A DNA stretch of 64,000 bases from an uncultured Gammaproteobacteria bacterium (GTDB lineage Bacteria > Pseudomonadota > Gammaproteobacteria > UBA9214). Within the stretch, counting starts at the first letter, position 1; each line of letters opens with the position of its first letter. The stretch lies in assembly GCA_963827755.1 (NCBI GenBank), contig CAWHCQ010000011.1, forward strand, positions 128,001 through 192,000. Reading direction: 5' to 3'. The position numbers and the translations under genes are program-made. The notes under the pieces were generated by a model. That model did no database searches. It had not been told where the DNA came from and worked only from the letters and a program-made list of their open reading frames with translations. This document shows positions 1 to 64,000 of this stretch, piece by piece.

Positions 1-156
1 GAGCATGGCAAGGAGGGCTTCCAGCGTGGCGGCATCCGGCGGCGACTCGAGGTATTCCACAATCCGCGGCTGCTCTCCCCTGCTTTCCAGCAGGTCAAGG
101 GTCAGGCGGCATTTGCTGCACTGCGGATTAAAATAAAGGGTAACGTCGTCTGGCAT
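1..156 (-). CDS. arsC: ArsC-family arsenate reductase (glutaredoxin type), N-terminal part; runs off the window start
   Basis: Manual translation from ATG at 156: MPDDVTLYFNPQCSKCRLTLDLLESRGEQPRIVEYLESPPDAATLEALLAML, with the ArsC NPxCSKxR and EYLxxPP motifs. Confidence 0.8.
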   Translation of the reverse strand, partial: MPDDVTLYFNPQCSKCRLTLDLLESRGEQPRIVEYLESPPDAATLEALLAML

Positions 157-183
157 GGTGGTTGCTTTCCGCTGGCGTGATCA

Positions 184-1707
184 TTATGTCCTGATGACAG
201 GAATATCCGCGATGCGCATGCGCCATTCCTTTGGGCCGCTTTCGTGGATCGAGTTGCCGTGGACGTCGACGGCGACGGTCACCGGCATGTCCTCGACCTC
301 GAATTCATAGACGGCCTCCATGCCCATTTCCGCAAAGGCGATCACTTTTGCCGCGCGGATGGCCTTCGATACCAGGTAGGCCGCACCACCGGTCGCGATC
401 AGGTAGACCGCGCCATGGCGCGCGATCGACTCGATGGCCTGCGGGCCGCGTTCGGCCTTGCCGATCATGCCGAGCAGCCCGGTTTTCTCCAGCAGGGTGT
501 CGGTAAACTTGTCCATGCGCGTGGCCGTGGTCGGGCCGGCCGGTCCCACCACTTCGCCGTGCACCGGGTCCACCGGGCCGACGTAATAGATAAAGCGCCC
601 GTTGAAGTCGAGGCCATCGGGCAATGGCTCGCCGCGATCGAGCAGTTCGATAATGCGTTTGTGGGCGGCATCGCGGCCGGTGAGAAACTTGCCGCTGAGC
701 AACAGGGTTTCACCGGGTTTCCAGTCGCGTACGGCCTGCCTGTCAAGCCGGTCAAGCTGTACCCGGCGGGTATGCTTGCCCGCTTCGCGGGTGATCGCCG
801 GCCAGTCCTCGAGCCGTGGCGGGTCCAGTCGTGCCGGGCCGCTGCCGTCGAGGCTGAAGTGCACATGCCGGGTGGCGGCACAGTTGGGGATCAGGGCGAC
901 GGGCTTGGAGGCGGCATGCGTCGGGTAGTCGCGGATCTTCACGTCGAGCACCGTGGTCAGTCCGCCAAGGCCCTGTGCACCGATGCCGAGGGCGTTGACC
1001 TTGTTGAAGATTTCCAGGCGCAGCTGTTCGAGCCGGGTGTTTGCCCCGCGTGCCTGCAGTTCATGAATGGTGACGGGCTCGAGGATGGCCTCCTTGGCCA
1101 GCAGCATGGCCTTTTCCGCCGTGCCACCGATGCCGATGCCGAGGATGCCCGGCGGACACCAGCCGGCGCCCATGGCCGGCACCTGTTCGAGCACCCAGGC
1201 GACGATGTCGTCACCGGGATTGAGGATGGCAAAGCGTGACTTGTTCTCCGAGCCGCCGCCCTTTGCGGCGACAATGATATCGACCCTGTCGCCGGGCACG
1301 ATGTCCTTGTGAATGACGGCGGGCGTGTTGTCGCCGGTGTTGCGGCGTTCCCCGGCCGGGTCGCTGACGATGGAGGCGCGCAGCGGGTTGTCCGCGTTAA
1401 CGTAGGCCTGGTGTACGCCCTCATTGATCATCTCGTCGATACTCATGTCGGTGTCCCAGCGCACCTCCATGCCGACCTTGAGAAAGACGTTGACGATACC
1501 GGTGTCCTGGCAGATCGGGCGATGGCCCTCGGCACACATGCGCGAGTTGATCAGGATCTGCGCCATGGCATCTTTGGCGGCGACCGATTGCTCCTGCTGG
1601 TACGCCTGGTGCAGGGCCTTGATGAAATCCGGCGGGTGAAAATAGGAGATATATTGCAGCGCGTCGCGGATACTGGTGATCAGGTCCTGTTTGTTGATTG
1701 TGCTCAT
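184..1707 (-). CDS. fumA: Class I (Fe-S) fumarate hydratase
   Basis: 507 aa; motifs PICQDTG, KGGGSEN, GWCPPG, GPAGPTTATRMD. Confidence 0.93.
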   Translation of the reverse strand: MSTINKQDLITSIRDALQYISYFHPPDFIKALHQAYQQEQSVAAKDAMAQILINSRMCAEGHRPICQDTGIVNVFLKVGMEVRWDTDMSIDEMINEGVHQAYVNADNPLRASIVSDPAGERRNTGDNTPAVIHKDIVPGDRVDIIVAAKGGGSENKSRFAILNPGDDIVAWVLEQVPAMGAGWCPPGILGIGIGGTAEKAMLLAKEAILEPVTIHELQARGANTRLEQLRLEIFNKVNALGIGAQGLGGLTTVLDVKIRDYPTHAASKPVALIPNCAATRHVHFSLDGSGPARLDPPRLEDWPAITREAGKHTRRVQLDRLDRQAVRDWKPGETLLLSGKFLTGRDAAHKRIIELLDRGEPLPDGLDFNGRFIYYVGPVDPVHGEVVGPAGPTTATRMDKFTDTLLEKTGLLGMIGKAERGPQAIESIARHGAVYLIATGGAAYLVSKAIRAAKVIAFAEMGMEAVYEFEVEDMPVTVAVDVHGNSIHESGPKEWRMRIADIPVIRT

Positions 1708-1894
1708 GCGCGCTTTTTTACCGGAACCTTGTCCAGGGGGGTCGGTCTCAATTGTAGCCGTTTCACCGACAGTTCGTACATCCCGCCGGCAGACCAGGAC
1801 CGGCGTATTCGCCGTGCCGGGGATACGATCGTGTGCGCAGGTGAGCGGACACGTCCCCAGGGGGTATAATCAACCCCCGTTTACGAAGGAGTTG

Positions 1895-2416
1895 ATGATG
1901 CGTCTACTGGTACTGATTGCGGCAATGTTTACGGCCCTGCCGAGTGTTGCGGAGACCGTTGATTTCACCCTGCCTGACCTGCAGGGCAAGCCGGTATCCC
2001 TGTCGGATTACCGCGGCAAATGGGTGGTTGTGAATTACTGGGCGACCTGGTGTCCGCCCTGCCTGGAAGAAATCCCGGATCTTGTCGGGTTTTACGAGGA
2101 CAATCGTGACAAGGGTGTGGTGGTGATCGGGATTGATTTTGAAGAGGTCAATCTTGACTACCTGAAGGAATTTGTGGATACCCATTTTATTTCCTACCCG
2201 GTGCTGCGCATGGCGCCGGGACCGGTCACTGAACTCGGCCCGGTGCAGGGTCTGCCGACGACCTACATTATTTCGCCGCAGGGTGAAAGCCTCGCCCGCC
2301 AGGAGGGGCCGATCACCCGCGCGGCGCTTGAAGCCTACCTGGCGCGCAAGCGCGAGCAGTCGGCGAACCGGGCGCCGGTTCTTGCTGCCCGCTCGCGCCC
2401 CCCGATCCAGCCCTGA
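1895..2416 (+). CDS. TlpA/ResA-family thiol-disulfide oxidoreductase, exported
   Basis: Signal-peptide-like N-terminus after an AAGGAG RBS; [11 protein letters not shown] and GLPTTYII motifs. Confidence 0.88.
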
Positions 2417-2424
2417 CCAGCCGC

Positions 2425-2691
2425 ATGGATTGCCTGCGTTGTTTGGTTACCGGGCGGGTGCAGGGCGTTTTCTTCCGCGCTTCAACACGTAAACAGGCAC
2501 AGCAACTGGGCCTGACGGGGCATGTGCGCAACCTGCCGGACGGCCGGGTGGAGGTCGTTGCCTGTGGCGGCCAGGCGGGGCTCGAGGCCTTGCAGGCCTG
2601 GCTATGGCAGGGGCCGCCGCATGCACAGGTGAGTGATGTCAGTTGTGAAACCTGTACGGCGCCTGTCCGCGACGGCTTCAGCGTTATTTGA
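2425..2691 (+). CDS. acyP: Acylphosphatase
   Basis: [19 protein letters not shown] and GPPHAQV motifs. Confidence 0.93.
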
Positions 2692-2705
2692 CCGGCTGGA
2701 TTACA

Positions 2706-4337
2706 TCAGCCGTATTCTGCCTGCGCCACCGGGGCATGGGCTGGCGTGAGAATGGTGTCCGCGGGCGGTTTCGAGGTATCGGTGTGCGGGTAATCCAGGG
2801 TGTAGTGCAGGCCGCGGCTTTCCTTGCGTTGCTGGGCGCAGCGGATGATCAGGGCCGACACCTGGGCGAGGTTGCGTAGCTCCAGCAGGTCATTTGAAAC
2901 GGTGAAATTGCTGTAATACTCCTGGATTTCCTGCTCCAGCAGATCGACGCGCCGCCAGGCCCGTTCGAGGCGCTTGTTGGTGCGCACGATGCCCACGTAG
3001 TTCCACATGCAACGGCGCAGTTCATCCCAGTTGTGACTGACCACGACCTCTTCGTCGGAATCCCTGACCCGGGATTCGTCCCAGGCCGGTATGGCCAGTA
3101 CGGGGGGCGTGTCGTCCAGCGTCCTGTCGATGTGCGCGCCGGCAGCCGCGGCGAAGACCACGCATTCCAGCAGTGAATTGCTGGCCATGCGGTTGGCGCC
3201 GTGCAAGCCGGTGCAGGCGACTTCGCCAATGGCATACAGGCCGGGCAGGTCGGTTTGCCCGTTCAGGTCGGTGACGACACCCCCGCAGGTGTAGTGAGCG
3301 GCCGGCACCACCGGGATGGGCTCCAGTGTCATGTCATAGCCGAGTTCGCGACAGCGGGCATAGACGGTTGGAAAGTGCTTCCTGATAAGGGGAGCCGGTT
3401 TGTGGCTGATGTCCAGCAGAACGTATTCGACACCGAGGCGCTTCATTTCATGGTCGATGGCGCGTGCCACGATGTCCCGGGGTGCAAGATTGCCGCGCTC
3501 GTCAAAGTGTTCCATGAAGGGCGTGCCATCCGGCAGCAGTAACTGTCCGCCTTCACCGCGCACCGCCTCGGTCACAAGGAAAGACTTGGCCTTGGGGTGG
3601 AACAGGCAGGTCGGGTGGAACTGGTTGAATTCCATGTTGGCGACCCGGCAACCGGCGCGCCAGGCCATGGCAATGCCGTCGCCGCTGGAGGTATCCGGAT
3701 TGCTGGTGTAGAGGTAGGCCTTGCTGGCGCCGCCGGTTGCCAGCACGACCTTGCGGGCCGCGAACACCTCGACGCTTTGCCGGTCCCGGTCCAGAACATA
3801 GGCACCGAGGACCCGGTTCTCGGGCAGTCCCAGCTTGGCGCCTGTGACCAGGTCAACGGCAATGTGGTTCGCGAAGAGGCTGATATTCGGCCGCCTTTTG
3901 GCCGCGTCCAGCAGGCTGGTCTCGATGGCGCGCCCGGTTGCATCGTCGGCATGCAGTACCCGTCGGGTAGAATGGCCGCCTTCGCGGGTAAGATGAAAGG
4001 CCTGCTTGTTTTCCGCTGCCGGGTGGTGGGTAAACGACACGCCGATATCGACCAGCCAGCGAATTGCCTCGGGGGCGTTTTCAACGGTAAAGCGAACGAC
4101 GTCCGGCTTGTTGAGTCCGGCACCGGCATCGAGGGTATCCTCGATATGCGACTCGAAGGAGTCGTCCGGGTCGGTGACGGCCGAGATCCCGCCCTGGGCA
4201 TACAGGGTGCAGCCTTCTTCGAGATGGTCCTTGGCAATCACGGCAACCTGGACACTCTCGGGCAGACGCAGGGCAAGGCTGAGCCCGGCGCCACCGCTGC
4301 CGATGATGAGGACGTCATGGGTATGTGTCGGTGCCAT
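2706..4337 (-). CDS. nadB: L-aspartate oxidase
   Basis: GSGGAG FAD motif, [24 protein letters not shown]; divergent from rpoE as is typical. Confidence 0.96.
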
Positions 4338-4610
4338 TGGCTGATTATGCGTTGATCAGGTGATTTTTCATCCCTATTGATGCATTTTTATTCCGGAAAA
4401 AGCAAAAAGAGATAATCCCGAATGCTGCAGGCAAGAATACGTTATGAATTCGCGACCCGGGCGAGCCGGCGAGAGTAATTCTTTCTAGATGCCCGCCAAG
4501 CAGGTAATGTTGGTGTTACGGGCGGGAATTGGCCGGCTGACCGGGGTTGATCGCGACCGGCACAGGCAGCGGAATCTGGTTCCAAGCCCCCGATTTTTAA
4601 TGAAATCTCT

Positions 4611-4637
4611 GAACTATTTTGTCCTGATGGGGTCAAT
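4611..4637 (+). promoter_or_regulatory. Sigma-E-type autoregulatory promoter of rpoE
   Basis: GAACTA-N16-TCAAT, matching the GAACTT-N16-TCAAA consensus, 35 bp upstream of rpoE. Confidence 0.75.
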
Positions 4638-4671
4638 CGGACGTGTTCCGGGTTGAAGGGAGAAGGCCCGG

Positions 4672-5247
4672 ATGGGCGAACGAGGCATCGATTACGCACT
4701 GGTGAAGCGGGTCCAGCAGGGTGACAAGGCGGCATTTGACATCCTCGTCCTGAAATACCAGAACAAAATCATCCAGTTGGTGAATCGCTACGTGCGTGAC
4801 CCCGACGAGGCGATGGATGTGTCACAGGAGGCCTTTATCAAGGCCTACAAGGCCATCGGGCGTTTTCGCGGCGACAGTGCGTTCTACACGTGGATATACC
4901 GGATCGCGATCAATACCGCGAAGAACTACCTGGTGGCGAGCAAGCGCCGCCCCCCGAAAGGGGATATCGATGCCAGTGAAGCGGAACAATATGAGGGTGC
5001 TTCCGGTCTGAAGGAATATGCAACACCGGAGCATATGCTGTTGAGAGATGAAATAAAGGAAACCGTCGCGCGCGCCATTGACGATTTGCCTGATGACCTG
5101 CGCACCGCGATTACCCTGCGCGAGCTGGAAGGTCTGAGTTACGAAGAGATTGCACAGACCATGGAGTGTCCGATCGGCACCGTGCGATCAAGGATTTTCA
5201 GGGCCAGGGATGCGATAGATACCAGGTTGAAACCCTTACTCGAGTAA
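4672..5247 (+). CDS. rpoE: RNA polymerase sigma factor RpoE (AlgU)
   Basis: FRGDSAFYTWIYRIAINTAKNYL; CPIGTVRSRIFRAR. Confidence 0.97.
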   Translation: MGERGIDYALVKRVQQGDKAAFDILVLKYQNKIIQLVNRYVRDPDEAMDVSQEAFIKAYKAIGRFRGDSAFYTWIYRIAINTAKNYLVASKRRPPKGDIDASEAEQYEGASGLKEYATPEHMLLRDEIKETVARAIDDLPDDLRTAITLRELEGLSYEEIAQTMECPIGTVRSRIFRARDAIDTRLKPLLE

Positions 5248-5265
5248 AGAAACGGATCAGTCATC

Positions 5266-5817
5266 ATGAAAGAAAAATTACACGAACAATTGTCGGCGCT
5301 GGTCGATAATGAACTGGAAGAGCCAGAGCAGGCGTTGCTGTTCAGGCAACTGGCGGGCGATGCACAATTGTCGCAGCGTCTGTCACGTTACCAGCTCATC
5401 AGTGATGCCTTGCAGAATCATCTGCCTGCAAGGTTCGCCAGCGGGTTCCACCAGCGTGTGCAGGCTGCGCTGAGCGATGAACCGCCCGTGCATGCGCAAC
5501 ATTCAATCCTTGCCAGCTGGTTCAAGCCGGTGGCCGGTGTTGCGCTGGCAGCCTCGGTGGCCATGGTGGCAGTTCTGTCATTGCAGTCTGTCCGCGAGGA
5601 TGGCGCGGATGAGGTACCGGTGCTGGCGAGCGCAGGAGTGCGTGACAGTTATATCCGTGCGGCTGCGGATGATGCAGTGCAATCCGGAGAACCGGGCAAG
5701 GGTGCCCAGAACCTGGAGATTTACCTGGCAAATCACAGTGAATATGCCGTCAGCCGCGGCATACTGCCCTATGTGCGTCTGGTCGGCCATGATATGAACC
5801 CTGACAACAAGGATTGA
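5266..5817 (+). CDS. rseA: Anti-sigma-E factor RseA/MucA
   Basis: EQLSALVDNEL N-terminus, RYQLISD, TM helix with VALAASVA; synteny. Confidence 0.9.
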   Translation: MKEKLHEQLSALVDNELEEPEQALLFRQLAGDAQLSQRLSRYQLISDALQNHLPARFASGFHQRVQAALSDEPPVHAQHSILASWFKPVAGVALAASVAMVAVLSLQSVREDGADEVPVLASAGVRDSYIRAAADDAVQSGEPGKGAQNLEIYLANHSEYAVSRGILPYVRLVGHDMNPDNKD

Positions 5818-5821
5818 TGGC

Positions 5822-6775
5822 GTGAGATGGCTGGTTGTTGTACTGCTGACGGCTGCCGGCCAGGTAGTGGCAGGGGAGAGCGCACGTCAATGGCTGGATG
5901 ATATGTCCGCTGCCCTGCAAACACTCGATTACGACGGCACTTTTGTTTATCTTCATGGTGACAAGCTGGAAACGATGCGTATCGTTCACCAGCTGAAGGA
6001 GGGCGGCGAAAAGGAACGCCTGGTGGCCCTTACCGGCAGTCCCCGCGAAGTGCTGCGCGATGACCGCGTGGTGACCTGTATCATGCCGGATAACAAGTCT
6101 GTGATGATCGGTATGAGCCGCCCACGCCAGCCTTTCCCTGAAGTCCCCAGGGACCTGGATGCATTGTCCCGTTACTATCACCTCGAAGATGCGGGCGAAG
6201 ATCGTATGGCGGGTTATGAGACCCGTGTCATAAAGATAAAACCGAAGGACGCCTTTCGTTACGGATACAGTTTCTGGATTGACACGAATACCAGGATGCT
6301 GATCAAGTACGACCTGACCGGCGCGCAAGGCCGGGCCATCGAGCAGGTCATGTTTACCAGCCTGGATATCGGCAAGGGGATTTCCGCCGAGGCACTGAAA
6401 CCATCGCTCAGCGGTGATGGTTATACCTGGCACCGGCAGGAAAACGCCAAGCGCAGGCCGCAGCAGAATACCGATGCACCGGGCTGGACGGTGGGCAGTC
6501 TGCCGGCCGGTTTCAGGATGGTCAATTTCCAGCACAAGCGTATTCGACGGGACGGCGCATCGACTGAACATATGGTCTTCAGTGATGGCCTGGCAACCGT
6601 ATCTGTTTACGTGGAGAAGCTGGCGGAGGGCAAGACCCCGGTCACAGGCCTTTCAAGCATGGGTGCGATGAACGCCTATCGTGCAGCGGTGGATGGTTAC
6701 CAGGTGACCGTCATTGGCGAGGTGCCGCGCGCCACGGTGCAAATGATCGCGCATTCAGTCAGCCGTCCATCCTGA
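5822..6775 (+). CDS. rseB: Sigma-E regulatory protein RseB/MucB
   Basis: YDGTFVY, FSDGLATVSVYVE, VIGEVP; synteny. Confidence 0.92.
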   Translation: MRWLVVVLLTAAGQVVAGESARQWLDDMSAALQTLDYDGTFVYLHGDKLETMRIVHQLKEGGEKERLVALTGSPREVLRDDRVVTCIMPDNKSVMIGMSRPRQPFPEVPRDLDALSRYYHLEDAGEDRMAGYETRVIKIKPKDAFRYGYSFWIDTNTRMLIKYDLTGAQGRAIEQVMFTSLDIGKGISAEALKPSLSGDGYTWHRQENAKRRPQQNTDAPGWTVGSLPAGFRMVNFQHKRIRRDGASTEHMVFSDGLATVSVYVEKLAEGKTPVTGLSSMGAMNAYRAAVDGYQVTVIGEVPRATVQMIAHSVSRPS

Positions 6776-6783
6776 TGTGAATC

Positions 6784-7260
6784 ATGATTGAAGAAACGGG
6801 CCATGTTGTTGATGTTCAGGGTGCCTATGCCTGGATCGAAAGTGAGCGTACCTCGACCTGCGGTGCCTGTCATGTGCGCAAGGGCTGCGGCACAGCGGTG
6901 CTGGCAAAGGTGCTGGGGCAGCGCAGGCTGCATTTACGCGTCTTGAACCGGATCAATGCCCGGGTTGGCGATGCCGTTGTCATCGGCATAGCGGAGTCGG
7001 GCCTGGTACGGGGATCACTGGCGGTGTATGCCCTGCCCCTGGTGGCTTTGTTTGCCGGTGCTGTTGCCGGCAATGTCCTGGGCCATTATTTCTTCCCTGA
7101 CAGGTCAGAACTTCTGGCAATTACAGGCGCGTTGGCGGGTCTTGTGGCTGGACTGTTCTGGTTAAAGCGATTCAGCCGGCTGACCGAGGCGGATGCGTCA
7201 TACCAGCCGGTGATCCTGCGCAAGCAGATCTTTACACAGCGTGTCCAGGGTCCTGCATAG
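6784..7260 (+). CDS. rseC: RseC/MucC family protein
   Basis: CGAC...GCGT motif, VYALPL and two TM helices. Confidence 0.92.
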   Translation: MIEETGHVVDVQGAYAWIESERTSTCGACHVRKGCGTAVLAKVLGQRRLHLRVLNRINARVGDAVVIGIAESGLVRGSLAVYALPLVALFAGAVAGNVLGHYFFPDRSELLAITGALAGLVAGLFWLKRFSRLTEADASYQPVILRKQIFTQRVQGPA

Positions 7261-7315
7261 GATGGCTGGATCACATGTTCGTTTGTATTAACCTATCAAG
7301 TATGGAGATGAAAGA

Positions 7316-8743
7316 ATGTTGAATGTACGCAGGTATGCCGTTTTCGCGTGGCTAACAGTTATTCCCTTGTTGTTGTGCATGCAGGCTGTCAGGGCATCTC
7401 ACATGCCCGAATTCACCGACCTGGTGAAAAATACCCGTGCAGCCGTGGTTAACATCAGCACAACCCAGAAGGTAAAGAGCGGTATGCCACAACTCCCCGA
7501 GGGGTTCGAGATTCCGGAATTCCCGAAAGACAGCCCGTTTGGCGAACTGTTCAAGCACTTCTTTGACCAGGAGGAAGATACGCCGCTTTACCGGGATGCA
7601 AAGTCACTGGGTTCCGGGTTTATTATTTCTCCAGATGGGTACGTACTGACTAATTATCACGTGGTGCAGAATGCCGAGGAAATCATCGTGCGGCTGAGTG
7701 ACCGGCGTGAACTGGTGGCCGAGCTTGTTGGAGAAGACAAGCGCAGTGACGTTGCCTTGCTGAAGATCGATGCCAGCAACTTGCCGGTTGCAAAAATCGG
7801 CAAGTCAAGTGATCTTGAAGTGGGCGAATGGGTAGTGGCCATTGGATCACCGTTCGGTTTTGATCATTCGGCGACGGCCGGTATCGTCAGTGCCAAGGGC
7901 CGCAGTTTGCCGCGTGAAAACTACGTGCCGTTTATCCAGACTGACGTGGCGATCAACCCGGGCAATTCCGGCGGGCCCCTGTTCAACCAGCATGGTGAAG
8001 TGGTCGGTGTAAATTCACAGATCTACAGTCGTACCGGCGGCTACATGGGGTTGTCTTTTGCGATTCCGATTGAAGTGGCCATGGACGTGGTTGACCAGTT
8101 GAAGACGAGCGGAAGGGTGAGCCGCGGCTGGCTGGGTGTTCTCATCCAGGATGTGACGCTTGACCTGGCGGAATCGTTTGGCATGAACCATCCGCGCGGT
8201 GCACTGGTTGCGAAGGTGTTGCCGAGCAGCCCGGCGGAGGATGCCGGTATCCGGGTCGGTGATGTGATCGTGGCCTTCGACGGGAAGGCCGTGGGCAGGT
8301 CTTCGGCCCTGCCGCCGATTGTCGGCAGCAGCAAGGTGGGCGTGAAGATTCCCGTTGACGTGATACGCAGCGGGAAACAGATCGTGGTCAAGGTGAAGCT
8401 GGGTGAATTACCTGAAGATGAAACACAGGCCAGAAAGCACGAACCGGCAGCCGAGAAAGTCAACCGGATTGGTCTTGGCGTGATCGACCTGAATGACGAT
8501 CAACTGGAAGAGCTCGAAATCGATTATGGTGTCCTGGTAAACCAGGTCGTCAGCGGCACGGCATCGAGGGCGGGCATCCGTGAGGGTGATGTGATTCTGA
8601 GCATCGATAACAAGCCGGTGAAAAGCGTGAAACAGTTCCAGTCAATGGTCAGTGAACTGGCCGCGGGCAAGTCGATTGCCGTGCTCTTGCAGCGTAACGG
8701 GAGTCCGACCTTCCTGGCTATCAAGGTGCCTGATGACGAGTAG
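7316..8743 (+). CDS. degP: DegP/MucD (Do family) periplasmic serine protease with two PDZ domains
   Basis: GSGFII, TNYHV, QTDVAINPGNSGGPL. Confidence 0.92.
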   Translation: MLNVRRYAVFAWLTVIPLLLCMQAVRASHMPEFTDLVKNTRAAVVNISTTQKVKSGMPQLPEGFEIPEFPKDSPFGELFKHFFDQEEDTPLYRDAKSLGSGFIISPDGYVLTNYHVVQNAEEIIVRLSDRRELVAELVGEDKRSDVALLKIDASNLPVAKIGKSSDLEVGEWVVAIGSPFGFDHSATAGIVSAKGRSLPRENYVPFIQTDVAINPGNSGGPLFNQHGEVVGVNSQIYSRTGGYMGLSFAIPIEVAMDVVDQLKTSGRVSRGWLGVLIQDVTLDLAESFGMNHPRGALVAKVLPSSPAEDAGIRVGDVIVAFDGKAVGRSSALPPIVGSSKVGVKIPVDVIRSGKQIVVKVKLGELPEDETQARKHEPAAEKVNRIGLGVIDLNDDQLEELEIDYGVLVNQVVSGTASRAGIREGDVILSIDNKPVKSVKQFQSMVSELAAGKSIAVLLQRNGSPTFLAIKVPDDE

Positions 8744-8745
8744 GG

Positions 8746-9009
8746 GTGTTGATTGATGTGACGCCCCGGCTGACGGTCTTCATGCGCAGGGGCTGTCACC
8801 TGTGTACCGATATGCTGCAGGCGCTGGAGCGCCTGCAGCCGGAACTCGGATTTGAAGTCACGCAGGTCGATATTGACCGCGACCCCGAACTGCAGCGTCG
8901 CTATGATACCCGTGTACCGGTACTGCTCACTGGTGATACCGAGATCTGTTACTACTTCCTTGAAGAACAACGGCTGCGTGACTGTCTCCACGGCCCTGAG
9001 CGCGAGTGA
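8746..9009 (+). CDS. Glutaredoxin-like protein (DUF836-type)
   Basis: GCHLC motif, VDID, RVPVL; typical position after degP. Confidence 0.8.
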   Translation: MLIDVTPRLTVFMRRGCHLCTDMLQALERLQPELGFEVTQVDIDRDPELQRRYDTRVPVLLTGDTEICYYFLEEQRLRDCLHGPERE

Positions 9010-9137
9010 CTTGCCGGCAGCTTGCTGTATAATAAAAACCTTACAGCTAATCAGTTACTTGTGCTATACACGTGTAGTTCCCCTAATGCATCAGGCTGTC
9101 CTGGCTCTATGATTCAGGGCCGGGTTTCCAGCATCAC

Positions 9138-10940
9138 ATGATTGACAGACAACACGTCCGGAATTTCTCCATCATCGCCCATATCGATCATGGCAAGTCC
9201 ACGCTGGCAGACCGTTTCATCCAGATGTGCGGGGGGCTGAGTGACCGTGAAATGGAAAGCCAGGTACTGGATTCCATGGACCTGGAACGCGAGCGCGGCA
9301 TTACCATCAAGGCTCAGAGCGTCACCCTGCAATACAAGGCCCGTTCCGGCGAGATGTACGAGATGAATCTTATCGATACGCCGGGACACGTGGATTTTTC
9401 CTACGAGGTGTCCCGTTCACTGGCTGCCTGTGAAGGTGCGCTGCTGGTCGTCGATGCGGCCCAGGGCGTGGAAGCGCAGAGTGTTGCCAACTGCTATACC
9501 GCCATTGAACTCGATCTCGAAGTGGTACCGGTGCTGAACAAGATCGATCTGCCTGCGGCCGAGCCCGAGCGGGTGATCGAGGAAATCGAGGAAATTATCG
9601 GCATCGATGCGCAGAATGCCGTGCGTGCCAGCGCCAAGACAGGAGAGGGCATTGCCGATATCCTGGAAGACCTGATAGTGCGTGTACCGCCGCCGAAGGG
9701 GAATATCGATGCGCCGCTGAAGGCCCTGATTGTCGATTCCTGGTTTGACAACTATGTCGGGGTGATCTCGCTGGTGCGGATTGTTGAAGGCCGTATTTCA
9801 CGGCGCGACAAGTTCCGTGTCATGTCGACCGGGCGCAACTACCAGGTTGAGAAACTCGGGGTTTTTACGCCTAAACCGCTGGAACGTGGCGAACTGGTTG
9901 CCGGCGATGTCGGCTTCCTGGTTGCCGGCATCAAGGAAATCGACGGTGTTCCGGTAGGTGATACGCTGACCCTCGCAAACAAGCCTGCTGACGCGCCCCT
10001 GCCGGGGTTCAAGAAAGTGCAGCCCAACGTATTTGCGGGGCTTTACCCGGTGAGTTCGGATGACTACGAGAACCTGCGCGATTCCCTGCAGAAGCTGCGC
10101 CTGAATGATGCAGCGCTGCATTATGAGCCGGAATCTTCCGATGCGCTTGGTTTCGGGTTTCGTTGCGGGTTTCTCGGTATGCTGCACATGGAGATCGTGC
10201 AGGAACGGCTCGAACGTGAATATGATCTGGACCTGATTACCACCGCACCCACGGTCATCTACGAAGTACTGGATACCGCCGACAAGGTGTTTACCATCTA
10301 CAACCCTGCAAGCTTGCCGCCGGTCAACCAGATAGCAGAGGTCCGTGAACCGATTATCGAGGCCAATATCCTGGTGCCGCAGGAGCACCTGGGGAATGTC
10401 ATTACCCTGTGTATCGAAAAGCGCGGTGTGCAAAAGAACATGCAGTACCTCGGCAAGCAGGTGTCATTGAGCTACGAGATGCCGATGAGTGAAATCGTCC
10501 TGGATTTCTTTGACCGGCTCAAGTCGGTCAGTCGTGGTTATGCGTCGTTTGACTATCACTTTTTGCGTTTCCAGGCCGCGCCGCTGGTGAAGCTGGATGT
10601 GCTGATCAACAATGAACGGGTAGATGCCCTGTCCCTGATTGTACACAGGGATGTGGCGCAGTCCCGCGGCCGGGCCCTGACCGTGAAGATGAAAGAATTG
10701 ATCCCGCGGCAAATGTATGATGTTGCCATCCAGGCTGCAATCGGCGGGCAGATTATCGCCCGGACCAATGTGAAGGCATTGCGCAAGAACGTCACCGCAA
10801 AATGTTACGGCGGCGATATTTCACGAAAACGCAAACTGCTGGAGAAGCAGAAGGCGGGCAAGAAACGCATGAAACAGTTTGGCACGGTCGAAATTCCGCA
10901 GGCTGCGTTTCTGGCGGTATTGCGGCTTGATAGTGATTGA
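9138..10940 (+). CDS. lepA: Elongation factor 4
   Basis: [19 protein letters not shown]; [18 protein letters not shown]. Confidence 0.98.
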
Positions 10941-11017
10941 ACGGTGCGAGACGCATATAATGACTGTCCCGGTAATGATTACCGCGGGCCAATTCAGGAC
11001 AGGCAGGCGAGGGCGGT

Positions 11018-11845
11018 ATGAATATTGATTTTCCGGCAATACTGGTTGGAGCAACCCTGTTTACGGGGCTGGCATGGGTGTTTGACAGCCTGGTACTGGC
11101 GCCGGCGCGTAACAGGAAAGCGGCAGTGATGCTGGACAGCGGTATCTCCGCTGATTCCGCACAGCTTGCCAGTGTGCTCAAGGAACCCACCTGGGTTGAA
11201 TATTGCAAGTCCTTTTTCCCCGTGATCCTGGCCGTGCTGCTGCTGCGGTCATTCCTGGTCGAGCCGTTCCGCATCCCGTCCGGCTCCATGATGCCAACCC
11301 TGGAGGTTGGTGATTTCATCCTGGTGAACAAATTTGCATACGGTATCCGCCTGCCTGTTGTCGATACCAAGGTAATAGAGGTTGGCGAGCCTGCGCGTGG
11401 TGATGTCGTGGTTTTTCGCTACCCAAAGGACGAGACTGTCGACTACATCAAGCGTGTCGTCGGGTTGCCGGGTGACCGGATTGGTTATTTCGACAAGACC
11501 CTGTACGTCAATGGTGAGCCTGCAGGCCAGGTCCCGGCCGGTGTCTATGTCGGCAAGGGTTCCGGTGTATCGATGTCAGGTGCGAGCCGGCGCAAGGAAA
11601 TGCTCGGCGATATGCAGCATGATATTCTCGTCATGCCGCGTACGCCCGGCCTCGAAGGTGAGTATGTTGTCGCTGACAATGAGTATTTCATGATGGGAGA
11701 TAACCGGGATAACAGTAATGACAGCCGCTACTGGGGGCCTGTTCCCGAAAAAAACCTGGTAGGCAGGGCATTTCGAGTATGGATGAACTGGGACAGTGCC
11801 AATGGCGGGGTTGAATGGAACCGCATTGGCATGAAAATTCAGTAG
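11018..11845 (+). CDS. lepB: Signal peptidase I
   Basis: EPFRIPSGSMMPTL, YIKRVVG, GDNRDNSNDSRYWG. Confidence 0.97.
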   Translation: MNIDFPAILVGATLFTGLAWVFDSLVLAPARNRKAAVMLDSGISADSAQLASVLKEPTWVEYCKSFFPVILAVLLLRSFLVEPFRIPSGSMMPTLEVGDFILVNKFAYGIRLPVVDTKVIEVGEPARGDVVVFRYPKDETVDYIKRVVGLPGDRIGYFDKTLYVNGEPAGQVPAGVYVGKGSGVSMSGASRRKEMLGDMQHDILVMPRTPGLEGEYVVADNEYFMMGDNRDNSNDSRYWGPVPEKNLVGRAFRVWMNWDSANGGVEWNRIGMKIQ

Positions 11846-11867
11846 GGTAACCGCGAGGAATAAAGCT

Positions 11868-12233
11868 ATGCGTTCAATGAAGCGACAGGCAGGTGTAACG
11901 GCAATTGGCTGGGTGCTGGTGCTGGCCCTGATTGGTTTTTTTGTTTTTTTGACTCTCAAGATGCTGCCGGTATATCTGGAGTACTTCAAAGTGGTGTCGA
12001 GTCTCGAGTCGCTCGAGAATGAATCATTGTCAACTCCCGGGGAGATCAGGAAGCTTCTCGAAAAGCGGTTTGACGTCGATTACGTGAATACAATTTCGGC
12101 ACAGCAGGTGAAGATAATCAACCAGGGCGAGGTCTTTAATGTTATCGCCAAATATGATTCGCGCGTGCACCTGTTCGCCAATATCGATGTGCTGATGAGT
12201 TTTGATAAACAGGTCAGGGTCGCCAGGCGTTGA
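11868..12233 (+). CDS. DUF4845-type membrane protein
   Basis: RQAGVTAIG N-terminus with a TM helix; conserved position between lepB and rnc. Confidence 0.8.
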   Translation: MRSMKRQAGVTAIGWVLVLALIGFFVFLTLKMLPVYLEYFKVVSSLESLENESLSTPGEIRKLLEKRFDVDYVNTISAQQVKIINQGEVFNVIAKYDSRVHLFANIDVLMSFDKQVRVARR

Positions 12234-12904
12234 CGAAATCGCCGGCAGCGCTGCTGAAAATACTGGGCCATGATTTCAATGATCCGACCCTGCTGGAGCA
12301 GGCGCTGACGCACTGCAGTGCTGGCAGCACCAACAATGAACGGCTGGAGTTCCTGGGAGATGCAGTGCTCGACTGCGTCATTTCCGACGAGTTGTTTCAG
12401 CGCTACCCGCAGGCGCGCGAAGGAGAACTCAGCCGGCTGCGGGCCAGCCTGGTGAGGCGGGATTCCCTGGCAGCAGTGGCACAGGGACTCGATATCGGCC
12501 AGTACCTGCGTCTTGGTACCGGCGAGCGCAGGAGTGGCGGCCATCACCGTGATTCCATTCTTTCCGATGCCCTCGAGGCCCTGCTTGGCGCCATTTTCCT
12601 TGATGGCGGCTATGAGGCGTGCCGCAGCTGTATTCTCGGCCTGTTTTCAGACGCGCTCGATAATATTTCGAAAATTGCTGCCCTGAAAGATGCCAAGACC
12701 CGTCTGCAGGAACACCTGCAGGCGCATCATCTGGCCCTTCCCGAATACAGGGTAATCGAGGTGAGCGGTGCGGCGCACGACCAGTTCTTCAAGGTCGAGT
12801 GTATCGTCGCTGAGAGTGAGCCGACGCTGGGGCAGGGCAAGAGCCGTCGTTATGCAGAACAGGGTGCAGCTGAAAAGATGTTGTCACAACTGACTGGCGG
12901 CTAG
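12230..12904 (+). CDS. rnc: Ribonuclease III
   Basis: NERLEFLGDAVL; dsRBD with DAKTRLQE. Confidence 0.97.
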   Translation: MTKSPAALLKILGHDFNDPTLLEQALTHCSAGSTNNERLEFLGDAVLDCVISDELFQRYPQAREGELSRLRASLVRRDSLAAVAQGLDIGQYLRLGTGERRSGGHHRDSILSDALEALLGAIFLDGGYEACRSCILGLFSDALDNISKIAALKDAKTRLQEHLQAHHLALPEYRVIEVSGAAHDQFFKVECIVAESEPTLGQGKSRRYAEQGAAEKMLSQLTGG

Positions 12905-12908
12905 GCGG

Positions 12909-13808
12909 GTGGACGCTGCTACTCACTGTGGTTATGTTGCCCTGATCGGACGGCCGAATGTCGGTAAATCCACGCTGTTGAACCGGATCCTCGGGCAGAA
13001 GATCAGCATTACATCGAGGCGTCCGCAGACAACACGTCACCGGGTGCTCGGTATCAAGACGGATGCCCCGGTGCAGACGATCTATATCGATACGCCGGGC
13101 ATTCACGCCTACAGCGGGCGTGCCATGAACCGGCATATGAACCGGGCTGCCAGCAGTGCACTGCAGGACGTCGATGTCGTGGTGTTCCTGGTAGAAGGCC
13201 TGCGCTGGTTGCCGGATGATGAGCTGGTGCTGGAAAAACTCCGCGATCTTCAGTGTCCGGTGATCCTCGCGGTGAACAAGATTGACCTGCTGGACAGCAA
13301 GGAAGCGCTGTTGCCGGTTTTACACGCACTTTCAGAAAAGCATGCGTTTCGGCAAATCATTCCGGTTTCGGCGCAAAAGGGCGACAATATCGCGGTGCTG
13401 GAGGCCGCGATTGCCGCGTTGCTGCCGGTTGCCCCGATGATGTTTCCACAAGACCAGGTGACGGACCGCCCGGTACGTTTTCTTGCAGCCGAACTGGTCA
13501 GGGAAAAACTGTTTCGCATGCTCGGCAAGGAATTACCCTACGGGCTGACCGTGGAAGTGGAACAGTTTCGCAGTGAGGCGAATATCACCCATATCCACGC
13601 CCTGATCTGGGTGGAACGCAAGAGCCAGAAAAATATTGTCATCGGCAGGCAGGGCCGGGTGCTCAAGGAAGTCGGGCAGCAGGCACGCCGGGATATCGAG
13701 GCGATGATTGATAAAAAGGTCAATCTCAAATTATGGGTCAAGGTGAAGGAAGGCTGGGCGGATGACGAGCGGGCCCTGCAGAGCCTGGGATATAATGACG
13801 CTGACTGA
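12909..13808 (+). CDS. era: GTPase Era
   Basis: GRPNVGKSTL, PQTTRH, DTPG, NKID; KH domain. Confidence 0.97.
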   Translation: MDAATHCGYVALIGRPNVGKSTLLNRILGQKISITSRRPQTTRHRVLGIKTDAPVQTIYIDTPGIHAYSGRAMNRHMNRAASSALQDVDVVVFLVEGLRWLPDDELVLEKLRDLQCPVILAVNKIDLLDSKEALLPVLHALSEKHAFRQIIPVSAQKGDNIAVLEAAIAALLPVAPMMFPQDQVTDRPVRFLAAELVREKLFRMLGKELPYGLTVEVEQFRSEANITHIHALIWVERKSQKNIVIGRQGRVLKEVGQQARRDIEAMIDKKVNLKLWVKVKEGWADDERALQSLGYNDAD

Positions 13809-13817
13809 TTGCCTGTT

Positions 13818-14571
13818 ATGAGCGCGCGCATACAAGTTTCCCTCGAACCTGCCTGGATCCTGCATCATTATCCTTACCGGGATACCAGCCTGCTGATCGA
13901 GGTTTTTACCCGTGAGCATGGGCGTATCGGGCTGGTTGCCCGCGGCGCGCGCTCGGCGAAGGCGCGCTGGCATGGCCATTTGCAAATCATCAGGCCGTTG
14001 CTATTGTCATGGAGCATGCGCGGTGATCTCGGCACGCTGACCGGGGTGGAAAGCCGGCAGGCGGTGAGCCTGTTGCCAGGCCGCAAGGTATTGAGCGCCT
14101 GTTACCTGAACGAGTTGCTGATGCGCCTGGTGACCCGCCATGATCCGCACCCGGACCTGTTCGAGGCTTATGAGCAGGCCATCGCGGCACTGGAATCCGG
14201 CGAAGAACCGGTGCTGCGCCTGTTTGAGAAACGGCTGTTGCACTCATTGGGTTATGGACTGTTGCTGGATCACGAGGCTGAAAGCGGGACTCCGGTTGAC
14301 CGGGACAGCTGGTATGAGTACCAGCTGGAGCGGGGGCCGGTACGCTGCGCGACGCCAGGCGCCGATGGCATCTGTCTGCGCGGCTCCAGTTTACTGGCAT
14401 TGCAGGACGACAGTTTGACTGACAGGCAGGCCTGCAAGGAAGTCAAGCAGCTGATGCGGGCGGCCCTTGGGCTTTACCTGGGGAGTGCGGCCGCTGAAAA
14501 CACGTGAAGTATTACGCCAGCTGGCGTCGCTGTCGCACACCCGCGAGGGTGTGCAGGCCGACGTGAGCTGA
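13818..14571 (+). CDS. recO: DNA repair protein RecO; apparent +1 indel near 14488 (as-is frame stops at 14507)
   Basis: [14 protein letters not shown]; the shifted frame continues [12 protein letters not shown] to TGA at 14571. Confidence 0.92.
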
Positions 14572-14593
14572 ACAGGGACCGGGAAGAAACATC

Positions 14594-15337
14594 ATGGGCG
14601 TCGCCAATAAAATACTGCTGGGCGTAAACATCGACCATGTCGCAACCCTGCGCGAGGCGCGCGGCACGCGCTACCCGGACCCGGTACAGGCCGCGGTCGA
14701 GGCGGAGCAGGCAGGCGCCGACAGTATTACACTGCATTTGAGAGAGGACCGCCGCCATATCCAGGAGCGTGATGTCCTCATGCTCCGGGATATTCTGCAG
14801 ACACGCATGAACCTGGAAATGGCGGTGACCGACGAGATGCTGGCCTTCGCGGAAAAGATTCGTCCCGCGGATTGCTGCCTGGTGCCGGAGCGGCGTGAGG
14901 AGCTGACAACCGAGGGGGGGCTGGATGTTGCCGGGCAACTGCCGCGCATCCGCGATGCCTGTACCCGGCTGAAACAGGCCGGCGTACGTGTTTCACTGTT
15001 TATCGACGCGGACCCGGACCAGGTTGCGGCCGCGGCTGCAACCGGTGCGCCCTGTATCGAGATTCACACCGGGGCCTTTGCCGATGCAGGTACCAGCCTG
15101 GCACAGGCCGAGGAGCTTGCCGGGATCGTGCGGGCGGTGCAACAGGGTCTGGATGCGGGCCTGACGGTCAACGCAGGTCACGGGCTGCATTATCACAACG
15201 TACAGAGGATTGCGGCCATTCCGGGCGTGCGTGAACTGAACATCGGACATGCCATTATCGCGCGTGCCGTCTTTACCGGCCTGGCCGGCGCCGTGGCCGA
15301 GATGAAGCGCCTGATGCACGAGGCCGCGGCCGGCTGA
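14594..15337 (+). CDS. pdxJ: Pyridoxine 5'-phosphate synthase
   Basis: [36 protein letters not shown]. Confidence 0.97.
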
Positions 15338-15433
15338 TCCCGGCTGCAGGCATGCCCGGTTCGTCTCAGGTCTCAGGCGGGTCCTTTCCTTTTCATGTGT
15401 TTTCTTATGTTGTTCATTTGCTTATAGAAAAAT

Positions 15434-15871
15434 CTAACCGTGGTAGCCGCTGTCCCTCAGGGTGGCATCGATGATGTCAATGGCTTGCAGGTAGGAGAAC
15501 TCGATGGTCTGCGGGTCTTTCGACTTGAGTGCCAGCTGCAATTCACGCAGGCCGGCGGTCAGTTCCGGTGCATCGCAGTAGGCGGCACCGCCAAGTAACA
15601 GGTGCACATTATTTCCCAGGCGCGGGTGATCCCCTTGCTGGTAGGCATCGGCAAGGCGGCTGCGATGATCGGGTAATTCAAGCAGCAGGCGGGCAAACAT
15701 TTCACTCGGAAACGAATGCAGCTGCTGCTCATCGGGTTCCTGGTCGCCCCCGGGCAGGGGCGGCGCCTGCGGGGCTGTGGCTGAACCCGCTGTTGTGAAA
15801 CGCTGCAAAAAGTTGTGCAGGGAGTCCCTGATTGTCCTGAGGGAGTACCTGAACGGATATTTTCTTTCCAC
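15434..15871 (-). CDS. Stand-alone HPt (histidine phosphotransfer) domain protein
   Basis: Helical C-terminal region with VHLLLGGAAYCDAPEL, resembling the HPt H-box of BarA/GacS. Confidence 0.7.
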   Translation of the reverse strand: MERKYPFRYSLRTIRDSLHNFLQRFTTAGSATAPQAPPLPGGDQEPDEQQLHSFPSEMFARLLLELPDHRSRLADAYQQGDHPRLGNNVHLLLGGAAYCDAPELTAGLRELQLALKSKDPQTIEFSYLQAIDIIDATLRDSGYHG

Positions 15872-16061
15872 GTCTCAACTCCCCGGTGCCCGTAGAAAAA
15901 CGCGTGGTGCGGGCGTGCATGATCCAGCCCCGGCAATGATAATGGAACAGCCGATGGCTGGCCACGCTGCCTGTGTCAGGCAAGCCGGTTAACGGTTGTC
16001 TGATAAATCAGGTTCTTGGGTATACTGTCCGTACTGCACAAGGAAGAAAGGAACAGCTGGA

Positions 16062-16952
16062 ATGGCCTATAAAACGCTGGAGTCAACCGTTGGCAATACA
16101 CCACTGGTGCGGTTGCAGCGTCTGCCGGGCGATACCACCAACACCCTGCTGGTCAAGCTTGAAGGCAATAATCCGGCCGGGTCTGTCAAGGATAGACCGG
16201 CGCTCAGCATGATCAAGCATGCCGAGGCGCGCGGTGAAATCAGTCCGGGCGATACACTGATCGAGGCGACCAGCGGCAATACCGGGATTGCGCTGGCGAT
16301 GGCGGCGGCGATGCAGGGCTACCGGATGGTGCTGGTCATGCCGGAACACATGAGTGCCGAACGCCGCGCGGTAATGAAGGCCTTCGACGCCGAGCTGGTG
16401 CTGGTCGACAAGGAATCAGGCATGGAGGGGGCGCGTGACCTGGCCAAGCAAATGGAAGGGCTTGGCAAGGGCAGAGTGCTCGACCAGTTCTCCAACCCGG
16501 ATAACCCACGCGCCCACTACGAGGGCACGGGCCCTGAGATCTGGCGTGATACCCGCGGTGAAATCACCCATTTTGTCAGCGCCATGGGCACCACGGGAAC
16601 CATCATGGGGACTTCAGAATATCTGAAGGAGCAGAACCCGGCCATCGAGATCGTCGGGGTGACACCTGCAGAAGGCGCCTCTATTCCCGGTATCCGCCGC
16701 TGGTCGCAGGCCTATCTGCCCGCCATCTTCAATGCCGATCGCGTTGACCGCACGCTTGATGTGGAGCAGGTAGACGCGGAAAGGATGACCCGGGCACTGG
16801 CTGCGCAGGAAGGCATCTTTGCCGGTGTCTCTTCCGGAGGGGCTGTCGCGGCCGCCCTGTCGCTCTCGCAACAGGTCGAGCATGCCGTCATCGTGGTGAT
16901 TATCTGCGACCGTGGCGATCGCTATCTCTCGACCGGAGTCTTTCCTTCCTGA
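16062..16952 (+). CDS. cysM: Cysteine synthase B
   Basis: KLEGNNPAGSVKDR, EATSGNTG, IPGIRRW, ICDRGDRYLS. Confidence 0.96.
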   Translation: MAYKTLESTVGNTPLVRLQRLPGDTTNTLLVKLEGNNPAGSVKDRPALSMIKHAEARGEISPGDTLIEATSGNTGIALAMAAAMQGYRMVLVMPEHMSAERRAVMKAFDAELVLVDKESGMEGARDLAKQMEGLGKGRVLDQFSNPDNPRAHYEGTGPEIWRDTRGEITHFVSAMGTTGTIMGTSEYLKEQNPAIEIVGVTPAEGASIPGIRRWSQAYLPAIFNADRVDRTLDVEQVDAERMTRALAAQEGIFAGVSSGGAVAAALSLSQQVEHAVIVVIICDRGDRYLSTGVFPS

Positions 16953-18962
16953 ATGTTTTTTCCCGGCAGACGGGGTGTTGCAGTCTTACTGCTTGCCTTG
17001 AGCCTGCTTGCGTTGGGCACACTGCGCGGCCTGGCCTACGACTCGGTTGGTTTGAAGCTGGGAACGCTCGAAGGCCCCGGGATGGCGGCGCGCAACGTGG
17101 CTGTTCAGCTTGGCTGGCTGGATGAAACGCATGCGCGCCTGCAGCTGAGCGCGGATTCGGCCAGCCTGGATGCCGTGCCCGGCAAGTTGTCCGGGCTGGA
17201 CCTGTCATGCCGCCGGGCACTGCTGAAGCCCGCCCACATACACTGCCCCGATGCCCGTCTCAGGCTGAACTCCAGCGTGTATGGCCGGCAGTCTCTGCAG
17301 GCCTCCTTTCATTACTATCCCGTTGAGGGGAAATGGGATGTGAAAGTTCAGGGCGCACGTCTGCCGCTGCAGCAGCTCACGGCCCGGCTGGCGGCAAGCG
17401 GCGCGGCGGTGCCGAAACTGGAGAGCGATGCCGTCATCGTGGTCAATGCCAGCCTGCAGGGCACAGGCGTGCAGCTGAGCAAGGCGGCACTGGACCTGCG
17501 CCTGCAGGCGCAGGCGTTCACCGATGCAAAGGGTACGGTCGCCGGCGAGGACCTGGACATCGCGCTTGGCGTCGAGGCAACACCGGGTAAGGCAGGCTGG
17601 CAACTGGCGCTGGATCTGACCGGGCACAAGGGCGCCCTGTATATCGACCCGCTCTACCTGGCGGTGCCGGCCGAACCGATTCGCGTCACCGCCCGGCTGG
17701 ACTGGCAGGACAAGGCTAATCGTTTGCTGGTGCATGCGTTCGATTACCAGCACCCGGGCAGCATCGAGGTGCAGGGCAAGGGACGTTTTTCCCTTGGCCC
17801 GGTCTTCAAGGCCGAGTCGCTGCAGCTCGATATCCGCGAAGCCGTGTTCCCGTCGCTCTACGATACCTATATGAAACCCTGGCTGACCGGCTCGGCGCTG
17901 GGCAACCTGCAGACGTCCGGCCGGGCCAGTGGCGGAGTAATGCTGCAGGACAATGCGCTGCAAGACCTGAGGCTGGATTTGCAGGCGTTGACACTGGAAG
18001 ACCGCGAGGGCCTGTTCGGGCTGGAAAAGGTGCAGGCCATGATTCGCTGGTCGGACTCCGCTGCGGCCGAGCCGTCCACGGTCTCGTGGGCGGGCGGTCA
18101 TGTCTACCGGGTTACTCTTGGTCCTGCCAGCATCGCCGCGGAGGCCGGTGCCGACTACGTGCGTCTGCAGGAAGCAACGCATATCCCGGTGCTCGATGGC
18201 GCCCTGCAGATCGACTCATTTGATCTTGCCTACGGTGCGGGTGAGCCGCTGCGCTGGCAGGTGGATGGTTTCATGACCCCGGTGTCCATGAAGCTGCTGA
18301 CCGTGGCGCTCGGCTGGCCGGAATTTTCCGGCAAGCTTTCGGGTGTCATTCCGAATGTACGTTACACAGGCGGGAACCTGGAAGTCGGCGGGGTCTTGCT
18401 GGTGCGTGTCTTCGAGGGCGAGGTGACCCTGCGCAACCTGCGCCTCGAGCAGCCCTTCGGGGTGGTGCCGCGGCTGTGGGTGGATGCAAAGGCGCAGAAT
18501 ATCGACCTGGAAACACTGACCGGTACCTTTTCGTTCGGCAAGATCGAAGGGACCCTGGACGGTCGGATCGACGGCCTGCAGATGGAGTCGTGGCGGCCGG
18601 CGGCCTTCGATGCGGAGTTTGCCACGCCGCCAGGGGATGCCAGGCGCCACCGCATCAGCCAGAAGGCCGTCGATAATATCTCCAATATCGGCGGGGGCGG
18701 GGTCGGTGGCGCCCTGTCGCGCAGCTTTCTGCGTTACTTCGAGGACTTTCCCTACGACCGGCTGGGTATTCGCTGCCGGCTCGAGAACGGCATCTGTGCC
18801 ATGGGCGGGGTGGAGCCGGCCGAGAACGGTTATTACCTGGTCAAGGGGCGGTTCATCCCGCCGCGACTGGATGTCATCGGCTTTGCCGACCGGGTGAACT
18901 GGACCAGCCTGGTTTCGCAAATCGTGGCGGTCACCGGGAAACAGGATGTCGTCGTCCAATAG
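16953..18962 (+). CDS. YdbH-like (AsmA/TamB-related) envelope protein
   Basis: N-terminal TM or signal, long beta-rich body, C-terminal ISQKAVDNISNIGG...FPYDRLG; followed by a ynbE/ydbL-like gene. Confidence 0.65.
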   Translation: MFFPGRRGVAVLLLALSLLALGTLRGLAYDSVGLKLGTLEGPGMAARNVAVQLGWLDETHARLQLSADSASLDAVPGKLSGLDLSCRRALLKPAHIHCPDARLRLNSSVYGRQSLQASFHYYPVEGKWDVKVQGARLPLQQLTARLAASGAAVPKLESDAVIVVNASLQGTGVQLSKAALDLRLQAQAFTDAKGTVAGEDLDIALGVEATPGKAGWQLALDLTGHKGALYIDPLYLAVPAEPIRVTARLDWQDKANRLLVHAFDYQHPGSIEVQGKGRFSLGPVFKAESLQLDIREAVFPSLYDTYMKPWLTGSALGNLQTSGRASGGVMLQDNALQDLRLDLQALTLEDREGLFGLEKVQAMIRWSDSAAAEPSTVSWAGGHVYRVTLGPASIAAEAGADYVRLQEATHIPVLDGALQIDSFDLAYGAGEPLRWQVDGFMTPVSMKLLTVALGWPEFSGKLSGVIPNVRYTGGNLEVGGVLLVRVFEGEVTLRNLRLEQPFGVVPRLWVDAKAQNIDLETLTGTFSFGKIEGTLDGRIDGLQMESWRPAAFDAEFATPPGDARRHRISQKAVDNISNIGGGGVGGALSRSFLRYFEDFPYDRLGIRCRLENGICAMGGVEPAENGYYLVKGRFIPPRLDVIGFADRVNWTSLVSQIVAVTGKQDVVVQ

Positions 18963-19052
18963 GGCGTCACAGCCGGCATGACGTGTTAACCTTGTCCACC
19001 TGATTCCGTTAGGCAGTAGTGGATACAATTCCTGTAAATACGAGGTCCTGAA

Positions 19053-19647
19053 ATGAAAACCATACGCGTACCGATTGCGCTGGCCCTGGCCCTGTTCACC
19101 ATCGCCTGTGTCACCATCAATGTTTATTTCCCGGCAGAGGCCGCCGAGAAGGCCGCCGATCGCATCATCAAGGATGTCTATGGTGAAAAAGTAAAGCCGG
19201 GCACCGAGCCACAGTCCTGGAACCGTTTCCAGGGGGTGCCCGTGCAGCAGGGGAGTCCCTTGCTTGACTGGTTGATCGCGCCGGCCCGTGCGGCGGCGGA
19301 TCTTTCCGTGAATACGCCGGCGATACGCCAGCTGCAGGCGGATATGGGAAAACGCCACCGGGAACTCGCGCCGTTTTATGCCTCAGGTGCAGTCGGCATA
19401 ACAAACTCGGGTGAACTGCAGATCCGTGACCAGAAACTGGTGCCGCTGCAGGACCGCAACAACGTGAAGAGTCTTGTTGCGAAAGAAAATATCGACCGGG
19501 CTGCCCTGTATGCCGAGATCGCAAGGGCCAACTCACACCCGGAGTGGGAGGCCGAAATCCGCTCCACCTTCGCGCGACGCTGGGTGGACAACGCGCAGAG
19601 TGGCTGGTGGTATATGGATACCGAGTGGCGGCTGGAAACAGAAGTAG
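19053..19647 (+). CDS. YnbE-like lipoprotein fused to a YdbL/DUF1318 domain; apparent +1 indel near 19623 (as-is frame runs to 19715)
   Basis: Lipobox TIAC-VTINVYFP; EN.DR..LY..IA; corrected end GWWYMDTSGGWKQK*. Confidence 0.75.
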
Positions 19648-19689
19648 CTTCGAGAAGGCAGCATCCATCGAAGGACATTAATACGTACT

Positions 19690-19774
19690 GTAGGAGCGCT
19701 TCTCAAGCGCGATAGGGTTTCACAGGTATGGAGCGCTGGGCTCGGCCGGTATCGCGGATTAGATCCGCTCCTGC
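19690..19774. repeat. Inverted pair of GTAG-type REP palindromes (REP doublet)
   Basis: GTAGGAGCGCTTCTCAAGCGCGAT at 19690-19713 and the inverted variant ATCGCGGATTAGATCCGCTCCTGC at 19751-19774. Confidence 0.75.
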
Positions 19775-19840
19775 AGGCCGCTCTTGTCCCGGTGGGAGAA
19801 GGTTGGTCAGGGATCCGCCAGGCATTGATTCCGTAAAAAT

Positions 19841-20611
19841 ATGAATATATTCGTCTTTGATATTGAAACCGTGCCCGATGTCGAGGCCGGCCGGAAGTTG
19901 TATGACCTGGCTGATCTCGACGACAAGAACGTCGGCCGGGTCATGTTCCACAAGCGTGCGGCAGAAACGGGCGGCTCTGAATTTTTACGCCACCACCTGC
20001 ATCGCATCGTCGCCATCTCCATCGTCCTGCGCAGCCGGGATACGTTCAAGGTCTGGTCGCTGGGTAACCCCGATTCCAGCGAAGAGGAATTGTTGCAGCG
20101 CTTCTTTGATGGCATTGCCCGCTATACACCGACGCTGGTGTCCTGGAACGGCTCGGGTTTTGATTTGCCTGTGATTCATTACCGCAGCCTGCTGCATGGA
20201 GTGGCGGCCCCGCGCTACTGGGATACCGGTGGTGATGACAAGAATTTCAAATGGAACAATTACCTGTCCCGCTTTCACGAAAGACATACCGATGTCATGG
20301 ATGTGCTGGCCGGGTACCAGCCGCGCGCCACGGCGAAGCTGGACGAGGTGGCCACGCTGCTCGGGTTCCCGGGCAAGATGGGCATGGACGGCAGCAAGGT
20401 CTGGGACAACTTCCAGGCCGGTAAAATCGAGGCGATCCGCAACTACTGCGAAACCGATGTACTGAATACCTACCTGGTCTATCAGCGTTTTGAATTGATT
20501 CGCGGCCACCTCGACGCCAGCCAGTACCGGCAGGGATGCGAACAGGTGCGTACTGAACTGGCGGCCGCCGACAAGCCGCACCTGGATGAGTTTCTGCAGA
20601 ACTGGCAGTAA
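19841..20611 (+). CDS. Predicted 3'-5' exonuclease (PolB exonuclease-like, DEDD)
   Basis: VFDIETVPD, SWNGSGFDLP, YCETDVLNT. Confidence 0.88.
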   Translation: MNIFVFDIETVPDVEAGRKLYDLADLDDKNVGRVMFHKRAAETGGSEFLRHHLHRIVAISIVLRSRDTFKVWSLGNPDSSEEELLQRFFDGIARYTPTLVSWNGSGFDLPVIHYRSLLHGVAAPRYWDTGGDDKNFKWNNYLSRFHERHTDVMDVLAGYQPRATAKLDEVATLLGFPGKMGMDGSKVWDNFQAGKIEAIRNYCETDVLNTYLVYQRFELIRGHLDASQYRQGCEQVRTELAAADKPHLDEFLQNWQ

Positions 20612-20760
20612 TAATTTTTCTCGCAAAGACGCCAAGATGTCAGAAAAATATCATATGGCTTCCATTACGGAGGTTTCAGCTCTGCGATCTCAACGTCTTG
20701 GACGAGAAGTGACATGGTGTGCATACAATGACTCCTTCATGTTCCCAACACACTGTTCCC

Positions 20761-22092
20761 ATGAGTAGACGCCCGCGCAAGAAACGCCTGCCGGAACCGG
20801 TAGCACAGATAAGCATCGAATCCCTCGGTCACGATGGCCGCGGCGTGACCCACCTCGATGGCAAGGCCGTGTTTATCGATGGCGCCTTGCCCGGCGAGGT
20901 GGTCAGTTTTGAATACCTGGCGAGCCGCAAAAAGTATGACGAGGGGCGTGTCCTCGAGGTGCTGCAGGCGTCACCGGACCGGGTGGAGCCCCGATGTCCG
21001 CACTTCGGCCTCTGCGGCGGCTGCAGCCTGCAGCACCTGGAGGCAAATGCCCAGATCCTGGCCAAGCAGCAGGTGTTGCTTGATAACCTCGGCCGCATCG
21101 GCAAGGTCGAGCCGGAGGCCGTGCTTGAGCCCTTGACCGGCCCGGTCTGGGGTTACCGCACCAAGGCACGGCTGGGCGCAAAATATGTGATCAGGAAAGG
21201 CCGGCTGCTGGTGGGCTTTCGGGAAAAGCGCATGCCCTATGTGGCCGACCTGTCGCGCTGCGAGGTGCTGCATCCTTCGGTAGGCGAGCGTTTCCGTGAA
21301 CTGGCAGAACTGATCGGCAGGCTGGAGGCGAAGGCAACTATCCCCCAGGTCGAGGTGTCTGTCAGTGAAGCCATCACGGCACTGGTATTCCGCCACCTCG
21401 AACCGCTATGCGAATCTGACCTTGCCGCATTCAGGCAGTTTTCCATCGATCAGGACATCCATGTCTACCTGCAGCCCGGCGGCCCGGACACGATCCGGCT
21501 GCTCTGGCCGGAACAGTCGACTTTGTCCTACCACCTGTCCGGGCAGGCTATCGAGATCCGCTTCAGACCCACCGACTTCACCCAGGTGAACGTGGATATC
21601 AATCAACAGATGGTGACGCGCGTGCTGGAGATGCTGAAGCTCGATTCACAGGACAGGGTGCTGGACCTGTTTTGCGGGCTGGGCAACTTTACCCTGCCGA
21701 TGGCACGGCTGGCCGGATCGGTTGTCGGGGTGGAGGGTGCCGCAGAACTGGTCAGCCGGGCACGTGACAATGCCGCGTTAAACAGGATCGAGAACGTAAG
21801 TTTTCATGCGGCAGACCTTGCAAAGGATAGTCCGGATGCCGCCTGGGCCGGCGGGGAGTACGACAAGGTGCTGCTGGATCCGCCACGCAGCGGGGCGGCC
21901 GAGGTGATGAGTGCCCTGGGAAGAATCCGGCCCCGGCAAATCGTCTATGTGTCCTGCCACCCCGGTTCACTGGCGCGTGATGCCGGAACCCTGGTCAACG
22001 ACATGGGTTATCGCCTGCGCTCGGCCGGTGTCATGGATATGTTCCCGCACACCGCGCACGTGGAATCGATTGCGTTGTTTCAATTGGGTTGA
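20761..22092 (+). CDS. rlmD: 23S rRNA m5U1939 methyltransferase
   Basis: TRAM domain, CGGCSLQH, FTQVN, LDLFCGLGNF, DPPRSG, DMFPHTAHVE. Confidence 0.96.
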   Translation: MSRRPRKKRLPEPVAQISIESLGHDGRGVTHLDGKAVFIDGALPGEVVSFEYLASRKKYDEGRVLEVLQASPDRVEPRCPHFGLCGGCSLQHLEANAQILAKQQVLLDNLGRIGKVEPEAVLEPLTGPVWGYRTKARLGAKYVIRKGRLLVGFREKRMPYVADLSRCEVLHPSVGERFRELAELIGRLEAKATIPQVEVSVSEAITALVFRHLEPLCESDLAAFRQFSIDQDIHVYLQPGGPDTIRLLWPEQSTLSYHLSGQAIEIRFRPTDFTQVNVDINQQMVTRVLEMLKLDSQDRVLDLFCGLGNFTLPMARLAGSVVGVEGAAELVSRARDNAALNRIENVSFHAADLAKDSPDAAWAGGEYDKVLLDPPRSGAAEVMSALGRIRPRQIVYVSCHPGSLARDAGTLVNDMGYRLRSAGVMDMFPHTAHVESIALFQLG

Positions 22093-22206
22093 CTGGTTTG
22101 TACGCGATTCTGATTTTTGCCACAGAGGACAAAGGGTTTTGTTTTTCCTGGCGCCATTGCGGCTTTGTGCGAGCAGGTTGTATTTAAAACAAATCCGCCT
22201 GGCCCG

Positions 22207-22794
22207 TTACTGCCGGTACCAGCGCTTGCTCAGTGCCAGGTAGACCCGGTTCGGGTACCAGCGTTTGCCGACACTGCCGTTGTAACGCGCCAGCGCCCTG
22301 AACATATTGCCTTTTTCACGTTTTAAATAAATGCCAAGAATGGTGCAGCCAAAGCGCAGGTTGGTGTGAATATTGAGCAGATTGTCATTCGGACGACCGA
22401 TCTCCTCCAGCCAGAAGGGCATGATCTGCATGAGTCCGAGTGCACCGGCGCTGGAAATGGCAAAGCGATCGAAGTTGCTTTCAACATTGATCAATGCGAG
22501 TACCAGTTCCGGGTCCAGCCCGGCGCGCGTCGCCTCGTAGTGGATAAGTTTCAGGATGCCAAGACGTTCCTCGGTATCTTCGACCCGTGATTCCAGGCGG
22601 CGGGACATGTCACTCAGCCAGACCTCCGCATCGAAGCGGTCGTCGAAGCTGTCACTGGAATTCACGGCAGCCACCAGCGCCTGGCGCATGTCCGCATCAG
22701 GGCGTTCCTGGGTGGCTGCCCAGGAGCGGGCGCCGGGCAGTAGCTGGCTAACCAGCAGCAGCGTGAAAAAACAGGTTTTCAGACGGGTATGCAT
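22207..22794 (-). CDS. Lytic transglycosylase (SLT domain)
   Basis: VESNFD, GALGLMQIMP, ALARYNG; downstream of proS. Confidence 0.9.
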   Translation of the reverse strand: MHTRLKTCFFTLLLVSQLLPGARSWAATQERPDADMRQALVAAVNSSDSFDDRFDAEVWLSDMSRRLESRVEDTEERLGILKLIHYEATRAGLDPELVLALINVESNFDRFAISSAGALGLMQIMPFWLEEIGRPNDNLLNIHTNLRFGCTILGIYLKREKGNMFRALARYNGSVGKRWYPNRVYLALSKRWYRQ

Positions 22795-22806
22795 GCCGTG
22801 ATTCAT

Positions 22807-24534
22807 TCACCCTTTATCGGCCTGTCCAGCGGCAAGTTTATCGCGGAGAAAGGCGACAATACCATCGTGCGGGATATCCTGGCTGTCGCTGTCGCCACGG
22901 GCCTTGTATTCAAGCATGCCCCTGTCGAGGTTTTTTTCACCGACGACAACGCGGTGGGGGATGCCAATCAACTCCATATCGGAGAACATTACGCCGGGGC
23001 GCACCAGCCGGTCATCCAGCAGGACATCCAGACCGGCAGCCAGGAATTCTTCATAGAGTGCATCGGTTGCTTCACGCACACGCTGTGACTTTTTCATATT
23101 CATCGGCAGCAGCGCAACCTGAAAGGGCGCAATCGGGGCCGGCCAGATGATGCCCTTGTCGTCGTGGTTCTGCTCGATGGCGGCAGCAACGGCGCGCGAG
23201 ACACCGAAGCCGTAACAACCCATGATCATCGGCGTGTCCCTGCCCTGCTCATCCAGCACGGTAGCCTTCATCGCCTCGCTGTACTTCAGGCCCAGCTGAA
23301 AAACATGGCCAACCTCGATGCCGCGTGCAATCGAGAGTGTACCCTTGCCATCCGGGCTTGGATCGCCGGCGACGACAGTGCGGATATCCGCGCATTCCGG
23401 TTTCGCAAGGTCGCGTCCCCAGTTGACCCCGGTGAGGTGCTTGCCATCCTCGTTGGCACCGCAGACAAAGTCGCCCAACGCGGCGGCTGCGTGGTCTGTA
23501 ATAACCGGTATCGACAGGCCCACCGGGCCGAGTGAGCCGGGCTTGCAGCCGGTGGCCTCGCGTATTTCTTCTTCGAAAGCGAACTGCAAGGGACTGGCGA
23601 CGGCCTCCAGTTTCTCTGCCTTGACGGCATTCAGCTCATGGTCGCCGCGCAGGACCAGTGCGACCACGCCGCTTTCGGCACCGCGCACCAGGATGGTTTT
23701 TACACAATGCTCCGGCCCGGTTTTCAGGAAGGCGCTGATGTCGCTGATGCTGTGTTGTCCCGGGGTATCGACAGTTTGTATCTCTGCCGCGGGTGCCGGG
23801 CGTTCGCCGGCGGGTGGCAGGGCGACGGCGTGTTCCACGTTGGCGGCATAGCCGCTGTCGGAGGAAAAGGCGATGGCGTCTTCGCCGGAATCGGCCAGCA
23901 CGTGGAACTCGTGGGAAACATTGCCGCCGATAGCCCCGCTGTCCGCCTCCACGGGGCGGAACTTCATGCCGAGCCTTTCCAGGATGCGGCTGTAGGCGTC
24001 GTACATTACCCGGTAGGTTTCTTCCAGGGACGCCTGGCTGGTATGAAAGGAGTAGGCGTCCTTCATCAGGAACTCGCGTGCGCGCATGATGCCGAAGCGC
24101 GGCCGGATTTCATCGCGAAACTTGGTCTGGATCTGGTAGTAGCTCACGGGCAGCTGTTTGTAGCTGCGGATTTCGTGACGCGCGATATCGGTGATGATTT
24201 CCTCGTGTGTCGGGCCGAAACAGAACTCGCGCTGGTGGCGATCCGTGATGCGCAGCAGTTCCGGGCCATATTGCTCCCAGCGCCCGGATTCATGCCAGAG
24301 CTCGGATGGCTGCACGGCCGGCATCAACAGCTCCATGGCGCCGGCCTGGTCCATCTCGTCACGGACAATCGTTTCAATCTTGCGCAGTACCCGCAGGCCC
24401 AGCGGCAGCCAGCTATAGATGCCTGCCGCCTGCTTCTTCAACATGCCGGCGCGCATCATCAACTGGTGGCTGACGATCTCGGCATCGGCCGGGGTTTCTT
24501 TCAGGGTGGAAAGGGGGAAACGGGAAAGGCGCAT
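22807..24534 (-). CDS. proS: Proline--tRNA ligase
   Basis: [27 protein letters not shown]. Confidence 0.98.
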
Positions 24535-24604
24535 AATGGGTGACGGGTCTGGTTGAAACAGGCGGTTGATTGTAGTGGCCGCCGGGGTTCAGGTACAGGT
24601 TGAT

Positions 24605-24874
24605 CTATGGCTCACCACCCAGTTGTGGCGGCAGCGGCAGGACATTCACATCTTCACGGTAGTCGAGGATTTCGTAGGCTACGCCCTCGCGCGGCGGGTC
24701 GTCGGTGATTTGCCATACACCCTTGTCATTCTGCCATTTGTAAACCCGGGTGGTTTTTTTACTCAGCCCGGCCTCGGAGGACAGGTCCTCGATCCAGCTC
24801 CTGACAACAGGTGTCTGGTATAAATAAATCCCGCCGATCAGTGCCACGGCAAGCAATATCCAGAGCAGGCGCAT
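24605..24874 (-). CDS. Small membrane-anchored DUF4124-like protein
   Basis: N-terminal TM; VYKWQNDKGVWQITDDPP. Confidence 0.72.
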   Translation of the reverse strand: MRLLWILLAVALIGGIYLYQTPVVRSWIEDLSSEAGLSKKTTRVYKWQNDKGVWQITDDPPREGVAYEILDYREDVNVLPLPPQLGGEP

Positions 24875-25218
24875 TAAAACGTGCCGTTATTCCAGCCCCA
24901 CATCCTGCGGGGCGCATCGGTAAATTCTATATAGATGCGTGCGCTATCTATACCGGTTTCACTCGAAACCAGCTGGCAGAGCGCTTCCGAGACAGTGGCG
25001 GTAATGGACTCCGGCAGGCCGATGCTTTTCAGCTCGAGGAACGCCAGCGGTTCACCGGTTCCGGCAAATGTCATGGCGGCATTGCTTTCCACCGAGGTCA
25101 TGACATAGCGCTCGGGCTTGCCCAGCTGTTCGGCGACCAGCGCAGAGGCCCGTGCGGCGAGCGAACCGGCGTCAGCCCCGGCCAGGGGCTTGTTGGTTTG
25201 TATGCGTAAAAAAGGCAT
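24874..25218 (-). CDS. MIF/phenylpyruvate tautomerase family protein
   Basis: N-terminal Pro (MPFL), LGKPERYVM, LKSIGL, RIYIEF, WGWNNGTF. Confidence 0.9.
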   Translation of the reverse strand: MPFLRIQTNKPLAGADAGSLAARASALVAEQLGKPERYVMTSVESNAAMTFAGTGEPLAFLELKSIGLPESITATVSEALCQLVSSETGIDSARIYIEFTDAPRRMWGWNNGTF

Positions 25219-25239
25219 TTCAGGATTTTTCCGGCCCGC

Positions 25240-25731
25240 TCATTCGGTGCAGTATTTTTCGATCTGTTTTTTGGTCGTGTCGATGAGTTTTTTACGTTCT
25301 TCATCGGTAGGACGCAGGTATTCGCCCTTGTCATTGATGAAATTGCGCTGGCTTTTTGTCTCCAGTGCTGCCAGGTTCCGGGTGGCCGCATCACAGTTAA
25401 TCCGCCTGATTTCAGCATTTTCCTTCTCCTGTTCAGCCGTCAGGGCATCGACTTCCTTGTCTTTCTTCTCTTTCTCAAGGCGAGCCTGCTGCTTGACTAC
25501 AGGATTTACGGTGGCTGCAGGGGGGGCAGGCGGGAGGTATCTTTGTTTGATTTGTTCCGAGTGGACGCCCGAGGGAGGTGGCATTTGCGTGTAGTTGATC
25601 TTGCCGTCCTCACCGATCCATTTGTAAATTTCGGCCATGACCAGGGAGGAAGGTATGAGTGTGCACAGGGCGATCAGGCAGGCGAGCAGTATCCGGCTGC
25701 TGCCTTGGGCTGTTGTTCCACGATGTGTCAT
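25240..25731 (-). CDS. Exported DUF4124 domain protein
   Basis: Signal peptide, IYKWIGEDGKINYTQMPP, coiled-coil tail with two Cys. Confidence 0.8.
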   Translation of the reverse strand: MTHRGTTAQGSSRILLACLIALCTLIPSSLVMAEIYKWIGEDGKINYTQMPPPSGVHSEQIKQRYLPPAPPAATVNPVVKQQARLEKEKKDKEVDALTAEQEKENAEIRRINCDAATRNLAALETKSQRNFINDKGEYLRPTDEERKKLIDTTKKQIEKYCTE

Positions 25732-25860
25732 TTTGCGGGGTCCATAAATGAAAACTATGAAGATAGTATGGTTGTTTGCAGGCCAGAACAAGTCACCCGG
25801 TCACACATTCAGGCTTTCACCCGGGAGCATCGCCGCGTGGCCGCCCGGTCCGTGTATCCC

Positions 25861-25889
25861 TTGACCTTTACTTTGAATATCAGTACTTT
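25861..25889 (+). promoter_or_regulatory. Sigma-70 promoter of ilvIHC
   Basis: TTGACC-17 bp-TACTTT. Confidence 0.65.
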
Positions 25890-25916
25890 CTACTATTATA
25901 CTAATGCGACCTGCCG

Positions 25917-25939
25917 GCCCGTTGTTCGGGCTTTTTTTT
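25917..25939 (+). terminator. Terminator-like hairpin in the ilvI leader
   Basis: GCCCG-TTGTT-CGGGC followed by T8. Confidence 0.6.
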
Positions 25940-25991
25940 ACCCGCCAAAAAAGGCCGGAAAACAGTGTCTTTGGCATCCAGGAGGATACAG

Positions 25992-27687
25992 GTGGAATTG
26001 ACCGGCGCGGACATTTTTGTGCGCTCGCTGCGTGAAGAGGGAGTCGACTTTATTTTCGGTTATCCCGGCGGGGCGGTGCTGCATATCTATGACGCACTTT
26101 ATACGCAGACAGGATGTGCAGCACATCCTGGTACGGCATGAGCAGGCGGCTACCCATGCCGCGGATGGCTATGCCCGTGCGACCGGTAAGCCGGGTGTTG
26201 TCATCGTGACCTCGGGTCCGGGTGCGACCAATGCTGTCACCGGGATTGCAACGGCCTTTATGGATTCGATCCCGATGGTGGTGTTCACCGGGCAGGTGCC
26301 TACACACCTGATAGGCAACGATGCCTTCCAGGAAGCCGACAACATCGGCATTACGCGGCCGTGCGTGAAGCACAACTTTCTTGTGAAAGACGTCAAGGAC
26401 ATAGCCGTGACCATCAAGAAGGCCTTTTACGTCGCGACGACCGGTCGACCCGGACCGGTGGTGGTCGATCTGCCGAAAGACATTACGGCGGACAAGGCCG
26501 AGTTCCACTATCCGGGCAAGGTCGAGATGCGCTCCTATAACCCGGTACATGTCGGGCATGCCGGGCAGATCAAGCGTGCAGTCAAACTGCTGAAGAGTGC
26601 CAGGCGTCCGATGATCTATACCGGTGGTGGCGTTATCCTCGGCAATGCCTCGGAGTCACTGACCGAACTGACGCGGTCGCTGGGTTACCCGATCACCAAT
26701 ACATTGATGGGGCTGGGCGCCTACCCTGCAACGGACCCGCTGTTTGTCGGCATGCTCGGTATGCACGGGACCTACGAAGCCAATATGGCCATGCATCACT
26801 GTGATGTGCTGTTTGCCGTCGGCGCCCGCTTTGATGACCGGGTCACCGGTAATATCGAAAAATTCTGTCCCCATGCAAAAATTATTCACATCGATATCGA
26901 CCCTGCAAGCATTTCGAAGAACGTCAAGGTGGATATCCCCATCGTCGGCTGTGTGGCCAATGTCCTCAAGGCGATGCTGAAGGAAACCGAGGCCGGGAAA
27001 AAAGGCCCGGACAAGGATGCCCTGAAGGAGTGGTGGGCGCAGATCGACGAATGGCGTTCGAAAAACTGTCTCGAGTACAAGATGGATGATGCGGTTATCA
27101 AGCCGCAGTATGTAGTGGAGACTCTCTACAAACTGACCGACGGTGATGCCTTTATTACCTCGGACGTGGGTCAGCACCAGATGTGGGCCGCGCAGTACTA
27201 CAAGTTCGACAAGCCGCGTCGCTGGATCAATTCCGGCGGACTGGGCACGATGGGGTTTGGTTTACCGTCCGCAATGGGTGTGCAACTCGCGTACCCGAAT
27301 GACACGGTTGCCTGTGTAACAGGCGAGGGCAGTATCCAGATGTGTATCCAGGAGCTCTCCACCTGCAAGCAGTATGCTTTACCGATCAAGATTATCAATT
27401 TGAACAACGGCATGCTCGGCATGGTTCGCCAGTGGCAGGAGTTCTTCTACCAGAAGCGCTATGCCATGTCGTACATGGAGTCCTTGCCGGATTTCGTGAA
27501 ACTGGCGGAGAGCTACGGTCATGTCGGTATGCAGATCAAAAAGCCGGCGGATGTCGAGGGTGCGCTGATCGAGATGCTGAAAATGAAAGACCGCCTGGTA
27601 TTCATGGATTTCCTGACGGATGCGACCGAGAATGTCTACCCGATGATTCCGGCCGGTGGCGGCCAGAACGAAATGATACTCGTTTGA
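25992..27687 (+). CDS. ilvI: Acetolactate synthase large subunit; apparent +1 indel near 26109
   Basis: GTG at 25992 after a GGAGG RBS gives [37 protein letters not shown]; the next frame continues HILVRHEQ...TGEGSIQM. Confidence 0.95.
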
Positions 27688-27688
27688 G

Positions 27689-28180
27689 ATGCGACATATA
27701 ATCTCGATTCTGATGGAAAACGAGGCCGGTGCGCTGTCACGGGTTGCCGGGCTGTTCTCGGCGCGCGGTTACAACATCGAGTCGCTGACCGTTGCCCCGA
27801 CCGAAGATCCCTCGCTGTCACGCATGACGCTGGTGACACGGGGAACGGAAGAAGTCATCGAGCAGATTACCAAACAGTTGAATAAACTGATTGATGTGGT
27901 CAAGTTGATGGATATGACCGATGGCCCGCACATTGAGCGCGAGATGATGCTGATCAAGGTGCAGGCTATGGGCGAGATGAGAAATGAGTTGAAGCGCATC
28001 TCGGATATTTTTCGCGGACGTGTGATTGACGTAACCGATGAAACCTACACGATCGAGTTGACCGGTGCCGGCAACAAGCTGGATGCTTTTATTCAGGCGC
28101 TGGATCCGGGACTTATTATCGAGGTGGTGCGCTCCGGTGTATCCGGGATTGCGCGCGGCGCGCGCTCATTGAAAGTCTAG
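27689..28180 (+). CDS. ilvH: Acetolactate synthase small subunit
   Basis: ENEAGALSRVAGLFSARGYNIESL. Confidence 0.97.
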   Translation: MRHIISILMENEAGALSRVAGLFSARGYNIESLTVAPTEDPSLSRMTLVTRGTEEVIEQITKQLNKLIDVVKLMDMTDGPHIEREMMLIKVQAMGEMRNELKRISDIFRGRVIDVTDETYTIELTGAGNKLDAFIQALDPGLIIEVVRSGVSGIARGARSLKV

Positions 28181-28229
28181 ACAGGATTTCTATTAACAGG
28201 GTGCTGTTGACAGCGGCGCCAATGACTAA

Positions 28230-29264
<1,035 letters not shown>

Positions 29265-29311
29265 GGTCTGGCAGCATCTTCAGGATACGGCTGTCTGACC
29301 GGAGTTAGTCC

Positions 29312-29923
29312 GTGAATCGATATACAGTTATTGCCAGGGAGGGCCATGCGCCGTTACTGGCAGCCCTGGTCGCCGCCTTCATGGTGTGGCATTTCGTGAG
29401 TCTGCCGGCTTCACTGTTCTTCTGGGTGCTCGTGGGGCTGGTGATTTTTATATTCCGTGACCCGGAACGGAATATCCCTTCAATACCCCTGGCGGTTGTC
29501 AGCCCTGCAGATGGGAAAATCGCCTCCATCGATACGATTTTCGACCCTTACCTTGAACGGCAGAGTATCCGTGTAATCGTGCAGATGCACACCTACGGCG
29601 TGTTTACCACGCGCAGCCCGGTGGAAGGCAAGGTGCAGGAGCCGCCGCACCTGCCCGCAGGTGTAAAAACACCCCACGGTGTCTGGCTGAAGACCAATGA
29701 AGACGATGATGTCGTCATGGTCATGAACAGGGGGCGTCTGAATGCGGGACCGCGCTGTTATATCCGTTTTGGAGAGCGCATCGGACAGGGAAAACGCTGC
29801 GGTTTTGTCCCCCTGGGTAGCCAGATTGATCTCTACCTGCCTGAACAGTCACGCATCGCCGTTGCGGTCGGCGACTCCGTGCTGGGCGGCGCGGATGTCA
29901 TCGCAAACCTGGTACATGCTTGA
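29312..29923 (+). CDS. psd: Phosphatidylserine decarboxylase-related protein (short type, divergent)
   Basis: FRDPER, VVSPADG, LGSQIDLYLP; precedes pssA. Confidence 0.8.
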   Translation: MNRYTVIAREGHAPLLAALVAAFMVWHFVSLPASLFFWVLVGLVIFIFRDPERNIPSIPLAVVSPADGKIASIDTIFDPYLERQSIRVIVQMHTYGVFTTRSPVEGKVQEPPHLPAGVKTPHGVWLKTNEDDDVVMVMNRGRLNAGPRCYIRFGERIGQGKRCGFVPLGSQIDLYLPEQSRIAVAVGDSVLGGADVIANLVHA

Positions 29924-29946
29924 CAAGCCCGCGGGTTGCAATAGAC

Positions 29947-30711
29947 ATGGATACAGAGGACAAAACACACAAGACTCCGCGCGGCATCTATCTGTTGCCG
30001 AATATGATTACAACCGCGGGCCTGTTTGCCGGGTTTTATGCCATTGTGGCGGCAATGAACAATCGCTTTGAGGCGGCAGCCGTTGCTATCTTTGTGGCCA
30101 TGATCATGGACGGCATTGATGGACGCGTGGCCCGCCTGACAAACACACAGAGTGACTTCGGGGTGCAGTACGACAGCCTGGCGGATATGGTCAGTTTCGG
30201 ACTTGCCCCGGCACTGGTGGTCTATGAATGGTCGTTGAAGTCGATGGCCAGTTTTGGCTGGGCCAAGCTTGGCTGGCTGGCGGCGTTCGTTTATACAGCC
30301 AGCGCCGCCTTGCGACTGGCGCGCTTCAATTCACAGGTAGATATTGCCGAGAAGCTGTATTTCAAGGGGCTGCCGAGTCCGTCCGCTGCCGGGTTGCTGG
30401 CCGGCATGGTCTGGGTGAGCGCCGATCTCGGCGTGGCTGGTGAGGATGTCGTGTATGCGGCATTTGTGCTGACTCTCGTCGCAGGCTTGCTGATGGTCAG
30501 TAATGTCCGATACTACAGTTTCAAGGAATTCCACTTCAAGAACCGCGTTTCGTTTATCGCAATGCTTGCCGTGGTGCTGGTCTATGCCTTTGCCTCTATT
30601 GACCCTCCCAAGGTTCTGTTTGCCGGTTTCCTGATCTACATGATATTCGGAATCGTCTATACCTTGCTGGCAATCCGCAAACGGCGAAGGGCGGCAAAAC
30701 GCGGGGAATAG
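29947..30711 (+). CDS. pssA: CDP-diacylglycerol--serine O-phosphatidyltransferase
   Basis: RGIYLLPN, DGIDGRVAR...DSLADMVSFG. Confidence 0.95.
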   Translation: MDTEDKTHKTPRGIYLLPNMITTAGLFAGFYAIVAAMNNRFEAAAVAIFVAMIMDGIDGRVARLTNTQSDFGVQYDSLADMVSFGLAPALVVYEWSLKSMASFGWAKLGWLAAFVYTASAALRLARFNSQVDIAEKLYFKGLPSPSAAGLLAGMVWVSADLGVAGEDVVYAAFVLTLVAGLLMVSNVRYYSFKEFHFKNRVSFIAMLAVVLVYAFASIDPPKVLFAGFLIYMIFGIVYTLLAIRKRRRAAKRGE

Positions 30712-30768
30712 CCAATCGTCATTCATCGTGCTTGGCAAGTCAGCCACTTTAATCTATAGTCTTTGACC

Positions 30769-30870
30769 ATGATCTGCATTAACAGCACAGGCTGTGTACA
30801 TCGATTGGCCTCCATTCGGACAGGTTCACTTCTGCTATCCTTTCTGCGACTGCTGCCTGCGGGCAGATAA
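30769..30870 (+). promoter_or_regulatory. Putative Leu-rich leader peptide (33 aa) upstream of leuA
   Basis: MICINSTGCVHRLASIRTGSLLLSFLRLLPAGR*; six Leu codons within nine, including CTT CTG CTA. Confidence 0.6.
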
Positions 30871-31009
30871 TTCCATACCTGGCGAGGTCAAACGCAGCTA
30901 AACAAGAACCAGTCCAGCAGCCCGCAACGGGGAATCCGGCATGCCGGGTATCATCCTCCGGTGAAACAGGTCATGGCCGCGGCGTGTTGCCAACTCCCGA
31001 CGGAGTCCG

Positions 31010-32563
31010 ATGATGAGTAATACTGACAAATTAATAATTTTTGATACAACCTTGCGCGATGGCGAGCAGAGTCCCGGCGCGTCCATGACCCGGGATGAAA
31101 AAGTGCGTATCGCCAGGGCGCTCGAGAAGCTGCGGGTCGATGTGATAGAGGCCGGTTTCCCGGTTGCCAGTCCCGGTGATTTTGAAGCGGTACAGGCGGT
31201 CGCACGTGCGGTGAAGGAGAGCACGGTGTGTGGGCTGGCGCGTACCCTTGACGGTGATATTGACAGGGCGGGAGAGGCCCTGAAACCGGCGGCCTCGGCT
31301 CGAATTCATACCTTTATTGCAACGTCCCCGGTTCACATGCAGATGAAACTGCGCATGCAGCCGGACCAGGTGGTCGAACAGGCGGTGCGGGCCGTGAAGC
31401 GGGCTGGCAGGTATACCGATGATATCGAGTTCTCCCCGGAGGATGCCGGGCGTTCCGAGTTTGACTTTCTGTGTCGTGTCATCGAGGCCGTTATCGATGC
31501 CGGTGCGACGACGGTAAACATCCCGGACACCGTGGGCTACAACCTGCCGCACCAGTTTGGTGATTTGATCCGCAGACTGATTGAACGGGTGCCCAATTCC
31601 GACAAGGCGATTTTCTCGGTGCATTGTCACAACGATCTCGGGCTGGCGGTTGGCAACTCGCTCTCGGCAGTGCTTAATGGCGCCCGCCAGGTCGAGTGCA
31701 CGATCAACGGGCTGGGCGAGCGTGCGGGTAATGCCGCGCTTGAAGAGATTGTCATGACGGTGAAGACCCGCCAGGATGTTTTCCCGTGCCGGACAGACCT
31801 CGACACCACGCAGATCATGACCTGTTCGAGGCTGGTGTCCGGGATCACCGGTTTTGCGGTGCAGCCCAACAAGGCGATCGTCGGCGCGAATGCCTTTGCG
31901 CATGAATCAGGTATCCACCAGGACGGTGTACTGAAGAGTCGCGAGACCTATGAAATCATGCGTGCCCAGGATGTGGGCTGGGCGGCAAACCGGATTGTGC
32001 TCGGCAAGCATTCGGGCCGCAACGCCTTCCGCACCCGTTTGAAGGAACTCGGTATCGAGCACGGGTCCGAAGAGGACTTGAATGATGCCTTCTCGAGGTT
32101 CAAGGACCTGGCCGACAAGAAACATGAAATCTTCGATGAAGATCTGCAGGCACTGGTTACGGAATCGGGCCTGGAGTCGGCAGATGACTGGCTCAAGCTG
32201 GTGTCCCTGAAGGTCTGCAGCGAGACCGGTGAAACACCGCATGCCAGAATCGTATTATGGATGGATGGGGCAGAGAAAAAGGCCGAATGCTCCGGAAGCG
32301 GGCCGGTGGATGCGGCATTCCGGGCAATCGAGGAGCTGGTTAACAGCGGCACTGAATTACAGCTCTATTCAGTTAACAATATTACCAGCGGCACGGACTC
32401 GCAGGGAGAGGTGACGGTACGTTTGCAAAAGGGCGGGCGCATTGTTAACGGACAGGGGGCGGATACCGATATTGTGATTGCCTCTGCCAAGTCCTATGTC
32501 AACGCCATCAACAAAATCATCAAGCCCGAGAAGCGTGCGCACCCGCAGATGGGGGATGTCTGA
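31010..32563 (+). CDS. leuA: 2-isopropylmalate synthase
   Basis: [27 protein letters not shown]; regulatory domain GPVDA. Confidence 0.97.
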
Positions 32564-32575
32564 ACAACAGCTGTT

Positions 32576-33226
32576 ATGAATAACAGTCTCAGAAACGACT
32601 ATCTCAAGGCCATGGGCGTGCAGCAGTGGGTTGCACGTGATGCTGTTGCTACAGTTGATTCACTGGACTGGGCGGAGCTTGAGAAGCGGGTGTCTGGCTG
32701 CAAGCTGTGCGGACTGCAGGAAAGTCGCAGCCGGACCGTGTTCGGTGCCGGTAACCGGAATGCAGACTGGCTGGTGATCGGTGAGGCCCCGGGAGCCGAA
32801 GAAGACCGCCAGGGCGAGCCCTTTGTTGGTCCGGCCGGCCAATTGCTGAACGCGATGCTGTTTGCTGTCGGGTTGCAGCGCGAGGATGTCTATATCTGCA
32901 ATATTCTCAAATGCCGGCCACCGGACAACCGCAATCCGTCAAGGCAGGAAGTCGCTCACTGCCATGCCTACCTGCAGCGGCAGATCGAGCTGATTGATCC
33001 CCGCCTGATCCTGGCGGTAGGCGGGGTCGCTGCAAACAGCCTGCTCGATATGAATGAAAAGGTAGGGCAGTTGCGCGGCAAGGTACACACCTGGGGTGTG
33101 CAGGGAATCCCGCTGGTGGTTACCTATCACCCTGCTTACCTGTTGCGTTCGCCACTGGAAAAGCGCAAGGTCTGGGATGATCTGGTGTTTGCCCGGTCAA
33201 TCTGCGCGAGCGGGCATGACGGGTAA
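32576..33226 (+). CDS. Uracil-DNA glycosylase, family 4
   Basis: CKLC, GEAPG, PFVG, KCRPP.NR, TYHPAYLLR. Confidence 0.93.
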   Translation: MNNSLRNDYLKAMGVQQWVARDAVATVDSLDWAELEKRVSGCKLCGLQESRSRTVFGAGNRNADWLVIGEAPGAEEDRQGEPFVGPAGQLLNAMLFAVGLQREDVYICNILKCRPPDNRNPSRQEVAHCHAYLQRQIELIDPRLILAVGGVAANSLLDMNEKVGQLRGKVHTWGVQGIPLVVTYHPAYLLRSPLEKRKVWDDLVFARSICASGHDG

Positions 33227-33259
33227 GATCCTCTAATCGGTTATATTATCAGTCAAGAT

Positions 33260-33724
33260 ATGAGCGCCATACTGAAAGAACCGGCACTGGATATCCGCCC
33301 CATGCAAGAGGCGGATCTGGCCGAGGTGCTCGAGATAGAACGCGACAGTTACCCCTTTCCGTGGAGCAGTACTATCTTCACGGACTGTCTGCATGCCGGT
33401 TACAGTTGCTGGGTTTTCGTGCGCAGCGGGATCATCGAGGGTTATGGCGTGCTCAGCGTGGCAGCCGGCGAGTCCCACCTGTTGAATATCTGTGTACGCA
33501 AGGCGTCTCGTAAACAGGGGCTGGGCGCAAAGATGCTGACGCACCTGACGGCGATAGCCCGGCGGCATGAGGCGGAAGTGCTTTTTCTGGAAGTGCGTAT
33601 GTCCAACAAGGCCGCTCGCAGGCTGTATGAATTTGCCGGTTTTAACGAGCTCGGCACCCGGCGGAACTATTATCCGACTGATAACGGACGCGAGGACGCG
33701 CTTATTTTTGCGCGCACACTCTGA
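33260..33724 (+). CDS. rimI: Ribosomal protein S18 alanine N-acetyltransferase
   Basis: HLLNICV, FLEVRMSN, RRNYY...REDA. Confidence 0.93.
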   Translation: MSAILKEPALDIRPMQEADLAEVLEIERDSYPFPWSSTIFTDCLHAGYSCWVFVRSGIIEGYGVLSVAAGESHLLNICVRKASRKQGLGAKMLTHLTAIARRHEAEVLFLEVRMSNKAARRLYEFAGFNELGTRRNYYPTDNGREDALIFARTL

Positions 33725-33900
33725 CTCGTGGACGGTACGTATGCGATCGTGCCGCCCGTATCGGCAGGTTGGCCCTGGATAGCGAATCTTTCCTGCAACC
33801 CGGGGGCCGGCAACACGGCCAATGCCTGATTTTCCACCTGTTTACGCCGCTCTTCAGGTAGAATACGCCACCCTTTTGCATGTGATTTCTCCCGGTTGAT

Positions 33901-35481
33901 ATGAGCAGTTACGAATACGAAGTGGCGCGCCGCCGCACCTTTGCCATTATTTCCCACCCGGATGCGGGCAAGACCACCCTGACTGAAAAGCTGCTGCTGT
34001 TTGGCGGCGCCATTCAACTGGCCGGTACCGTCAAGGGTCGCAAGGCCGCACGCCATGCAACATCTGACTGGATGGAACTGGAGAAGCAGCGTGGCATCTC
34101 GGTGACTTCATCGGTCATGCAGTTTCCCTATGGTGACAACATCGTCAACCTGCTGGATACGCCTGGCCACGAGGACTTCTCCGAGGACACCTACCGGACG
34201 CTGACGGCGGTTGACTCGGCCCTGATGGTGATCGATTGTGCCAAGGGTGTCGAGCAACGCACCATCAAGCTGATGGATGTCTGCCGCCTGCGTGATACCC
34301 CGATCTGCACATTTATCAACAAGCTTGACCGCGAGGGACGTGAGCCCATCGAGCTGCTGGACGAGATCGAGGAGATTCTCAAGATCGAGTGTGCGCCGGT
34401 TACCTGGCCAGTCGGGATGGGCAAGCGTCTAAGAGGTATTTATCACCTGCAGGATGATGCGGTGCACCTGTACGCGCCGGGGAAGAACAATCAGCGCCAG
34501 GATGTGAAAGTCATCCAGGGCCTGGACAACCCCTTGCTCGACGAGGTGATCGGTGACCATGCGGCAGAACTGCGCGATGAGATCGAACTCGTAAAAGGGG
34601 CCAGTCACGGGTTCGACCGGGAGGCCTACCTGAAAGGCCGGTTAACGCCGGTATTCTTCGGCTCTGCAATCAATAATTTCGGTGTAACCGAGTTGCTGGA
34701 TCACTTCGTGGCAACAGCACCCTCACCGGTAGCGCGAGCAACGATGACGCGAACCGTGAGCCCGAAAGAGGAGAATTTTTCGGGATTCGTTTTCAAGATA
34801 CAGGCCAACATGGACCCGGCGCACCGTGACCGTATTGCCTTCCTGCGGATTTGCTCGGGGACTTACAGCAAGGGCATGAAGATGCGCCACGTGCGTATCG
34901 GGCGCGATGTGCAGGTTTCCAATGCCGTGACCTTCATGGCCTCCGACCGCGGGCATGTTGATGAAGCATACAGCGGCGACATAATCGGCCTGCATAATCA
35001 TGGCACCATCCGTATCGGTGATACCTTTACGCAGGGAGAGGACCTTAAATTTACCGGGATACCGAGTTTTGCCCCGGAACTGTTTCAGCGCGCGATCCTG
35101 AAAGACCCCTTGCGGATGAAGGCGTTGCAGAAAGGGCTGGACCAGTTATGTGAAGAAGGGGCTACCCAGCTATTCAAGCCAATGAAAAACAATGACCTGA
35201 TCCTGGGTGCGGTGGGCGTCCTGCAGTTTGATGTGGTCGCGCACCGCCTGAAAAATGAGTATAAGGTGGAGTGCCAGTTCGAGTCGGTGGCGGTTGCAAC
35301 CGCGCGCTGGGTTGAATTCGAGGATGCGGCGACCGAACAGCGCTTTCGCGACAAGGCCTTTGAATACCTTGGAGAGGACCAGAGCGGTGCACTGGTCTAT
35401 ATCGCACCCACACGCGTCAACCTGCAGCTTGCGATAGAGAAATGGCCGGATGTGAAATTTCACGCGACCAGGGAGCATTAG
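33901..35481 (+). CDS. prfC: Peptide chain release factor 3
   Basis: [30 protein letters not shown]. Confidence 0.98.
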
Positions 35482-35548
35482 GCAAGCTGTGATTCTCCCG
35501 CCATTGCCGCTTTGCCAAGGCGACCCGCGATGACAGATCTTTCGGGAT

Positions 35549-36016
35549 TTAAAATTCTATCCAGGTAATGATGTGATCTTCCAGCTCTTCCTTGAGAACA
35601 TCTGTTTCGCTCACGGTTCTGCCGTGTACGGAAATACCGGCCCGACGCACACTCTCCGGGTCGCCTGATAACAAGGGGTGCCATGCCTCCAGCTGCTGGC
35701 CGTTTGCCAGGCGTCGATAGGCGCAGCTCGCTGGCAGCCAGTCGAACTGCTCCTGCCTGTCGGGGGACAACAGCATGCAATCGCTGACCAGGGACTCGCG
35801 CTCCGGGTAATTCGTACAGTGGCACGAATTCTCATCCAGCAGGCGGCAGGCAACATTTGTATAAAACAACAACCCTGAATCAATATCTTCCAGCTTGTGC
35901 AGGCAGCAGCGGCCGCAGCCATCACAGAGCGACTCCCATTCTCCCGGGGTCATCTCCTGCAGTGATTTTGTATTCCAAAATGTCCGGGCTTCTGTAACCA
36001 TGGGCAAGGTGTCCAT
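35549..36016 (-). CDS. YcgN family cysteine cluster protein
   Basis: WESLCDGCGRCCL, WLPASCAYR, WHPL.SG. Confidence 0.92.
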   Translation of the reverse strand: MDTLPMVTEARTFWNTKSLQEMTPGEWESLCDGCGRCCLHKLEDIDSGLLFYTNVACRLLDENSCHCTNYPERESLVSDCMLLSPDRQEQFDWLPASCAYRRLANGQQLEAWHPLLSGDPESVRRAGISVHGRTVSETDVLKEELEDHIITWIEF

Positions 36017-36072
36017 TCCTGTTGCTGATGATTATCCATGAAAAGCACTCTCTTTGGCGAACAAGGTCGACC

Positions 36073-37329
36073 ATGAGCCTGGAGCGGCAGAAATGGGGCT
36101 GGGCGATGTATGACTGGGCCAACTCGGCCTTCGCCACCACGGTAATGGCCGGTTTTTTCCCGGTATTTTTTAAAGACTACTGGAATGCAGGACTGGATCC
36201 GGTAGACAGCACTTTTCGACTGGGTATCGCCAATTCCCTCGCCAGCCTGCTGATCGTGCTGCTGGCGCCGCTGCTGGGGGCCGTGGCAGACAGGCTCGCC
36301 TGGCGCAAGGCCATGTTGCTGGCATTTGCATTGCTGGGTTCGCTGATGACTGCGGGGCTGTACCTGGTCGGACAGGGAGACTGGCAGCTGGCCATGTTTC
36401 TTTATATTTTCGCCGTCATCGGTTTCTCGGGCAGTAATATTTTCTATGATTCCCTGTTGCCGTTTGTCAGCCGCGAAAAGGACATGGACAGGGTCTCCGC
36501 ACTGGGGTTTTCACTCGGCTACCTTGGTGGTGGCGTGCTGCTTTCATTGAACGTTGGCATGACCCTGCATCCGGAATGGTTCGGCCTGTCAAGTTCAGTC
36601 AGCGCGGTGCAATGTTCATTTCTTGTTGTCGCTGCCTGGTGGCTGGTGTTTTCCATCCCCCTGTTCCTGTTTGTCGAGGAACCGGATGGCATCCGATCGA
36701 ACTTTTCCGTGCAGGTGTTGCTGGCAGGATTCCGGCGTGTCTGGCAGACACTGCACGAGGTCAGGCAGTTACGAAACGTATGGATGTTCCTGGTGGCCTA
36801 CTGGCTGTATATCGACGGCGTCGATACCATTGTCCGCATGGCGGTTGATTACGGAATGTCACTTGGATTTGACAGAAACAGCCTGATTCTTGCGTTACTG
36901 CTGACGCAATTTACGGGTTTTCCCTCGGCCTTGCTGTTTGGCAGGCTGGGCGGCCATTTCGGGGCAAGAGCCGGCATCCTGTTCGGCCTGTCCATTTATG
37001 TACTGGTAACGGTGTGGGCATCACGCATGTCGACAACCGCAGAATTCTATTACCTGGCAGTCATCATCGGATTTGCACAGGGCGGTGTTCAGGCGCTGAG
37101 CCGGTCACTGTATGCGCGCATGATTCCTGCGGGACGCAGTGCAGAATTCTTCGGTTTTTATAATATGCTCGGCAAGTTTGCCGCAATTATCGGTCCTTTT
37201 ATGGTGGGCTGGGTCGGCGCGCTGTCCGGTAATCCACGTACCGGTATTTTATCCTTGCTGCTCTTGTTCGTGGCCGGTGCGGCCTTGCTGCTGAAGGTCA
37301 GGGAGTCTGGCCCTGCCCGGTCCGTATGA
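36073..37329 (+). CDS. MFS transporter (UMF1/ATG22-like)
   Basis: WAMYDWANSAF, GYLGGG, QALSRS; about 12 TM helices. Confidence 0.88.
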   Translation: MSLERQKWGWAMYDWANSAFATTVMAGFFPVFFKDYWNAGLDPVDSTFRLGIANSLASLLIVLLAPLLGAVADRLAWRKAMLLAFALLGSLMTAGLYLVGQGDWQLAMFLYIFAVIGFSGSNIFYDSLLPFVSREKDMDRVSALGFSLGYLGGGVLLSLNVGMTLHPEWFGLSSSVSAVQCSFLVVAAWWLVFSIPLFLFVEEPDGIRSNFSVQVLLAGFRRVWQTLHEVRQLRNVWMFLVAYWLYIDGVDTIVRMAVDYGMSLGFDRNSLILALLLTQFTGFPSALLFGRLGGHFGARAGILFGLSIYVLVTVWASRMSTTAEFYYLAVIIGFAQGGVQALSRSLYARMIPAGRSAEFFGFYNMLGKFAAIIGPFMVGWVGALSGNPRTGILSLLLLFVAGAALLLKVRESGPARSV

Positions 37330-37518
37330 TTGTCATTCACCGCAGCCAGGCAGACGGGCGGCATCGGTTGCCGGTTTTGCAGGGCGGAACCCTGTTTTTA
37401 TGCGCTGAAAATACAGTATGTGTTATTTCATCGGCTGTCTGGATACAACATACTGTGTTCGGAGGCGTCCTGGATGTGTTCCAGGAAATTTTATAACCGA
37501 CTGAATTTTAGTAATTAT

Positions 37519-37547
37519 TTGAATATGTATAATAAAAACAATATAAT
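37519..37547 (+). promoter_or_regulatory. Sigma-70-like promoter upstream of rpfF, in a very AT-rich stretch
   Basis: TTGAAT-17 bp-TATAAT; GAGGAG RBS before ATG 37599. Confidence 0.55.
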
Positions 37548-37598
37548 ATCTGTGCTAATTATTAAACCAATTATAAATCGACCCGAGGAGTTCGTGTC

Positions 37599-38499
37599 AT
37601 GCATGATTATGTCGACCTGTTGCAACGACGTCTGCAGCATCTCAAGGTAAGTCACGATGCCTCCTCGAGAGCGATATGGGTCGAATTCAAATACGATAAC
37701 CGTCCCTGTTTTTCCACTGAATTGCTCGAGGACGTCTGGACCGTGCAGCGTTCCATCCGCCAGGCCGCCCTGTCCGGCTATCATGAAAATCGTGATGACA
37801 GGCTTCTCTTTCAGGTAATCGCTTCTACCGACAAAAACGTATTCAGTATGGGGGGTGACCTGGCTTACTTTATCGGGCTGATCGAGGCGAATGATGAAGA
37901 AGGTCTCAGGGACTATGCGAAACGTTGTATCGACATTCAGTACGCCACTATAAGTCATTACGATATACCGTTTACAAGCATTGCATGCGTGGGCGGGGAA
38001 GCCCTGGGCGGTGGATTCGAGGCCGCGTTATCAGCCAATGTGCTGGTTGCCGAGCAGCAGGCACGCTTCGGTTTCCCGGAGATTACATTTGGCATGTTCC
38101 CCGGGATGGGCGCTTTATCGCTGCTGACACGAAAGATCAACCCGTCAATGGCGCGCCGGCTTAGTCATGGACCATCGTATCTACACAGCTGCAGAATTAT
38201 ATGAAATGGGTGTGGTCGATATCCTGGCAGCGGAAGATGAAGGGCGAGCCGCTGTCAATGACTATATGCAACGCCACATATCGCTGGCCCCCGGATACCA
38301 CGGTTTCCAGGCGGCGATTGACCGGGTTAACCCGGTTAATTATGAAGAAATGTGTGACGTTGTCGGGCTTTGGGTGCAGGCTGCGTTACAGACTACCGAA
38401 AAGAACCGGCGCCTGATGGCCTACTTTGCCCGCGCCCAGGCAAGACGAAGTATCAGTTCTGAAAATATGGCTGAAGTCGTTGATTATAATTCAGCCTGA
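37599..38499 (+). CDS. rpfF: DSF synthase RpfF (crotonase superfamily); apparent +1 indel near 38163 splits it into ORFs 37599-38204 and 38167-38499
   Basis: RPCFS, FSMGGDL, ALGGGFEAALS and GFPEITFGMFPGMGA (both catalytic Glu present), then IYTAAELYEMGVVD; convergent with an RpfC-type kinase. Confidence 0.9.
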
Positions 38500-38514
38500 T
38501 CAATAAATGATTTG

Positions 38515-41100
38515 TCAGTTGAGCGCGGCCCTTTTCTCAAATGCAGTTAGCTTGATCTGAAGCAGCTGGACAGCGTCATCTGTTGCGCGACTGATGGCCT
38601 GCGCATGTGTAATACCTTTACTGTCAAATTCATCAGCACCAATGTTCTGTGCAACCTTGCTGAGATATGCGAGCCGGGTTAGCCCAAGGTAAAGTGCACA
38701 TCCCTTGAGGGCATGAGCATGATCGCTGAACGCAGTCCGGTTATGAGCAGCTAAAGCGGATTCAAGGCCCTCGAGATCATTTCTTGCATCGGTTTCGAAA
38801 TTCCTGATCAGTTCGATAACGAAATCATAATTTCCTTCTGTAAGGTTCACGAGTTTTTCAAACTCCTCAGCATCCAGAACCGGAAATGATTCCAGGTCAG
38901 GGTCCGGCTGCGTTTCCTGCGGTTTCGCTTCGGTGGAAAACACGGCATCTGTATCATCAGTATGTAAGGATGCGAAGGTCTCCTGGAGCTTGAACAGTGA
39001 TACAGGCTTGGTAAGGAACAGGTCAATTCCAGCGGCCTCGCAAGTCGCCCTGCATTCTTCAGTAGCATCTGCTGTAAGGATGATGAATGGAATGGGCGGA
39101 TGACCGCCATGCGCAAAACAGTAGGCCTGGTAGGCTTCAATTCCTCCAAGATCCGGCATATTCTTGTCGACGATTACTGCATCGTACGCGCTGTCCTCAA
39201 GTGCGGTAAGGATTGCTTCACCACCATCTACGATGGTGTACTGGTGCCCGAGTTTGTCGAGCATACGCTGCAATACAAGCCGGTTGGTCGCGCTGTCGTC
39301 GCCAACAAGAATACGTAAGGGTCTGCCTGATTTCTGTTCAATGACCTGTTGGTGTGAGAAGTGAATCACATCGTCCTCCTTGCTGTGCCTCGAATAACAG
39401 GCATGTAGTACATTGATAAGAATATTTCCCTCCAGTGGTGGCTCCAGGACGAAAACCTGGTCCTGATTATTTTCATTGATGTTGACTGGATACTGCTCTG
39501 TCCCGATGAGGATTATTTTCACCCCGTCGGGGATGCTCGTATCCTCACCAGAGAGTATTCCCGCGAGTTTCTGCTCATACGGCATACTGTCTATTATCAG
39601 GGCTGTATGGTTGCCCTGAGTGAATAGCAGCCGGCCTGCCTGATCGAAAGTTGTTGCCAGATCACAGGGCATGTTCCATTCTTTCAGGCTGGCGGGGATG
39701 CTGTCCTCTGCATCTGCCTGCGGGTTTAGATACACTACCCGGCATCGGCTGGTCCATGCCTGACCGTTCACGGCCGCAGCCCGGGTGTTGGCCGCAAACG
39801 GGATATCGAACCAGAAGGTAGAACCCACACCCGGGGTACTCTGTACACCGATTTGTCCGCCCATCAATTCGACAAGGTTCTTGCAGATGGTCGTGCCCAG
39901 CCCGGTGCCGCCATAATTTCTCGATACGCTGCTATCGGCCTGGGTGAATGGTTCAAAGATCGCCTGGATCCGGTCTGCAGGTATGCCCGTGCCTGTATCG
40001 GCAACCTCGAATCTCAATACGGTCTGACCGGTGTCAATATCGCGTGGATATATACGTATGGAGATGATTCCCTGTGCGGTAAACTTGATAGCGTTTCCGA
40101 CTAAATTGATAATGATTTGCTGGAGTTTATCCGGGTCACCGGTTAGCAGAAAGGGCGTTCGCGGGTCAATTATTTCCTGCAGTTGCAGGCGTTTCCCCTC
40201 TATCTGGGGCTGAAAAATTCGCATGGTTGTGTTGATCAGGGCATAAAGATCAAATTCAATTTGTTCCAGTGTTAATTGACCGGCCTCGATTTTTGACAGG
40301 TCGAGAATCTCGTTAATCTGCCGTGCGAGAGCATGACCGGAAGCATAAATGGTGTCAACATATTCCCTGTCTTCAGGTTCCAGCGGTCTTAATTTCAGCA
40401 AGTCTGTCATGCCAAGAATGCCGTTAAGCGGGGTACGGATTTCGTGTGACATACAGGAAAGAAAATCACTCTTCGCGCGGCTTGCGTCATCTGCGCGCTG
40501 CCGGGCTTCGTAGAGTCGTCGGATCAAGACGGCGGAATAGGCCGGGATCAACAGTAAAGTACATGCTAGGCCAATTGCCAATTCTTGCGTGGGTCGTCCA
40601 GTAAGGGGTGAATTTTGCAACAAATGCAAAACCTAGAAGTGATACAGAGGCAGACAGATAAAGATATTTCTCGCCGTAGCGGAACCCATTGCCGAGTGTT
40701 ACCCAAAGGTAAACACCAAACCATGGTGCGCCCATATGGTCCAGTTACATAAAGTCCATAACTTAATAGCCCCAATATCTCACAAGATACCTAATAATTC
40801 GTCTTGAGGAGGATGGCATATTGCCAGATATGCTAGAGAAGATGTGAGATAATAATAGTGCAAAATCAGGAATGATCAGGATAAACCAATATTCCTTTTG
40901 ACCAATAGTTCAGATACCTGCGTTATCCTCATGGTTTAATTATCAAATAAATAGATCATGAAAGCGATAGGGTATAGCGAGTACGTAGTACTGCTTGTTC
41001 TTGCTCAGGAGATCCTGTCCAGCCAATCAGATCTTAGGCACATCTTGAGCTTATGCAATGAGTCTTTGCTTGGAGAATTTTGTGCCTGGGCTGTAGTCAT
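38515..41100 (-). CDS. rpfC: RpfC-type DSF sensor hybrid histidine kinase (TM-HisKA-HATPase-REC-HPt); several indels between ~40590 and 41040
   Basis: Pieces across frames from ATG 41100: [27 protein letters not shown]; then [68 protein letters not shown]. Confidence 0.88.
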
Positions 41101-41186
41101 TGCTCTTTTTTAACCTGCACTGGAAGGTATTCCTGTTAACAAGACGGATAACGGCAGCGCAGGTATAATGCTTTAAGCGTCATTCT

Positions 41187-41444
41187 GTGGAGAATAATTG
41201 CTTGTTGCAAGATACTGTAATTAAAGAAATATCTTCTCATCTCAAGTGCCGGCCTGGAGATATCACGCTGGACATGCGCCTGGACGAATTGGGGATCGAT
41301 TCACTGGGGGCTATTACTATCATGTACGAACTGGAAGACCGGCTGGATGTTGAAATTCCCAATGAAGTCTTTGATAAACTCACAATAGTCAATGACATTG
41401 TGAATCAACTGGAACTCCTGCTGGGAAATAGAAATTCGGAATGA
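41187..41444 (+). CDS. Acyl carrier protein (NodF-like); the start may be TTG 41202
   Basis: LGIDSLG phosphopantetheine site; its stop overlaps the ketosynthase ATG (ATGA). Confidence 0.9.
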   Translation: MENNCLLQDTVIKEISSHLKCRPGDITLDMRLDELGIDSLGAITIMYELEDRLDVEIPNEVFDKLTIVNDIVNQLELLLGNRNSE

Positions 41445-42662
41445 CAGGCCGGGTTGTCATTACAGGCCTTGGCAGCGTCTGCGGACTGGGTGTCGGTGTT
41501 GCGGCTTTCTGGGATGCTCTCTGCCGGGGACATACATCCATCGGGCCGCTGACAGGATTTGCGGACGATGTAAAGATTCAAACCGGTTCTCGACTGGAGG
41601 GTTTCCAGCCGGAGCAATACTTCCCGCGGGATGTACTGCCACTCCTTGATCGTTTCTCGCAGTTCGCACTATTGGCGGCACGGGAGGCTGTCGAGGATGC
41701 CGGGCTTGCTGCAGGCAGTGAAGATCCTGAGGCAGGCGGCCGCCATTATCGGGACGGGTTGTGGCGGAAAGCAGACGGATGAAGAAACTTATACAAAGCT
41801 CTACAAGGAGCAGGGCAAGCGTGTCCACCCGCTGACCATTCCCAGGGGTATGCCCAGTGCAGCAGCCAGCATGGTCAGCCAGCAGATTGGCATCAAGGGC
41901 CCGGTCTTTTCGGTTACCAGTGCATGTGCGTCTGGCGCCCATGCAATCATCCAGGGCCGCATGATGATTCAGTCGGGGCTGGTGGATATTGCCCTGGTCG
42001 GGGGGACCGATGCCCCTTTCACCTATGGTCTGTTGAAGGCCTGGGAAGCCTTGCGGGTCGTGTCGAATGATACCTGCCGTCCATTTTCAAGCGACCGGTC
42101 CGGCATGGTGCTGGGAGAAGGCGCCGGGATGCTGATCCTGGAGTCTGAACGGCATGCAAGCCGGCGTGGTGCGCGTATTTATGCCGAATTTGCCGGTTGT
42201 GGCATGTCATCTGATGCAGGTCATATTACCCGTCCGGATATAGACGGTATTTCCAGGGCGATAACAGCTGCCCTTGAAGATGCCGCATTGCCCACAGAAT
42301 CGGTGGATTACATTAATGCACATGGTACGGGTACGGTTGCCAACGATCTGGCTGAAACGCAGGCGATAAACAGGGTATTTGGCAGGCATGCCGGCGCCCT
42401 GGCGGTTTCTTCAACCAAGTCGATGCATGGGCATGCGCTTGGGGCAGCCAGTGCGCTGGAACTGGTTGCCACAACCCTGGCGGTGGTAAACAACAGGATA
42501 CCGCCTACGGCAAATTTTACAGGGCCCGGGGAGGGATGTGATCTGGATTATGTGCCCAACCTGGCACGAGAGAAACAGGTTGATGTTGCCCTGTCCAATG
42601 CATTTGCCTTCGGTGGATTGAATGCCGTCATAGCATTGAAATCCTGGGTGCCCGGTGGTTAA
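41441..42662 (+). CDS. Beta-ketoacyl-ACP synthase, FabF family, NodE-like; apparent +1 indel near 41723
   Basis: RVVITGLG, DRFSQFA, TSACAS (Cys), NAHGTGT (His), STKSMHGH (His), SNAFAFGG. Confidence 0.9.
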
Positions 42663-43743
42663 TTAGCCAGGTTTTCTAAACAGGTAGTGGCTGTTACCGT
42701 AGACTGTGCCTTCCATGGGCGCGAAGACGGCCTTGCAGAGTGAAAAGTATTCATTCCAGTGGGCGATTGCCCTGGTATCAAAGACCGATTTGTACAGGGA
42801 AGGGATGTTGTTCCAGTAGCGCCTGTGCCATTCATCCAGTGTCCGCCAGTAATTAAGTCCATTTATAAACCAGTTTCCTTCCAGGTCGAGAATGGTCTGT
42901 ATGACGAAAGAATTCGGCATGAGGCCAGACTCTTCCACCAGGGAAATATATACCAATTCTTGTCTTAGTTGGGTCTAGAAATTGTGGGATGACAATCTTT
43001 GAGGTAATAAAATGATTGAATGATCTGCCGCCTGGAATGAGTAGTTTACTTATCTTTTCATGTATCAGAGCTGCATGTTGTATACATGCTCAAATACTGC
43101 AACTGGATATTACAAGATCGATAGTTTAGATTTCCCAAGCTTCATTAAAGGTAGTTTGTTCGAAAGTACCTTCTATTAATTTAAATTTCCCACTACCTAG
43201 AATAGTCTGACGGATTTTGCAATCGTTCTGTCTCAGGTATGCGATTTGTACAGTGCTTGGGGTAATGCCAACAATCTCAAGATCGGGAAATTCCTCTAAA
43301 AGATAGGTCTCGAGAGACCCAAACCCACAGCCAATGTTGAGAATGCGCTCATGGCCTTCTATTCTTGCGCGTTTTGCAATCAGCGCGAACTTGGCCCGTT
43401 GTGCTTCTTCCAGTGATGCGCTGGAGGAGCGAATTATCTCAGGGGATTCACCATAGTAGGCCATTGAATAGGCCATGTATCGCGTATCAAGAAAGCTTGC
43501 AAAGAATTCCGGCCGCTCATCATAGTGGCTGTCCATCAGGGCTTCTGTTTCTTCCATCATCGGGCCCTGGTCTGTTGATATGCCCAATGATTGGAGAGTA
43601 ACAGGGTTATCTGAAAGGCGCCTGTATTCACGCTCGAAGTAGCGGACCAGATGGTCTTCATGCCTGGCAAGTTCATCGCTACCCGGGCCAAAAATATTCT
43701 TGCTGGCGAGCAGGTCGCTGATTTCTTTATCGAGAATTGCCAT
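42663..43743 (-). CDS. SAM-dependent methyltransferase, cyclopropane-fatty-acid synthase (CMAS) family; several indels between ~42900 and 43200
   Basis: HYD...FF..FLD.RYMAYSMAYY, SLEEAQRAK, ILNIGCGFGSL; shifted frames give AVFEH, LIPGG, YFPGG, NYWRTLDEW, WNEYFSLC. Confidence 0.82.
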
Positions 43744-43861
43744 CAGATATTCGGATTACTGATCCTGTTGCAGGATATCGCTCGTGGAATGTGAGCGAGT
43801 GTAACCCATAATTTGCAAACTGGCAGCAGCCAGGATCAGGGGGGTAAGAGTCGTATGGACC

Positions 43862-44920
43862 TTATCGACTGTGTGCCAGTGGCTTGTCCGGCAGCATGCC
43901 GTGTATTTTTGTTATCTTGTCGAGTTGGGTTTTGAAGGCCGTAAAACATTCCGGATCAAAGTGCTTGCCGCTGTGGTTTTCCATGTATTCAAGCGCGGCT
44001 TGCATGGACCAGGCATTTTTATAAGGGCGATCAGATACCAGTGCATCATAGACGTCGGCGACGGCCACGATGCGTGCCTCAATCGGGATATCTTTACCTT
44101 TTTTGCCGTAAGGGTAGCCGGTGCCGTCGAATTTTTCATGATGCCCGAGTGCGATAATGCCGCCCAGCTGCAGGTACTTTGAAGGACTGTCCTTCAGAAT
44201 CTCATACCCGATTGTGGTGTGATTCTTCATTATCTCGAATTCTTCAGCCGTCAGTTTACCGGGTTTGAGCAGGATACCGTCCCTGATGCCAATCTTGCCG
44301 ATGTCGTGCATGGGTGCTGACATTTCAATGATTTCTGCATCCGCCTCGGAGAATCCCATTTGTTCTGCTATGAGACGTGAATACTTCGCCATGCGAATAA
44401 TGTGATTGCCTGTTTCCTCGTCCCGATATTCTCCGGCCCTCGCCAGCCGCAGCAGGGTTTCACGTTCGCGTAATCTGATTTCACTGGTAGCCTCGGCAAC
44501 ACGTCGTTCAAGCCAGCGGGAGCGGTCGCTGATAATCTTGTATTGCTGCGACTGGGTCAGCAGGTTGCGGCAGCGTGCGCGGCATTCATAGTGGTCAACC
44601 GGTTTCATCAGGAAGTCGGTGGCCCCGGCCTCCAGCGCATCGTAACGCACTTTTATGTCTTCAATGGAAGTCACCATGATGACAGGGATATGAGCGCAGG
44701 CCGGGTTGCTACGGAACTTCCTGATAAATTCAACGCCATTCATTTCCGGCATCTTGTAATCCACCAGCACCAGGTCGGCGGCTCTTTTTACCGTCCATTC
44801 GAGCGCCTCTACCGGGTTCGCAAACGCCTCTGTAACGAGGTTTCGCTCAAGCGTACTGACCAGCTGTTGCAGGATTTTGCGGCTGGTAAGCTGGTCATCA
44901 ATGATCAGAATTGTCGCCAT
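43862..44920 (-). CDS. rpfG: RpfG-type response regulator (REC + HD-GYP c-di-GMP phosphodiesterase)
   Basis: IIDDQLTSR, VDYKMP, EYRDEETGNH, MHDIGKIG, HHEKFDGTGYP, VADVYDAL..RPYK. Confidence 0.9.
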   Translation of the reverse strand: MATILIIDDQLTSRKILQQLVSTLERNLVTEAFANPVEALEWTVKRAADLVLVDYKMPEMNGVEFIRKFRSNPACAHIPVIMVTSIEDIKVRYDALEAGATDFLMKPVDHYECRARCRNLLTQSQQYKIISDRSRWLERRVAEATSEIRLRERETLLRLARAGEYRDEETGNHIIRMAKYSRLIAEQMGFSEADAEIIEMSAPMHDIGKIGIRDGILLKPGKLTAEEFEIMKNHTTIGYEILKDSPSKYLQLGGIIALGHHEKFDGTGYPYGKKGKDIPIEARIVAVADVYDALVSDRPYKNAWSMQAALEYMENHSGKHFDPECFTAFKTQLDKITKIHGMLPDKPLAHSR

Positions 44921-45246
44921 ACGAATTCACAAGTACCTGTCAAAATCCACGATAAATGCCTTCAAGGCCGCCCGTCTTGTCCCGGGTGCCCGGCCCGCAA
45001 ACCAGAATAATGTCATAACTATATGATGTAATATATGAAACATATTCTGTTACCCGACAAAACATGCTATCGGCAGAAGCGCATATATATTGAGTCTTGA
45101 TACCGGGCTTGATTCCGGGCCGGTTACCGTTCCCTTGAAATCTCAACCGCCCGGTTAACTGGTCAAATTACCCTGTGCAGCCGGCCATCCTTGCAGCAGA
45201 ACGCATGCCCGGTAGAATGTCGCCGAAAAGAGCCCGGGAATAGAGT

Positions 45247-45471
45247 ATGGTTGATGATCGCAAGAATGAGCCAAAAGTGCCTTCGTTTCTGGACGTGCTG
45301 GGAAGCGTCCTGGCGAGTATGTTCGGTGTGCAAAGTAATCGTAAGCGTGAAGAAGACTTCACCCACGGGAAGCCTTCGCAGTACATCGTCATCGGCTTGA
45401 TCGTGACGATAGTTTTTATTTTGACAATCTGGGGGGTGGTCAAGCTGGTGATGAAGCTGGCGGGTATCTAG
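45247..45471 (+). CDS. DUF2970-type small membrane protein
   Basis: SVLASMFGVQS..RE.DF and a TM helix. Confidence 0.82.
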   Translation: MVDDRKNEPKVPSFLDVLGSVLASMFGVQSNRKREEDFTHGKPSQYIVIGLIVTIVFILTIWGVVKLVMKLAGI

Positions 45472-45549
45472 TTGCGGTGTGCCGGGAAGTCACCACCTGA
45501 CAGACGGTCATATCTGAACCACCGTCCTTCATTAATAATGCAGTAAAGG

Positions 45550-48315
45550 TCAAAGCGCCTGGATCTTTTCTTTTTGTCCTTCCAGGTTATTGATGACCGA
45601 GCCAAGTTCGGTCGCACGTGCACGTTCCTTTTCGACGACATCGGCCGGGGCCTTGTCTACAAAGCCCGGGTTGAGAAGTTTTTTCTCGCAGCGGCCCAGT
45701 TCATTTATCTTCTTCTCGAGTTCTTTAGTCAGTCGCAGGATCTCGCTGTCCTTGTCGATCAGGCCTGCAAGCGGAATCAGCAGTTTCATATCGCCGACCA
45801 GCGCGGTGGAAGACTCCGGTGCTGTTTTATTTACATCCAGCCAGGTAACGGATTCAATACGGCCGACACTCTCGAGGTAACGCCGGTTTCTGTCGAGCCG
45901 TTGCCTGTCTGTTGCAGAGCCATCCTGCAGCAGTACGGGTAACAACTTGCGGGGGTCGATATTCATGCCGCTGCGAATCTTGCGCACTCCTATAATGAAA
46001 TCCTTCACCCAGTTGATTTCCGCAAGCGCATTCCGGTCGATCTTGCCGGTGTCGGGTGCCGGGTAGGGCTGGCGCATGATGGTTTTTCCCGCAACACCGG
46101 CAAGCGGTGCCATGCGTTGCCAGATCTCCTCGCTGATGAAGGGGGTCAACGGGTGGATCAGTCTTAAAACGGTCTCCATTACCACGACCAGGGTTCTGCG
46201 TGTGCCACGCAGTGCCCCGGCGTCACCGTCAGGGTCCGTCAGCACCGGTTTCGATAGCTCCAGGTACCAGTCGCAGTATTCGTCCCAGATAAAGGTGTAA
46301 ATGGCCTGTGCTGCAAGGTCAAAGCGGTAGTTTTCGATGGCCTCGATGACTTCCTGTTCGGTCTGCTGCAGCAGGCTGATTATCCATCGATCGGCATCAT
46401 TCAGCAGCACCTCGCTGCCGTCCTGGCCGCAGTCCTGGCCCTCGGTATTCATCAGCACATAGCGGGCGGCGTTCCACAGCTTGTTGCAGAAGTTGCGGTA
46501 GCCCTCGATCCGTCCCAGGTCGAAGTTGATGTCACGGCCGGTGGAGGCGAGGGCGGCAAAGGTAAAACGCAAGGCATCGGTACCGAATGCCGGTATGCCG
46601 TCCGGAAAGTCCTTGCGGGTCATCTTGTCGATCCTGTCCGCCATCTTCGGCTGCATCAGGCCGGCGCGGCGCTTGGCAACCAGTGCCTCCAGCTCGATGC
46701 CATCGATCAGGTCGATCGGGTCGAGTACATTGCCCTTGGACTTGGACATTTTCTGGCCGTGTGCATCGCGCACCAGCCCGTGAATATAAACCTCCCGAAA
46801 CGGGACTTCACCGGTGAACTTGAGCCCCATCATGATCATGCGGGCGACCCAGAAGAAAATTATGTCAAAACCGGTGACCAGTACGCTGGTCGGGTAGAAG
46901 GTGTTCAGTTCTTCGGTCTTTTCCGGCCAGCCCAGCGTGCTGAAAGGCCAGAGCGCGGATGAGAACCAGGTATCGAGTACGTCTTCATCCTGGTGCAGGG
47001 CGAGTTCATCATCCAGGCCGTGTTTTTCACGCGCTTCTTTCTCGCTGCGCCCGACGTAGATATTGCCGGCCTCGTCATACCAGGCCGGTATCCGGTGTCC
47101 CCACCAGATCTGGCGCGAGATGCACCAGTCCTGGATATTGCGCATCCATTCGAAATAGGTGTTCTTCCAGTTGTCCGGCACGAATTTGATGCGCCCGTCC
47201 TCGACCGCCCTGATGGCCGGTTCCGCCAGCGGTGCGATCTTCACAAACCACTGGTCGGTCAGGAACGGCTCAACCACGGCGCCGGAGCGGTCGCCGCGCG
47301 GCACCATCAGTTTGTGGTCCTCGACCTTCTCCAGCAGTCCCGCAGCCTCGAGGTCGGCGACGATCTGCCTGCGCGCCTCGTAACGATCCATGCCGCCGTA
47401 CCGGCCGGGGGCCTCGTCATTGATGCAGGCATCGATGGTGAGAATATTGATCACCGGCAGGTCGTGACGCTTGCCCATTTCGTCGTCATTGAAATCATGG
47501 GCCGGCGTGATTTTCACGCAGCCGGTGCCGAATTCCGGGTCGACATAGTCATCGGCGATGACGGGAATGTCACGGTCCGTCAGCGGCAGGCGAATGTGCT
47601 TGCCGATCATCGACTGATAGCGCTCGTCGTCGGGATGCACGGCGACCGCCGTGTCGCCGAGCATGGTCTCGGGCCGCGTCGTGGCGACGACGAGACTGCC
47701 GGAGCCGTCTGCCAGCGGATAGCGCATGTGCCAGAGATGGCCATCTTCCTCTTCGGAAACCACCTCGAGATCGGATACCGCGGTGTGCAGCACCGGGTCC
47801 CAGTTCACCAGGCGCTTGCCGCGGTAGATCAGGCCTTCTTCATAGAGGCGGACAAAGGTCTCCCTGACGGCCTGTGACAGGCCCTCGTCCATGGTGAAGC
47901 GCTCACGGCTCCAGTCCACGGATGAACCCATGCGCCGCAGCTGGCGGGTAATGGTCCCGCCGGATTCATGTTTCCACTCCCAGATGCGCTTGATGAATTT
48001 CTCGCGGCCGAGATCATGCCGGGTCAGGCTGTCGCTGTTGAGCTGGCGTTCGACCACCATCTGCGTCGCGATGCCCGCATGGTCGGTGCCGGGCTGCCAC
48101 AGGGTGTTGTCGCCGCGCATGCGGTGGTAGCGGGTCAGCGCGTCCATCAGGGTGTCCTGAAAGGCGTGCCCCATGTGCAGGCTGCCGGTTACATTCGGCG
48201 GCGGAATCATGATGCAGTAGGGCGCACCTTCACCGGAAGGCGCAAAATGTCCTTCCCGCTCCCAGGTTTCGTACCATTGCTGTTCTATGGCGTGCGGATT
48301 GTAGGTCTTTTCCAT
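45550..48315 (-). CDS. valS: Valine--tRNA ligase
   Basis: [25 protein letters not shown]. Confidence 0.98.
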
Positions 48316-48411
48316 GGCTGGCGTTATTCAGTCAAGCGGGACCCGGGCGAGGCCAGGGCGATGGATTATACCTGAAGGAAGTGTTTTTTCAGGGTTGCCC
48401 CCGACTACCGT

Positions 48412-48788
48412 TTATTCAGGGCTGTCGCCGGACACCTGCAGGGCCTCGGCAACCATGTCGGGCAGGGCGGATTCAAGCTGCTGACGAACGGCTTCAGACG
48501 ATATCGCATCACTGTCATTCAGTGCCATGCCAATGGCCTGTTCGAGGACGGGTTGTAATGCCTGCTCCATTTGCTGGCAGACGCTGCGGGTAAGTGTGGC
48601 GGCGACTTCCTCGATCTGTTTTCGGAACGACTCATTACCCAGCAGTTCATCGGCAATCTCCCGGGGCGCCATGTCCGATGCCCGCCTGGCGAGGCGCATG
48701 TCCGGCGGCTCCGGTTCATAATCGTCGCGCACGATGTCCGTCAGTATCGGGATACCTTCTTCGTCGAGAGACAGTTCTTCAGCGTTTT

Positions 48789-48792
<4 letters not shown>
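48412..48792 (-). CDS. Hypothetical protein between holC and valS
   Basis: IPILTDIV motif, helical; overlaps the holC stop. Confidence 0.65.
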
Positions 48793-50702
<1,910 letters not shown>

Positions 50703-50862
50703 GCAGCGTCCCTTTATGTGATGATGGTTGTGATTGCAGTTCGCGGGCCTTGTGTTATACGGTAGTCGCGTTCCTGATCGATGCCTGCCAGCAGCGTTAA
50801 TATATCAGGGAAGTGTACTGGAAGCAGGCATGATTTTCATGCTGCCAATCGGGCCCATCCGG

Positions 50863-51962
50863 ATGATCCGTGTTTTTGATCGTTACCTGCTAAGAGAAGT
50901 GATTCACGGCTGGCTGGTCGTGACCGTCATCCTCTGGCTGATTCTTGTCAGTAATCGACTGGTGCAGTACCTGGGTGATGCAGCAGCCGGTGAGATACCG
51001 GGTAACGTGGTGTTTAAACTGCTGGGTCTGAAGATGGTCTGGTACCTGGTGCACGTGGTCCCGTTCGCCCTGGCGCTGGGCGTGATTATCGGGCTGGGCC
51101 GCATGTATCGCGATAATGAAATGACCGTGATGGCGGCCTGCGGGGTCGGGCCCGGACAGATCTACAAGCCACTGCTGACACTCGGCGTCGTCGTCGCTGT
51201 TCTGCTTGGCTGGCTGTCGCTCTATGCCGGACCAGCCGTCGAGGGTATGAGTCTGCAGGTAAGGGCATGAAGCAGAACAGCAGGCAGATCTTACGGTGCT
51301 GGGCGCGGGTCGCTTCAATGCCATACAGGGTGGCCGCCTGACGTTTTATGCCGAACGACTCTCAAAGGACAAGCAGCAGATGGAGAACCTGTTTATTGTT
51401 GTCAGCGGCCATGCTGGCGACGAAACTGCCCTGCAGCTATTAAGGGCAGAGTCTGCCTACCGAAAACGGGATACAGCAAGCGGTGATGATTTCCTGGTGC
51501 TGGTCGATGGTTACCGTTACGAAGGCACGCCCGGCATGAAAAACTACCGGATTATGAAGTTCGGGGAATACGGTGTACGTATTGATTTGCCGGGCGTGCA
51601 GAGAGTCTCCTCGAAGCTGGTTGCGACGCCAACCGCACTGCTGCTTGGTTCGGCTGATCCTGAAAAGCGTGCCGAGCTGCAATGGCGTCTCGCCATGCCG
51701 TCTGTCGGTCATGGTGTTGCTGTTTCTCTCGGTGCCGCTGTGCAAATCCTCGCCGCGACAGGGTCGTTATGGCCGCCTGGTGATGGCCATCCTGCTGTTC
51801 GTGGTCTATTACAACCTGCTGGGCGCCGCAAAGGTGTGGGTTGAGCAGGGCGACGTGCCGGCCTCTATCGGCCTGTGGTGGGTGCCGCTATTGACCGTAA
51901 TCCTGGCCCTGGTCCTGCTCAACAGTGACCGGCTGGCCGGCCGCTTCGGGCGTTCTGCATGA
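50863..51962 (+). CDS. lptF: LPS export permease LptF; apparent indels near 51268 and 51700
   Basis: DRYLLRE, GRMYRDNEM..M.ACG, ELQWRLA, PRQGRYG spread over three frames; divergent from pepA. Confidence 0.92.
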
Positions 51963-53020
51963 AGATCCTGGACCGCTACATTGCAGTGGCGATTGCTGCA
52001 GGCACGGGGATTGCGCTGCTGGTCATCGTTGGCCTGGATGTTTTCTTTAACATCATCGGCCAGCTGGACAAGGTTGGCGTGGGTACCTACAGCCTCTGGA
52101 AGATGTTCCTGTTTGTCGCGCTGACGACACCGAAAAGCATCTACGAGATGTTCCCGATGGCCGCGTTGCTTGGCAGCCTGATCGGCATGGGTATGCTGGC
52201 AGCCAGCAGTGAGCTGATTGCCATGCGGGCAAGCGGCATCCCGGTCTGGCGCATTGTGCGATCGGTGCTGCAGGCCGGCGTGCTGATGCTGGTTGTGGTC
52301 GTCATGGTTGGTGAGCTGGTCGCACCACCGGCGGAACACTACGGACAAAAATTGCGCGCTGCCGCCACCAACAAGGCGGCGAGCTTCCTCGGCACCCTGG
52401 GCCTGTGGGTGCGTGATGGCAACTATTACATCAATGTAAAGAAGATCCTCAGCGACGAAAACCTGGCCGGTCTCACGATCTACGAGTTCGAGGACGATTC
52501 CAGTCTGTCCGTGATCACGACATCTGCGCAGGCGCAGGTTGAAAACGATGTATGGCAGCTGATCGATGTCGAGCAGACACGGTTCGATGATAACCAGGTG
52601 GTAGTGCAGCACTATGATCAGCTGGAGCGGCAGACGCTGGTATCACCCGAGTTGCTCAGCGTCGTCGTGATGAAGCCGCAGACCATGTCGGTTGTCGCTA
52701 TTTCCCAGCTGGTTGATTACCTCGAGGAGAATGGTCTTGATGCACAACAGTACCGTTACGCCTTCTGGGGGCGCCTGATGACCCCGTTTGCCTCGCTGGT
52801 CATGCTGCTGGTATCCGTGCCCTTCGTCTTCGGCGGCTTGCGTTCCGTGCCCACGGGACAGCGTATTTTTATCGGCATTCTTGTCGGCTTCGGGTTTTAC
52901 GTGGTCACCCAGATTTCCAGCCAGATGGGGCAGGTATACGGGATCAACCCGCTACTCGCCACGCTGGTGCCAGGTCTTTTGTTCATGTTGCTCGGTATTC
53001 GTGCAATTCAAAAGATCTGA
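51959..53020 (+). CDS. lptG: LPS export permease LptG
   Basis: MKILDRYI, SELIAMRASG, FVFGGLR. Confidence 0.95.
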   Translation: MKILDRYIAVAIAAGTGIALLVIVGLDVFFNIIGQLDKVGVGTYSLWKMFLFVALTTPKSIYEMFPMAALLGSLIGMGMLAASSELIAMRASGIPVWRIVRSVLQAGVLMLVVVVMVGELVAPPAEHYGQKLRAAATNKAASFLGTLGLWVRDGNYYINVKKILSDENLAGLTIYEFEDDSSLSVITTSAQAQVENDVWQLIDVEQTRFDDNQVVVQHYDQLERQTLVSPELLSVVVMKPQTMSVVAISQLVDYLEENGLDAQQYRYAFWGRLMTPFASLVMLLVSVPFVFGGLRSVPTGQRIFIGILVGFGFYVVTQISSQMGQVYGINPLLATLVPGLLFMLLGIRAIQKI

Positions 53021-53022
53021 TT

Positions 53023-53457
53023 CTATTTCGGCAGCCTGACGATCACCGACTCCGAGAAGCGGTCATGCCAGGTCATTTTGTCCCGATCGACCAGCATCCA
53101 CAGAAAACCCAGCCCGGCAAACGCCAGGGAAGGGATGGCGACCAGGAAACGCAACAGGGCCTGCCAGATAGTGATGGGACGTCCATCGATGTTCTGAATG
53201 CGCAGTCTCCATGCACGCATACCCAGGGTCTGGCCGCCGTGCAGCCAGAACCAGGCATAGAAAGAAAAGCAGATCAGGAACAGCAGGGTCCTGAAAAACG
53301 GATTGTGCGTATGCAGTGTGCCCCTGGTAACCAGTAACGCGATCGCCGTTGCGATCACCAGTACCGAGAGCAGTAACAGCGAGTCATAGAATATTGCGGC
53401 CAGGCGGACAAGCAGGCCAGCCGGTTTGTAGCCGGGTTTATTGTCAGGTTTGTCCAT
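53023..53457 (-). CDS. RDD family membrane protein
   Basis: RLAAIFYD, GQTLGMRAW, WHDRFS. Confidence 0.92.
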   Translation of the reverse strand: MDKPDNKPGYKPAGLLVRLAAIFYDSLLLLSVLVIATAIALLVTRGTLHTHNPFFRTLLFLICFSFYAWFWLHGGQTLGMRAWRLRIQNIDGRPITIWQALLRFLVAIPSLAFAGLGFLWMLVDRDKMTWHDRFSESVIVRLPK

Positions 53458-53548
53458 TATAATCTTTTGCTGCACTGGCCGGAATCGCGCAATTTCCCCT
53501 GACCGCATCAGCCCCGGGCCGGGTTGCAGGCCGTGAACAGCATGTAAA

Positions 53549-53623
53549 TGGTGCTCCCTAGGGGACTCGAACCCCTGTTACCGGCGTGAGAGGCCAGTGT
53601 CCTAACCACTAGACGAAGGGAGC
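53549..53623 (-). tRNA. tRNA-Glu (anticodon CTC)
   Basis: GCTCCCTTCGTCTAGTGGTTAGGACACTGGCCTCTCACGCCGGTAACAGGGGTTCGAGTCCCCTAGGGAGCACCA folds as a cloverleaf with encoded CCA. Confidence 0.95.
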
Positions 53624-53647
53624 AGTACAGGGCTTGAAAGCGATGGT

Positions 53648-53675
53648 ATTATACGCCCTGTCTTTTCATCTACAA
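53648..53675 (-). promoter_or_regulatory. Sigma-70 promoter of tRNA-Glu
   Basis: Minus strand TTGTAG-16 bp-TATAAT. Confidence 0.6.
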
Positions 53676-53684
53676 GTAAATACA

Positions 53685-55010
53685 GTGAGCGAAGCCGGCA
53701 GCGTAAAAATACATACCGAACCCGACATTATCACCCGTGCCGAGCATTCGATTTCCCGCGGCAATATCAGCCCCAATGCGCTGAAGGTGTTATATCGATT
53801 AAAGGATTCCGGTTACCAGGCGCACCTGGTGGGCGGCGGTGTGCGTGACCTGCTGCTGGGGCGTGAGCCAAAAGACTTCGATATCGTGACCGATGCGGTC
53901 CCTGAAGACGTGCGCAGGCTGTTTCGCAACTGCCGCCTGATCGGCCGCCGTTTTCGACTCGCGCATGTGCTGTTCGGCCGCGAGGTCATCGAGGTGGCCA
54001 CCTTCCGCGCCCTGCAGGATGACGATGATGACGGGGACAAGCGTCATGTCGATGGTGAAGGCCGCATCGTGCGCGACAATATTTTCGGCAATATAGGAGG
54101 CGACGCCTTCCGCCGCGACTTCACGGTAAATGCCCTCTATTACAATATTGCGGATTTCTCGATCACCGACTACGCCGGGGGCATGCAGGATATCAAGGCC
54201 GGCCTGCTGCGCCTCATCGGTGATCCCGAGACCCGCTACCGCGAAGACCCGGTGCGCATGTTGCGCGCTGTCCGCTTTGCCACCAAGCTGGGATTTCGTA
54301 TCGAGAAGAGCAGTGAAGAGCCGATCGAGCAGCTGGCACCCCTGTTGGCAGATATCCCGCCGGCGCGGTTGTTTGACGAAATGCTGAAGCTGTTCATGGG
54401 CGGTCATGCGCTGGCAAACTTTGAAATGCTGCGCCATTACAGCCTGTTTGGCCAGTTGTTCCCTTTGACGGAGCAGGCCCTGACGCACGAGGAAGAACAT
54501 TTCCCGTTAACACTGATCAGCCGGGGCATGGAAAATACCGACACCCGGGTCGGACAGGGCAAGCCGGTAACGCCGGCTTTTCTGTTTGCGTTGTTTCTCT
54601 GGCAGCCGGTGCGTGAGCGTGCCGCAATGCTGGAAGCCGGGGGGCAGCACAAGGCCGAGGCCCTGCAGCATGCCGGCTCGCAGATTATTATCGAACAGGC
54701 GGCGATCATGTCATTGCCGCGACGTTTTTCCCTGCCGATGCGCGAGATATGGATGCTGCAGCTGCGTCTCGAGAACATGGGCGGTCGACGCAGTATGCGT
54801 GTCCTTGCCCATCCGCGCTTCCGTGCAGCCTATGATTTTCTGTTGCTGCGCGGCGAAGCCGGCGAGGTGTCACGCGAAGCGGGCGAATGGTGGACAGAGC
54901 TGCAGGAAAAAAACCCGTCAAATGTTGCACAGGCAGACAGCGAGCCGCGTGCAGGAAAAGGCCGGCGCCGTCGCCGTCCGCGTAAACGGTCCGGTGGAGG
55001 CCAGTCATGA
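53685..55010 (+). CDS. pcnB: Poly(A) polymerase I (start uncertain)
   Basis: VGGGVRDLL, PKDFD, LIGRRFRLAHV, RRDFTVNAL, FRAAYDFL; Arg-rich tail. Confidence 0.96.
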   Translation: MSEAGSVKIHTEPDIITRAEHSISRGNISPNALKVLYRLKDSGYQAHLVGGGVRDLLLGREPKDFDIVTDAVPEDVRRLFRNCRLIGRRFRLAHVLFGREVIEVATFRALQDDDDDGDKRHVDGEGRIVRDNIFGNIGGDAFRRDFTVNALYYNIADFSITDYAGGMQDIKAGLLRLIGDPETRYREDPVRMLRAVRFATKLGFRIEKSSEEPIEQLAPLLADIPPARLFDEMLKLFMGGHALANFEMLRHYSLFGQLFPLTEQALTHEEEHFPLTLISRGMENTDTRVGQGKPVTPAFLFALFLWQPVRERAAMLEAGGQHKAEALQHAGSQIIIEQAAIMSLPRRFSLPMREIWMLQLRLENMGGRRSMRVLAHPRFRAAYDFLLLRGEAGEVSREAGEWWTELQEKNPSNVAQADSEPRAGKGRRRRRPRKRSGGGQS

Positions 55011-55498
55011 CAGTTCGTGCTTACATCGGTATAGGAAGCAACCTGGACAACCCGGTTGCACAGGTCAAGGATGCCTTCGAAGAAATCGGATACCTGCCGG
55101 ATTCCATTATTTTTGCGAAATCCAGTCTCTACGGGTGCAAGCCAATGGGGCCGTCAGACCAGCCGGATTATGTCAATGCGGTTGCGGCACTGGATACCCT
55201 GCTGTCTGCCGAGGACCTGTTCCGCGAACTGGTAAAGATTGAAGACATGCAGGGGCGAACCCGGGATGGCGAGAAATGGGGTCCGCGTGTGCTGGACCTG
55301 GATTTATTGCTCTATGGCAAAAAGAAGATCAGCAAGAAGGACCTGATCGTGCCCCATCCCGGCATGCATGAACGTGATTTTGTCATCATTCCCCTGGCTG
55401 AAGTCGCGGGCAATATCAGTATTCCGGGCCTTGGCAAGCTGGGAGGCCTGCTGGGCCAGTGCGAGAATCATTCAGTGAAGAAACTGGTTACCGGTTAA
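55007..55498 (+). CDS. folK: 2-amino-4-hydroxy-6-hydroxymethyldihydropteridine diphosphokinase
   Basis: IGSNL, WGPRVLDLDLL, PHP.MHER.FV. Confidence 0.96.
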   Translation: MTVRAYIGIGSNLDNPVAQVKDAFEEIGYLPDSIIFAKSSLYGCKPMGPSDQPDYVNAVAALDTLLSAEDLFRELVKIEDMQGRTRDGEKWGPRVLDLDLLLYGKKKISKKDLIVPHPGMHERDFVIIPLAEVAGNISIPGLGKLGGLLGQCENHSVKKLVTG

Positions 55499-56148
55499 TG
55501 GCTGAAGCACCACCGGGTTATATTGCCGTTGAGGGACCGATCGGTGTTGGCAAGACCAGCCTGGCGCGGCGTCTTGCAGAAAGCTTCGAGACCGACCTGG
55601 TGCTGGAAGGTTCCGACGAAAACCCTTTTCTGGAACGCTTCTACCAGGACCCGCGCGCGGGCGCATTGCCGGCGCAGTTGTTTTTTCTGTTCCAGCGGGC
55701 ACGCCAGATCGAGGCCATGCGCCAGGCCGACATGTTCCAGCCGGTGCGTGTCACCGATTTCATGATGGAAAAGGACCACCTGTTTGCCGAGCTGACGCTG
55801 GATGCCGAGGAGCTGAAGCTTTACCAGCAGGTCTACGACCACGTTACCGTGGATGCGCCGGTACCGGACCTGGTGATTTATCTGCAGGCCCCCGAGGATA
55901 TTCTGCTGAAACGCATTGCCAAGCGCGGTATCCGCTACGAGCGCAAGATCGATGCGAACTACTTGCGCAGCCTCTCCGATGCCTACGCCCGGCTGTTTCT
56001 TGACTATGACGCAGCGCCTTTATTGATTGTCAATGCGGCGAATATCGACCTTGTTGACAACGAGGAGGATTATGCCGCCCTGCTGGAAGAGATCCATGCC
56101 GCGAGGAAAGGGCGGCAGTACTTTAACCCGATGTCGGCGGCTATCTAG
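55498..56148 (+). CDS. Deoxynucleoside kinase
   Basis: EGPIGVGKT, NPFLERFY, PDLVIYLQA. Confidence 0.92.
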   Translation: MAEAPPGYIAVEGPIGVGKTSLARRLAESFETDLVLEGSDENPFLERFYQDPRAGALPAQLFFLFQRARQIEAMRQADMFQPVRVTDFMMEKDHLFAELTLDAEELKLYQQVYDHVTVDAPVPDLVIYLQAPEDILLKRIAKRGIRYERKIDANYLRSLSDAYARLFLDYDAAPLLIVNAANIDLVDNEEDYAALLEEIHAARKGRQYFNPMSAAI

Positions 56149-56260
56149 CGCGGTCTGCTCCTGCTGCCGGTTCACTCTTCGAACAAGACAGAGAATTCCC
56201 TCTCCCTTCGGGAAAGGGCCAGAAACCATGTCCGGCTTGTACAAACGGGGCCGCAATGTA

Positions 56261-57073
56261 ATGACAGACGAAGATAAAAATTCACCGGTCACACTCGCTG
56301 ACCTGCAACGCATGAAACAACGGGGCGAGAAAATCGCCTGCCTGACCTGCTATGACGCGAGTTTTACCAGGCTGCTGGAAACTGCCGGTATCGATATGTT
56401 CATTATCGGCGATTCTCTCGGCATGGTGTTGCTGGGTTATGACTCTACCGTACCTGTCACCATGGAGGACATGATCCATCATGCCGCCAGTGTCGCGCGC
56501 GTCGGCCGGCATGCCTGGCGGGTGGTTGATTTGCCCGCCGGGAGCTACGAGACCCGCTCGCAGGCGCTGGAAAATGCCCGCCGCCTGGTAGACGAGGGCG
56601 GGGCGGACATGGTCAAGCTCGAGGGCGGAACCCGCATGGCGGGGATCGCCGCGCACCTGGTACAGCACGGTATCCCGCTCTGTGGTCATGTCGGCCTGCT
56701 GCCGCAATCCGTCGAGGAACTCGGCGGATACAGGGTCCAGGGGCGCGATGAGGCCGGGGCGAGGGCGATCATGGAGGATGCGAAGGCCCTCGAGCAGGCC
56801 GGCGCCGGCTTGCTGGTGATGGAATGTATTCCATCGCCACTGGCGGCCGGGATCAGCGCCAGCCTGGGTATCCCCACCATCGGCATCGGTGCCGGGCCCG
56901 GCTGTGACGGCCAGGTGCTGGTGCTGTATGACATGCTCGGTATCGCGGCACAAAAAACTCCGCGCTTCGTGAAAGATTTTTTGCAGGATTCCGGCAGCAT
57001 AGCCGCGGCGGCGGGCGCCTACATCAAGGCGGTGAAAGATGGCAGCTACCCGGCGCCGGAGCATGAGTACTGA
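56261..57073 (+). CDS. panB: 3-methyl-2-oxobutanoate hydroxymethyltransferase
   Basis: LTCYDAS, GDSLGM, VKLEGG, GHVGLLPQ, IGIGAG. Confidence 0.96.
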   Translation: MTDEDKNSPVTLADLQRMKQRGEKIACLTCYDASFTRLLETAGIDMFIIGDSLGMVLLGYDSTVPVTMEDMIHHAASVARVGRHAWRVVDLPAGSYETRSQALENARRLVDEGGADMVKLEGGTRMAGIAAHLVQHGIPLCGHVGLLPQSVEELGGYRVQGRDEAGARAIMEDAKALEQAGAGLLVMECIPSPLAAGISASLGIPTIGIGAGPGCDGQVLVLYDMLGIAAQKTPRFVKDFLQDSGSIAAAAGAYIKAVKDGSYPAPEHEY

Positions 57074-57924
57074 TGGAAACAATCACCTCTGTTGCAGAAT
57101 TACGTGCGCACACCAGGGCGTGGCGCCTGCGCGATGAGGCGATCGCTTTTGTCCCGACCATGGGTAGCCTGCATGCCGGCCACTTGAAACTGGTGCAGCA
57201 TGCAAAGGCAATTGCGCCACGGGTCGTTGTCAGTATCTTTGTCAACCCGCTGCAGTTTGCGCCCGATGAAGATTATGAAAGTTATCCGCTTACCCTGCAG
57301 CTCGATACCGGGGCACTGCTGGAAGCGGATGCAGATGTGCTGTTCGCCCCCGGCGTAGCCACCATGTACCCGGGCGGCATCAAGCGGGCAACATCGGTTG
57401 TCGTTCCCGGGCTGAACAGCATCCTCGAAGGCGAGCACCGGCCGTCCCATTTCAACGGTGTGACAACGGTTGTCGCGAAACTCTTCAACATGGTGCAACC
57501 GGATATCGCGGTTTTCGGCGAGAAGGACTACCAGCAGTTGTTGATTATTCAACGCATGGTGAGCGACCTGGACATGCCCGTGAGGATTGAAGCGGTTGAA
57601 ACCGTGCGTGAACCCGACGGCCTCGCCATGAGTTCGAGAAACAATTACCTGCAGCCTGCGGAGCGTGCGCTTGCGCCGCAGCTGCACCAGGTACTGCTCG
57701 ACGTGAAGACCATTGTCGAGGCCGGTGAAACCGATTTGCGGGGTGTCGAGCAGGCCGCCGTGCAACAGCTGGCCGAGGCGGGACTGGCGGCGGATTACCT
57801 CAGTATTCGCCGCCGTTCTGATCTTGCGCCGCCGGCCGCCGCTGACCGGCAACTGGTGGTGCTGGCGGCGGCCCGCATCGGGGCGACCCGCCTGATTGAC
57901 AATATTTGTATATCAATAACTTAG
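57073..57924 (+). CDS. panC: Pantothenate synthetase
   Basis: PTMGSLHAGH, FGEKDYQQ, GLAMSSRN, RLIDN. Confidence 0.97.
   Translation: METITSVAELRAHTRAWRLRDEAIAFVPTMGSLHAGHLKLVQHAKAIAPRVVVSIFVNPLQFAPDEDYESYPLTLQLDTGALLEADADVLFAPGVATMYPGGIKRATSVVVPGLNSILEGEHRPSHFNGVTTVVAKLFNMVQPDIAVFGEKDYQQLLIIQRMVSDLDMPVRIEAVETVREPDGLAMSSRNNYLQPAERALAPQLHQVLLDVKTIVEAGETDLRGVEQAAVQQLAEAGLAADYLSIRRRSDLAPPAAADRQLVVLAAARIGATRLIDNICISIT
57911..57923 (+). promoter_or_regulatory. IHF-consensus site upstream of panD
   Basis: TATCAATAACTTA matches WATCAANNNNTTR in an AT-rich context. Confidence 0.4.
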
Positions 57925-58030
57925 TGGCAATACTTAATATGGAAACTATATGGGTTCCTTGCAGTCTAATGTTTGCTACAGCATAATCCCTCCCTGTTTT
58001 TGACGAGGGGTCAAGGAGCCTTTCCCGCGC

Positions 58031-58411
58031 ATGCAAATCAGCCTGTTAAAATCCAAACTGCACCACGCCAATGTCACGCATTCGGAACTCGAGTACGAAG
58101 GCTCCTGTGCCATTGACGGCGCCTTGCTGAAGGCGGCCAATATCCAGGAATACGAGCAGATCCAGATCTACAACCTGGACAACGGCGAACGTTTCACGAC
58201 CTATGCCATTCGCGCAGAAGACCATTCCGGAATCATCTCCGTGAACGGTGCCGCGGCGCACAAGGCGAATCCCGGCGACCGTGTCATCATCTGTACCTAC
58301 GCAATGCTGTCACAACAGGAAGCCAGCGTCTTCAAGCCGACGTTGATCTATCTCAACGAGGCCAACCGGATCAAGGATATGCGTCACGCCATACCTGTCC
58401 AGGTTGCCTGA
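58031..58411 (+). CDS. panD: Aspartate 1-decarboxylase
   Basis: KSKLH, YEGSC cleavage site, [13 protein letters not shown]. Confidence 0.97.
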
Positions 58412-58644
58412 TTTCACAACCCTGTGCCAGCGGATTTCCGCCGGCGGAATATCTCCCGGTTGATTGCACCATGCCGTACCCGTCCTGCACCGGGCCGGGC
58501 ATGCAGTCCCCTTCAGGTGTGTTTTAAAACCGGATCCTGCGGTGGATTCTGTAACTATCCGGGATGAATAGGAAAAATAGCTGTTACCCTTTTCGGGTCG
58601 CTCGCGTTAAAGGTATGCGTAACCCGAAAAATCAGGAGTCAGTT

Positions 58645-59282
58645 ATGAAAACGCATCGCATATCCCGAACCATCGTCGCCGCCATGGTGGCCGTCTCACT
58701 CGCCGGCAGCGGCAGTGCCTGGGCCGATCGCAAGAATGACCAGCGCGGCTACAGCCGTGACCACAGCGGTCAGCACGACAAACGCGGCCATGACCGGCGC
58801 CAGAGTAGTCATAATGACAAGCGTGCCTATGACCGCCGTCACGATCGTCATAATGACAAGCAGTACGCCTACAAAAAGCACAAGAAGTACAAGAAGTACA
58901 AGCAAAAGCATCATTACAAGGATCGTTACAAGCCCCGGTATTATCGGGGTTATGGCGGCAGCTCTTACTACTACGCAACAATGACGACAATGACGACGAT
59001 CTGCTGATCGGTCTGTTGATGGGTGGCTTGATCGGTTATGCCATCAACAGTGCGCAGGATAACGGCTACGGATACGACAGCTACCCGCAGTCCGGTACCC
59101 GGCAGGATGCGCAGGCAGCGATCTATGAGGCAAGCAGCCCTGGCGAGGGCACCTGTCTGCAGGAACGCGAATACCAGATGAAAGTGATTGTCGGTGGCCG
59201 CACGGTCGATGCCTATGGCACCGCCTGCCTGCAGCCCGACGGTTCCTGGAGCCGGGGCCCGGCAAAAACGGAAACATTCTGA
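58645..59282 (+). CDS. Exported low-complexity (H/K/R/D/Y-rich) protein with a Gly-zipper helix and a 17-kDa-antigen-like C-terminus; apparent indel near 58975
   Basis: Signal peptide ending SAWA; charged repeats; the shifted frame gives LLIGLLMGGLIGYAI...CLQEREYQ..V.VGG....AYGTACLQPDGSW. Confidence 0.7.
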
Positions 59283-59408
59283 CGCTGCGCACCGTCCTCC
59301 GGCCTGCCTGATCACGGGGTAGGCCGGATCAGGCGCAGCGGATCCGGGATGGACGGGCCAGGGTACAGCTGCCCGGACCGTCACAACACGCCTTCTCCGC
59401 CTGCGCTA

Positions 59409-60161
59409 TTACAGGCCCTGCTCCGGGCGGCGCCATTCATCCACCAGCCGCATTGCCCGCTCGTAATGGCTGCCCTGCCAGTAAATCCGGCCGCAGCCGC
59501 TGCACATCCTGAAGCGGTTGTAATAGCGGCGCGTCTTCGGCTCGAGGCGTGCCTCGATGAGTTGCTTGTCAACAGCCTGCAAGATGCCATTGCAGCGGAT
59601 GCAGCGGGTGAACGGCGCGATCAGCCTGTACAAATCGAAACGTGACAGGACCTCCGGCACCTGTAGCCGTGGCCGCACCTCGCGCACAAAATAGCCGTGC
59701 GTAATAATCTTGTGCTGCAACAGACTGCGGTCCCGCGTTAACAGCGTCCGCTGTTGCCTGGCAGAAATGCTCGCCACGGTCGCATCTTCATAGTCATTCG
59801 AATAGAGACAGTCAAACCCGAGCAGGCGCAGGTAGCGCGCCAGCCGCCCGAGGTTGGTATCGAGGATAAACGTCGGGTTGCGCAGGGGTGCAGGCCGCAG
59901 GCGAATCAGAGGGCTCACATCGAGGCTTTCGAACAGGGGGTAGACGCTGATGCGGTCGCCGTCCTGCACGATCCACGAGAAATCGACCGACTTGCCGTTG
60001 ACGAGGATGATTTCCACCTCCGTGTGCGGCACCCCGAAGGACTCGATCATGTCCTTCACCGAGGTGCGCCGCTCGAAGTCATGCGTGATATCCGTCTTGC
60101 GCAGCCTCGGCGCGAGGAAATCATTCAACTCTTCATAGAAGCGTAACTGCACCCGTGCCAT
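59409..60161 (-). CDS. Ubiquitin-like domain fused to a Mut7-C RNase domain
   Basis: RFYEELNDFL, SVKDMIESFGVPHTEV, FILDTNLGRLARYLRLLGFD, LTRD, RCIRCNG, CSGCGRIYWQGSH. Confidence 0.92.
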   Translation of the reverse strand: MARVQLRFYEELNDFLAPRLRKTDITHDFERRTSVKDMIESFGVPHTEVEIILVNGKSVDFSWIVQDGDRISVYPLFESLDVSPLIRLRPAPLRNPTFILDTNLGRLARYLRLLGFDCLYSNDYEDATVASISARQQRTLLTRDRSLLQHKIITHGYFVREVRPRLQVPEVLSRFDLYRLIAPFTRCIRCNGILQAVDKQLIEARLEPKTRRYYNRFRMCSGCGRIYWQGSHYERAMRLVDEWRRPEQGL

Positions 60162-60164
60162 GCC

Positions 60165-61037
60165 TTAGCCCACGATCAGAAACACACCGAGTATCATCAA
60201 CACCCCCGCCACGAGGTTCTTCGTCAGGCCTTTTTCGCCAAACAGCCATGCCCCGTAGAGCATGCCGAACAGCAGGCTGGTGCGTTTTACCGCGATCATG
60301 TAGGCGACCTCGATATGCTCAATGGCGTAAAAATGCGTCACTACCATCGCGGCCATGAACACACCTATACCCAGGTGCGCAAGCGGGTGGCGGCCAAGTG
60401 CGCGCCAGCTATGAACATTGCGCGAGGCAAACACCACGGCCGATGCAATGCCCAGGGTGACGAAATAAAACGGTCCGAAAAATTCCGGCGTGACGTGTAA
60501 CAGGGCGGCCTTGCTGAATACACTTGTCAGGCTGTAGATCGCCGCCGTCATCAGCATCAGCCGCGAGCCGCGTACCCTGACGATCGCACGAAACGGTGCC
60601 AGCACATTCCGGTCCGCACCGTTGGGCGTAGTCCTGACATTTAATATCCATGCACCGCACACCACCAGCATAATCCCGGCAAATCCCGTGCGGGTAACCG
60701 ACTCGCCGAGGAAGACGAACCCCGTCAGCGCGATAAATACCGGGGTAAACGCAAGATAGGGCAGGGTCAATGACAGCGGAGACTCGCGGATCGCCTGCAT
60801 GTACAGCCACATGGCAAGCAGCTCCAGCGGCAGCAACAGCGCCATCCAGCCCCAGAAAACCATCGACAACTGCGGCCAGGGTTGCAGCAGCAGCCATGGC
60901 AGCAACAGCGCACCTGAAACGCCGAAGCGCACCAGTACCAGTTCCCCCGGCCGGTAGTGCGCAAGATAGCGCTTGGTCAGCATATCCGCCGTGGCAAGAA
61001 AGAACGCAGACATCAGGGTCAGGCCAAGCCAGTTCAT
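60165..61037 (-). CDS. EamA/DMT family transporter
   Basis: About 10 TM helices; PLSLTLPYLAFTP, AVKRTS. Confidence 0.88.
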   Translation of the reverse strand: MNWLGLTLMSAFFLATADMLTKRYLAHYRPGELVLVRFGVSGALLLPWLLLQPWPQLSMVFWGWMALLLPLELLAMWLYMQAIRESPLSLTLPYLAFTPVFIALTGFVFLGESVTRTGFAGIMLVVCGAWILNVRTTPNGADRNVLAPFRAIVRVRGSRLMLMTAAIYSLTSVFSKAALLHVTPEFFGPFYFVTLGIASAVVFASRNVHSWRALGRHPLAHLGIGVFMAAMVVTHFYAIEHIEVAYMIAVKRTSLLFGMLYGAWLFGEKGLTKNLVAGVLMILGVFLIVG

Positions 61038-61093
61038 CGTCGCAGTATATCCGCTCCCTGCAATGTGCAGTAGCAAGAACCGGGCCCGAATCT

Positions 61094-61210
61094 ATCGCGC
61101 TTGAGAAGCGCTCCTACACTATTTGATGCCATTGCCGTGCGGATGAATCGCGCTTGAGAAGCGCTCCTGCACTATTTGATGCCATTGTAGGAGCGCTTCT
61201 CAAGCGCGAT
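61094..61210. repeat. Cluster of three GTAG-type REP palindromes, including a 41-bp direct duplication
   Basis: ATCGCGCTTGAGAAGCGCTCCTRC at 61094 and 61147; inverted GTAGGAGCGCTTCTCAAGCGCGAT at 61187, identical to the copy at 19690. Confidence 0.85.
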
Positions 61211-61276
61211 TGATTCACGCACCATCCTGTCAAACTGCTATTCTCTGAATACGACCACAACAGCCGTACAAAAACC

Positions 61277-61948
61277 ATGCGCCTGATACCTGTTTGTCCA
61301 CTGCTTGTCCTCTGCCTGCTGTTGCCGTCCCTGCAGGCCGCTGCCGCTGACGACGCACAGGCGTGGCTGGAAGCGGATGATTACAGCAGCACCCTGCAGG
61401 TCAATGAAGGCGACCTCGAATTCCTCCAGGAGCCACCGGAGGGCCGGGTATTGCAGACCCGCAACCGGCTTACCATCATCCCATCAAGCCTGCACACCGG
61501 CTGGGTACGGCTGTACCAGTGCCAGAGCAACATCGACCCGGTTGACGCGGTGCAGATTATGTATCGCTACCACGGCCTGCGTAACCTGCGGGTGACCTCG
61601 AGCAGCGGGATGAAACGCGCCTGGGTGAAAGACAACAGCGTGCAGATGGAACAGGTAGAGGAATGGGGCGAGGTCTGTATCAGGGCCGAGGTGCAGGTTC
61701 TCAAGTCTGACGCGGAGGGCGGCTACACGCTGCAGAGCGGACCCTTTCACCGGCGTTTCCTCGACGGTTATTACCCGGTCCACCTCGATTACCGCATCCG
61801 CTGGCCGGCCGGCCTGCTGCAACTGGAGTCGGTTGAACCGGAGATGCAGCAGGGATTCCCGATTCGTGTTCGCCCCGGCGAACTGGCTATCGACACCCTG
61901 TTTGAAGGCAAGCTCACGATAAAGAGCAAGTGGCGTACGCTGCGATAA
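61277..61948 (+). CDS. Exported hypothetical protein
   Basis: Signal peptide; VNEGDLEFL, QCQSNID, GPFHRRFLDGYYP; no family recognised. Confidence 0.7.
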   Translation: MRLIPVCPLLVLCLLLPSLQAAAADDAQAWLEADDYSSTLQVNEGDLEFLQEPPEGRVLQTRNRLTIIPSSLHTGWVRLYQCQSNIDPVDAVQIMYRYHGLRNLRVTSSSGMKRAWVKDNSVQMEQVEEWGEVCIRAEVQVLKSDAEGGYTLQSGPFHRRFLDGYYPVHLDYRIRWPAGLLQLESVEPEMQQGFPIRVRPGELAIDTLFEGKLTIKSKWRTLR

Positions 61949-61955
61949 CGTGCAA

Positions 61956-62031
61956 TTCGCCAGCTGGCGCTGGCTCCTGCAATTCATCGAGGGCGCGGGA
62001 TCACCTGCAGGAGCGAGCGCCAGCTCGCGAA
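61956..62031. repeat. Divergent inverted REP doublet
   Basis: TTCGCCAGCTGGCGCTGGCTCCTGCA ... TGCAGGAGCGAGCGCCAGCTCGCGAA. Confidence 0.6.
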
Positions 62032-62068
62032 GGGTGCGCTAGAATGATCCCCAACAGGGAGAGTGCCT

Positions 62069-62782
62069 ATGAAATGCAGTGTGGAACGCCTGATCGAGGC
62101 GCTGATTGGAATAGAACTTGCCCAGCAGCGCAAGGCAAACGAAGAGCGGCTGGAAAAGGAGCGCCAGGCGAGGTACGTGGTCACCGTCTCGCGCGGCTTC
62201 GGTTCACTTGGCAAGCAAGTCGCACAGGCGCTTGCAGACCGTCTCGGTGTGAGGTGCTGCGACCGTACCATTCTCCAGGAAGTGGCGATGCGTGCCAACG
62301 TCGACATCGAACTGGTTAAAAAACTCGATGAAAATATCGAGCAGAGCCGGGCGAAACCGTGGAAGGCCTTCTTCAGCGACAAGTCGTACTCGAAGGAACG
62401 CTACCTGCACCACCTGGTGAAGGTGGTCCTCAATATCTCGAAAAAGGGCGGTGTCATCGTCGGCCGCGGCGCCCACCTGATTCTCGGCCCCAAAAGGGCC
62501 TTTCGCATCCGCATCGTCGGCACGCCGGATATCTGTGCCGCACGCGTTGCCGCGCGTGAGGACATCGACCTCGATGCCGCGAGGAAACGCGTCAAGACCA
62601 TCAACCGGCAGCGCGCGGAATACCTCAAGGAGCTGTATGGCGAAGGTATCAACGACTGCAGCGACTACGACCTGGTGATCAACTCGGACCGCTACGAGGT
62701 CCCGCAAATGGTCCACCTTGTTCTCGAGGCGATGCAGCAGGCCGGCTACGATATTCCACAAAAACTCCTGCAAACCGCCTGA
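62069..62782 (+). CDS. Cytidylate kinase-like family protein
   Basis: VTVSRGFGSLG, VIVGRGA, YDLVINS. Confidence 0.85.
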   Translation: MKCSVERLIEALIGIELAQQRKANEERLEKERQARYVVTVSRGFGSLGKQVAQALADRLGVRCCDRTILQEVAMRANVDIELVKKLDENIEQSRAKPWKAFFSDKSYSKERYLHHLVKVVLNISKKGGVIVGRGAHLILGPKRAFRIRIVGTPDICAARVAAREDIDLDAARKRVKTINRQRAEYLKELYGEGINDCSDYDLVINSDRYEVPQMVHLVLEAMQQAGYDIPQKLLQTA

Positions 62783-62880
62783 GCCTGCGCATCAATCGCG
62801 CCTGCAGGGCGCGCCGGTACCGGAATCAACAAGCCGCAGGGACGGATCGCTTCCGCGATCGATCCTGCAGTCGCTGCGAT

Positions 62881-63381
62881 TCAGAACAGAAGCTTCTCCT
62901 CGATAGCCGCGATGCCGGCCATGGCGCAGGCATCATCGGCCTCGCCACTGGGGGCCCCGGAAACCCCGACGGCCGCGACGATCGAGCCCGCCGCCTCGAC
63001 CAGCACGCCGCCACCCAGCATCAGGGCATTATCGACGAAGCGCACCCCCGATTGCGGGCCCGCCTGGGTTTCTTCTGCCATTGCCAGGGTATTGGAACGG
63101 AAGCTGGTCGCCGTCCAGGCCTTGCGGGTGGCGGTATTCGGGGTGTGCTGGCCGGCATAACGGTCGCGCAGCATCACCTGCGGTGTGCCGGAGCGATCGA
63201 CCACGGCCACACTGATCTGGTAACCCTGTTTGCGGCAGGCTGCCAGCGTGGCCTGCGCCAGTTCCAGCGCGGTCCCGGGGCTAAGCGCCTTGTAGCTGAT
63301 CAGTGCCTCCTCCTCGGCAACAACCGGCAGGCTGGTCAGTACGGCGGCCACGGTGGCGGCTATGAGTGTTTTACTTTTCAT
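62881..63381 (-). CDS. GlcG/HbpS family heme-binding protein, exported
   Basis: Signal peptide, VAVVDRSG, RKAWTA, GGGV, VGVSGAP...DDACA. Confidence 0.9.
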   Translation of the reverse strand: MKSKTLIAATVAAVLTSLPVVAEEEALISYKALSPGTALELAQATLAACRKQGYQISVAVVDRSGTPQVMLRDRYAGQHTPNTATRKAWTATSFRSNTLAMAEETQAGPQSGVRFVDNALMLGGGVLVEAAGSIVAAVGVSGAPSGEADDACAMAGIAAIEEKLLF

Positions 63382-63534
63382 GATGTACTCCTCGTTGTGA
63401 TTGCGATGTCCATGGACCAATAGTAGACCGAAAAAGGCGCGGTGTTGCTGCCGCTTGCTTATATATTTCAGCCTGCCTGCCGAATACTCCAGGGAGAGGC
63501 CATTCATCAGCGGCCAACCCGGGGATACCGCAGC

Positions 63535-64000
63535 ATGGAAAACAGCCACACCCTCAGCCTTTCCGGCGGACTCTACGGCGATCGCTCGGTGCTGTTTCTG
63601 TTACTGTCCAACCTGTTCACCATCGTGCTGGCCGTGCTGCAGCAGTGGGATGTCTATACCCTGATGTGGATTTACTGGGGCCAGAGCGTGGTGATCGGTT
63701 ATTTCAACGTGCACCGCATCCTCGATCTCGAGAAATTCTCCACGAAGAATTTCACCATCAACGACAAGCCGGTGGACCCCACACCCGAGACGCAACGCAA
63801 GACCGCGGGATTCTTCGCGCTGCATTACGGACTCTTCCATTTTGCCTACCTGGTGTTTTTGCTGGGCGAGGCCGGCAAACAGCACACCTTCCCGTTAATA
63901 TACGTCGCACTCTGTATGCTTGCCTTTTATTTCAATCACCGTTTTTCCTATCACTACAACCGCGAACGTGAGCGCGACGATATCCCGAACATCGGCCACA
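63535..64000 (+). CDS. Membrane protein (DUF6498-like); runs off the window end
   Basis: Manual translation of an open frame from ATG 63535: LLSNLFTIVLAV..W....LMWIYW.QSVVIG.FN...FFALHYGLFH. Confidence 0.72.
   Translation, partial: MENSHTLSLSGGLYGDRSVLFLLLSNLFTIVLAVLQQWDVYTLMWIYWGQSVVIGYFNVHRILDLEKFSTKNFTINDKPVDPTPETQRKTAGFFALHYGLFHFAYLVFLLGEAGKQHTFPLIYVALCMLAFYFNHRFSYHYNRERERDDIPNIGH

Follow-up and report, generated by a model that had tools for sequence, protein, structure and literature searches.

A DSF-Type Quorum-Sensing Gene Cluster With a Dedicated Acyl Carrier Protein, Ketosynthase and Methyltransferase: A Probable Route to a Modified Fatty-Acid Signal

Organization of the Gene Cluster

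The window, that is the whole stretch of 64,000 nucleotides that was analyzed, carries between positions 37599 and 44920 a cluster of six genes encoding an RpfF-family crotonase, an RpfC-type hybrid kinase, an acyl carrier protein (ACP), a FabF-like ketosynthase (KS), a CMAS-family methyltransferase (MT) and a REC/HD-GYP regulator. Open reading frames (ORFs), together with Pfam and NCBIfam profiles, bear out these six identities and the order rpfF/rpfC/ACP/KS/MT/rpfG, both proposed in a first-pass annotation of the same DNA, and the tight packing that it had described is equally confirmed: ACP stop and KS start share the ATGA at 41441-41444, the KS gene runs to 42662 with the stop of MT beginning at the next base, 42663, and 15 bp separate the ends of rpfF and rpfC (38499 and 38515). 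The genes rpfF and rpfC are convergent, and MT lies on the strand of rpfG, which is upstream of it, and not on that of rpfF.

The crotonase, a putative DSF-type signal synthase (37599-38499, + strand; Pfam ECH_1, NCBIfam PRK08788), is present in the window as two pieces, 37599-38204 and 38167-38499, for which PRK08788 is the best NCBIfam model (198 and 81 bits, cut-off 177) and RpfF the second-best (128 and 46 bits, cut-off 550). With 198 bits against 550 it stays below the NCBI cut-off for RpfF equivalogs and fits PRK08788 instead. The top structure matches of the intact orthologue from genome G024 are solved RpfF proteins (7zq7, 3e-52; 3m6m, 9e-50); E-values to the solved RpfF proteins range from 3e-52 to 1e-43, the next matches being enoyl-CoA hydratases at about 1e-14, and both catalytic Glu residues of the RpfF active site are aligned in this orthologue.

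The RpfC-type kinase (38515-41030, – strand) combines a multi-pass membrane sensor with HisKA, HATPase, REC and Hpt domains. Its main frame spans 38515-40629 and an N-terminal membrane piece is read in another frame at 40487-40735; intact orthologues of 853-859 aa have the same domains, with about five hydrophobic segments before HisKA. The RpfG-type response regulator (43862-44920, – strand; Pfam Response_reg, HD_5 and HD), a REC and HD-GYP c-di-GMP phosphodiesterase, is intact in the window, with the HD and HHE..DG.GYP motifs readable in the translation, and shares 79-82% identity with its counterparts in congeners having either type of cluster.

The dedicated ACP (41187-41444, + strand, 85 aa) matches Pfam PP-binding with 44.7 bits and has a DSL phosphopantetheine site with its serine; it scores under every NCBIfam ACP cut-off (42.7 against 71 bits) and is therefore not the housekeeping AcpP. 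The FabF-like beta-ketoacyl-ACP synthase (41441-42662, + strand), with the N and C domains of Pfam ketoacyl-synt, is read in two pieces, 41441-41782 and 41631-42662. Its intact orthologue P0002 reaches 420.7 bits with the fabF model (cut-off 493.75) and 406 with PRK07314 (cut-off 387); the enzyme aligns full-length to FabF structures, the Cys-His-His triad is conserved, and housekeeping FabF copies (39-40% identity) are encoded elsewhere in all five related genomes searched. The cluster encodes no ketoreductase, non-crotonase dehydratase, enoyl reductase, malonyl transferase or phosphopantetheinyl transferase, so that the pathway must borrow these fatty acid synthesis partners from the housekeeping enzymes.

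Interrupted Genes: Assembly Errors or Decay

Four of the six genes, those for the crotonase, the kinase, the KS and the MT, are frameshifted in the window. The crotonase has a single break, an extra base near 38160, and the KS a single one near 41723; the MT has a break at 42890 and a damaged patch at 43066-43125. Besides a break near 40587, the kinase is interrupted several times within its first ~125 codons (40736-~41030), where stops and frame changes were seen by tblastn with the N-termini of the G012, G019 and G024 proteins. Since the kinase N-terminus is broken there, the apparently intergenic segment 40736-41186 consists for the most part of degraded coding sequence of the kinase. G024 has all six genes open.

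These breaks could be genuine: the cassette would then be a decaying pseudogene cluster, in a strain that lost signal synthesis and sensing and kept RpfG, a reading that we regard as possible, if the less probable of the two. It would account for the concentration of the breaks in these four genes, while the adjoining RF3, MFS protein, RpfG and ValRS genes are all intact, and for the multiple lesions at the start of the kinase. Furthermore, no sign of gene splitting was found in four overlapping or abutting ORF pairs elsewhere in the window, no pair matching the same family (three of the eight ORFs have no Pfam match), and the extra bases lie outside homopolymer runs. The window's extra bases are absent from contigs of four public runs (for the crotonase, from those of X1 and X4, the site being outside the contig coverage of X2 and X3), and this makes assembly error more likely than decay; these contigs are 94-98.5% identical to the window and perhaps belong to another strain. 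Against decay, each of the 12 length differences listed is a single base extra in the window, never the reverse, a pattern more in keeping with systematic error of the consensus than with mutation; five of them fall inside 60 bases. Once the listed bases are removed, the crotonase and KS frames are again full-length, the former as a frame of 310 aa. G012, a related short-read assembly, also breaks exactly inside the ACP and MT genes, and, since it is in the cassette that the locus varies between strains, the lowest read support is expected there in a mixed sample. On balance, the frame breaks are likely to be assembly errors in a strain-variable, low-coverage cassette rather than real decay.

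Recurrence and Co-Inheritance of the Module

A search of 185,579 species genomes with an alignment of the MT retrieved 38 loci, in 31 of which the KS adjoins it. Where the flank was adequate, i.e., 6.5 kb or more towards the KS (27 of the 38 loci), MT, KS, ACP, kinase and crotonase occur together in 22; the gene set is thus beyond chance, having been found again in loci retrieved by the MT alone. The recurrence of rpfF, rpfC and rpfG with ACP, KS and CMAS genes in several lineages, fixed beforehand by the first-pass annotation as the test of its model, is therefore observed. The module is carried by Thiohalobacter, by Thiogranum, by Sedimenticola in culture and by MAGs labelled Ectothiorhodospiraceae, and its genomic surroundings differ among them; many marine sulfur bacteria thus share this conserved arrangement. 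Our literature search found no description of it.

Unsupervised clustering of the ORFs in 23 module loci returned the same families as common ones, namely KS (22 loci), crotonase (21), MT (21), kinase (19) and ACP (18), and in addition RpfG (15) and a REC-Hpt protein (10); no other family was common in these loci, flanking genes being present in at most six. In a crotonase tree of 59 sequences, 24 linked to the module and 35 without it, 33 of the 35 module-free proteins fall in one clade (SH-aLRT 99) together with that of one module locus, L060, and 22 of the 24 module-linked ones lie outside this clade of ordinary crotonases. The module label changes four times on the tree, as compared with a mean of 18.9 when shuffled, and none of 500 shuffles was as low. 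Among 201 class-level genomes an RpfF-like gene is present in 31, plus the window's own, and the MT in only two.

Within the genus, the flanking genes for RF3, RpfG and ValRS are 73-92% identical between congeners and that for the MFS protein 67-85%, whereas module-type and ordinary loci differ strongly in crotonase (34-43% identity) and kinase (35-39%). At least three rpfF classes, mutually 34-43% identical, occupy the locus between flanks that are 67-92% identical. Judged from the crotonase tree and these identities, the module-linked RpfF and RpfC form a lineage of their own, which within the genus takes the place of the ordinary pair at this locus, RpfG being conserved. In L060 the order crotonase-ACP-KS-MT stands beside a GGDEF-EAL protein, with no RpfC within 10 kb; the four biosynthetic genes, retained there without RpfC/RpfG, travel together whatever the receptor.

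Relatives of the MT with 47-50% identity are solitary, without KS, ACP or crotonase, in five of the 38 loci, so the enzyme type is not tied to signalling; the neighbours checked in one of these, L051, are a lipid A late acyltransferase gene, which adjoins the MT, and GDP-sugar genes. ACP, KS and MT could accordingly serve to build or modify a different lipid (acyl chains of the membrane or of lipid A, or a secondary metabolite), either regulated by RpfC/RpfG or hitch-hiking, with RpfF using ordinary fatty-acid intermediates as in Xanthomonas. The orientation of the window's MT, co-directional with rpfG, would agree with this, as would the published DSF systems, which do without an ACP or KS of their own. 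We nonetheless find it improbable: the trio is tied to one RpfF lineage and was not found with the ordinary one, stays with the crotonase where the receptor genes are replaced, and sits inside a cassette swapped as a unit between congeners while the output regulator RpfG is not swapped. Were the three genes a regulated target, one would not expect their variation to follow that of synthase and sensor instead of that of the regulator.

A Putative Pathway for a Modified Signal

The protein families, the conserved catalytic residues, the linkage across lineages and the co-inheritance of the module with a distinct RpfF/RpfC lineage are observed; the chemical steps, the MT substrate and the signal specificity given below are those that we infer. 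It is moderately likely, in our judgment, that the cluster is a self-contained DSF-type quorum-sensing system whose signal synthase has its own small acyl-chain workshop, the product probably being a methylated or cyclopropanated DSF-type fatty acid made on the dedicated ACP. The KS would condense an acyl primer with malonate on this ACP, giving a 3-oxoacyl-ACP that a housekeeping FabG-type enzyme, there being no reductase in the cluster, would reduce to 3-hydroxyacyl-ACP. The MT may then place a SAM-derived carbon on the ACP-bound chain, most likely at an isolated cis double bond, to yield a methyl branch or a cyclopropane; the site is a guess, since a cis-2 double bond conjugated to the thioester is a poor nucleophile for SAM. 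The crotonase would dehydrate the chain to a cis-2-enoyl thioester and hydrolyze it, releasing a modified cis-2-unsaturated fatty acid, and the cognate membrane kinase would sense this acid and phosphorylate RpfG, lowering c-di-GMP. Of the earlier proposal that a private ACP/KS and MT feed RpfF/RpfC/RpfG, the gene identities and the linkage hold, and the distinct RpfF/RpfC lineage supports it, the chemistry being conjectural.

The SAM-dependent MT (42663-43743, – strand; Pfam CMAS) is read in the window as 43126-43743, the N-terminal piece (CMAS, 65.8 bits), and 42663-42956, and is ~353 aa long when intact. Among curated families it comes closest in sequence to those of cyclopropane fatty acid synthases (87, 80 and 76 bits for the intact orthologue P0001), all of whose cut-offs it misses by far (CFA synthase, 87 against 400 bits), and BioC gives 27 bits. 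The AlphaFold model (pLDDT 93.8) has a class I SAM fold, for which Foldseek ranks CMAS-family plant N-methyltransferases first (TM ~0.75), ahead of UmaA and the Aquifex CFA synthase. The SAM motif is present, and E213, H238 and Y292, invariant in 37 sequences, align with Glu, His and Tyr of the Aquifex enzyme, while Met91 stands where CFA synthase has an aligned Cys.

The same pathway could involve a different methyl chemistry, with an ester or a primer formed rather than a branch or ring. The MT would O-methylate either the released acid at its carboxyl, so that the signal is a volatile methyl ester, for which the 3-hydroxy fatty acid methyl ester system of Ralstonia is a precedent, or malonyl-ACP, in a BioC-like manner, for extension by the KS to a half-ester dicarboxylate. 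The top rank of heteroatom methyltransferases in the structure search, the Met in place of the Cys and the weak BioC match favor such a chemistry, and BioC/BioH, as outlined in PMC4751477, is an established case of fatty acid synthesis being redirected by a methyltransferase. Yet the sequence is nearest to CFA synthases and not to BioC, the three residues aligned with CFA synthase are invariant, no BioH-type esterase partner is conserved in the cluster, and our search found no literature linking PhcB to cyclopropane-type methyltransferases, so we hold an ester or primer to be unlikely and retain a carbon-methylated or cyclopropanated chain as the probable product.

Comparison With Known Systems

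The rpf systems of Xanthomonas, Xylella and Stenotrophomonas share with the cluster the catalytic Glu pair of the crotonase, the RpfC kinase architecture, the REC/HD-GYP regulator and the convergent rpfF/rpfC genes. They differ in that the window has ACP, KS and CMAS methyltransferase genes between rpfC and rpfG, has no adjoining rpfB or rpfH, and encodes a PRK08788-type crotonase (198 bits against the 550-bit equivalog cut-off); furthermore, the host is a marine sediment gammaproteobacterium and not a plant-associated or clinical xanthomonad. DSF synthesis is outlined in PMC13465397 as a branch of fatty acid synthesis in which RpfF alone taps the general pathway.

Similarity of the crotonase extends to 6dgn and 5fus (E ~1e-43), solved BDSF synthases of the RpfF-RpfR systems of Burkholderia and Cronobacter, in which rpfR adjoins rpfF. 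The window uses an RpfC/RpfG-type relay instead, and the GGDEF-EAL protein beside the biosynthetic genes recalls RpfR in one module locus, L060; its N-terminal 255 residues match neither a Pfam family nor a solved RpfR domain, so that kinship to RpfR is not established.

To our knowledge, the X. campestris genes for FabG2 and FabH are not part of the rpf cluster. These enzymes are a reductase and a KS III, as opposed to the ACP, KS II and methyltransferase found here. A precedent for DSF precursor supply depending on specialized FAS-type enzymes is given by PMC5941067 and PMC5011732.

CFA synthase and the mycolic acid methyltransferases have in common with the MT the Pfam CMAS family, the class I SAM fold and the invariant Glu/His/Tyr. 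The substrates of mycolic acid methyltransferases are chains bound to ACP, and the same is proposed for the MT. Phospholipid CFA synthases have an N-terminal domain that the MT lacks, its alignment starting at model position 112, and the MT departs from CFA synthase also in its score (87 bits, cut-off 400) and in the Met for the aligned Cys; in the predicted structure it has a helical N-terminal extension like that of the plant N-methyltransferases.

Finally, alternative rpfF/rpfC allele pairs at one locus, rpf-1 and rpf-2, are reported in Stenotrophomonas maltophilia (in outline, PMC4517397, PMC7283896). The likeness lies in alternative pairs at a single locus within a taxon; here the variants differ by whole extra biosynthetic genes, and they set apart species within a genus, not strains of one species. 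The agr and ComQXP pherotypes are looser parallels.

Organization of the Gene Cluster

In the host genome of the window (2.85 Mb in 52 contigs, 91.8% complete with 5.4% contamination; the window corresponds to C11:128001-192000), six genes are bounded by an RF3 gene and an MFS transporter gene on one side and by the valyl-tRNA synthetase (ValRS) gene on the other. They encode a crotonase (37599-38499, + strand; Pfam ECH_1, NCBIfam PRK08788 with RpfF second best), a hybrid kinase (38515 to ~41030, - strand; HisKA, HATPase, REC, Hpt), an ACP (41187-41444, + strand; PP-binding), a FabF-like ketosynthase, KS (41441-42662, + strand; ketoacyl-synt N and C), a CMAS-family methyltransferase, MT (42663-43743, - strand; CMAS) and a REC/HD-GYP regulator (43862-44920, - strand; Response_reg, HD_5, HD). 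The tight spacing described in the first-pass annotation is exact: an ATGA is common to the ACP stop and the KS start, the KS stop is followed directly by that of MT (42662/42663), and rpfF and rpfC end 15 bp apart. Between 37000 and 46000, G+C is 0.45-0.53 over the cluster versus 0.55-0.62 in both flanks, a drop that is consistent with acquisition from outside. A scan found 7 promoter-like sites where 9.9 were expected and 12 terminator-like sites where 7.8 were expected, counts that are uninformative.

Identity of the Encoded Proteins

The crotonase fold is indicated by the Pfam ECH_1 match, and the best PDB sequence matches of the orthologue from the congener G024, in which the six-gene cluster is intact, are RpfF/BDSF synthases (7zq7, 3e-52; 3m6m, 9e-50; 6dgn, 5.5e-44; 5fus, 1.2e-43), the fifth match reaching only 2e-14. 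In the alignment to 3m6m, both active-site glutamates of RpfF (Glu141 and Glu161 of the X. campestris protein) are matched by Glu, and the window translation has the same stretch, GGGFEAALS...FGFPE. The G024 protein passes PRK08788 (307.3 bits; cut-off 177) and falls below the NCBIfam RpfF equivalog cut-off (198.3 versus 550 bits); the latter model is evidently narrow, because its cut-off is reached by none of 201 class-level genomes. We assign the cluster crotonase to the RpfF (DSF synthase) family, as a putative dehydratase/thioesterase.

The ACP matches Pfam PP-binding with 44.7 bits and has the phosphopantetheine serine in a DSL motif; as it lies under every NCBIfam ACP cut-off, it is a divergent, non-housekeeping ACP. 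The KS of G024 can be aligned over its whole length with FabF structures (4ls5, E 2e-95), with conservation of Cys, His and His; it scores under the fabF equivalog cut-off (420.7 versus 493.75 bits) and passes only the subfamily PRK07314 (406 versus 387 bits), and separate FabF genes are present in the related genomes searched. Its assignment by sequence is therefore to the FabF type (KAS II), but not to housekeeping FabF.

The MT fragment of the window carries a CMAS domain (65.8 bits). The predicted model of the intact G024 orthologue (pLDDT 93.8) gave top Foldseek matches that are all CMAS-family enzymes, the best being alkaloid N-methyltransferases from plants, which share this Pfam family (TM ~0.75), followed by M. 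tuberculosis UmaA and Aquifex CFA synthase; a search of the ESM Atlas returned generic CMAS clusters only. Among curated families, cyclopropane fatty acid synthases come nearest to the orthologue by sequence, with a best score of 87.3 bits, far under the 400-bit cut-off. The active-site (bicarbonate-site) residues of CFA synthase are Cys, Glu, His and Tyr; Glu213, His238 and Tyr292 of MT, all three invariant in 37 sequences, line up with residues of CFA synthase, and at the aligned Cys position MT has an invariant Met91. These CFA-like residues fit an MT that C-methylates or cyclopropanates an isolated double bond; one that instead forms an ester, or primes in a BioC-like way, is rather unlikely. 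MT relatives (47% identity) stand alone in Bdellovibrionales MAGs; in one of these loci (L051:9929-11059) MT has GDP-sugar modification genes on one side and the gene of a lipid A late acyltransferase on the other, neighbours which hint that this enzyme type acts on lipid acyl chains.

In intact orthologues of the kinase, the HisKA, HATPase_c, REC and Hpt domains come after three to five hydrophobic segments; the kinase follows, by its predicted domains, the RpfC plan and is a candidate signal sensor. In the cluster regulator, REC is fused to HD-GYP (Pfam Response_reg, HD_5 and HD), and both the HD and the GYP motifs are present in the translation.

Recurrence of the Module

An alignment of five MT orthologues was scanned over 185,579 species, each represented by one genome and possibly not including the window's own, and retrieved 38 loci, whose gene content was determined by tblastn with the G024 proteins. 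KS adjoins MT in 31 of the 38 and the contig ends at MT in two; MT stands alone in the other five, which belong to Rhodothermales and Bdellovibrionales MAGs and to one unclassified MAG. At least 6.5 kb is available on the KS side in 27 loci, and in 22 of these MT and KS are found together with an ACP, an RpfC-type kinase and a crotonase, so that the co-occurrence of rpfF and rpfC with ACP, KS and CMAS genes, which the first-pass annotation had proposed to look for, extends to several lineages. This recurrence rules out a chance juxtaposition of the cluster genes. The remaining five loci comprise L056, without crotonase, L060, in which crotonase, ACP, KS and MT occur without the kinase, and three with MT alone. 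By their labels, the 22 loci derive from MAGs of Ectothiorhodospiraceae, from Thiohalobacter, Thiogranum, one Chromatiales MAG, one Pseudomonadota MAG and several unclassified gammaproteobacterial MAGs, and from Sedimenticola, with one MAG and three isolates (S. selenatireducens DSM 17993; S. hydrogenitrophicus, two strains). The clusters of the cultured Sedimenticola (L042-L044) are intact.

A label-free clustering of the ORFs of 23 module loci recovered, as the only families common to many loci, KS (22 loci), crotonase (21), MT (21), kinase (19), ACP (18), RpfG (15) and a REC-Hpt protein (10), and each flanking family is common to at most 6 of the 23. The loci thus share the families of the cluster and few flanks: the gene set comes back as one unit, and its genomic surroundings differ. 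The REC-Hpt protein (~440-525 aa), which lacks a kinase core beside its REC and Hpt domains, is the product of a seventh conserved gene located between rpfG and MT in 10 of the 23 loci (e.g., L043:8387-9964) and absent from the window. At another locus, L013:9382-10293 of the related genome G007, a 303-aa ORF lies between KS and MT and resembles, by eye from its translation, an integrase-type (rve-like) IS transposase.

In a class-level sample of 201 genomes, one per family, an RpfF-like gene (E <= 1e-40) was detected in 31, in addition to the window's own genome, where the gene is split, and MT (E <= 1e-60) in only two, G198 and the genome of the window, which makes the module a minority form. 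Among 72,556 plasmids, tblastn found MT matches of <30% identity only. We also considered a polyketide beta-branching cassette (ACP, decarboxylating KS, HMG synthase and two crotonases); this reading is rejected on three counts: the conserved genes of the cluster include no HMG synthase, the KS has retained the Cys of its active site, and the crotonase resembles RpfF.

Co-inheritance and Exchange of the Synthase-Sensor Cassette

The relation between crotonase lineage and module was examined in a maximum-likelihood tree (quick search, with SH-aLRT support only) of 59 crotonases, 24 linked to the module and 35 from genomes or loci without it; three duplicates of the same genomes, HSPs <200 aa and the broken gene of the window were left out. 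A single clade with support 99 contains 33 of the 35 unlinked sequences together with L060, the other two unlinked sequences forming long branches, and 22 of the 24 module-linked crotonases fall outside this clade. The module label changes 4 times on the tree versus a mean of 18.9 after shuffling, and a value as low was obtained in none of 500 shuffles.

Most species of the window's genus have the order RF3-MFS-rpfF-rpfC-rpfG-ValRS, with no gene between rpfC and rpfG. In the comparison around this genus, an MT orthologue occurs in 6 of 37 genomes, and the genome G012 is a seventh. Between congeners, RF3, RpfG and ValRS are 73-92% identical and the MFS protein 67-85%, whereas identity is 34-43% between three allele classes of the crotonase, one with the module and two without, and 35-39% between module-type and ordinary kinases. 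The same is seen in the pair G023 and G003, in which RF3 (92%), ValRS (90%) and RpfG (86%) are conserved and the crotonase (42%) and the kinase (53%) are divergent. Conserved flanks and RpfG around a divergent crotonase and kinase indicate that the synthase-sensor pair is exchanged as a cassette and the output regulator stays in place; the ACP-KS-MT trio, to judge from the sequences compared, belongs to one of the exchanged cassettes. The presence of at least three crotonase classes at the conserved genus locus (window 37599-41030; L012-L019) resembles a pherotype-like polymorphism. One genome, G002, carries two rpfF/rpfC pairs of different classes, on contigs C4 and C5 (L016 and L017), only one of which is at the conserved locus.

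Frame Breaks in the Window Copy

Four of the six cluster genes are not open in the window. With the orthologues as tblastn queries, one frame change was located in the crotonase (~38160), one in the KS (~41723) and one in the kinase (~40587), the last of which also has several stops and frame changes in its first ~125 codons; MT is broken at 42890 and contains a garbled patch at 43066-43125. Over 37500-45000, the window was compared with contigs of four public sediment metagenome runs, which are 94-98.5% like it in the pieces listed. Twelve of 15 length differences are listed, and all 12 are single bases in the window that are missing from the contigs, exactly at the break sites. When nine of these extra bases were removed by script, the crotonase (from 212 to 310 aa) and the KS (from 362 to 409 aa) were reopened, the kinase was partially extended (from 705 to 742 aa) and the MT frame stayed closed. 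Real decay of these genes in this genome is a fair possibility, though the less likely one: the compared contigs come from strains other than that of the window, which leaves room for it, but the length differences all run one way and the broken stretch coincides with the strain-variable cassette. Because of these two features, an error of the consensus is likelier than decay, and we consider it probable.

Outside the cassette, a search for split genes found no Pfam family shared within four pairs of overlapping or abutting ORFs, three of the eight ORFs being without a Pfam match. In the related short-read assembly G012, contig ends fall inside ACP and inside MT. Contigs of one metagenome run, X1, fit both sides of the window stretch 40735-41055, but skip 246-319 of its bases; this is where the coding sequence of the N-terminal sensor region of the kinase is most broken, so the stretch either varies strongly from strain to strain or was poorly assembled.

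A Putative Pathway for a Tailored Signal

RpfF acts as a dehydratase/thioesterase on 3-hydroxyacyl-ACP, according to the available parts of two reports (PMC13465397, PMC13660987). The family membership of the proteins, their catalytic residues, the linkage of the genes and their co-inheritance are directly supported; the steps of the pathway are extrapolated from established knowledge of RpfF and KAS II enzymes. The KS would take up a chosen acyl primer and extend it on the private ACP, a housekeeping reductase would form the 3-hydroxyacyl-ACP, the ACP-bound chain would be modified by the methyltransferase, and RpfF would release the modified cis-2 acid, to be read by the cognate kinase, from which the signal would pass to RpfG. 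Furthermore, the private ACP could shield membrane lipid synthesis from the RpfF thioesterase. The chemistry of the methyltransferase is the weakest link of this proposal.

The tailored DSF signal suggested by the first-pass annotation can be placed in a broader reading, which we advance tentatively, as plausible and somewhat short of probable. The cluster would be the first dedicated DSF-family biosynthetic gene cluster, in which a private ACP and ketosynthase feed a chosen chain to RpfF and the CMAS-type methyltransferase adds a SAM-derived branch or cyclopropane. The resulting fatty-acid autoinducer would belong to a chemical class that is new, and a co-evolved RpfC would read it. Congeneric marine bacteria of the sulfur cycle would swap the cassette at a single chromosomal locus, so that species sharing a sediment would use "dialects" of different chemistry, with RpfG as their common and conserved output.

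Significance and Comparison With Known Systems

In the available part of one source, DSF signals are a side product of general fatty acid synthesis, and their sole dedicated enzyme is RpfF (PMC13465397). If a conserved RpfF lineage is invariably accompanied by an ACP, a ketosynthase and a methyltransferase of its own, this view changes: the structure of the signal would be open to genetic programming, its synthesis could be insulated from that of membrane lipids, and the DSF family would be chemically more diverse than the few cis-2 acids known. The exchange, at one locus in a genus, of synthase and sensor but not of the regulator offers a natural system for the evolution of signal specificity, and the pathway hypothesis is directly testable in cultured Sedimenticola, which are non-pathogenic. 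In addition, DSF-type genes are abundant in marine sediments, as far as the accessible text of a cold-seep quorum sensing study reports (PMC12781772), so that the cluster may bear on communication in sediment communities.

In the full-text literature, supplements being outside the scope of the search, no description was found of rpf genes with ACP, KS and methyltransferase; such genes could stand in the supplementary tables of PMC12781772. In the sections available, that study and one on a vent sulfur oxidiser (PMC4136832) note rpf genes and do not mention the module, and the methods of a third paper, which consider the genomic context of rpfF homologues, do not contain the terms "acyl carrier" and "methyltransferase" (PMC13711827).

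At L060:7117-13116, crotonase, ACP, KS and MT directly adjoin the gene of a 689-aa GGDEF-EAL protein, with neither RpfC nor RpfG within 10 kb. In rpfF-rpfR systems, the rpfR gene adjoins rpfF. The locus is like this arrangement in having biosynthetic genes beside a GGDEF-EAL protein, and differs from it in the N-terminus of that protein, whose first 255 residues gave no family match and no match to a solved RpfR domain; L060 may carry a variant of this signal system whose receptor is RpfR-like. For the allelic rpfF/rpfC pairs, the nearest precedent is S. maltophilia, in which, according to the accessible parts of two papers, two rpf variants occur within the species (PMC4517397, PMC7283896).

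Follow-up and report, generated by a model that had tools for sequence, protein, structure and literature searches.

DSF signals are thought to be drawn straight from bulk fatty-acid synthesis, and the signal family includes a doubly unsaturated member, CDSF. In the Rpf-DSF systems of Xanthomonas and Burkholderia, rpfF encodes a crotonase with two conserved glutamates, rpfC encodes a hybrid kinase with HisKA, HATPase, REC and Hpt domains, and rpfG encodes a REC-HD-GYP regulator. As described in passages of a review (PMC4504480), which also names CDSF, the two glutamates are essential in RpfF and the enzymes use 3-hydroxyacyl-ACP, drawing on the usual intermediates bound to AcpP, with no private acyl carrier protein (ACP) involved. 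In rhizobia, NodF and NodE are a small dedicated ACP and a KAS II-type ketosynthase (KS), respectively, whose products are polyunsaturated acyl chains (parts of PMC9542644 and PMC5080398) and whose chain acceptor is the N-acyltransferase NodA. No paper with a layout of rpf genes, an ACP and a KS was found in the literature searched, and a term search of a paper on Leptospirillum DSF (PMC8357829) gave neither ketoacyl nor acyl carrier nor cyclopropane.

The window analysed here is a stretch of 64,000 nucleotides from an uncultured gammaproteobacterium, in which an ACP gene and a KS gene lie among rpf-like genes. On balance, the two appear to form a private 'carrier + elongating ketosynthase' cassette within a DSF-type (Rpf) island.

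Gene content of the prfC-valS island

The interval between prfC and valS is occupied by a low-GC conserved island, which encodes the following products:

35549..36016, minus strand: CxxCxxCC protein (Pfam match, PF03692); first gene of the island, adjoining prfC
36022..37329, plus strand: MFS/Atg22-like transporter, candidate exporter (Pfam PF11700 and PF07690)
37599..38499, plus strand: RpfF-like crotonase (ECH) of the DSF-synthase family (NCBIfam PRK08788); one extra base near 38160 breaks the frame
38515..41027, minus strand: RpfC-like hybrid histidine kinase (HisKA, HATPase, REC and Hpt; Pfam); N-terminal sensor part frameshifted
41187..41444, plus strand: dedicated ACP of 85 aa (PP-binding domain PF00550, 1.7e-11)
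41441..42662, plus strand: KAS II-type KS of the NodE-containing clade (PF00109 and PF02801); an extra base at about 41723-41725 breaks the frame
42663..43743, minus strand: CMAS-family (cyclopropane-synthase-like) SAM methyltransferase (PF02353 on the N-terminal piece); convergent with the KS gene, several single-base insertions
43862..44920, minus strand: RpfG-like response regulator (REC and HD_5/HD; Pfam PF00072, PF13487 and PF01966); last gene of the island, adjoining valS

The island shares with the Xanthomonas and Burkholderia systems the crotonase with its two glutamates, the domain architecture of the kinase and the REC-HD regulator, and by the domain search its RpfC-type hybrid kinase and RpfG-type regulator counted as adjacent. 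Unlike those systems, it has an ACP, a KS and a CMAS-like gene of its own, and rpfB is absent from the locus. The Pfam domain search found no FabG, FabZ or FabD gene in the island and no acyltransferase able to transfer a chain onto lipid. The same kind of search detected no nod genes in the window, which agrees with the statement in the original prediction that nodABC are missing from it.

The two pieces of the crotonase matched positions 14-188 and 192-288 of the PRK08788 profile, in different frames. An intact relative matched the RpfF structures 3m6m (1.6e-45) and 7zq7 (3.9e-51), and structures 5fus and 6dgn were also matched by the RpfF-like crotonase. The alignment places two conserved glutamates (in GGGFEA and FPE) opposite those of Xcc RpfF, and we take these to be the catalytic residues. 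The intact copy of the related genome G024 passed PRK08788 (307 bits for a cut-off of 177), and it differs from the known synthases in that it reached just 197 bits with the RpfF equivalog NF053515, for which the cut-off is 550. For the RpfC-like gene, tblastn with an intact relative of 859 aa covered 40992-38524 and a piece in another frame (41027-40962), and stops are present in all frames upstream of 40629. With an intact CMAS-like relative of 353 aa, two frames were matched. The CMAS-like product has a PF02353 domain (103.7 bits) and falls short of the CFA synthase equivalog NF008686, with 87 bits for a cut-off of 400 over profile positions 112-358 of 383 only.

Relationship of the ACP-KS pair to NodF-NodE and FabF

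The original prediction had proposed that this pair resembles NodF-NodE rather than the housekeeping AcpP-FabF. Both reading frames (41187-41444 and 41441-42662) and every motif that it quoted were recovered in the ORF translations and Pfam matches. The KS translation contains GMPSAAA, GPVFSVTSACA, GGTDAPFTYGLLKAWEALRV, DTCRPFSSDR, NAHGTGTVAND, SSTKSMH, LGAASALE and SNAFAFGG, while that of the ACP contains GDITLDMRLDELGIDSLG, with the phosphopantetheine-attachment serine within LGIDSLG. The ACP gene lies directly upstream of the KS gene, the stop codon of the former sharing bases with the start codon of the latter (ATGA). The NodE and NodF motifs cited in the original prediction proved close to real sequences from rhizobial symbiosis plasmids, in which NodE has AMPSAAA and GPVFGVTSAC (S. 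meliloti) and NodF has GEITTDTELTSLGIDSLG. In the alignment, TSACAS, NAHGTGT and STKSMHGH of the KS match the Cys-His-His triad and Lys of E. coli FabF, and the aligned residues presumably have the same catalytic roles.

Two KS trees were calculated, a PMSF quick tree (SH-aLRT support) and a careful LG+G4 tree of 65 rows; aryl-polyene KS and the rhizobial FabF1XL and FabF2XL were left out of both. The KS and rhizobial NodE fell into one clade, with support of 100 in the quick tree and 100/99 in the LG+G4 tree, and every FabF, FabB and type II PKS ketosynthase present was placed outside this clade; the original prediction had expected a KS closer to NodE than to FabF. A constraint uniting the window clade with FabF was rejected by the AU test (lnL difference 111.8, p 0.00036). 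Within the LG+G4 tree, NodE (5 sequences) and the window KS clade (15 sequences) were separate, each at 100/100. The branching order of NodE, the window clade and a third group received support of only 50/53 and 13/2, and forcing NodE and the window clade to be sisters cost 0.13 lnL (p-AU 0.49). On these trees, the window KS is not nested within NodE and belongs to a clade of its own.

The KS has at least 120 close homologues. The closest full-length homologue (P0002), which is 91% identical to the C-terminal part of the window KS, shows 51% identity to NodE versus 41% to the genome's own FabF. The KS and NodE also have in common a 7-residue deletion before DTCRPFS, a 2-residue deletion and the motifs MPSAAA, LKAWEA and NAHGTGT. 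The pair is further like NodF-NodE in its arrangement, NodF and NodE being adjacent in loci L098 and L102-L105, and both pairs presumably rely on housekeeping fatty-acid-synthesis enzymes for the remaining steps. The differences lie in the separate subclade and in the putative chain acceptor, which here would be an RpfF-like thioesterase/dehydratase and there is NodA. NodA (PF02474) had no match in this genome, which is 91.8% complete, nor in 14 control genomes; rhizobial plasmids were hence added as positive controls, and these (W01 and W02) matched at 1e-94 to 1e-98. By its position in the trees and the lack of a nodA match in this genome, the window KS is not a NodE. We nevertheless lean towards a common ancestry of the ACP-KS cassette with rhizobial NodF/NodE, as a different subfamily.

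For the ACP, the claimed likeness to NodF held for the motif around the serine, G[DE]IT.D..L..LGIDSLG, which is common to the ACP and NodF, the corresponding motif of E. coli AcpP being LGADSLD. It did not hold for the overall score: BLASTP gave 29-37 bits against five NodF or NodF-like proteins and 34-35 bits against the AcpP proteins of E. coli and of this genome. By this measure the full-length ACP shows no greater similarity to NodF than to AcpP, and it scored below all NCBIfam ACP cut-offs.

That the KS is merely a second housekeeping FabF is very improbable. It has the FabF fold. In favour of such a role, its best NCBIfam and PDB sequence matches are KAS II, and window-clade KS pass the PRK07314 subfamily cut-off (405-406 bits vs 387). 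However, besides the clade placement and the 41% identity, P0002 and the G024 copy reach 420.8 and 420.7 bits, respectively, below the TIGR03150 FabF equivalog cut-off of 493.75 (NodE 432 and 428 bits, E. coli FabF 650.9). The genome has its own acpP-fabF pair (C39:44583-44810 and C39:44934-46151) and a FabB-like gene, and the window KS is located outside the fab cluster, not beside the housekeeping acpP. Moreover, window-clade KS occur in only 6 of the 37 genomes of the genus.

Scans of genome and metagenome contigs with P0002 gave listings dominated by generic KS patterns. Of the matches listed, 80 loci each from genomes and metagenomes, about 16 and about 15, respectively, fell into the NodE-containing clade, and only L001 (KS identity 70%), L002, L112 and L113 into the window KS clade. 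Other members of the larger clade adjoin FemAB/GNAT-like acyltransferases and class III aminotransferases in Xanthomonas sacchari, Rudaea and Lysobacterales, or LpxD-like acyltransferases in Alphaproteobacteria. These cassettes have an upstream ACP in most loci examined; they differ from the window locus in their off-loading enzyme and have no rpf genes nearby.

Conservation of the island and its two forms

The order prfC, CxxC, MFS, ECH, RpfC, ACP, KS, CMAS, RpfG, valS is complete in genomes G007 and G024 of the genus and partial in G019 and G025, whose contigs end inside the island. A related order (ECH, RpfC, ACP, KS and further genes) occurs in G032 and in one Chromatiales MAG. In the latter, a gene of the radical SAM family (Pfam PF04055) takes the methyltransferase slot; B12-binding radical SAM methyltransferases are among its top NCBIfam matches, all of which score far below the cut-offs. 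The metagenome contig L113 likewise has ACP, KS and CMAS side by side, in a different orientation. The position of the CxxC gene is kept in L095, L096, L107, L110 and L111. An ECH at least 49% identical to the G024 copy was present in 7 of the 37 genomes, namely the six that have the KS and G012, whose contig ends right after rpfC. These co-occurrence counts are not independent events because the genus genomes are related.

At the same prfC-valS site, G036 and G023 carry a second form of the locus. Its ECH and RpfC are just 34-37% identical to those of the first form, RpfC abuts RpfG, and ACP, KS and CMAS are absent. The flanks are orthologous (CxxC 58-61%, RpfG 83%, MFS 70% in G036), and the MFS of the first form was unmatched in G023. 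Across relatives with either form, MFS is about 67-70% and RpfG 82-89% identical.

Four of the five genes concerned (ECH, RpfC, KS and CMAS) are out of frame in the window. The original prediction overlooked that the KS does not lie in one frame: residues 1 to about 95 are read in the 41441-41782 frame and the remainder in the 41631-42662 frame, with one extra base at about 41723-41725 relative to the closest intact relative (G019). Compared with G019, indels in CMAS lie at 42890 and within 43054-43227. Extra single bases are also found outside the island, in pepA (about 50191-50197) and lptF (50857, 51268 and 51701), the latter being a normally essential gene. Four public runs contain contigs of 94-99% identity from which the extra bases at 38160, 40587, 41723, 43066-43125, 50191 and 51701 are missing. 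In particular, the base at 38160 (ECH) is absent from contigs of X1 and X5, that at 40587 (RpfC) from X2 and X5, the KS base (about 41723) from X5, and five single bases at 43066-43125 (CMAS) from X1 and X2; at 40587, 41723, 50191 and 51701 some of the runs that cover the site give no sign of a missing base.

The frameshifts are probably assembly errors, because pepA and lptF are affected as well and the extra bases are missing from related public contigs. It is possible, although doubtful, that the island of this strain is instead a decaying pseudogene set whose frameshifts are real. Such decay would account for the breaks in four genes, and in addition G032 has a split KS, and G017 and G018 have stops in their second-form ECH; furthermore, the comparison contigs are related contigs and not source reads, the top run holding 39% of the sampled words of the stretch. 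On the other side, the damage is limited to single-base indels, and the normal essentiality of lptF counts against real frameshifts.

Possible role of the ACP-KS pair

Taken together, these features lead us to favour slightly the reading in which the RpfF-like synthase receives a modified acyl chain from a private line of ACP and KS. The original prediction had suggested that the pair feeds the RpfF-like enzyme, and this gains support from the conserved synteny and the co-variation with the RpfF and RpfC alleles. Malonate would be loaded on the private ACP by the housekeeping FabD, and the KS would condense malonyl-ACP with an acyl primer taken from fatty-acid synthesis. Reduction by FabG would give a 3-hydroxyacyl-ACP, which the RpfF-like crotonase would dehydrate to a cis-2-enoyl thioester and then hydrolyse, freeing the signal. 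The CMAS-like methyltransferase may mark the chain with a methyl group or a cyclopropane, and the co-varying RpfC-like kinase would sense that signal and relay it to RpfG. The private ACP could, like that of NodFE, keep an alpha,beta-unsaturated chain away from bulk lipid synthesis. Every chemical step of this scheme is deduced, on the basis of the observed gene identities, KS phylogeny, synteny and allele co-variation, and all trans-acting steps are assumed since FabG, FabZ and FabD genes are not in the island. CMAS-family enzymes usually modify phospholipid or mycolate chains, not ACP-bound chains. These usual substrates count against a private line, as do the AcpP-bound substrates of other RpfF enzymes.

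The ACP, KS and CMAS-like proteins could instead tailor a membrane or envelope lipid and be only neighbours of the rpf genes, or regulated by them. Linkage alone could reflect such tailoring because other KS of this clade work in unrelated acyltransferase settings, of lipid A type (LpxD-like) or aminoacyl-lipid type (FemAB/GNAT), and CMAS is a lipid-modifying family. We regard this as unlikely: ACP, KS and CMAS are found only in the locus form with the different RpfF and RpfC, where they are placed between rpfC and rpfG, the island offers no acyltransferase for lipid transfer, and the CMAS-like protein matches the CFA-synthase model only in part and weakly. The original prediction went further on the side of signalling, with a pair that would make a conjugated polyunsaturated (trans-2,4,6-type) acyl-ACP which RpfF would convert to a polyunsaturated signal. 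The place of the KS in the NodE-containing clade, the acceptable sister constraint, the polyunsaturated products of NodFE and the doubly unsaturated CDSF would fit such chemistry, yet we consider it quite unlikely. Rhizobial NodE is a clade of its own, and clade membership does not predict chemistry, because same-clade KS adjoin LpxD-like or FemAB/GNAT-like acyltransferases. Among the residues and genes examined, none points to a skipped enoyl reduction, and the 3-hydroxyacyl-ACP requirement of RpfF, as given in passages of the review, is compatible with one ordinary elongation (PMC4504480).

Under the private supply line that we favour, a signalling locus that brings its own ACP, KS and methyltransferase would imply signals of undescribed structure, and the private carrier and KS would allow the making of the signal to be kept apart from that of membrane lipids. 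Common ancestry with NodFE would mean that a single small ACP-KS cassette has come to serve alongside different off-loading enzymes (NodA, LpxD-like and FemAB-like acyltransferases and an RpfF-like thioesterase), which may provide a rule for interpreting many unannotated 'FabF family' genes. With two locus forms in a single genus, the joint divergence of signal and receptor can be studied as a natural experiment. We tentatively suggest that the prfC-valS site holds alternative 'signal dialects', an ordinary DSF-type allele and an ACP-KS plus SAM methyltransferase allele, whose cis-2-enoic signal might differ chemically by a methyl branch, a cyclopropane ring or additional unsaturation and be recognised by an RpfC that has diverged along with it. 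If true, these dialects would represent a pherotype-like polymorphism for fatty-acid signals, and the acyl tailoring of Nod factors and that of DSF would descend from one portable cassette.

Gene content of the prfC-valS island

A block of low GC content (0.49-0.52, against 0.56-0.60 in the flanks) is located between prfC (33901-35481) and valS (45550-48315). Its genes were identified by Pfam and NCBIfam scans as follows.

Genes of the low-GC island (coordinates, strand, product)
35549-36016, -, CxxCxxCC protein
36022-37329, +, MFS/Atg22-like transporter
37599-38499, +, RpfF-like crotonase (ECH)
38515 to about 41027, -, RpfC-like hybrid kinase
41187-41444, +, acyl carrier protein (ACP), 85 aa
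41441-42662, +, KAS II-type ketosynthase (KS)
42663-43743, -, CMAS-family methyltransferase
43862-44920, -, REC-HD regulator, RpfG-like

The ACP stop codon overlaps the KS start codon (ATGA). Outside the island, amid housekeeping genes, a 669-aa ORF (16953-18962, + strand) had no Pfam match at E <= 1e-5.

The intact ECH from the related genome G007 matches the RpfF structures 7zq7 (3.9e-51), 3m6m (1.6e-45), 6dgn and 5fus, and the glutamates of the GGGFEA and FPE motifs are kept in both this protein and the window ECH. The intact ECH passed the PRK08788 model (307 bits) and missed the RpfF equivalog model (197 bits). A PF02353 domain (104 bits) is present in the intact CMAS-like protein (353 aa), which scored 87 bits against a CFA synthase cut-off of 400 and lacks the first 110 or so positions of that model. 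At a Chromatiales MAG locus (L002), the CMAS slot after the KS is occupied by a radical SAM gene (PF04055, 9206-10717), whose best NCBIfam matches include B12-binding radical SAM methyltransferases, all far below cut-offs. On metagenome contig L113, ACP, KS and CMAS are adjacent in a different orientation. Moreover, contig C30 of G055 (L109, 4027-8346) carries an RpfG-like gene, a 403-aa ORF without Pfam match, an RpfF-like ECH and a private ACP (35% identical), and lacks a nearby KS of the window clade. It may represent an alternative arrangement in which RpfF has a dedicated carrier.

Relationship of the ACP-KS pair to NodF and NodE

The original prediction was that the ACP-KS pair resembles rhizobial NodF-NodE, and every ACP and KS motif string that it quoted was present in the translations. 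P0002, the closest full-length homologue of the window KS, is 91% identical to its C-terminal part. Its best plasmid match is a Xanthomonas sacchari KS (52.8%), followed by 39 Rhizobium records (50.9-51.4%), in which the gene adjoins nodF inside nod clusters. P0002 is 41% identical to the genome's own FabF (contig C39) and 34% to its FabB-like gene, while NodE shares 32-44% identity with FabF-type and other non-rhizobial ketosynthases. "Nodulation protein E" is the JGI name, automatically assigned, of 38 of the 120 homologues among the matches listed.

In the alignment, the window KS and NodE differ from FabF in that MPSAAA replaces I(I/V)NM(I/V)AG, DAP....LKAWEA.R is shared, seven residues are deleted before DTCRPFS, NAHGTGT replaces NAHGTST and two residues are deleted after HIT.P. 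The window KS retains the Cys, His, His and Lys residues. None of NodE (432 and 428 bits), P0002 (421) or the X. sacchari KS (421) reached the FabF equivalog cut-off of 493.75 bits, which E. coli FabF exceeded (651 bits).

The KS phylogeny was built on 66 rows. These included the C-terminal 312 aa of the window KS with eight database homologues, 15 loci from the set L001-L016, 20 of 22 every-third picks from L017-L080 (L013, L041 and L080 were excluded because a stop interrupted the match), ten loci of related genomes, five NodE or NodE-like sequences, the X. sacchari KS, E. coli FabF and FabB, the genome's own FabF and FabB-like proteins, and a type II PKS KS-alpha and chain-length factor (CLF). 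A quick PMSF tree placed the window KS inside a clade (support 100, branch length 0.39) that also includes NodE, a mixed proteobacterial group and an acidobacterial group, with all FabF outside. The NodE-containing clade was recovered again (100/99) in a careful LG+G4 tree without the CLF row, in which the window clade and NodE each had 100/100, with low support for their mutual order. Forcing the window clade with the 26 FabF rows, the grouping that would have contradicted the original prediction, cost 111.8 lnL and was rejected by the AU test (p-AU 0.00036), so the KS is nearer to NodE than to FabF, as predicted. Forcing it as sister to NodE cost 0.13 lnL and was not rejected (p 0.49).

The accompanying claim that the ACP is nearer to NodF than to AcpP held for the serine region only: the motif G[DE]IT.D..L..LGIDSLG is common to the window ACP and NodF of R. 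leguminosarum bv. viciae, whereas AcpP has LGADSLD in place of LGIDSLG. Overall similarity showed no such preference: by BLASTP, five NodF or NodF-like proteins scored 29-37 bits, and the AcpP proteins of E. coli and of the genome itself 34-35 bits. The window genes do not form a nod system: a search of the genome (91.8% complete) for NodA (PF02474) gave no match, and the same search matched two control rhizobial plasmids at 1e-94 to 1e-98.

In most examined loci of the NodE-containing clade an ACP gene lies directly upstream of the KS. In Alphaproteobacteria the neighbours are LpxD-like acyltransferases and, in one case, a FabA-like gene; in Lysobacterales, Methylobacterium and X. sacchari they are FemAB/GNAT-like acyltransferases with aminotransferases; and in rhizobia the neighbour is NodA. 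The common theme of the clade is a private ACP-KS pair with a dedicated chain-offloading enzyme.

In three alphaproteobacterial MAGs (L003, L007 and L010), an LpxD-like hexapeptide acyltransferase lies just upstream of the KS; tblastn detected an intervening ACP gene only in L003, and a FabA-like dehydratase follows in L007. FemAB/GNAT-like acyltransferases adjoin the ACP-KS cassette in L099 (X. sacchari NZ_CP010410.1, 441994-445750), L015, L016 and L005, with an arginase-family gene and a class III aminotransferase in L099 and L016, a HAD phosphatase in L099 and a DegT-type aminotransferase in L005. These cassettes resemble an as yet uncharacterised cluster for an acyl-amine lipid or metabolite.

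Interrupted reading frames

The window KS is split over two frames, with residues 1 to about 95 in one and the remainder in the other, full-length homologues having 402-407 residues. Alignment with G019, the closest relative with an intact KS (81% identical to P0002), located one extra window base at about 41725. The ECH has a single extra base at about 38160, the sensor end of RpfC is broken, and the CMAS gene has breaks at 42890 and 43054-43227 (alignment with G019 and translations). Outside the island, pepA (49211-50702) is broken at 50197 and lptF (50734-51844) at 50857, 51268 and 51701. Against G019, at least a dozen uncompensated single-base indels fall within about 14 kb (38160-51701), in these six genes; no comparable breaks were seen in the remaining window genes by Pfam scan.

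Contigs of four public metagenome runs with related sequence (94-99% identical pieces) were compared over 37000-52500. The assembly does not derive from any of these runs (highest share of words, 0.39).

Window bases absent from metagenome contigs (position; runs without the base; covering runs in which its absence is not seen)
38160; X1, X5; none
40587; X2, X5; X3
41723; X5; X3 (one contig across the site, one unplaced gap)
43066, 43072, 43106, 43119, 43125; X1, X2; none
50191; X3; X2
51701; X1, X3; X2, X5

Since lptF, which is normally essential, is broken in the same way, the frameshifts are probably assembly errors; real decay of the genes is the less likely reading. Whichever is true, other genomes carry the family intact.

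The KS of the window clade in G032 (L097, C51, 7482-8611) is likewise in two pieces, which overlap and match query residues 3-273 and 291-403.

Two forms of the locus and the proposed signal

The complete order prfC, CxxC, MFS, ECH, RpfC, ACP, KS, CMAS, RpfG, valS is also present in G007 and G024, and partially in G019 and G025, whose contigs end at KS or ACP. G032 and the Chromatiales MAG have a related order (ECH, RpfC, ACP, KS). The window KS clade was found in six of the 37 genomes of the genus (G000, the window's own, G007, G019, G024, G025 and G032); a search of 24 further genomes from the class gave none. An ECH at least 49% identical to the G024 copy was found in seven of the 37, namely the same six and G012, whose contig ends just past rpfC. 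These counts come from related genomes and hence are not independent. A more distant ECH (33-46%) is present in nineteen further genomes of the genus, and in eleven no ECH match was obtained at E 1e-30.

In G036 (C7:135900-147800) and G023 (C6:200800-212300), the distant ECH occupies the identical prfC-valS site in shorter rpf islands of GC 0.37-0.44. The order there is CxxC, (MFS), ECH', RpfC', RpfG, without ACP, KS or CMAS, and RpfC' directly abuts RpfG. ECH' and RpfC' are 34-37% identical to their first-form counterparts, against 58-61% for CxxC, 70% for MFS in G036 (not matched in G023) and 83% for RpfG among the orthologous flanks. The ECH' coordinates in G002 and G017 likewise lie between prfC and valS. 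The locus has two forms within one genus.

The second-form RpfF-like gene has four in-frame stops (one TGA, two TAG, one TAA) in G017 (C16:90078-91061) and G018 (C19:78594-79571), and therefore is probably a pseudogene in both.

RpfF enzymes are described as dehydrating 3-hydroxyacyl-ACP to the cis-2-enoyl form, which is then hydrolysed (PMC4504480), and NodFE as making the unsaturated chains of Nod factors (PMC9542644, PMC5080398). In the window system, the KS would perform the last elongation or elongations on the private ACP, FabG would give the 3-hydroxy intermediate, the RpfF-like enzyme would release a cis-2-enoic acid and the methyltransferase would mark the chain. The polyunsaturated product of the original prediction is only a minority possibility, because nothing found indicates a skipped enoyl reduction.

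A literature search turned up no account of rpf genes accompanied by a private ACP-KS. What is new is that the link to the NodE clade was tested, that placement with FabF was rejected and that the locus proved to have two forms in this genus. At the prfC-valS site the two forms differ jointly in the synthase, in the sensor and in whether ACP-KS-CMAS are present, and this joint change is the strongest argument here that ACP, KS and CMAS shape the signal.
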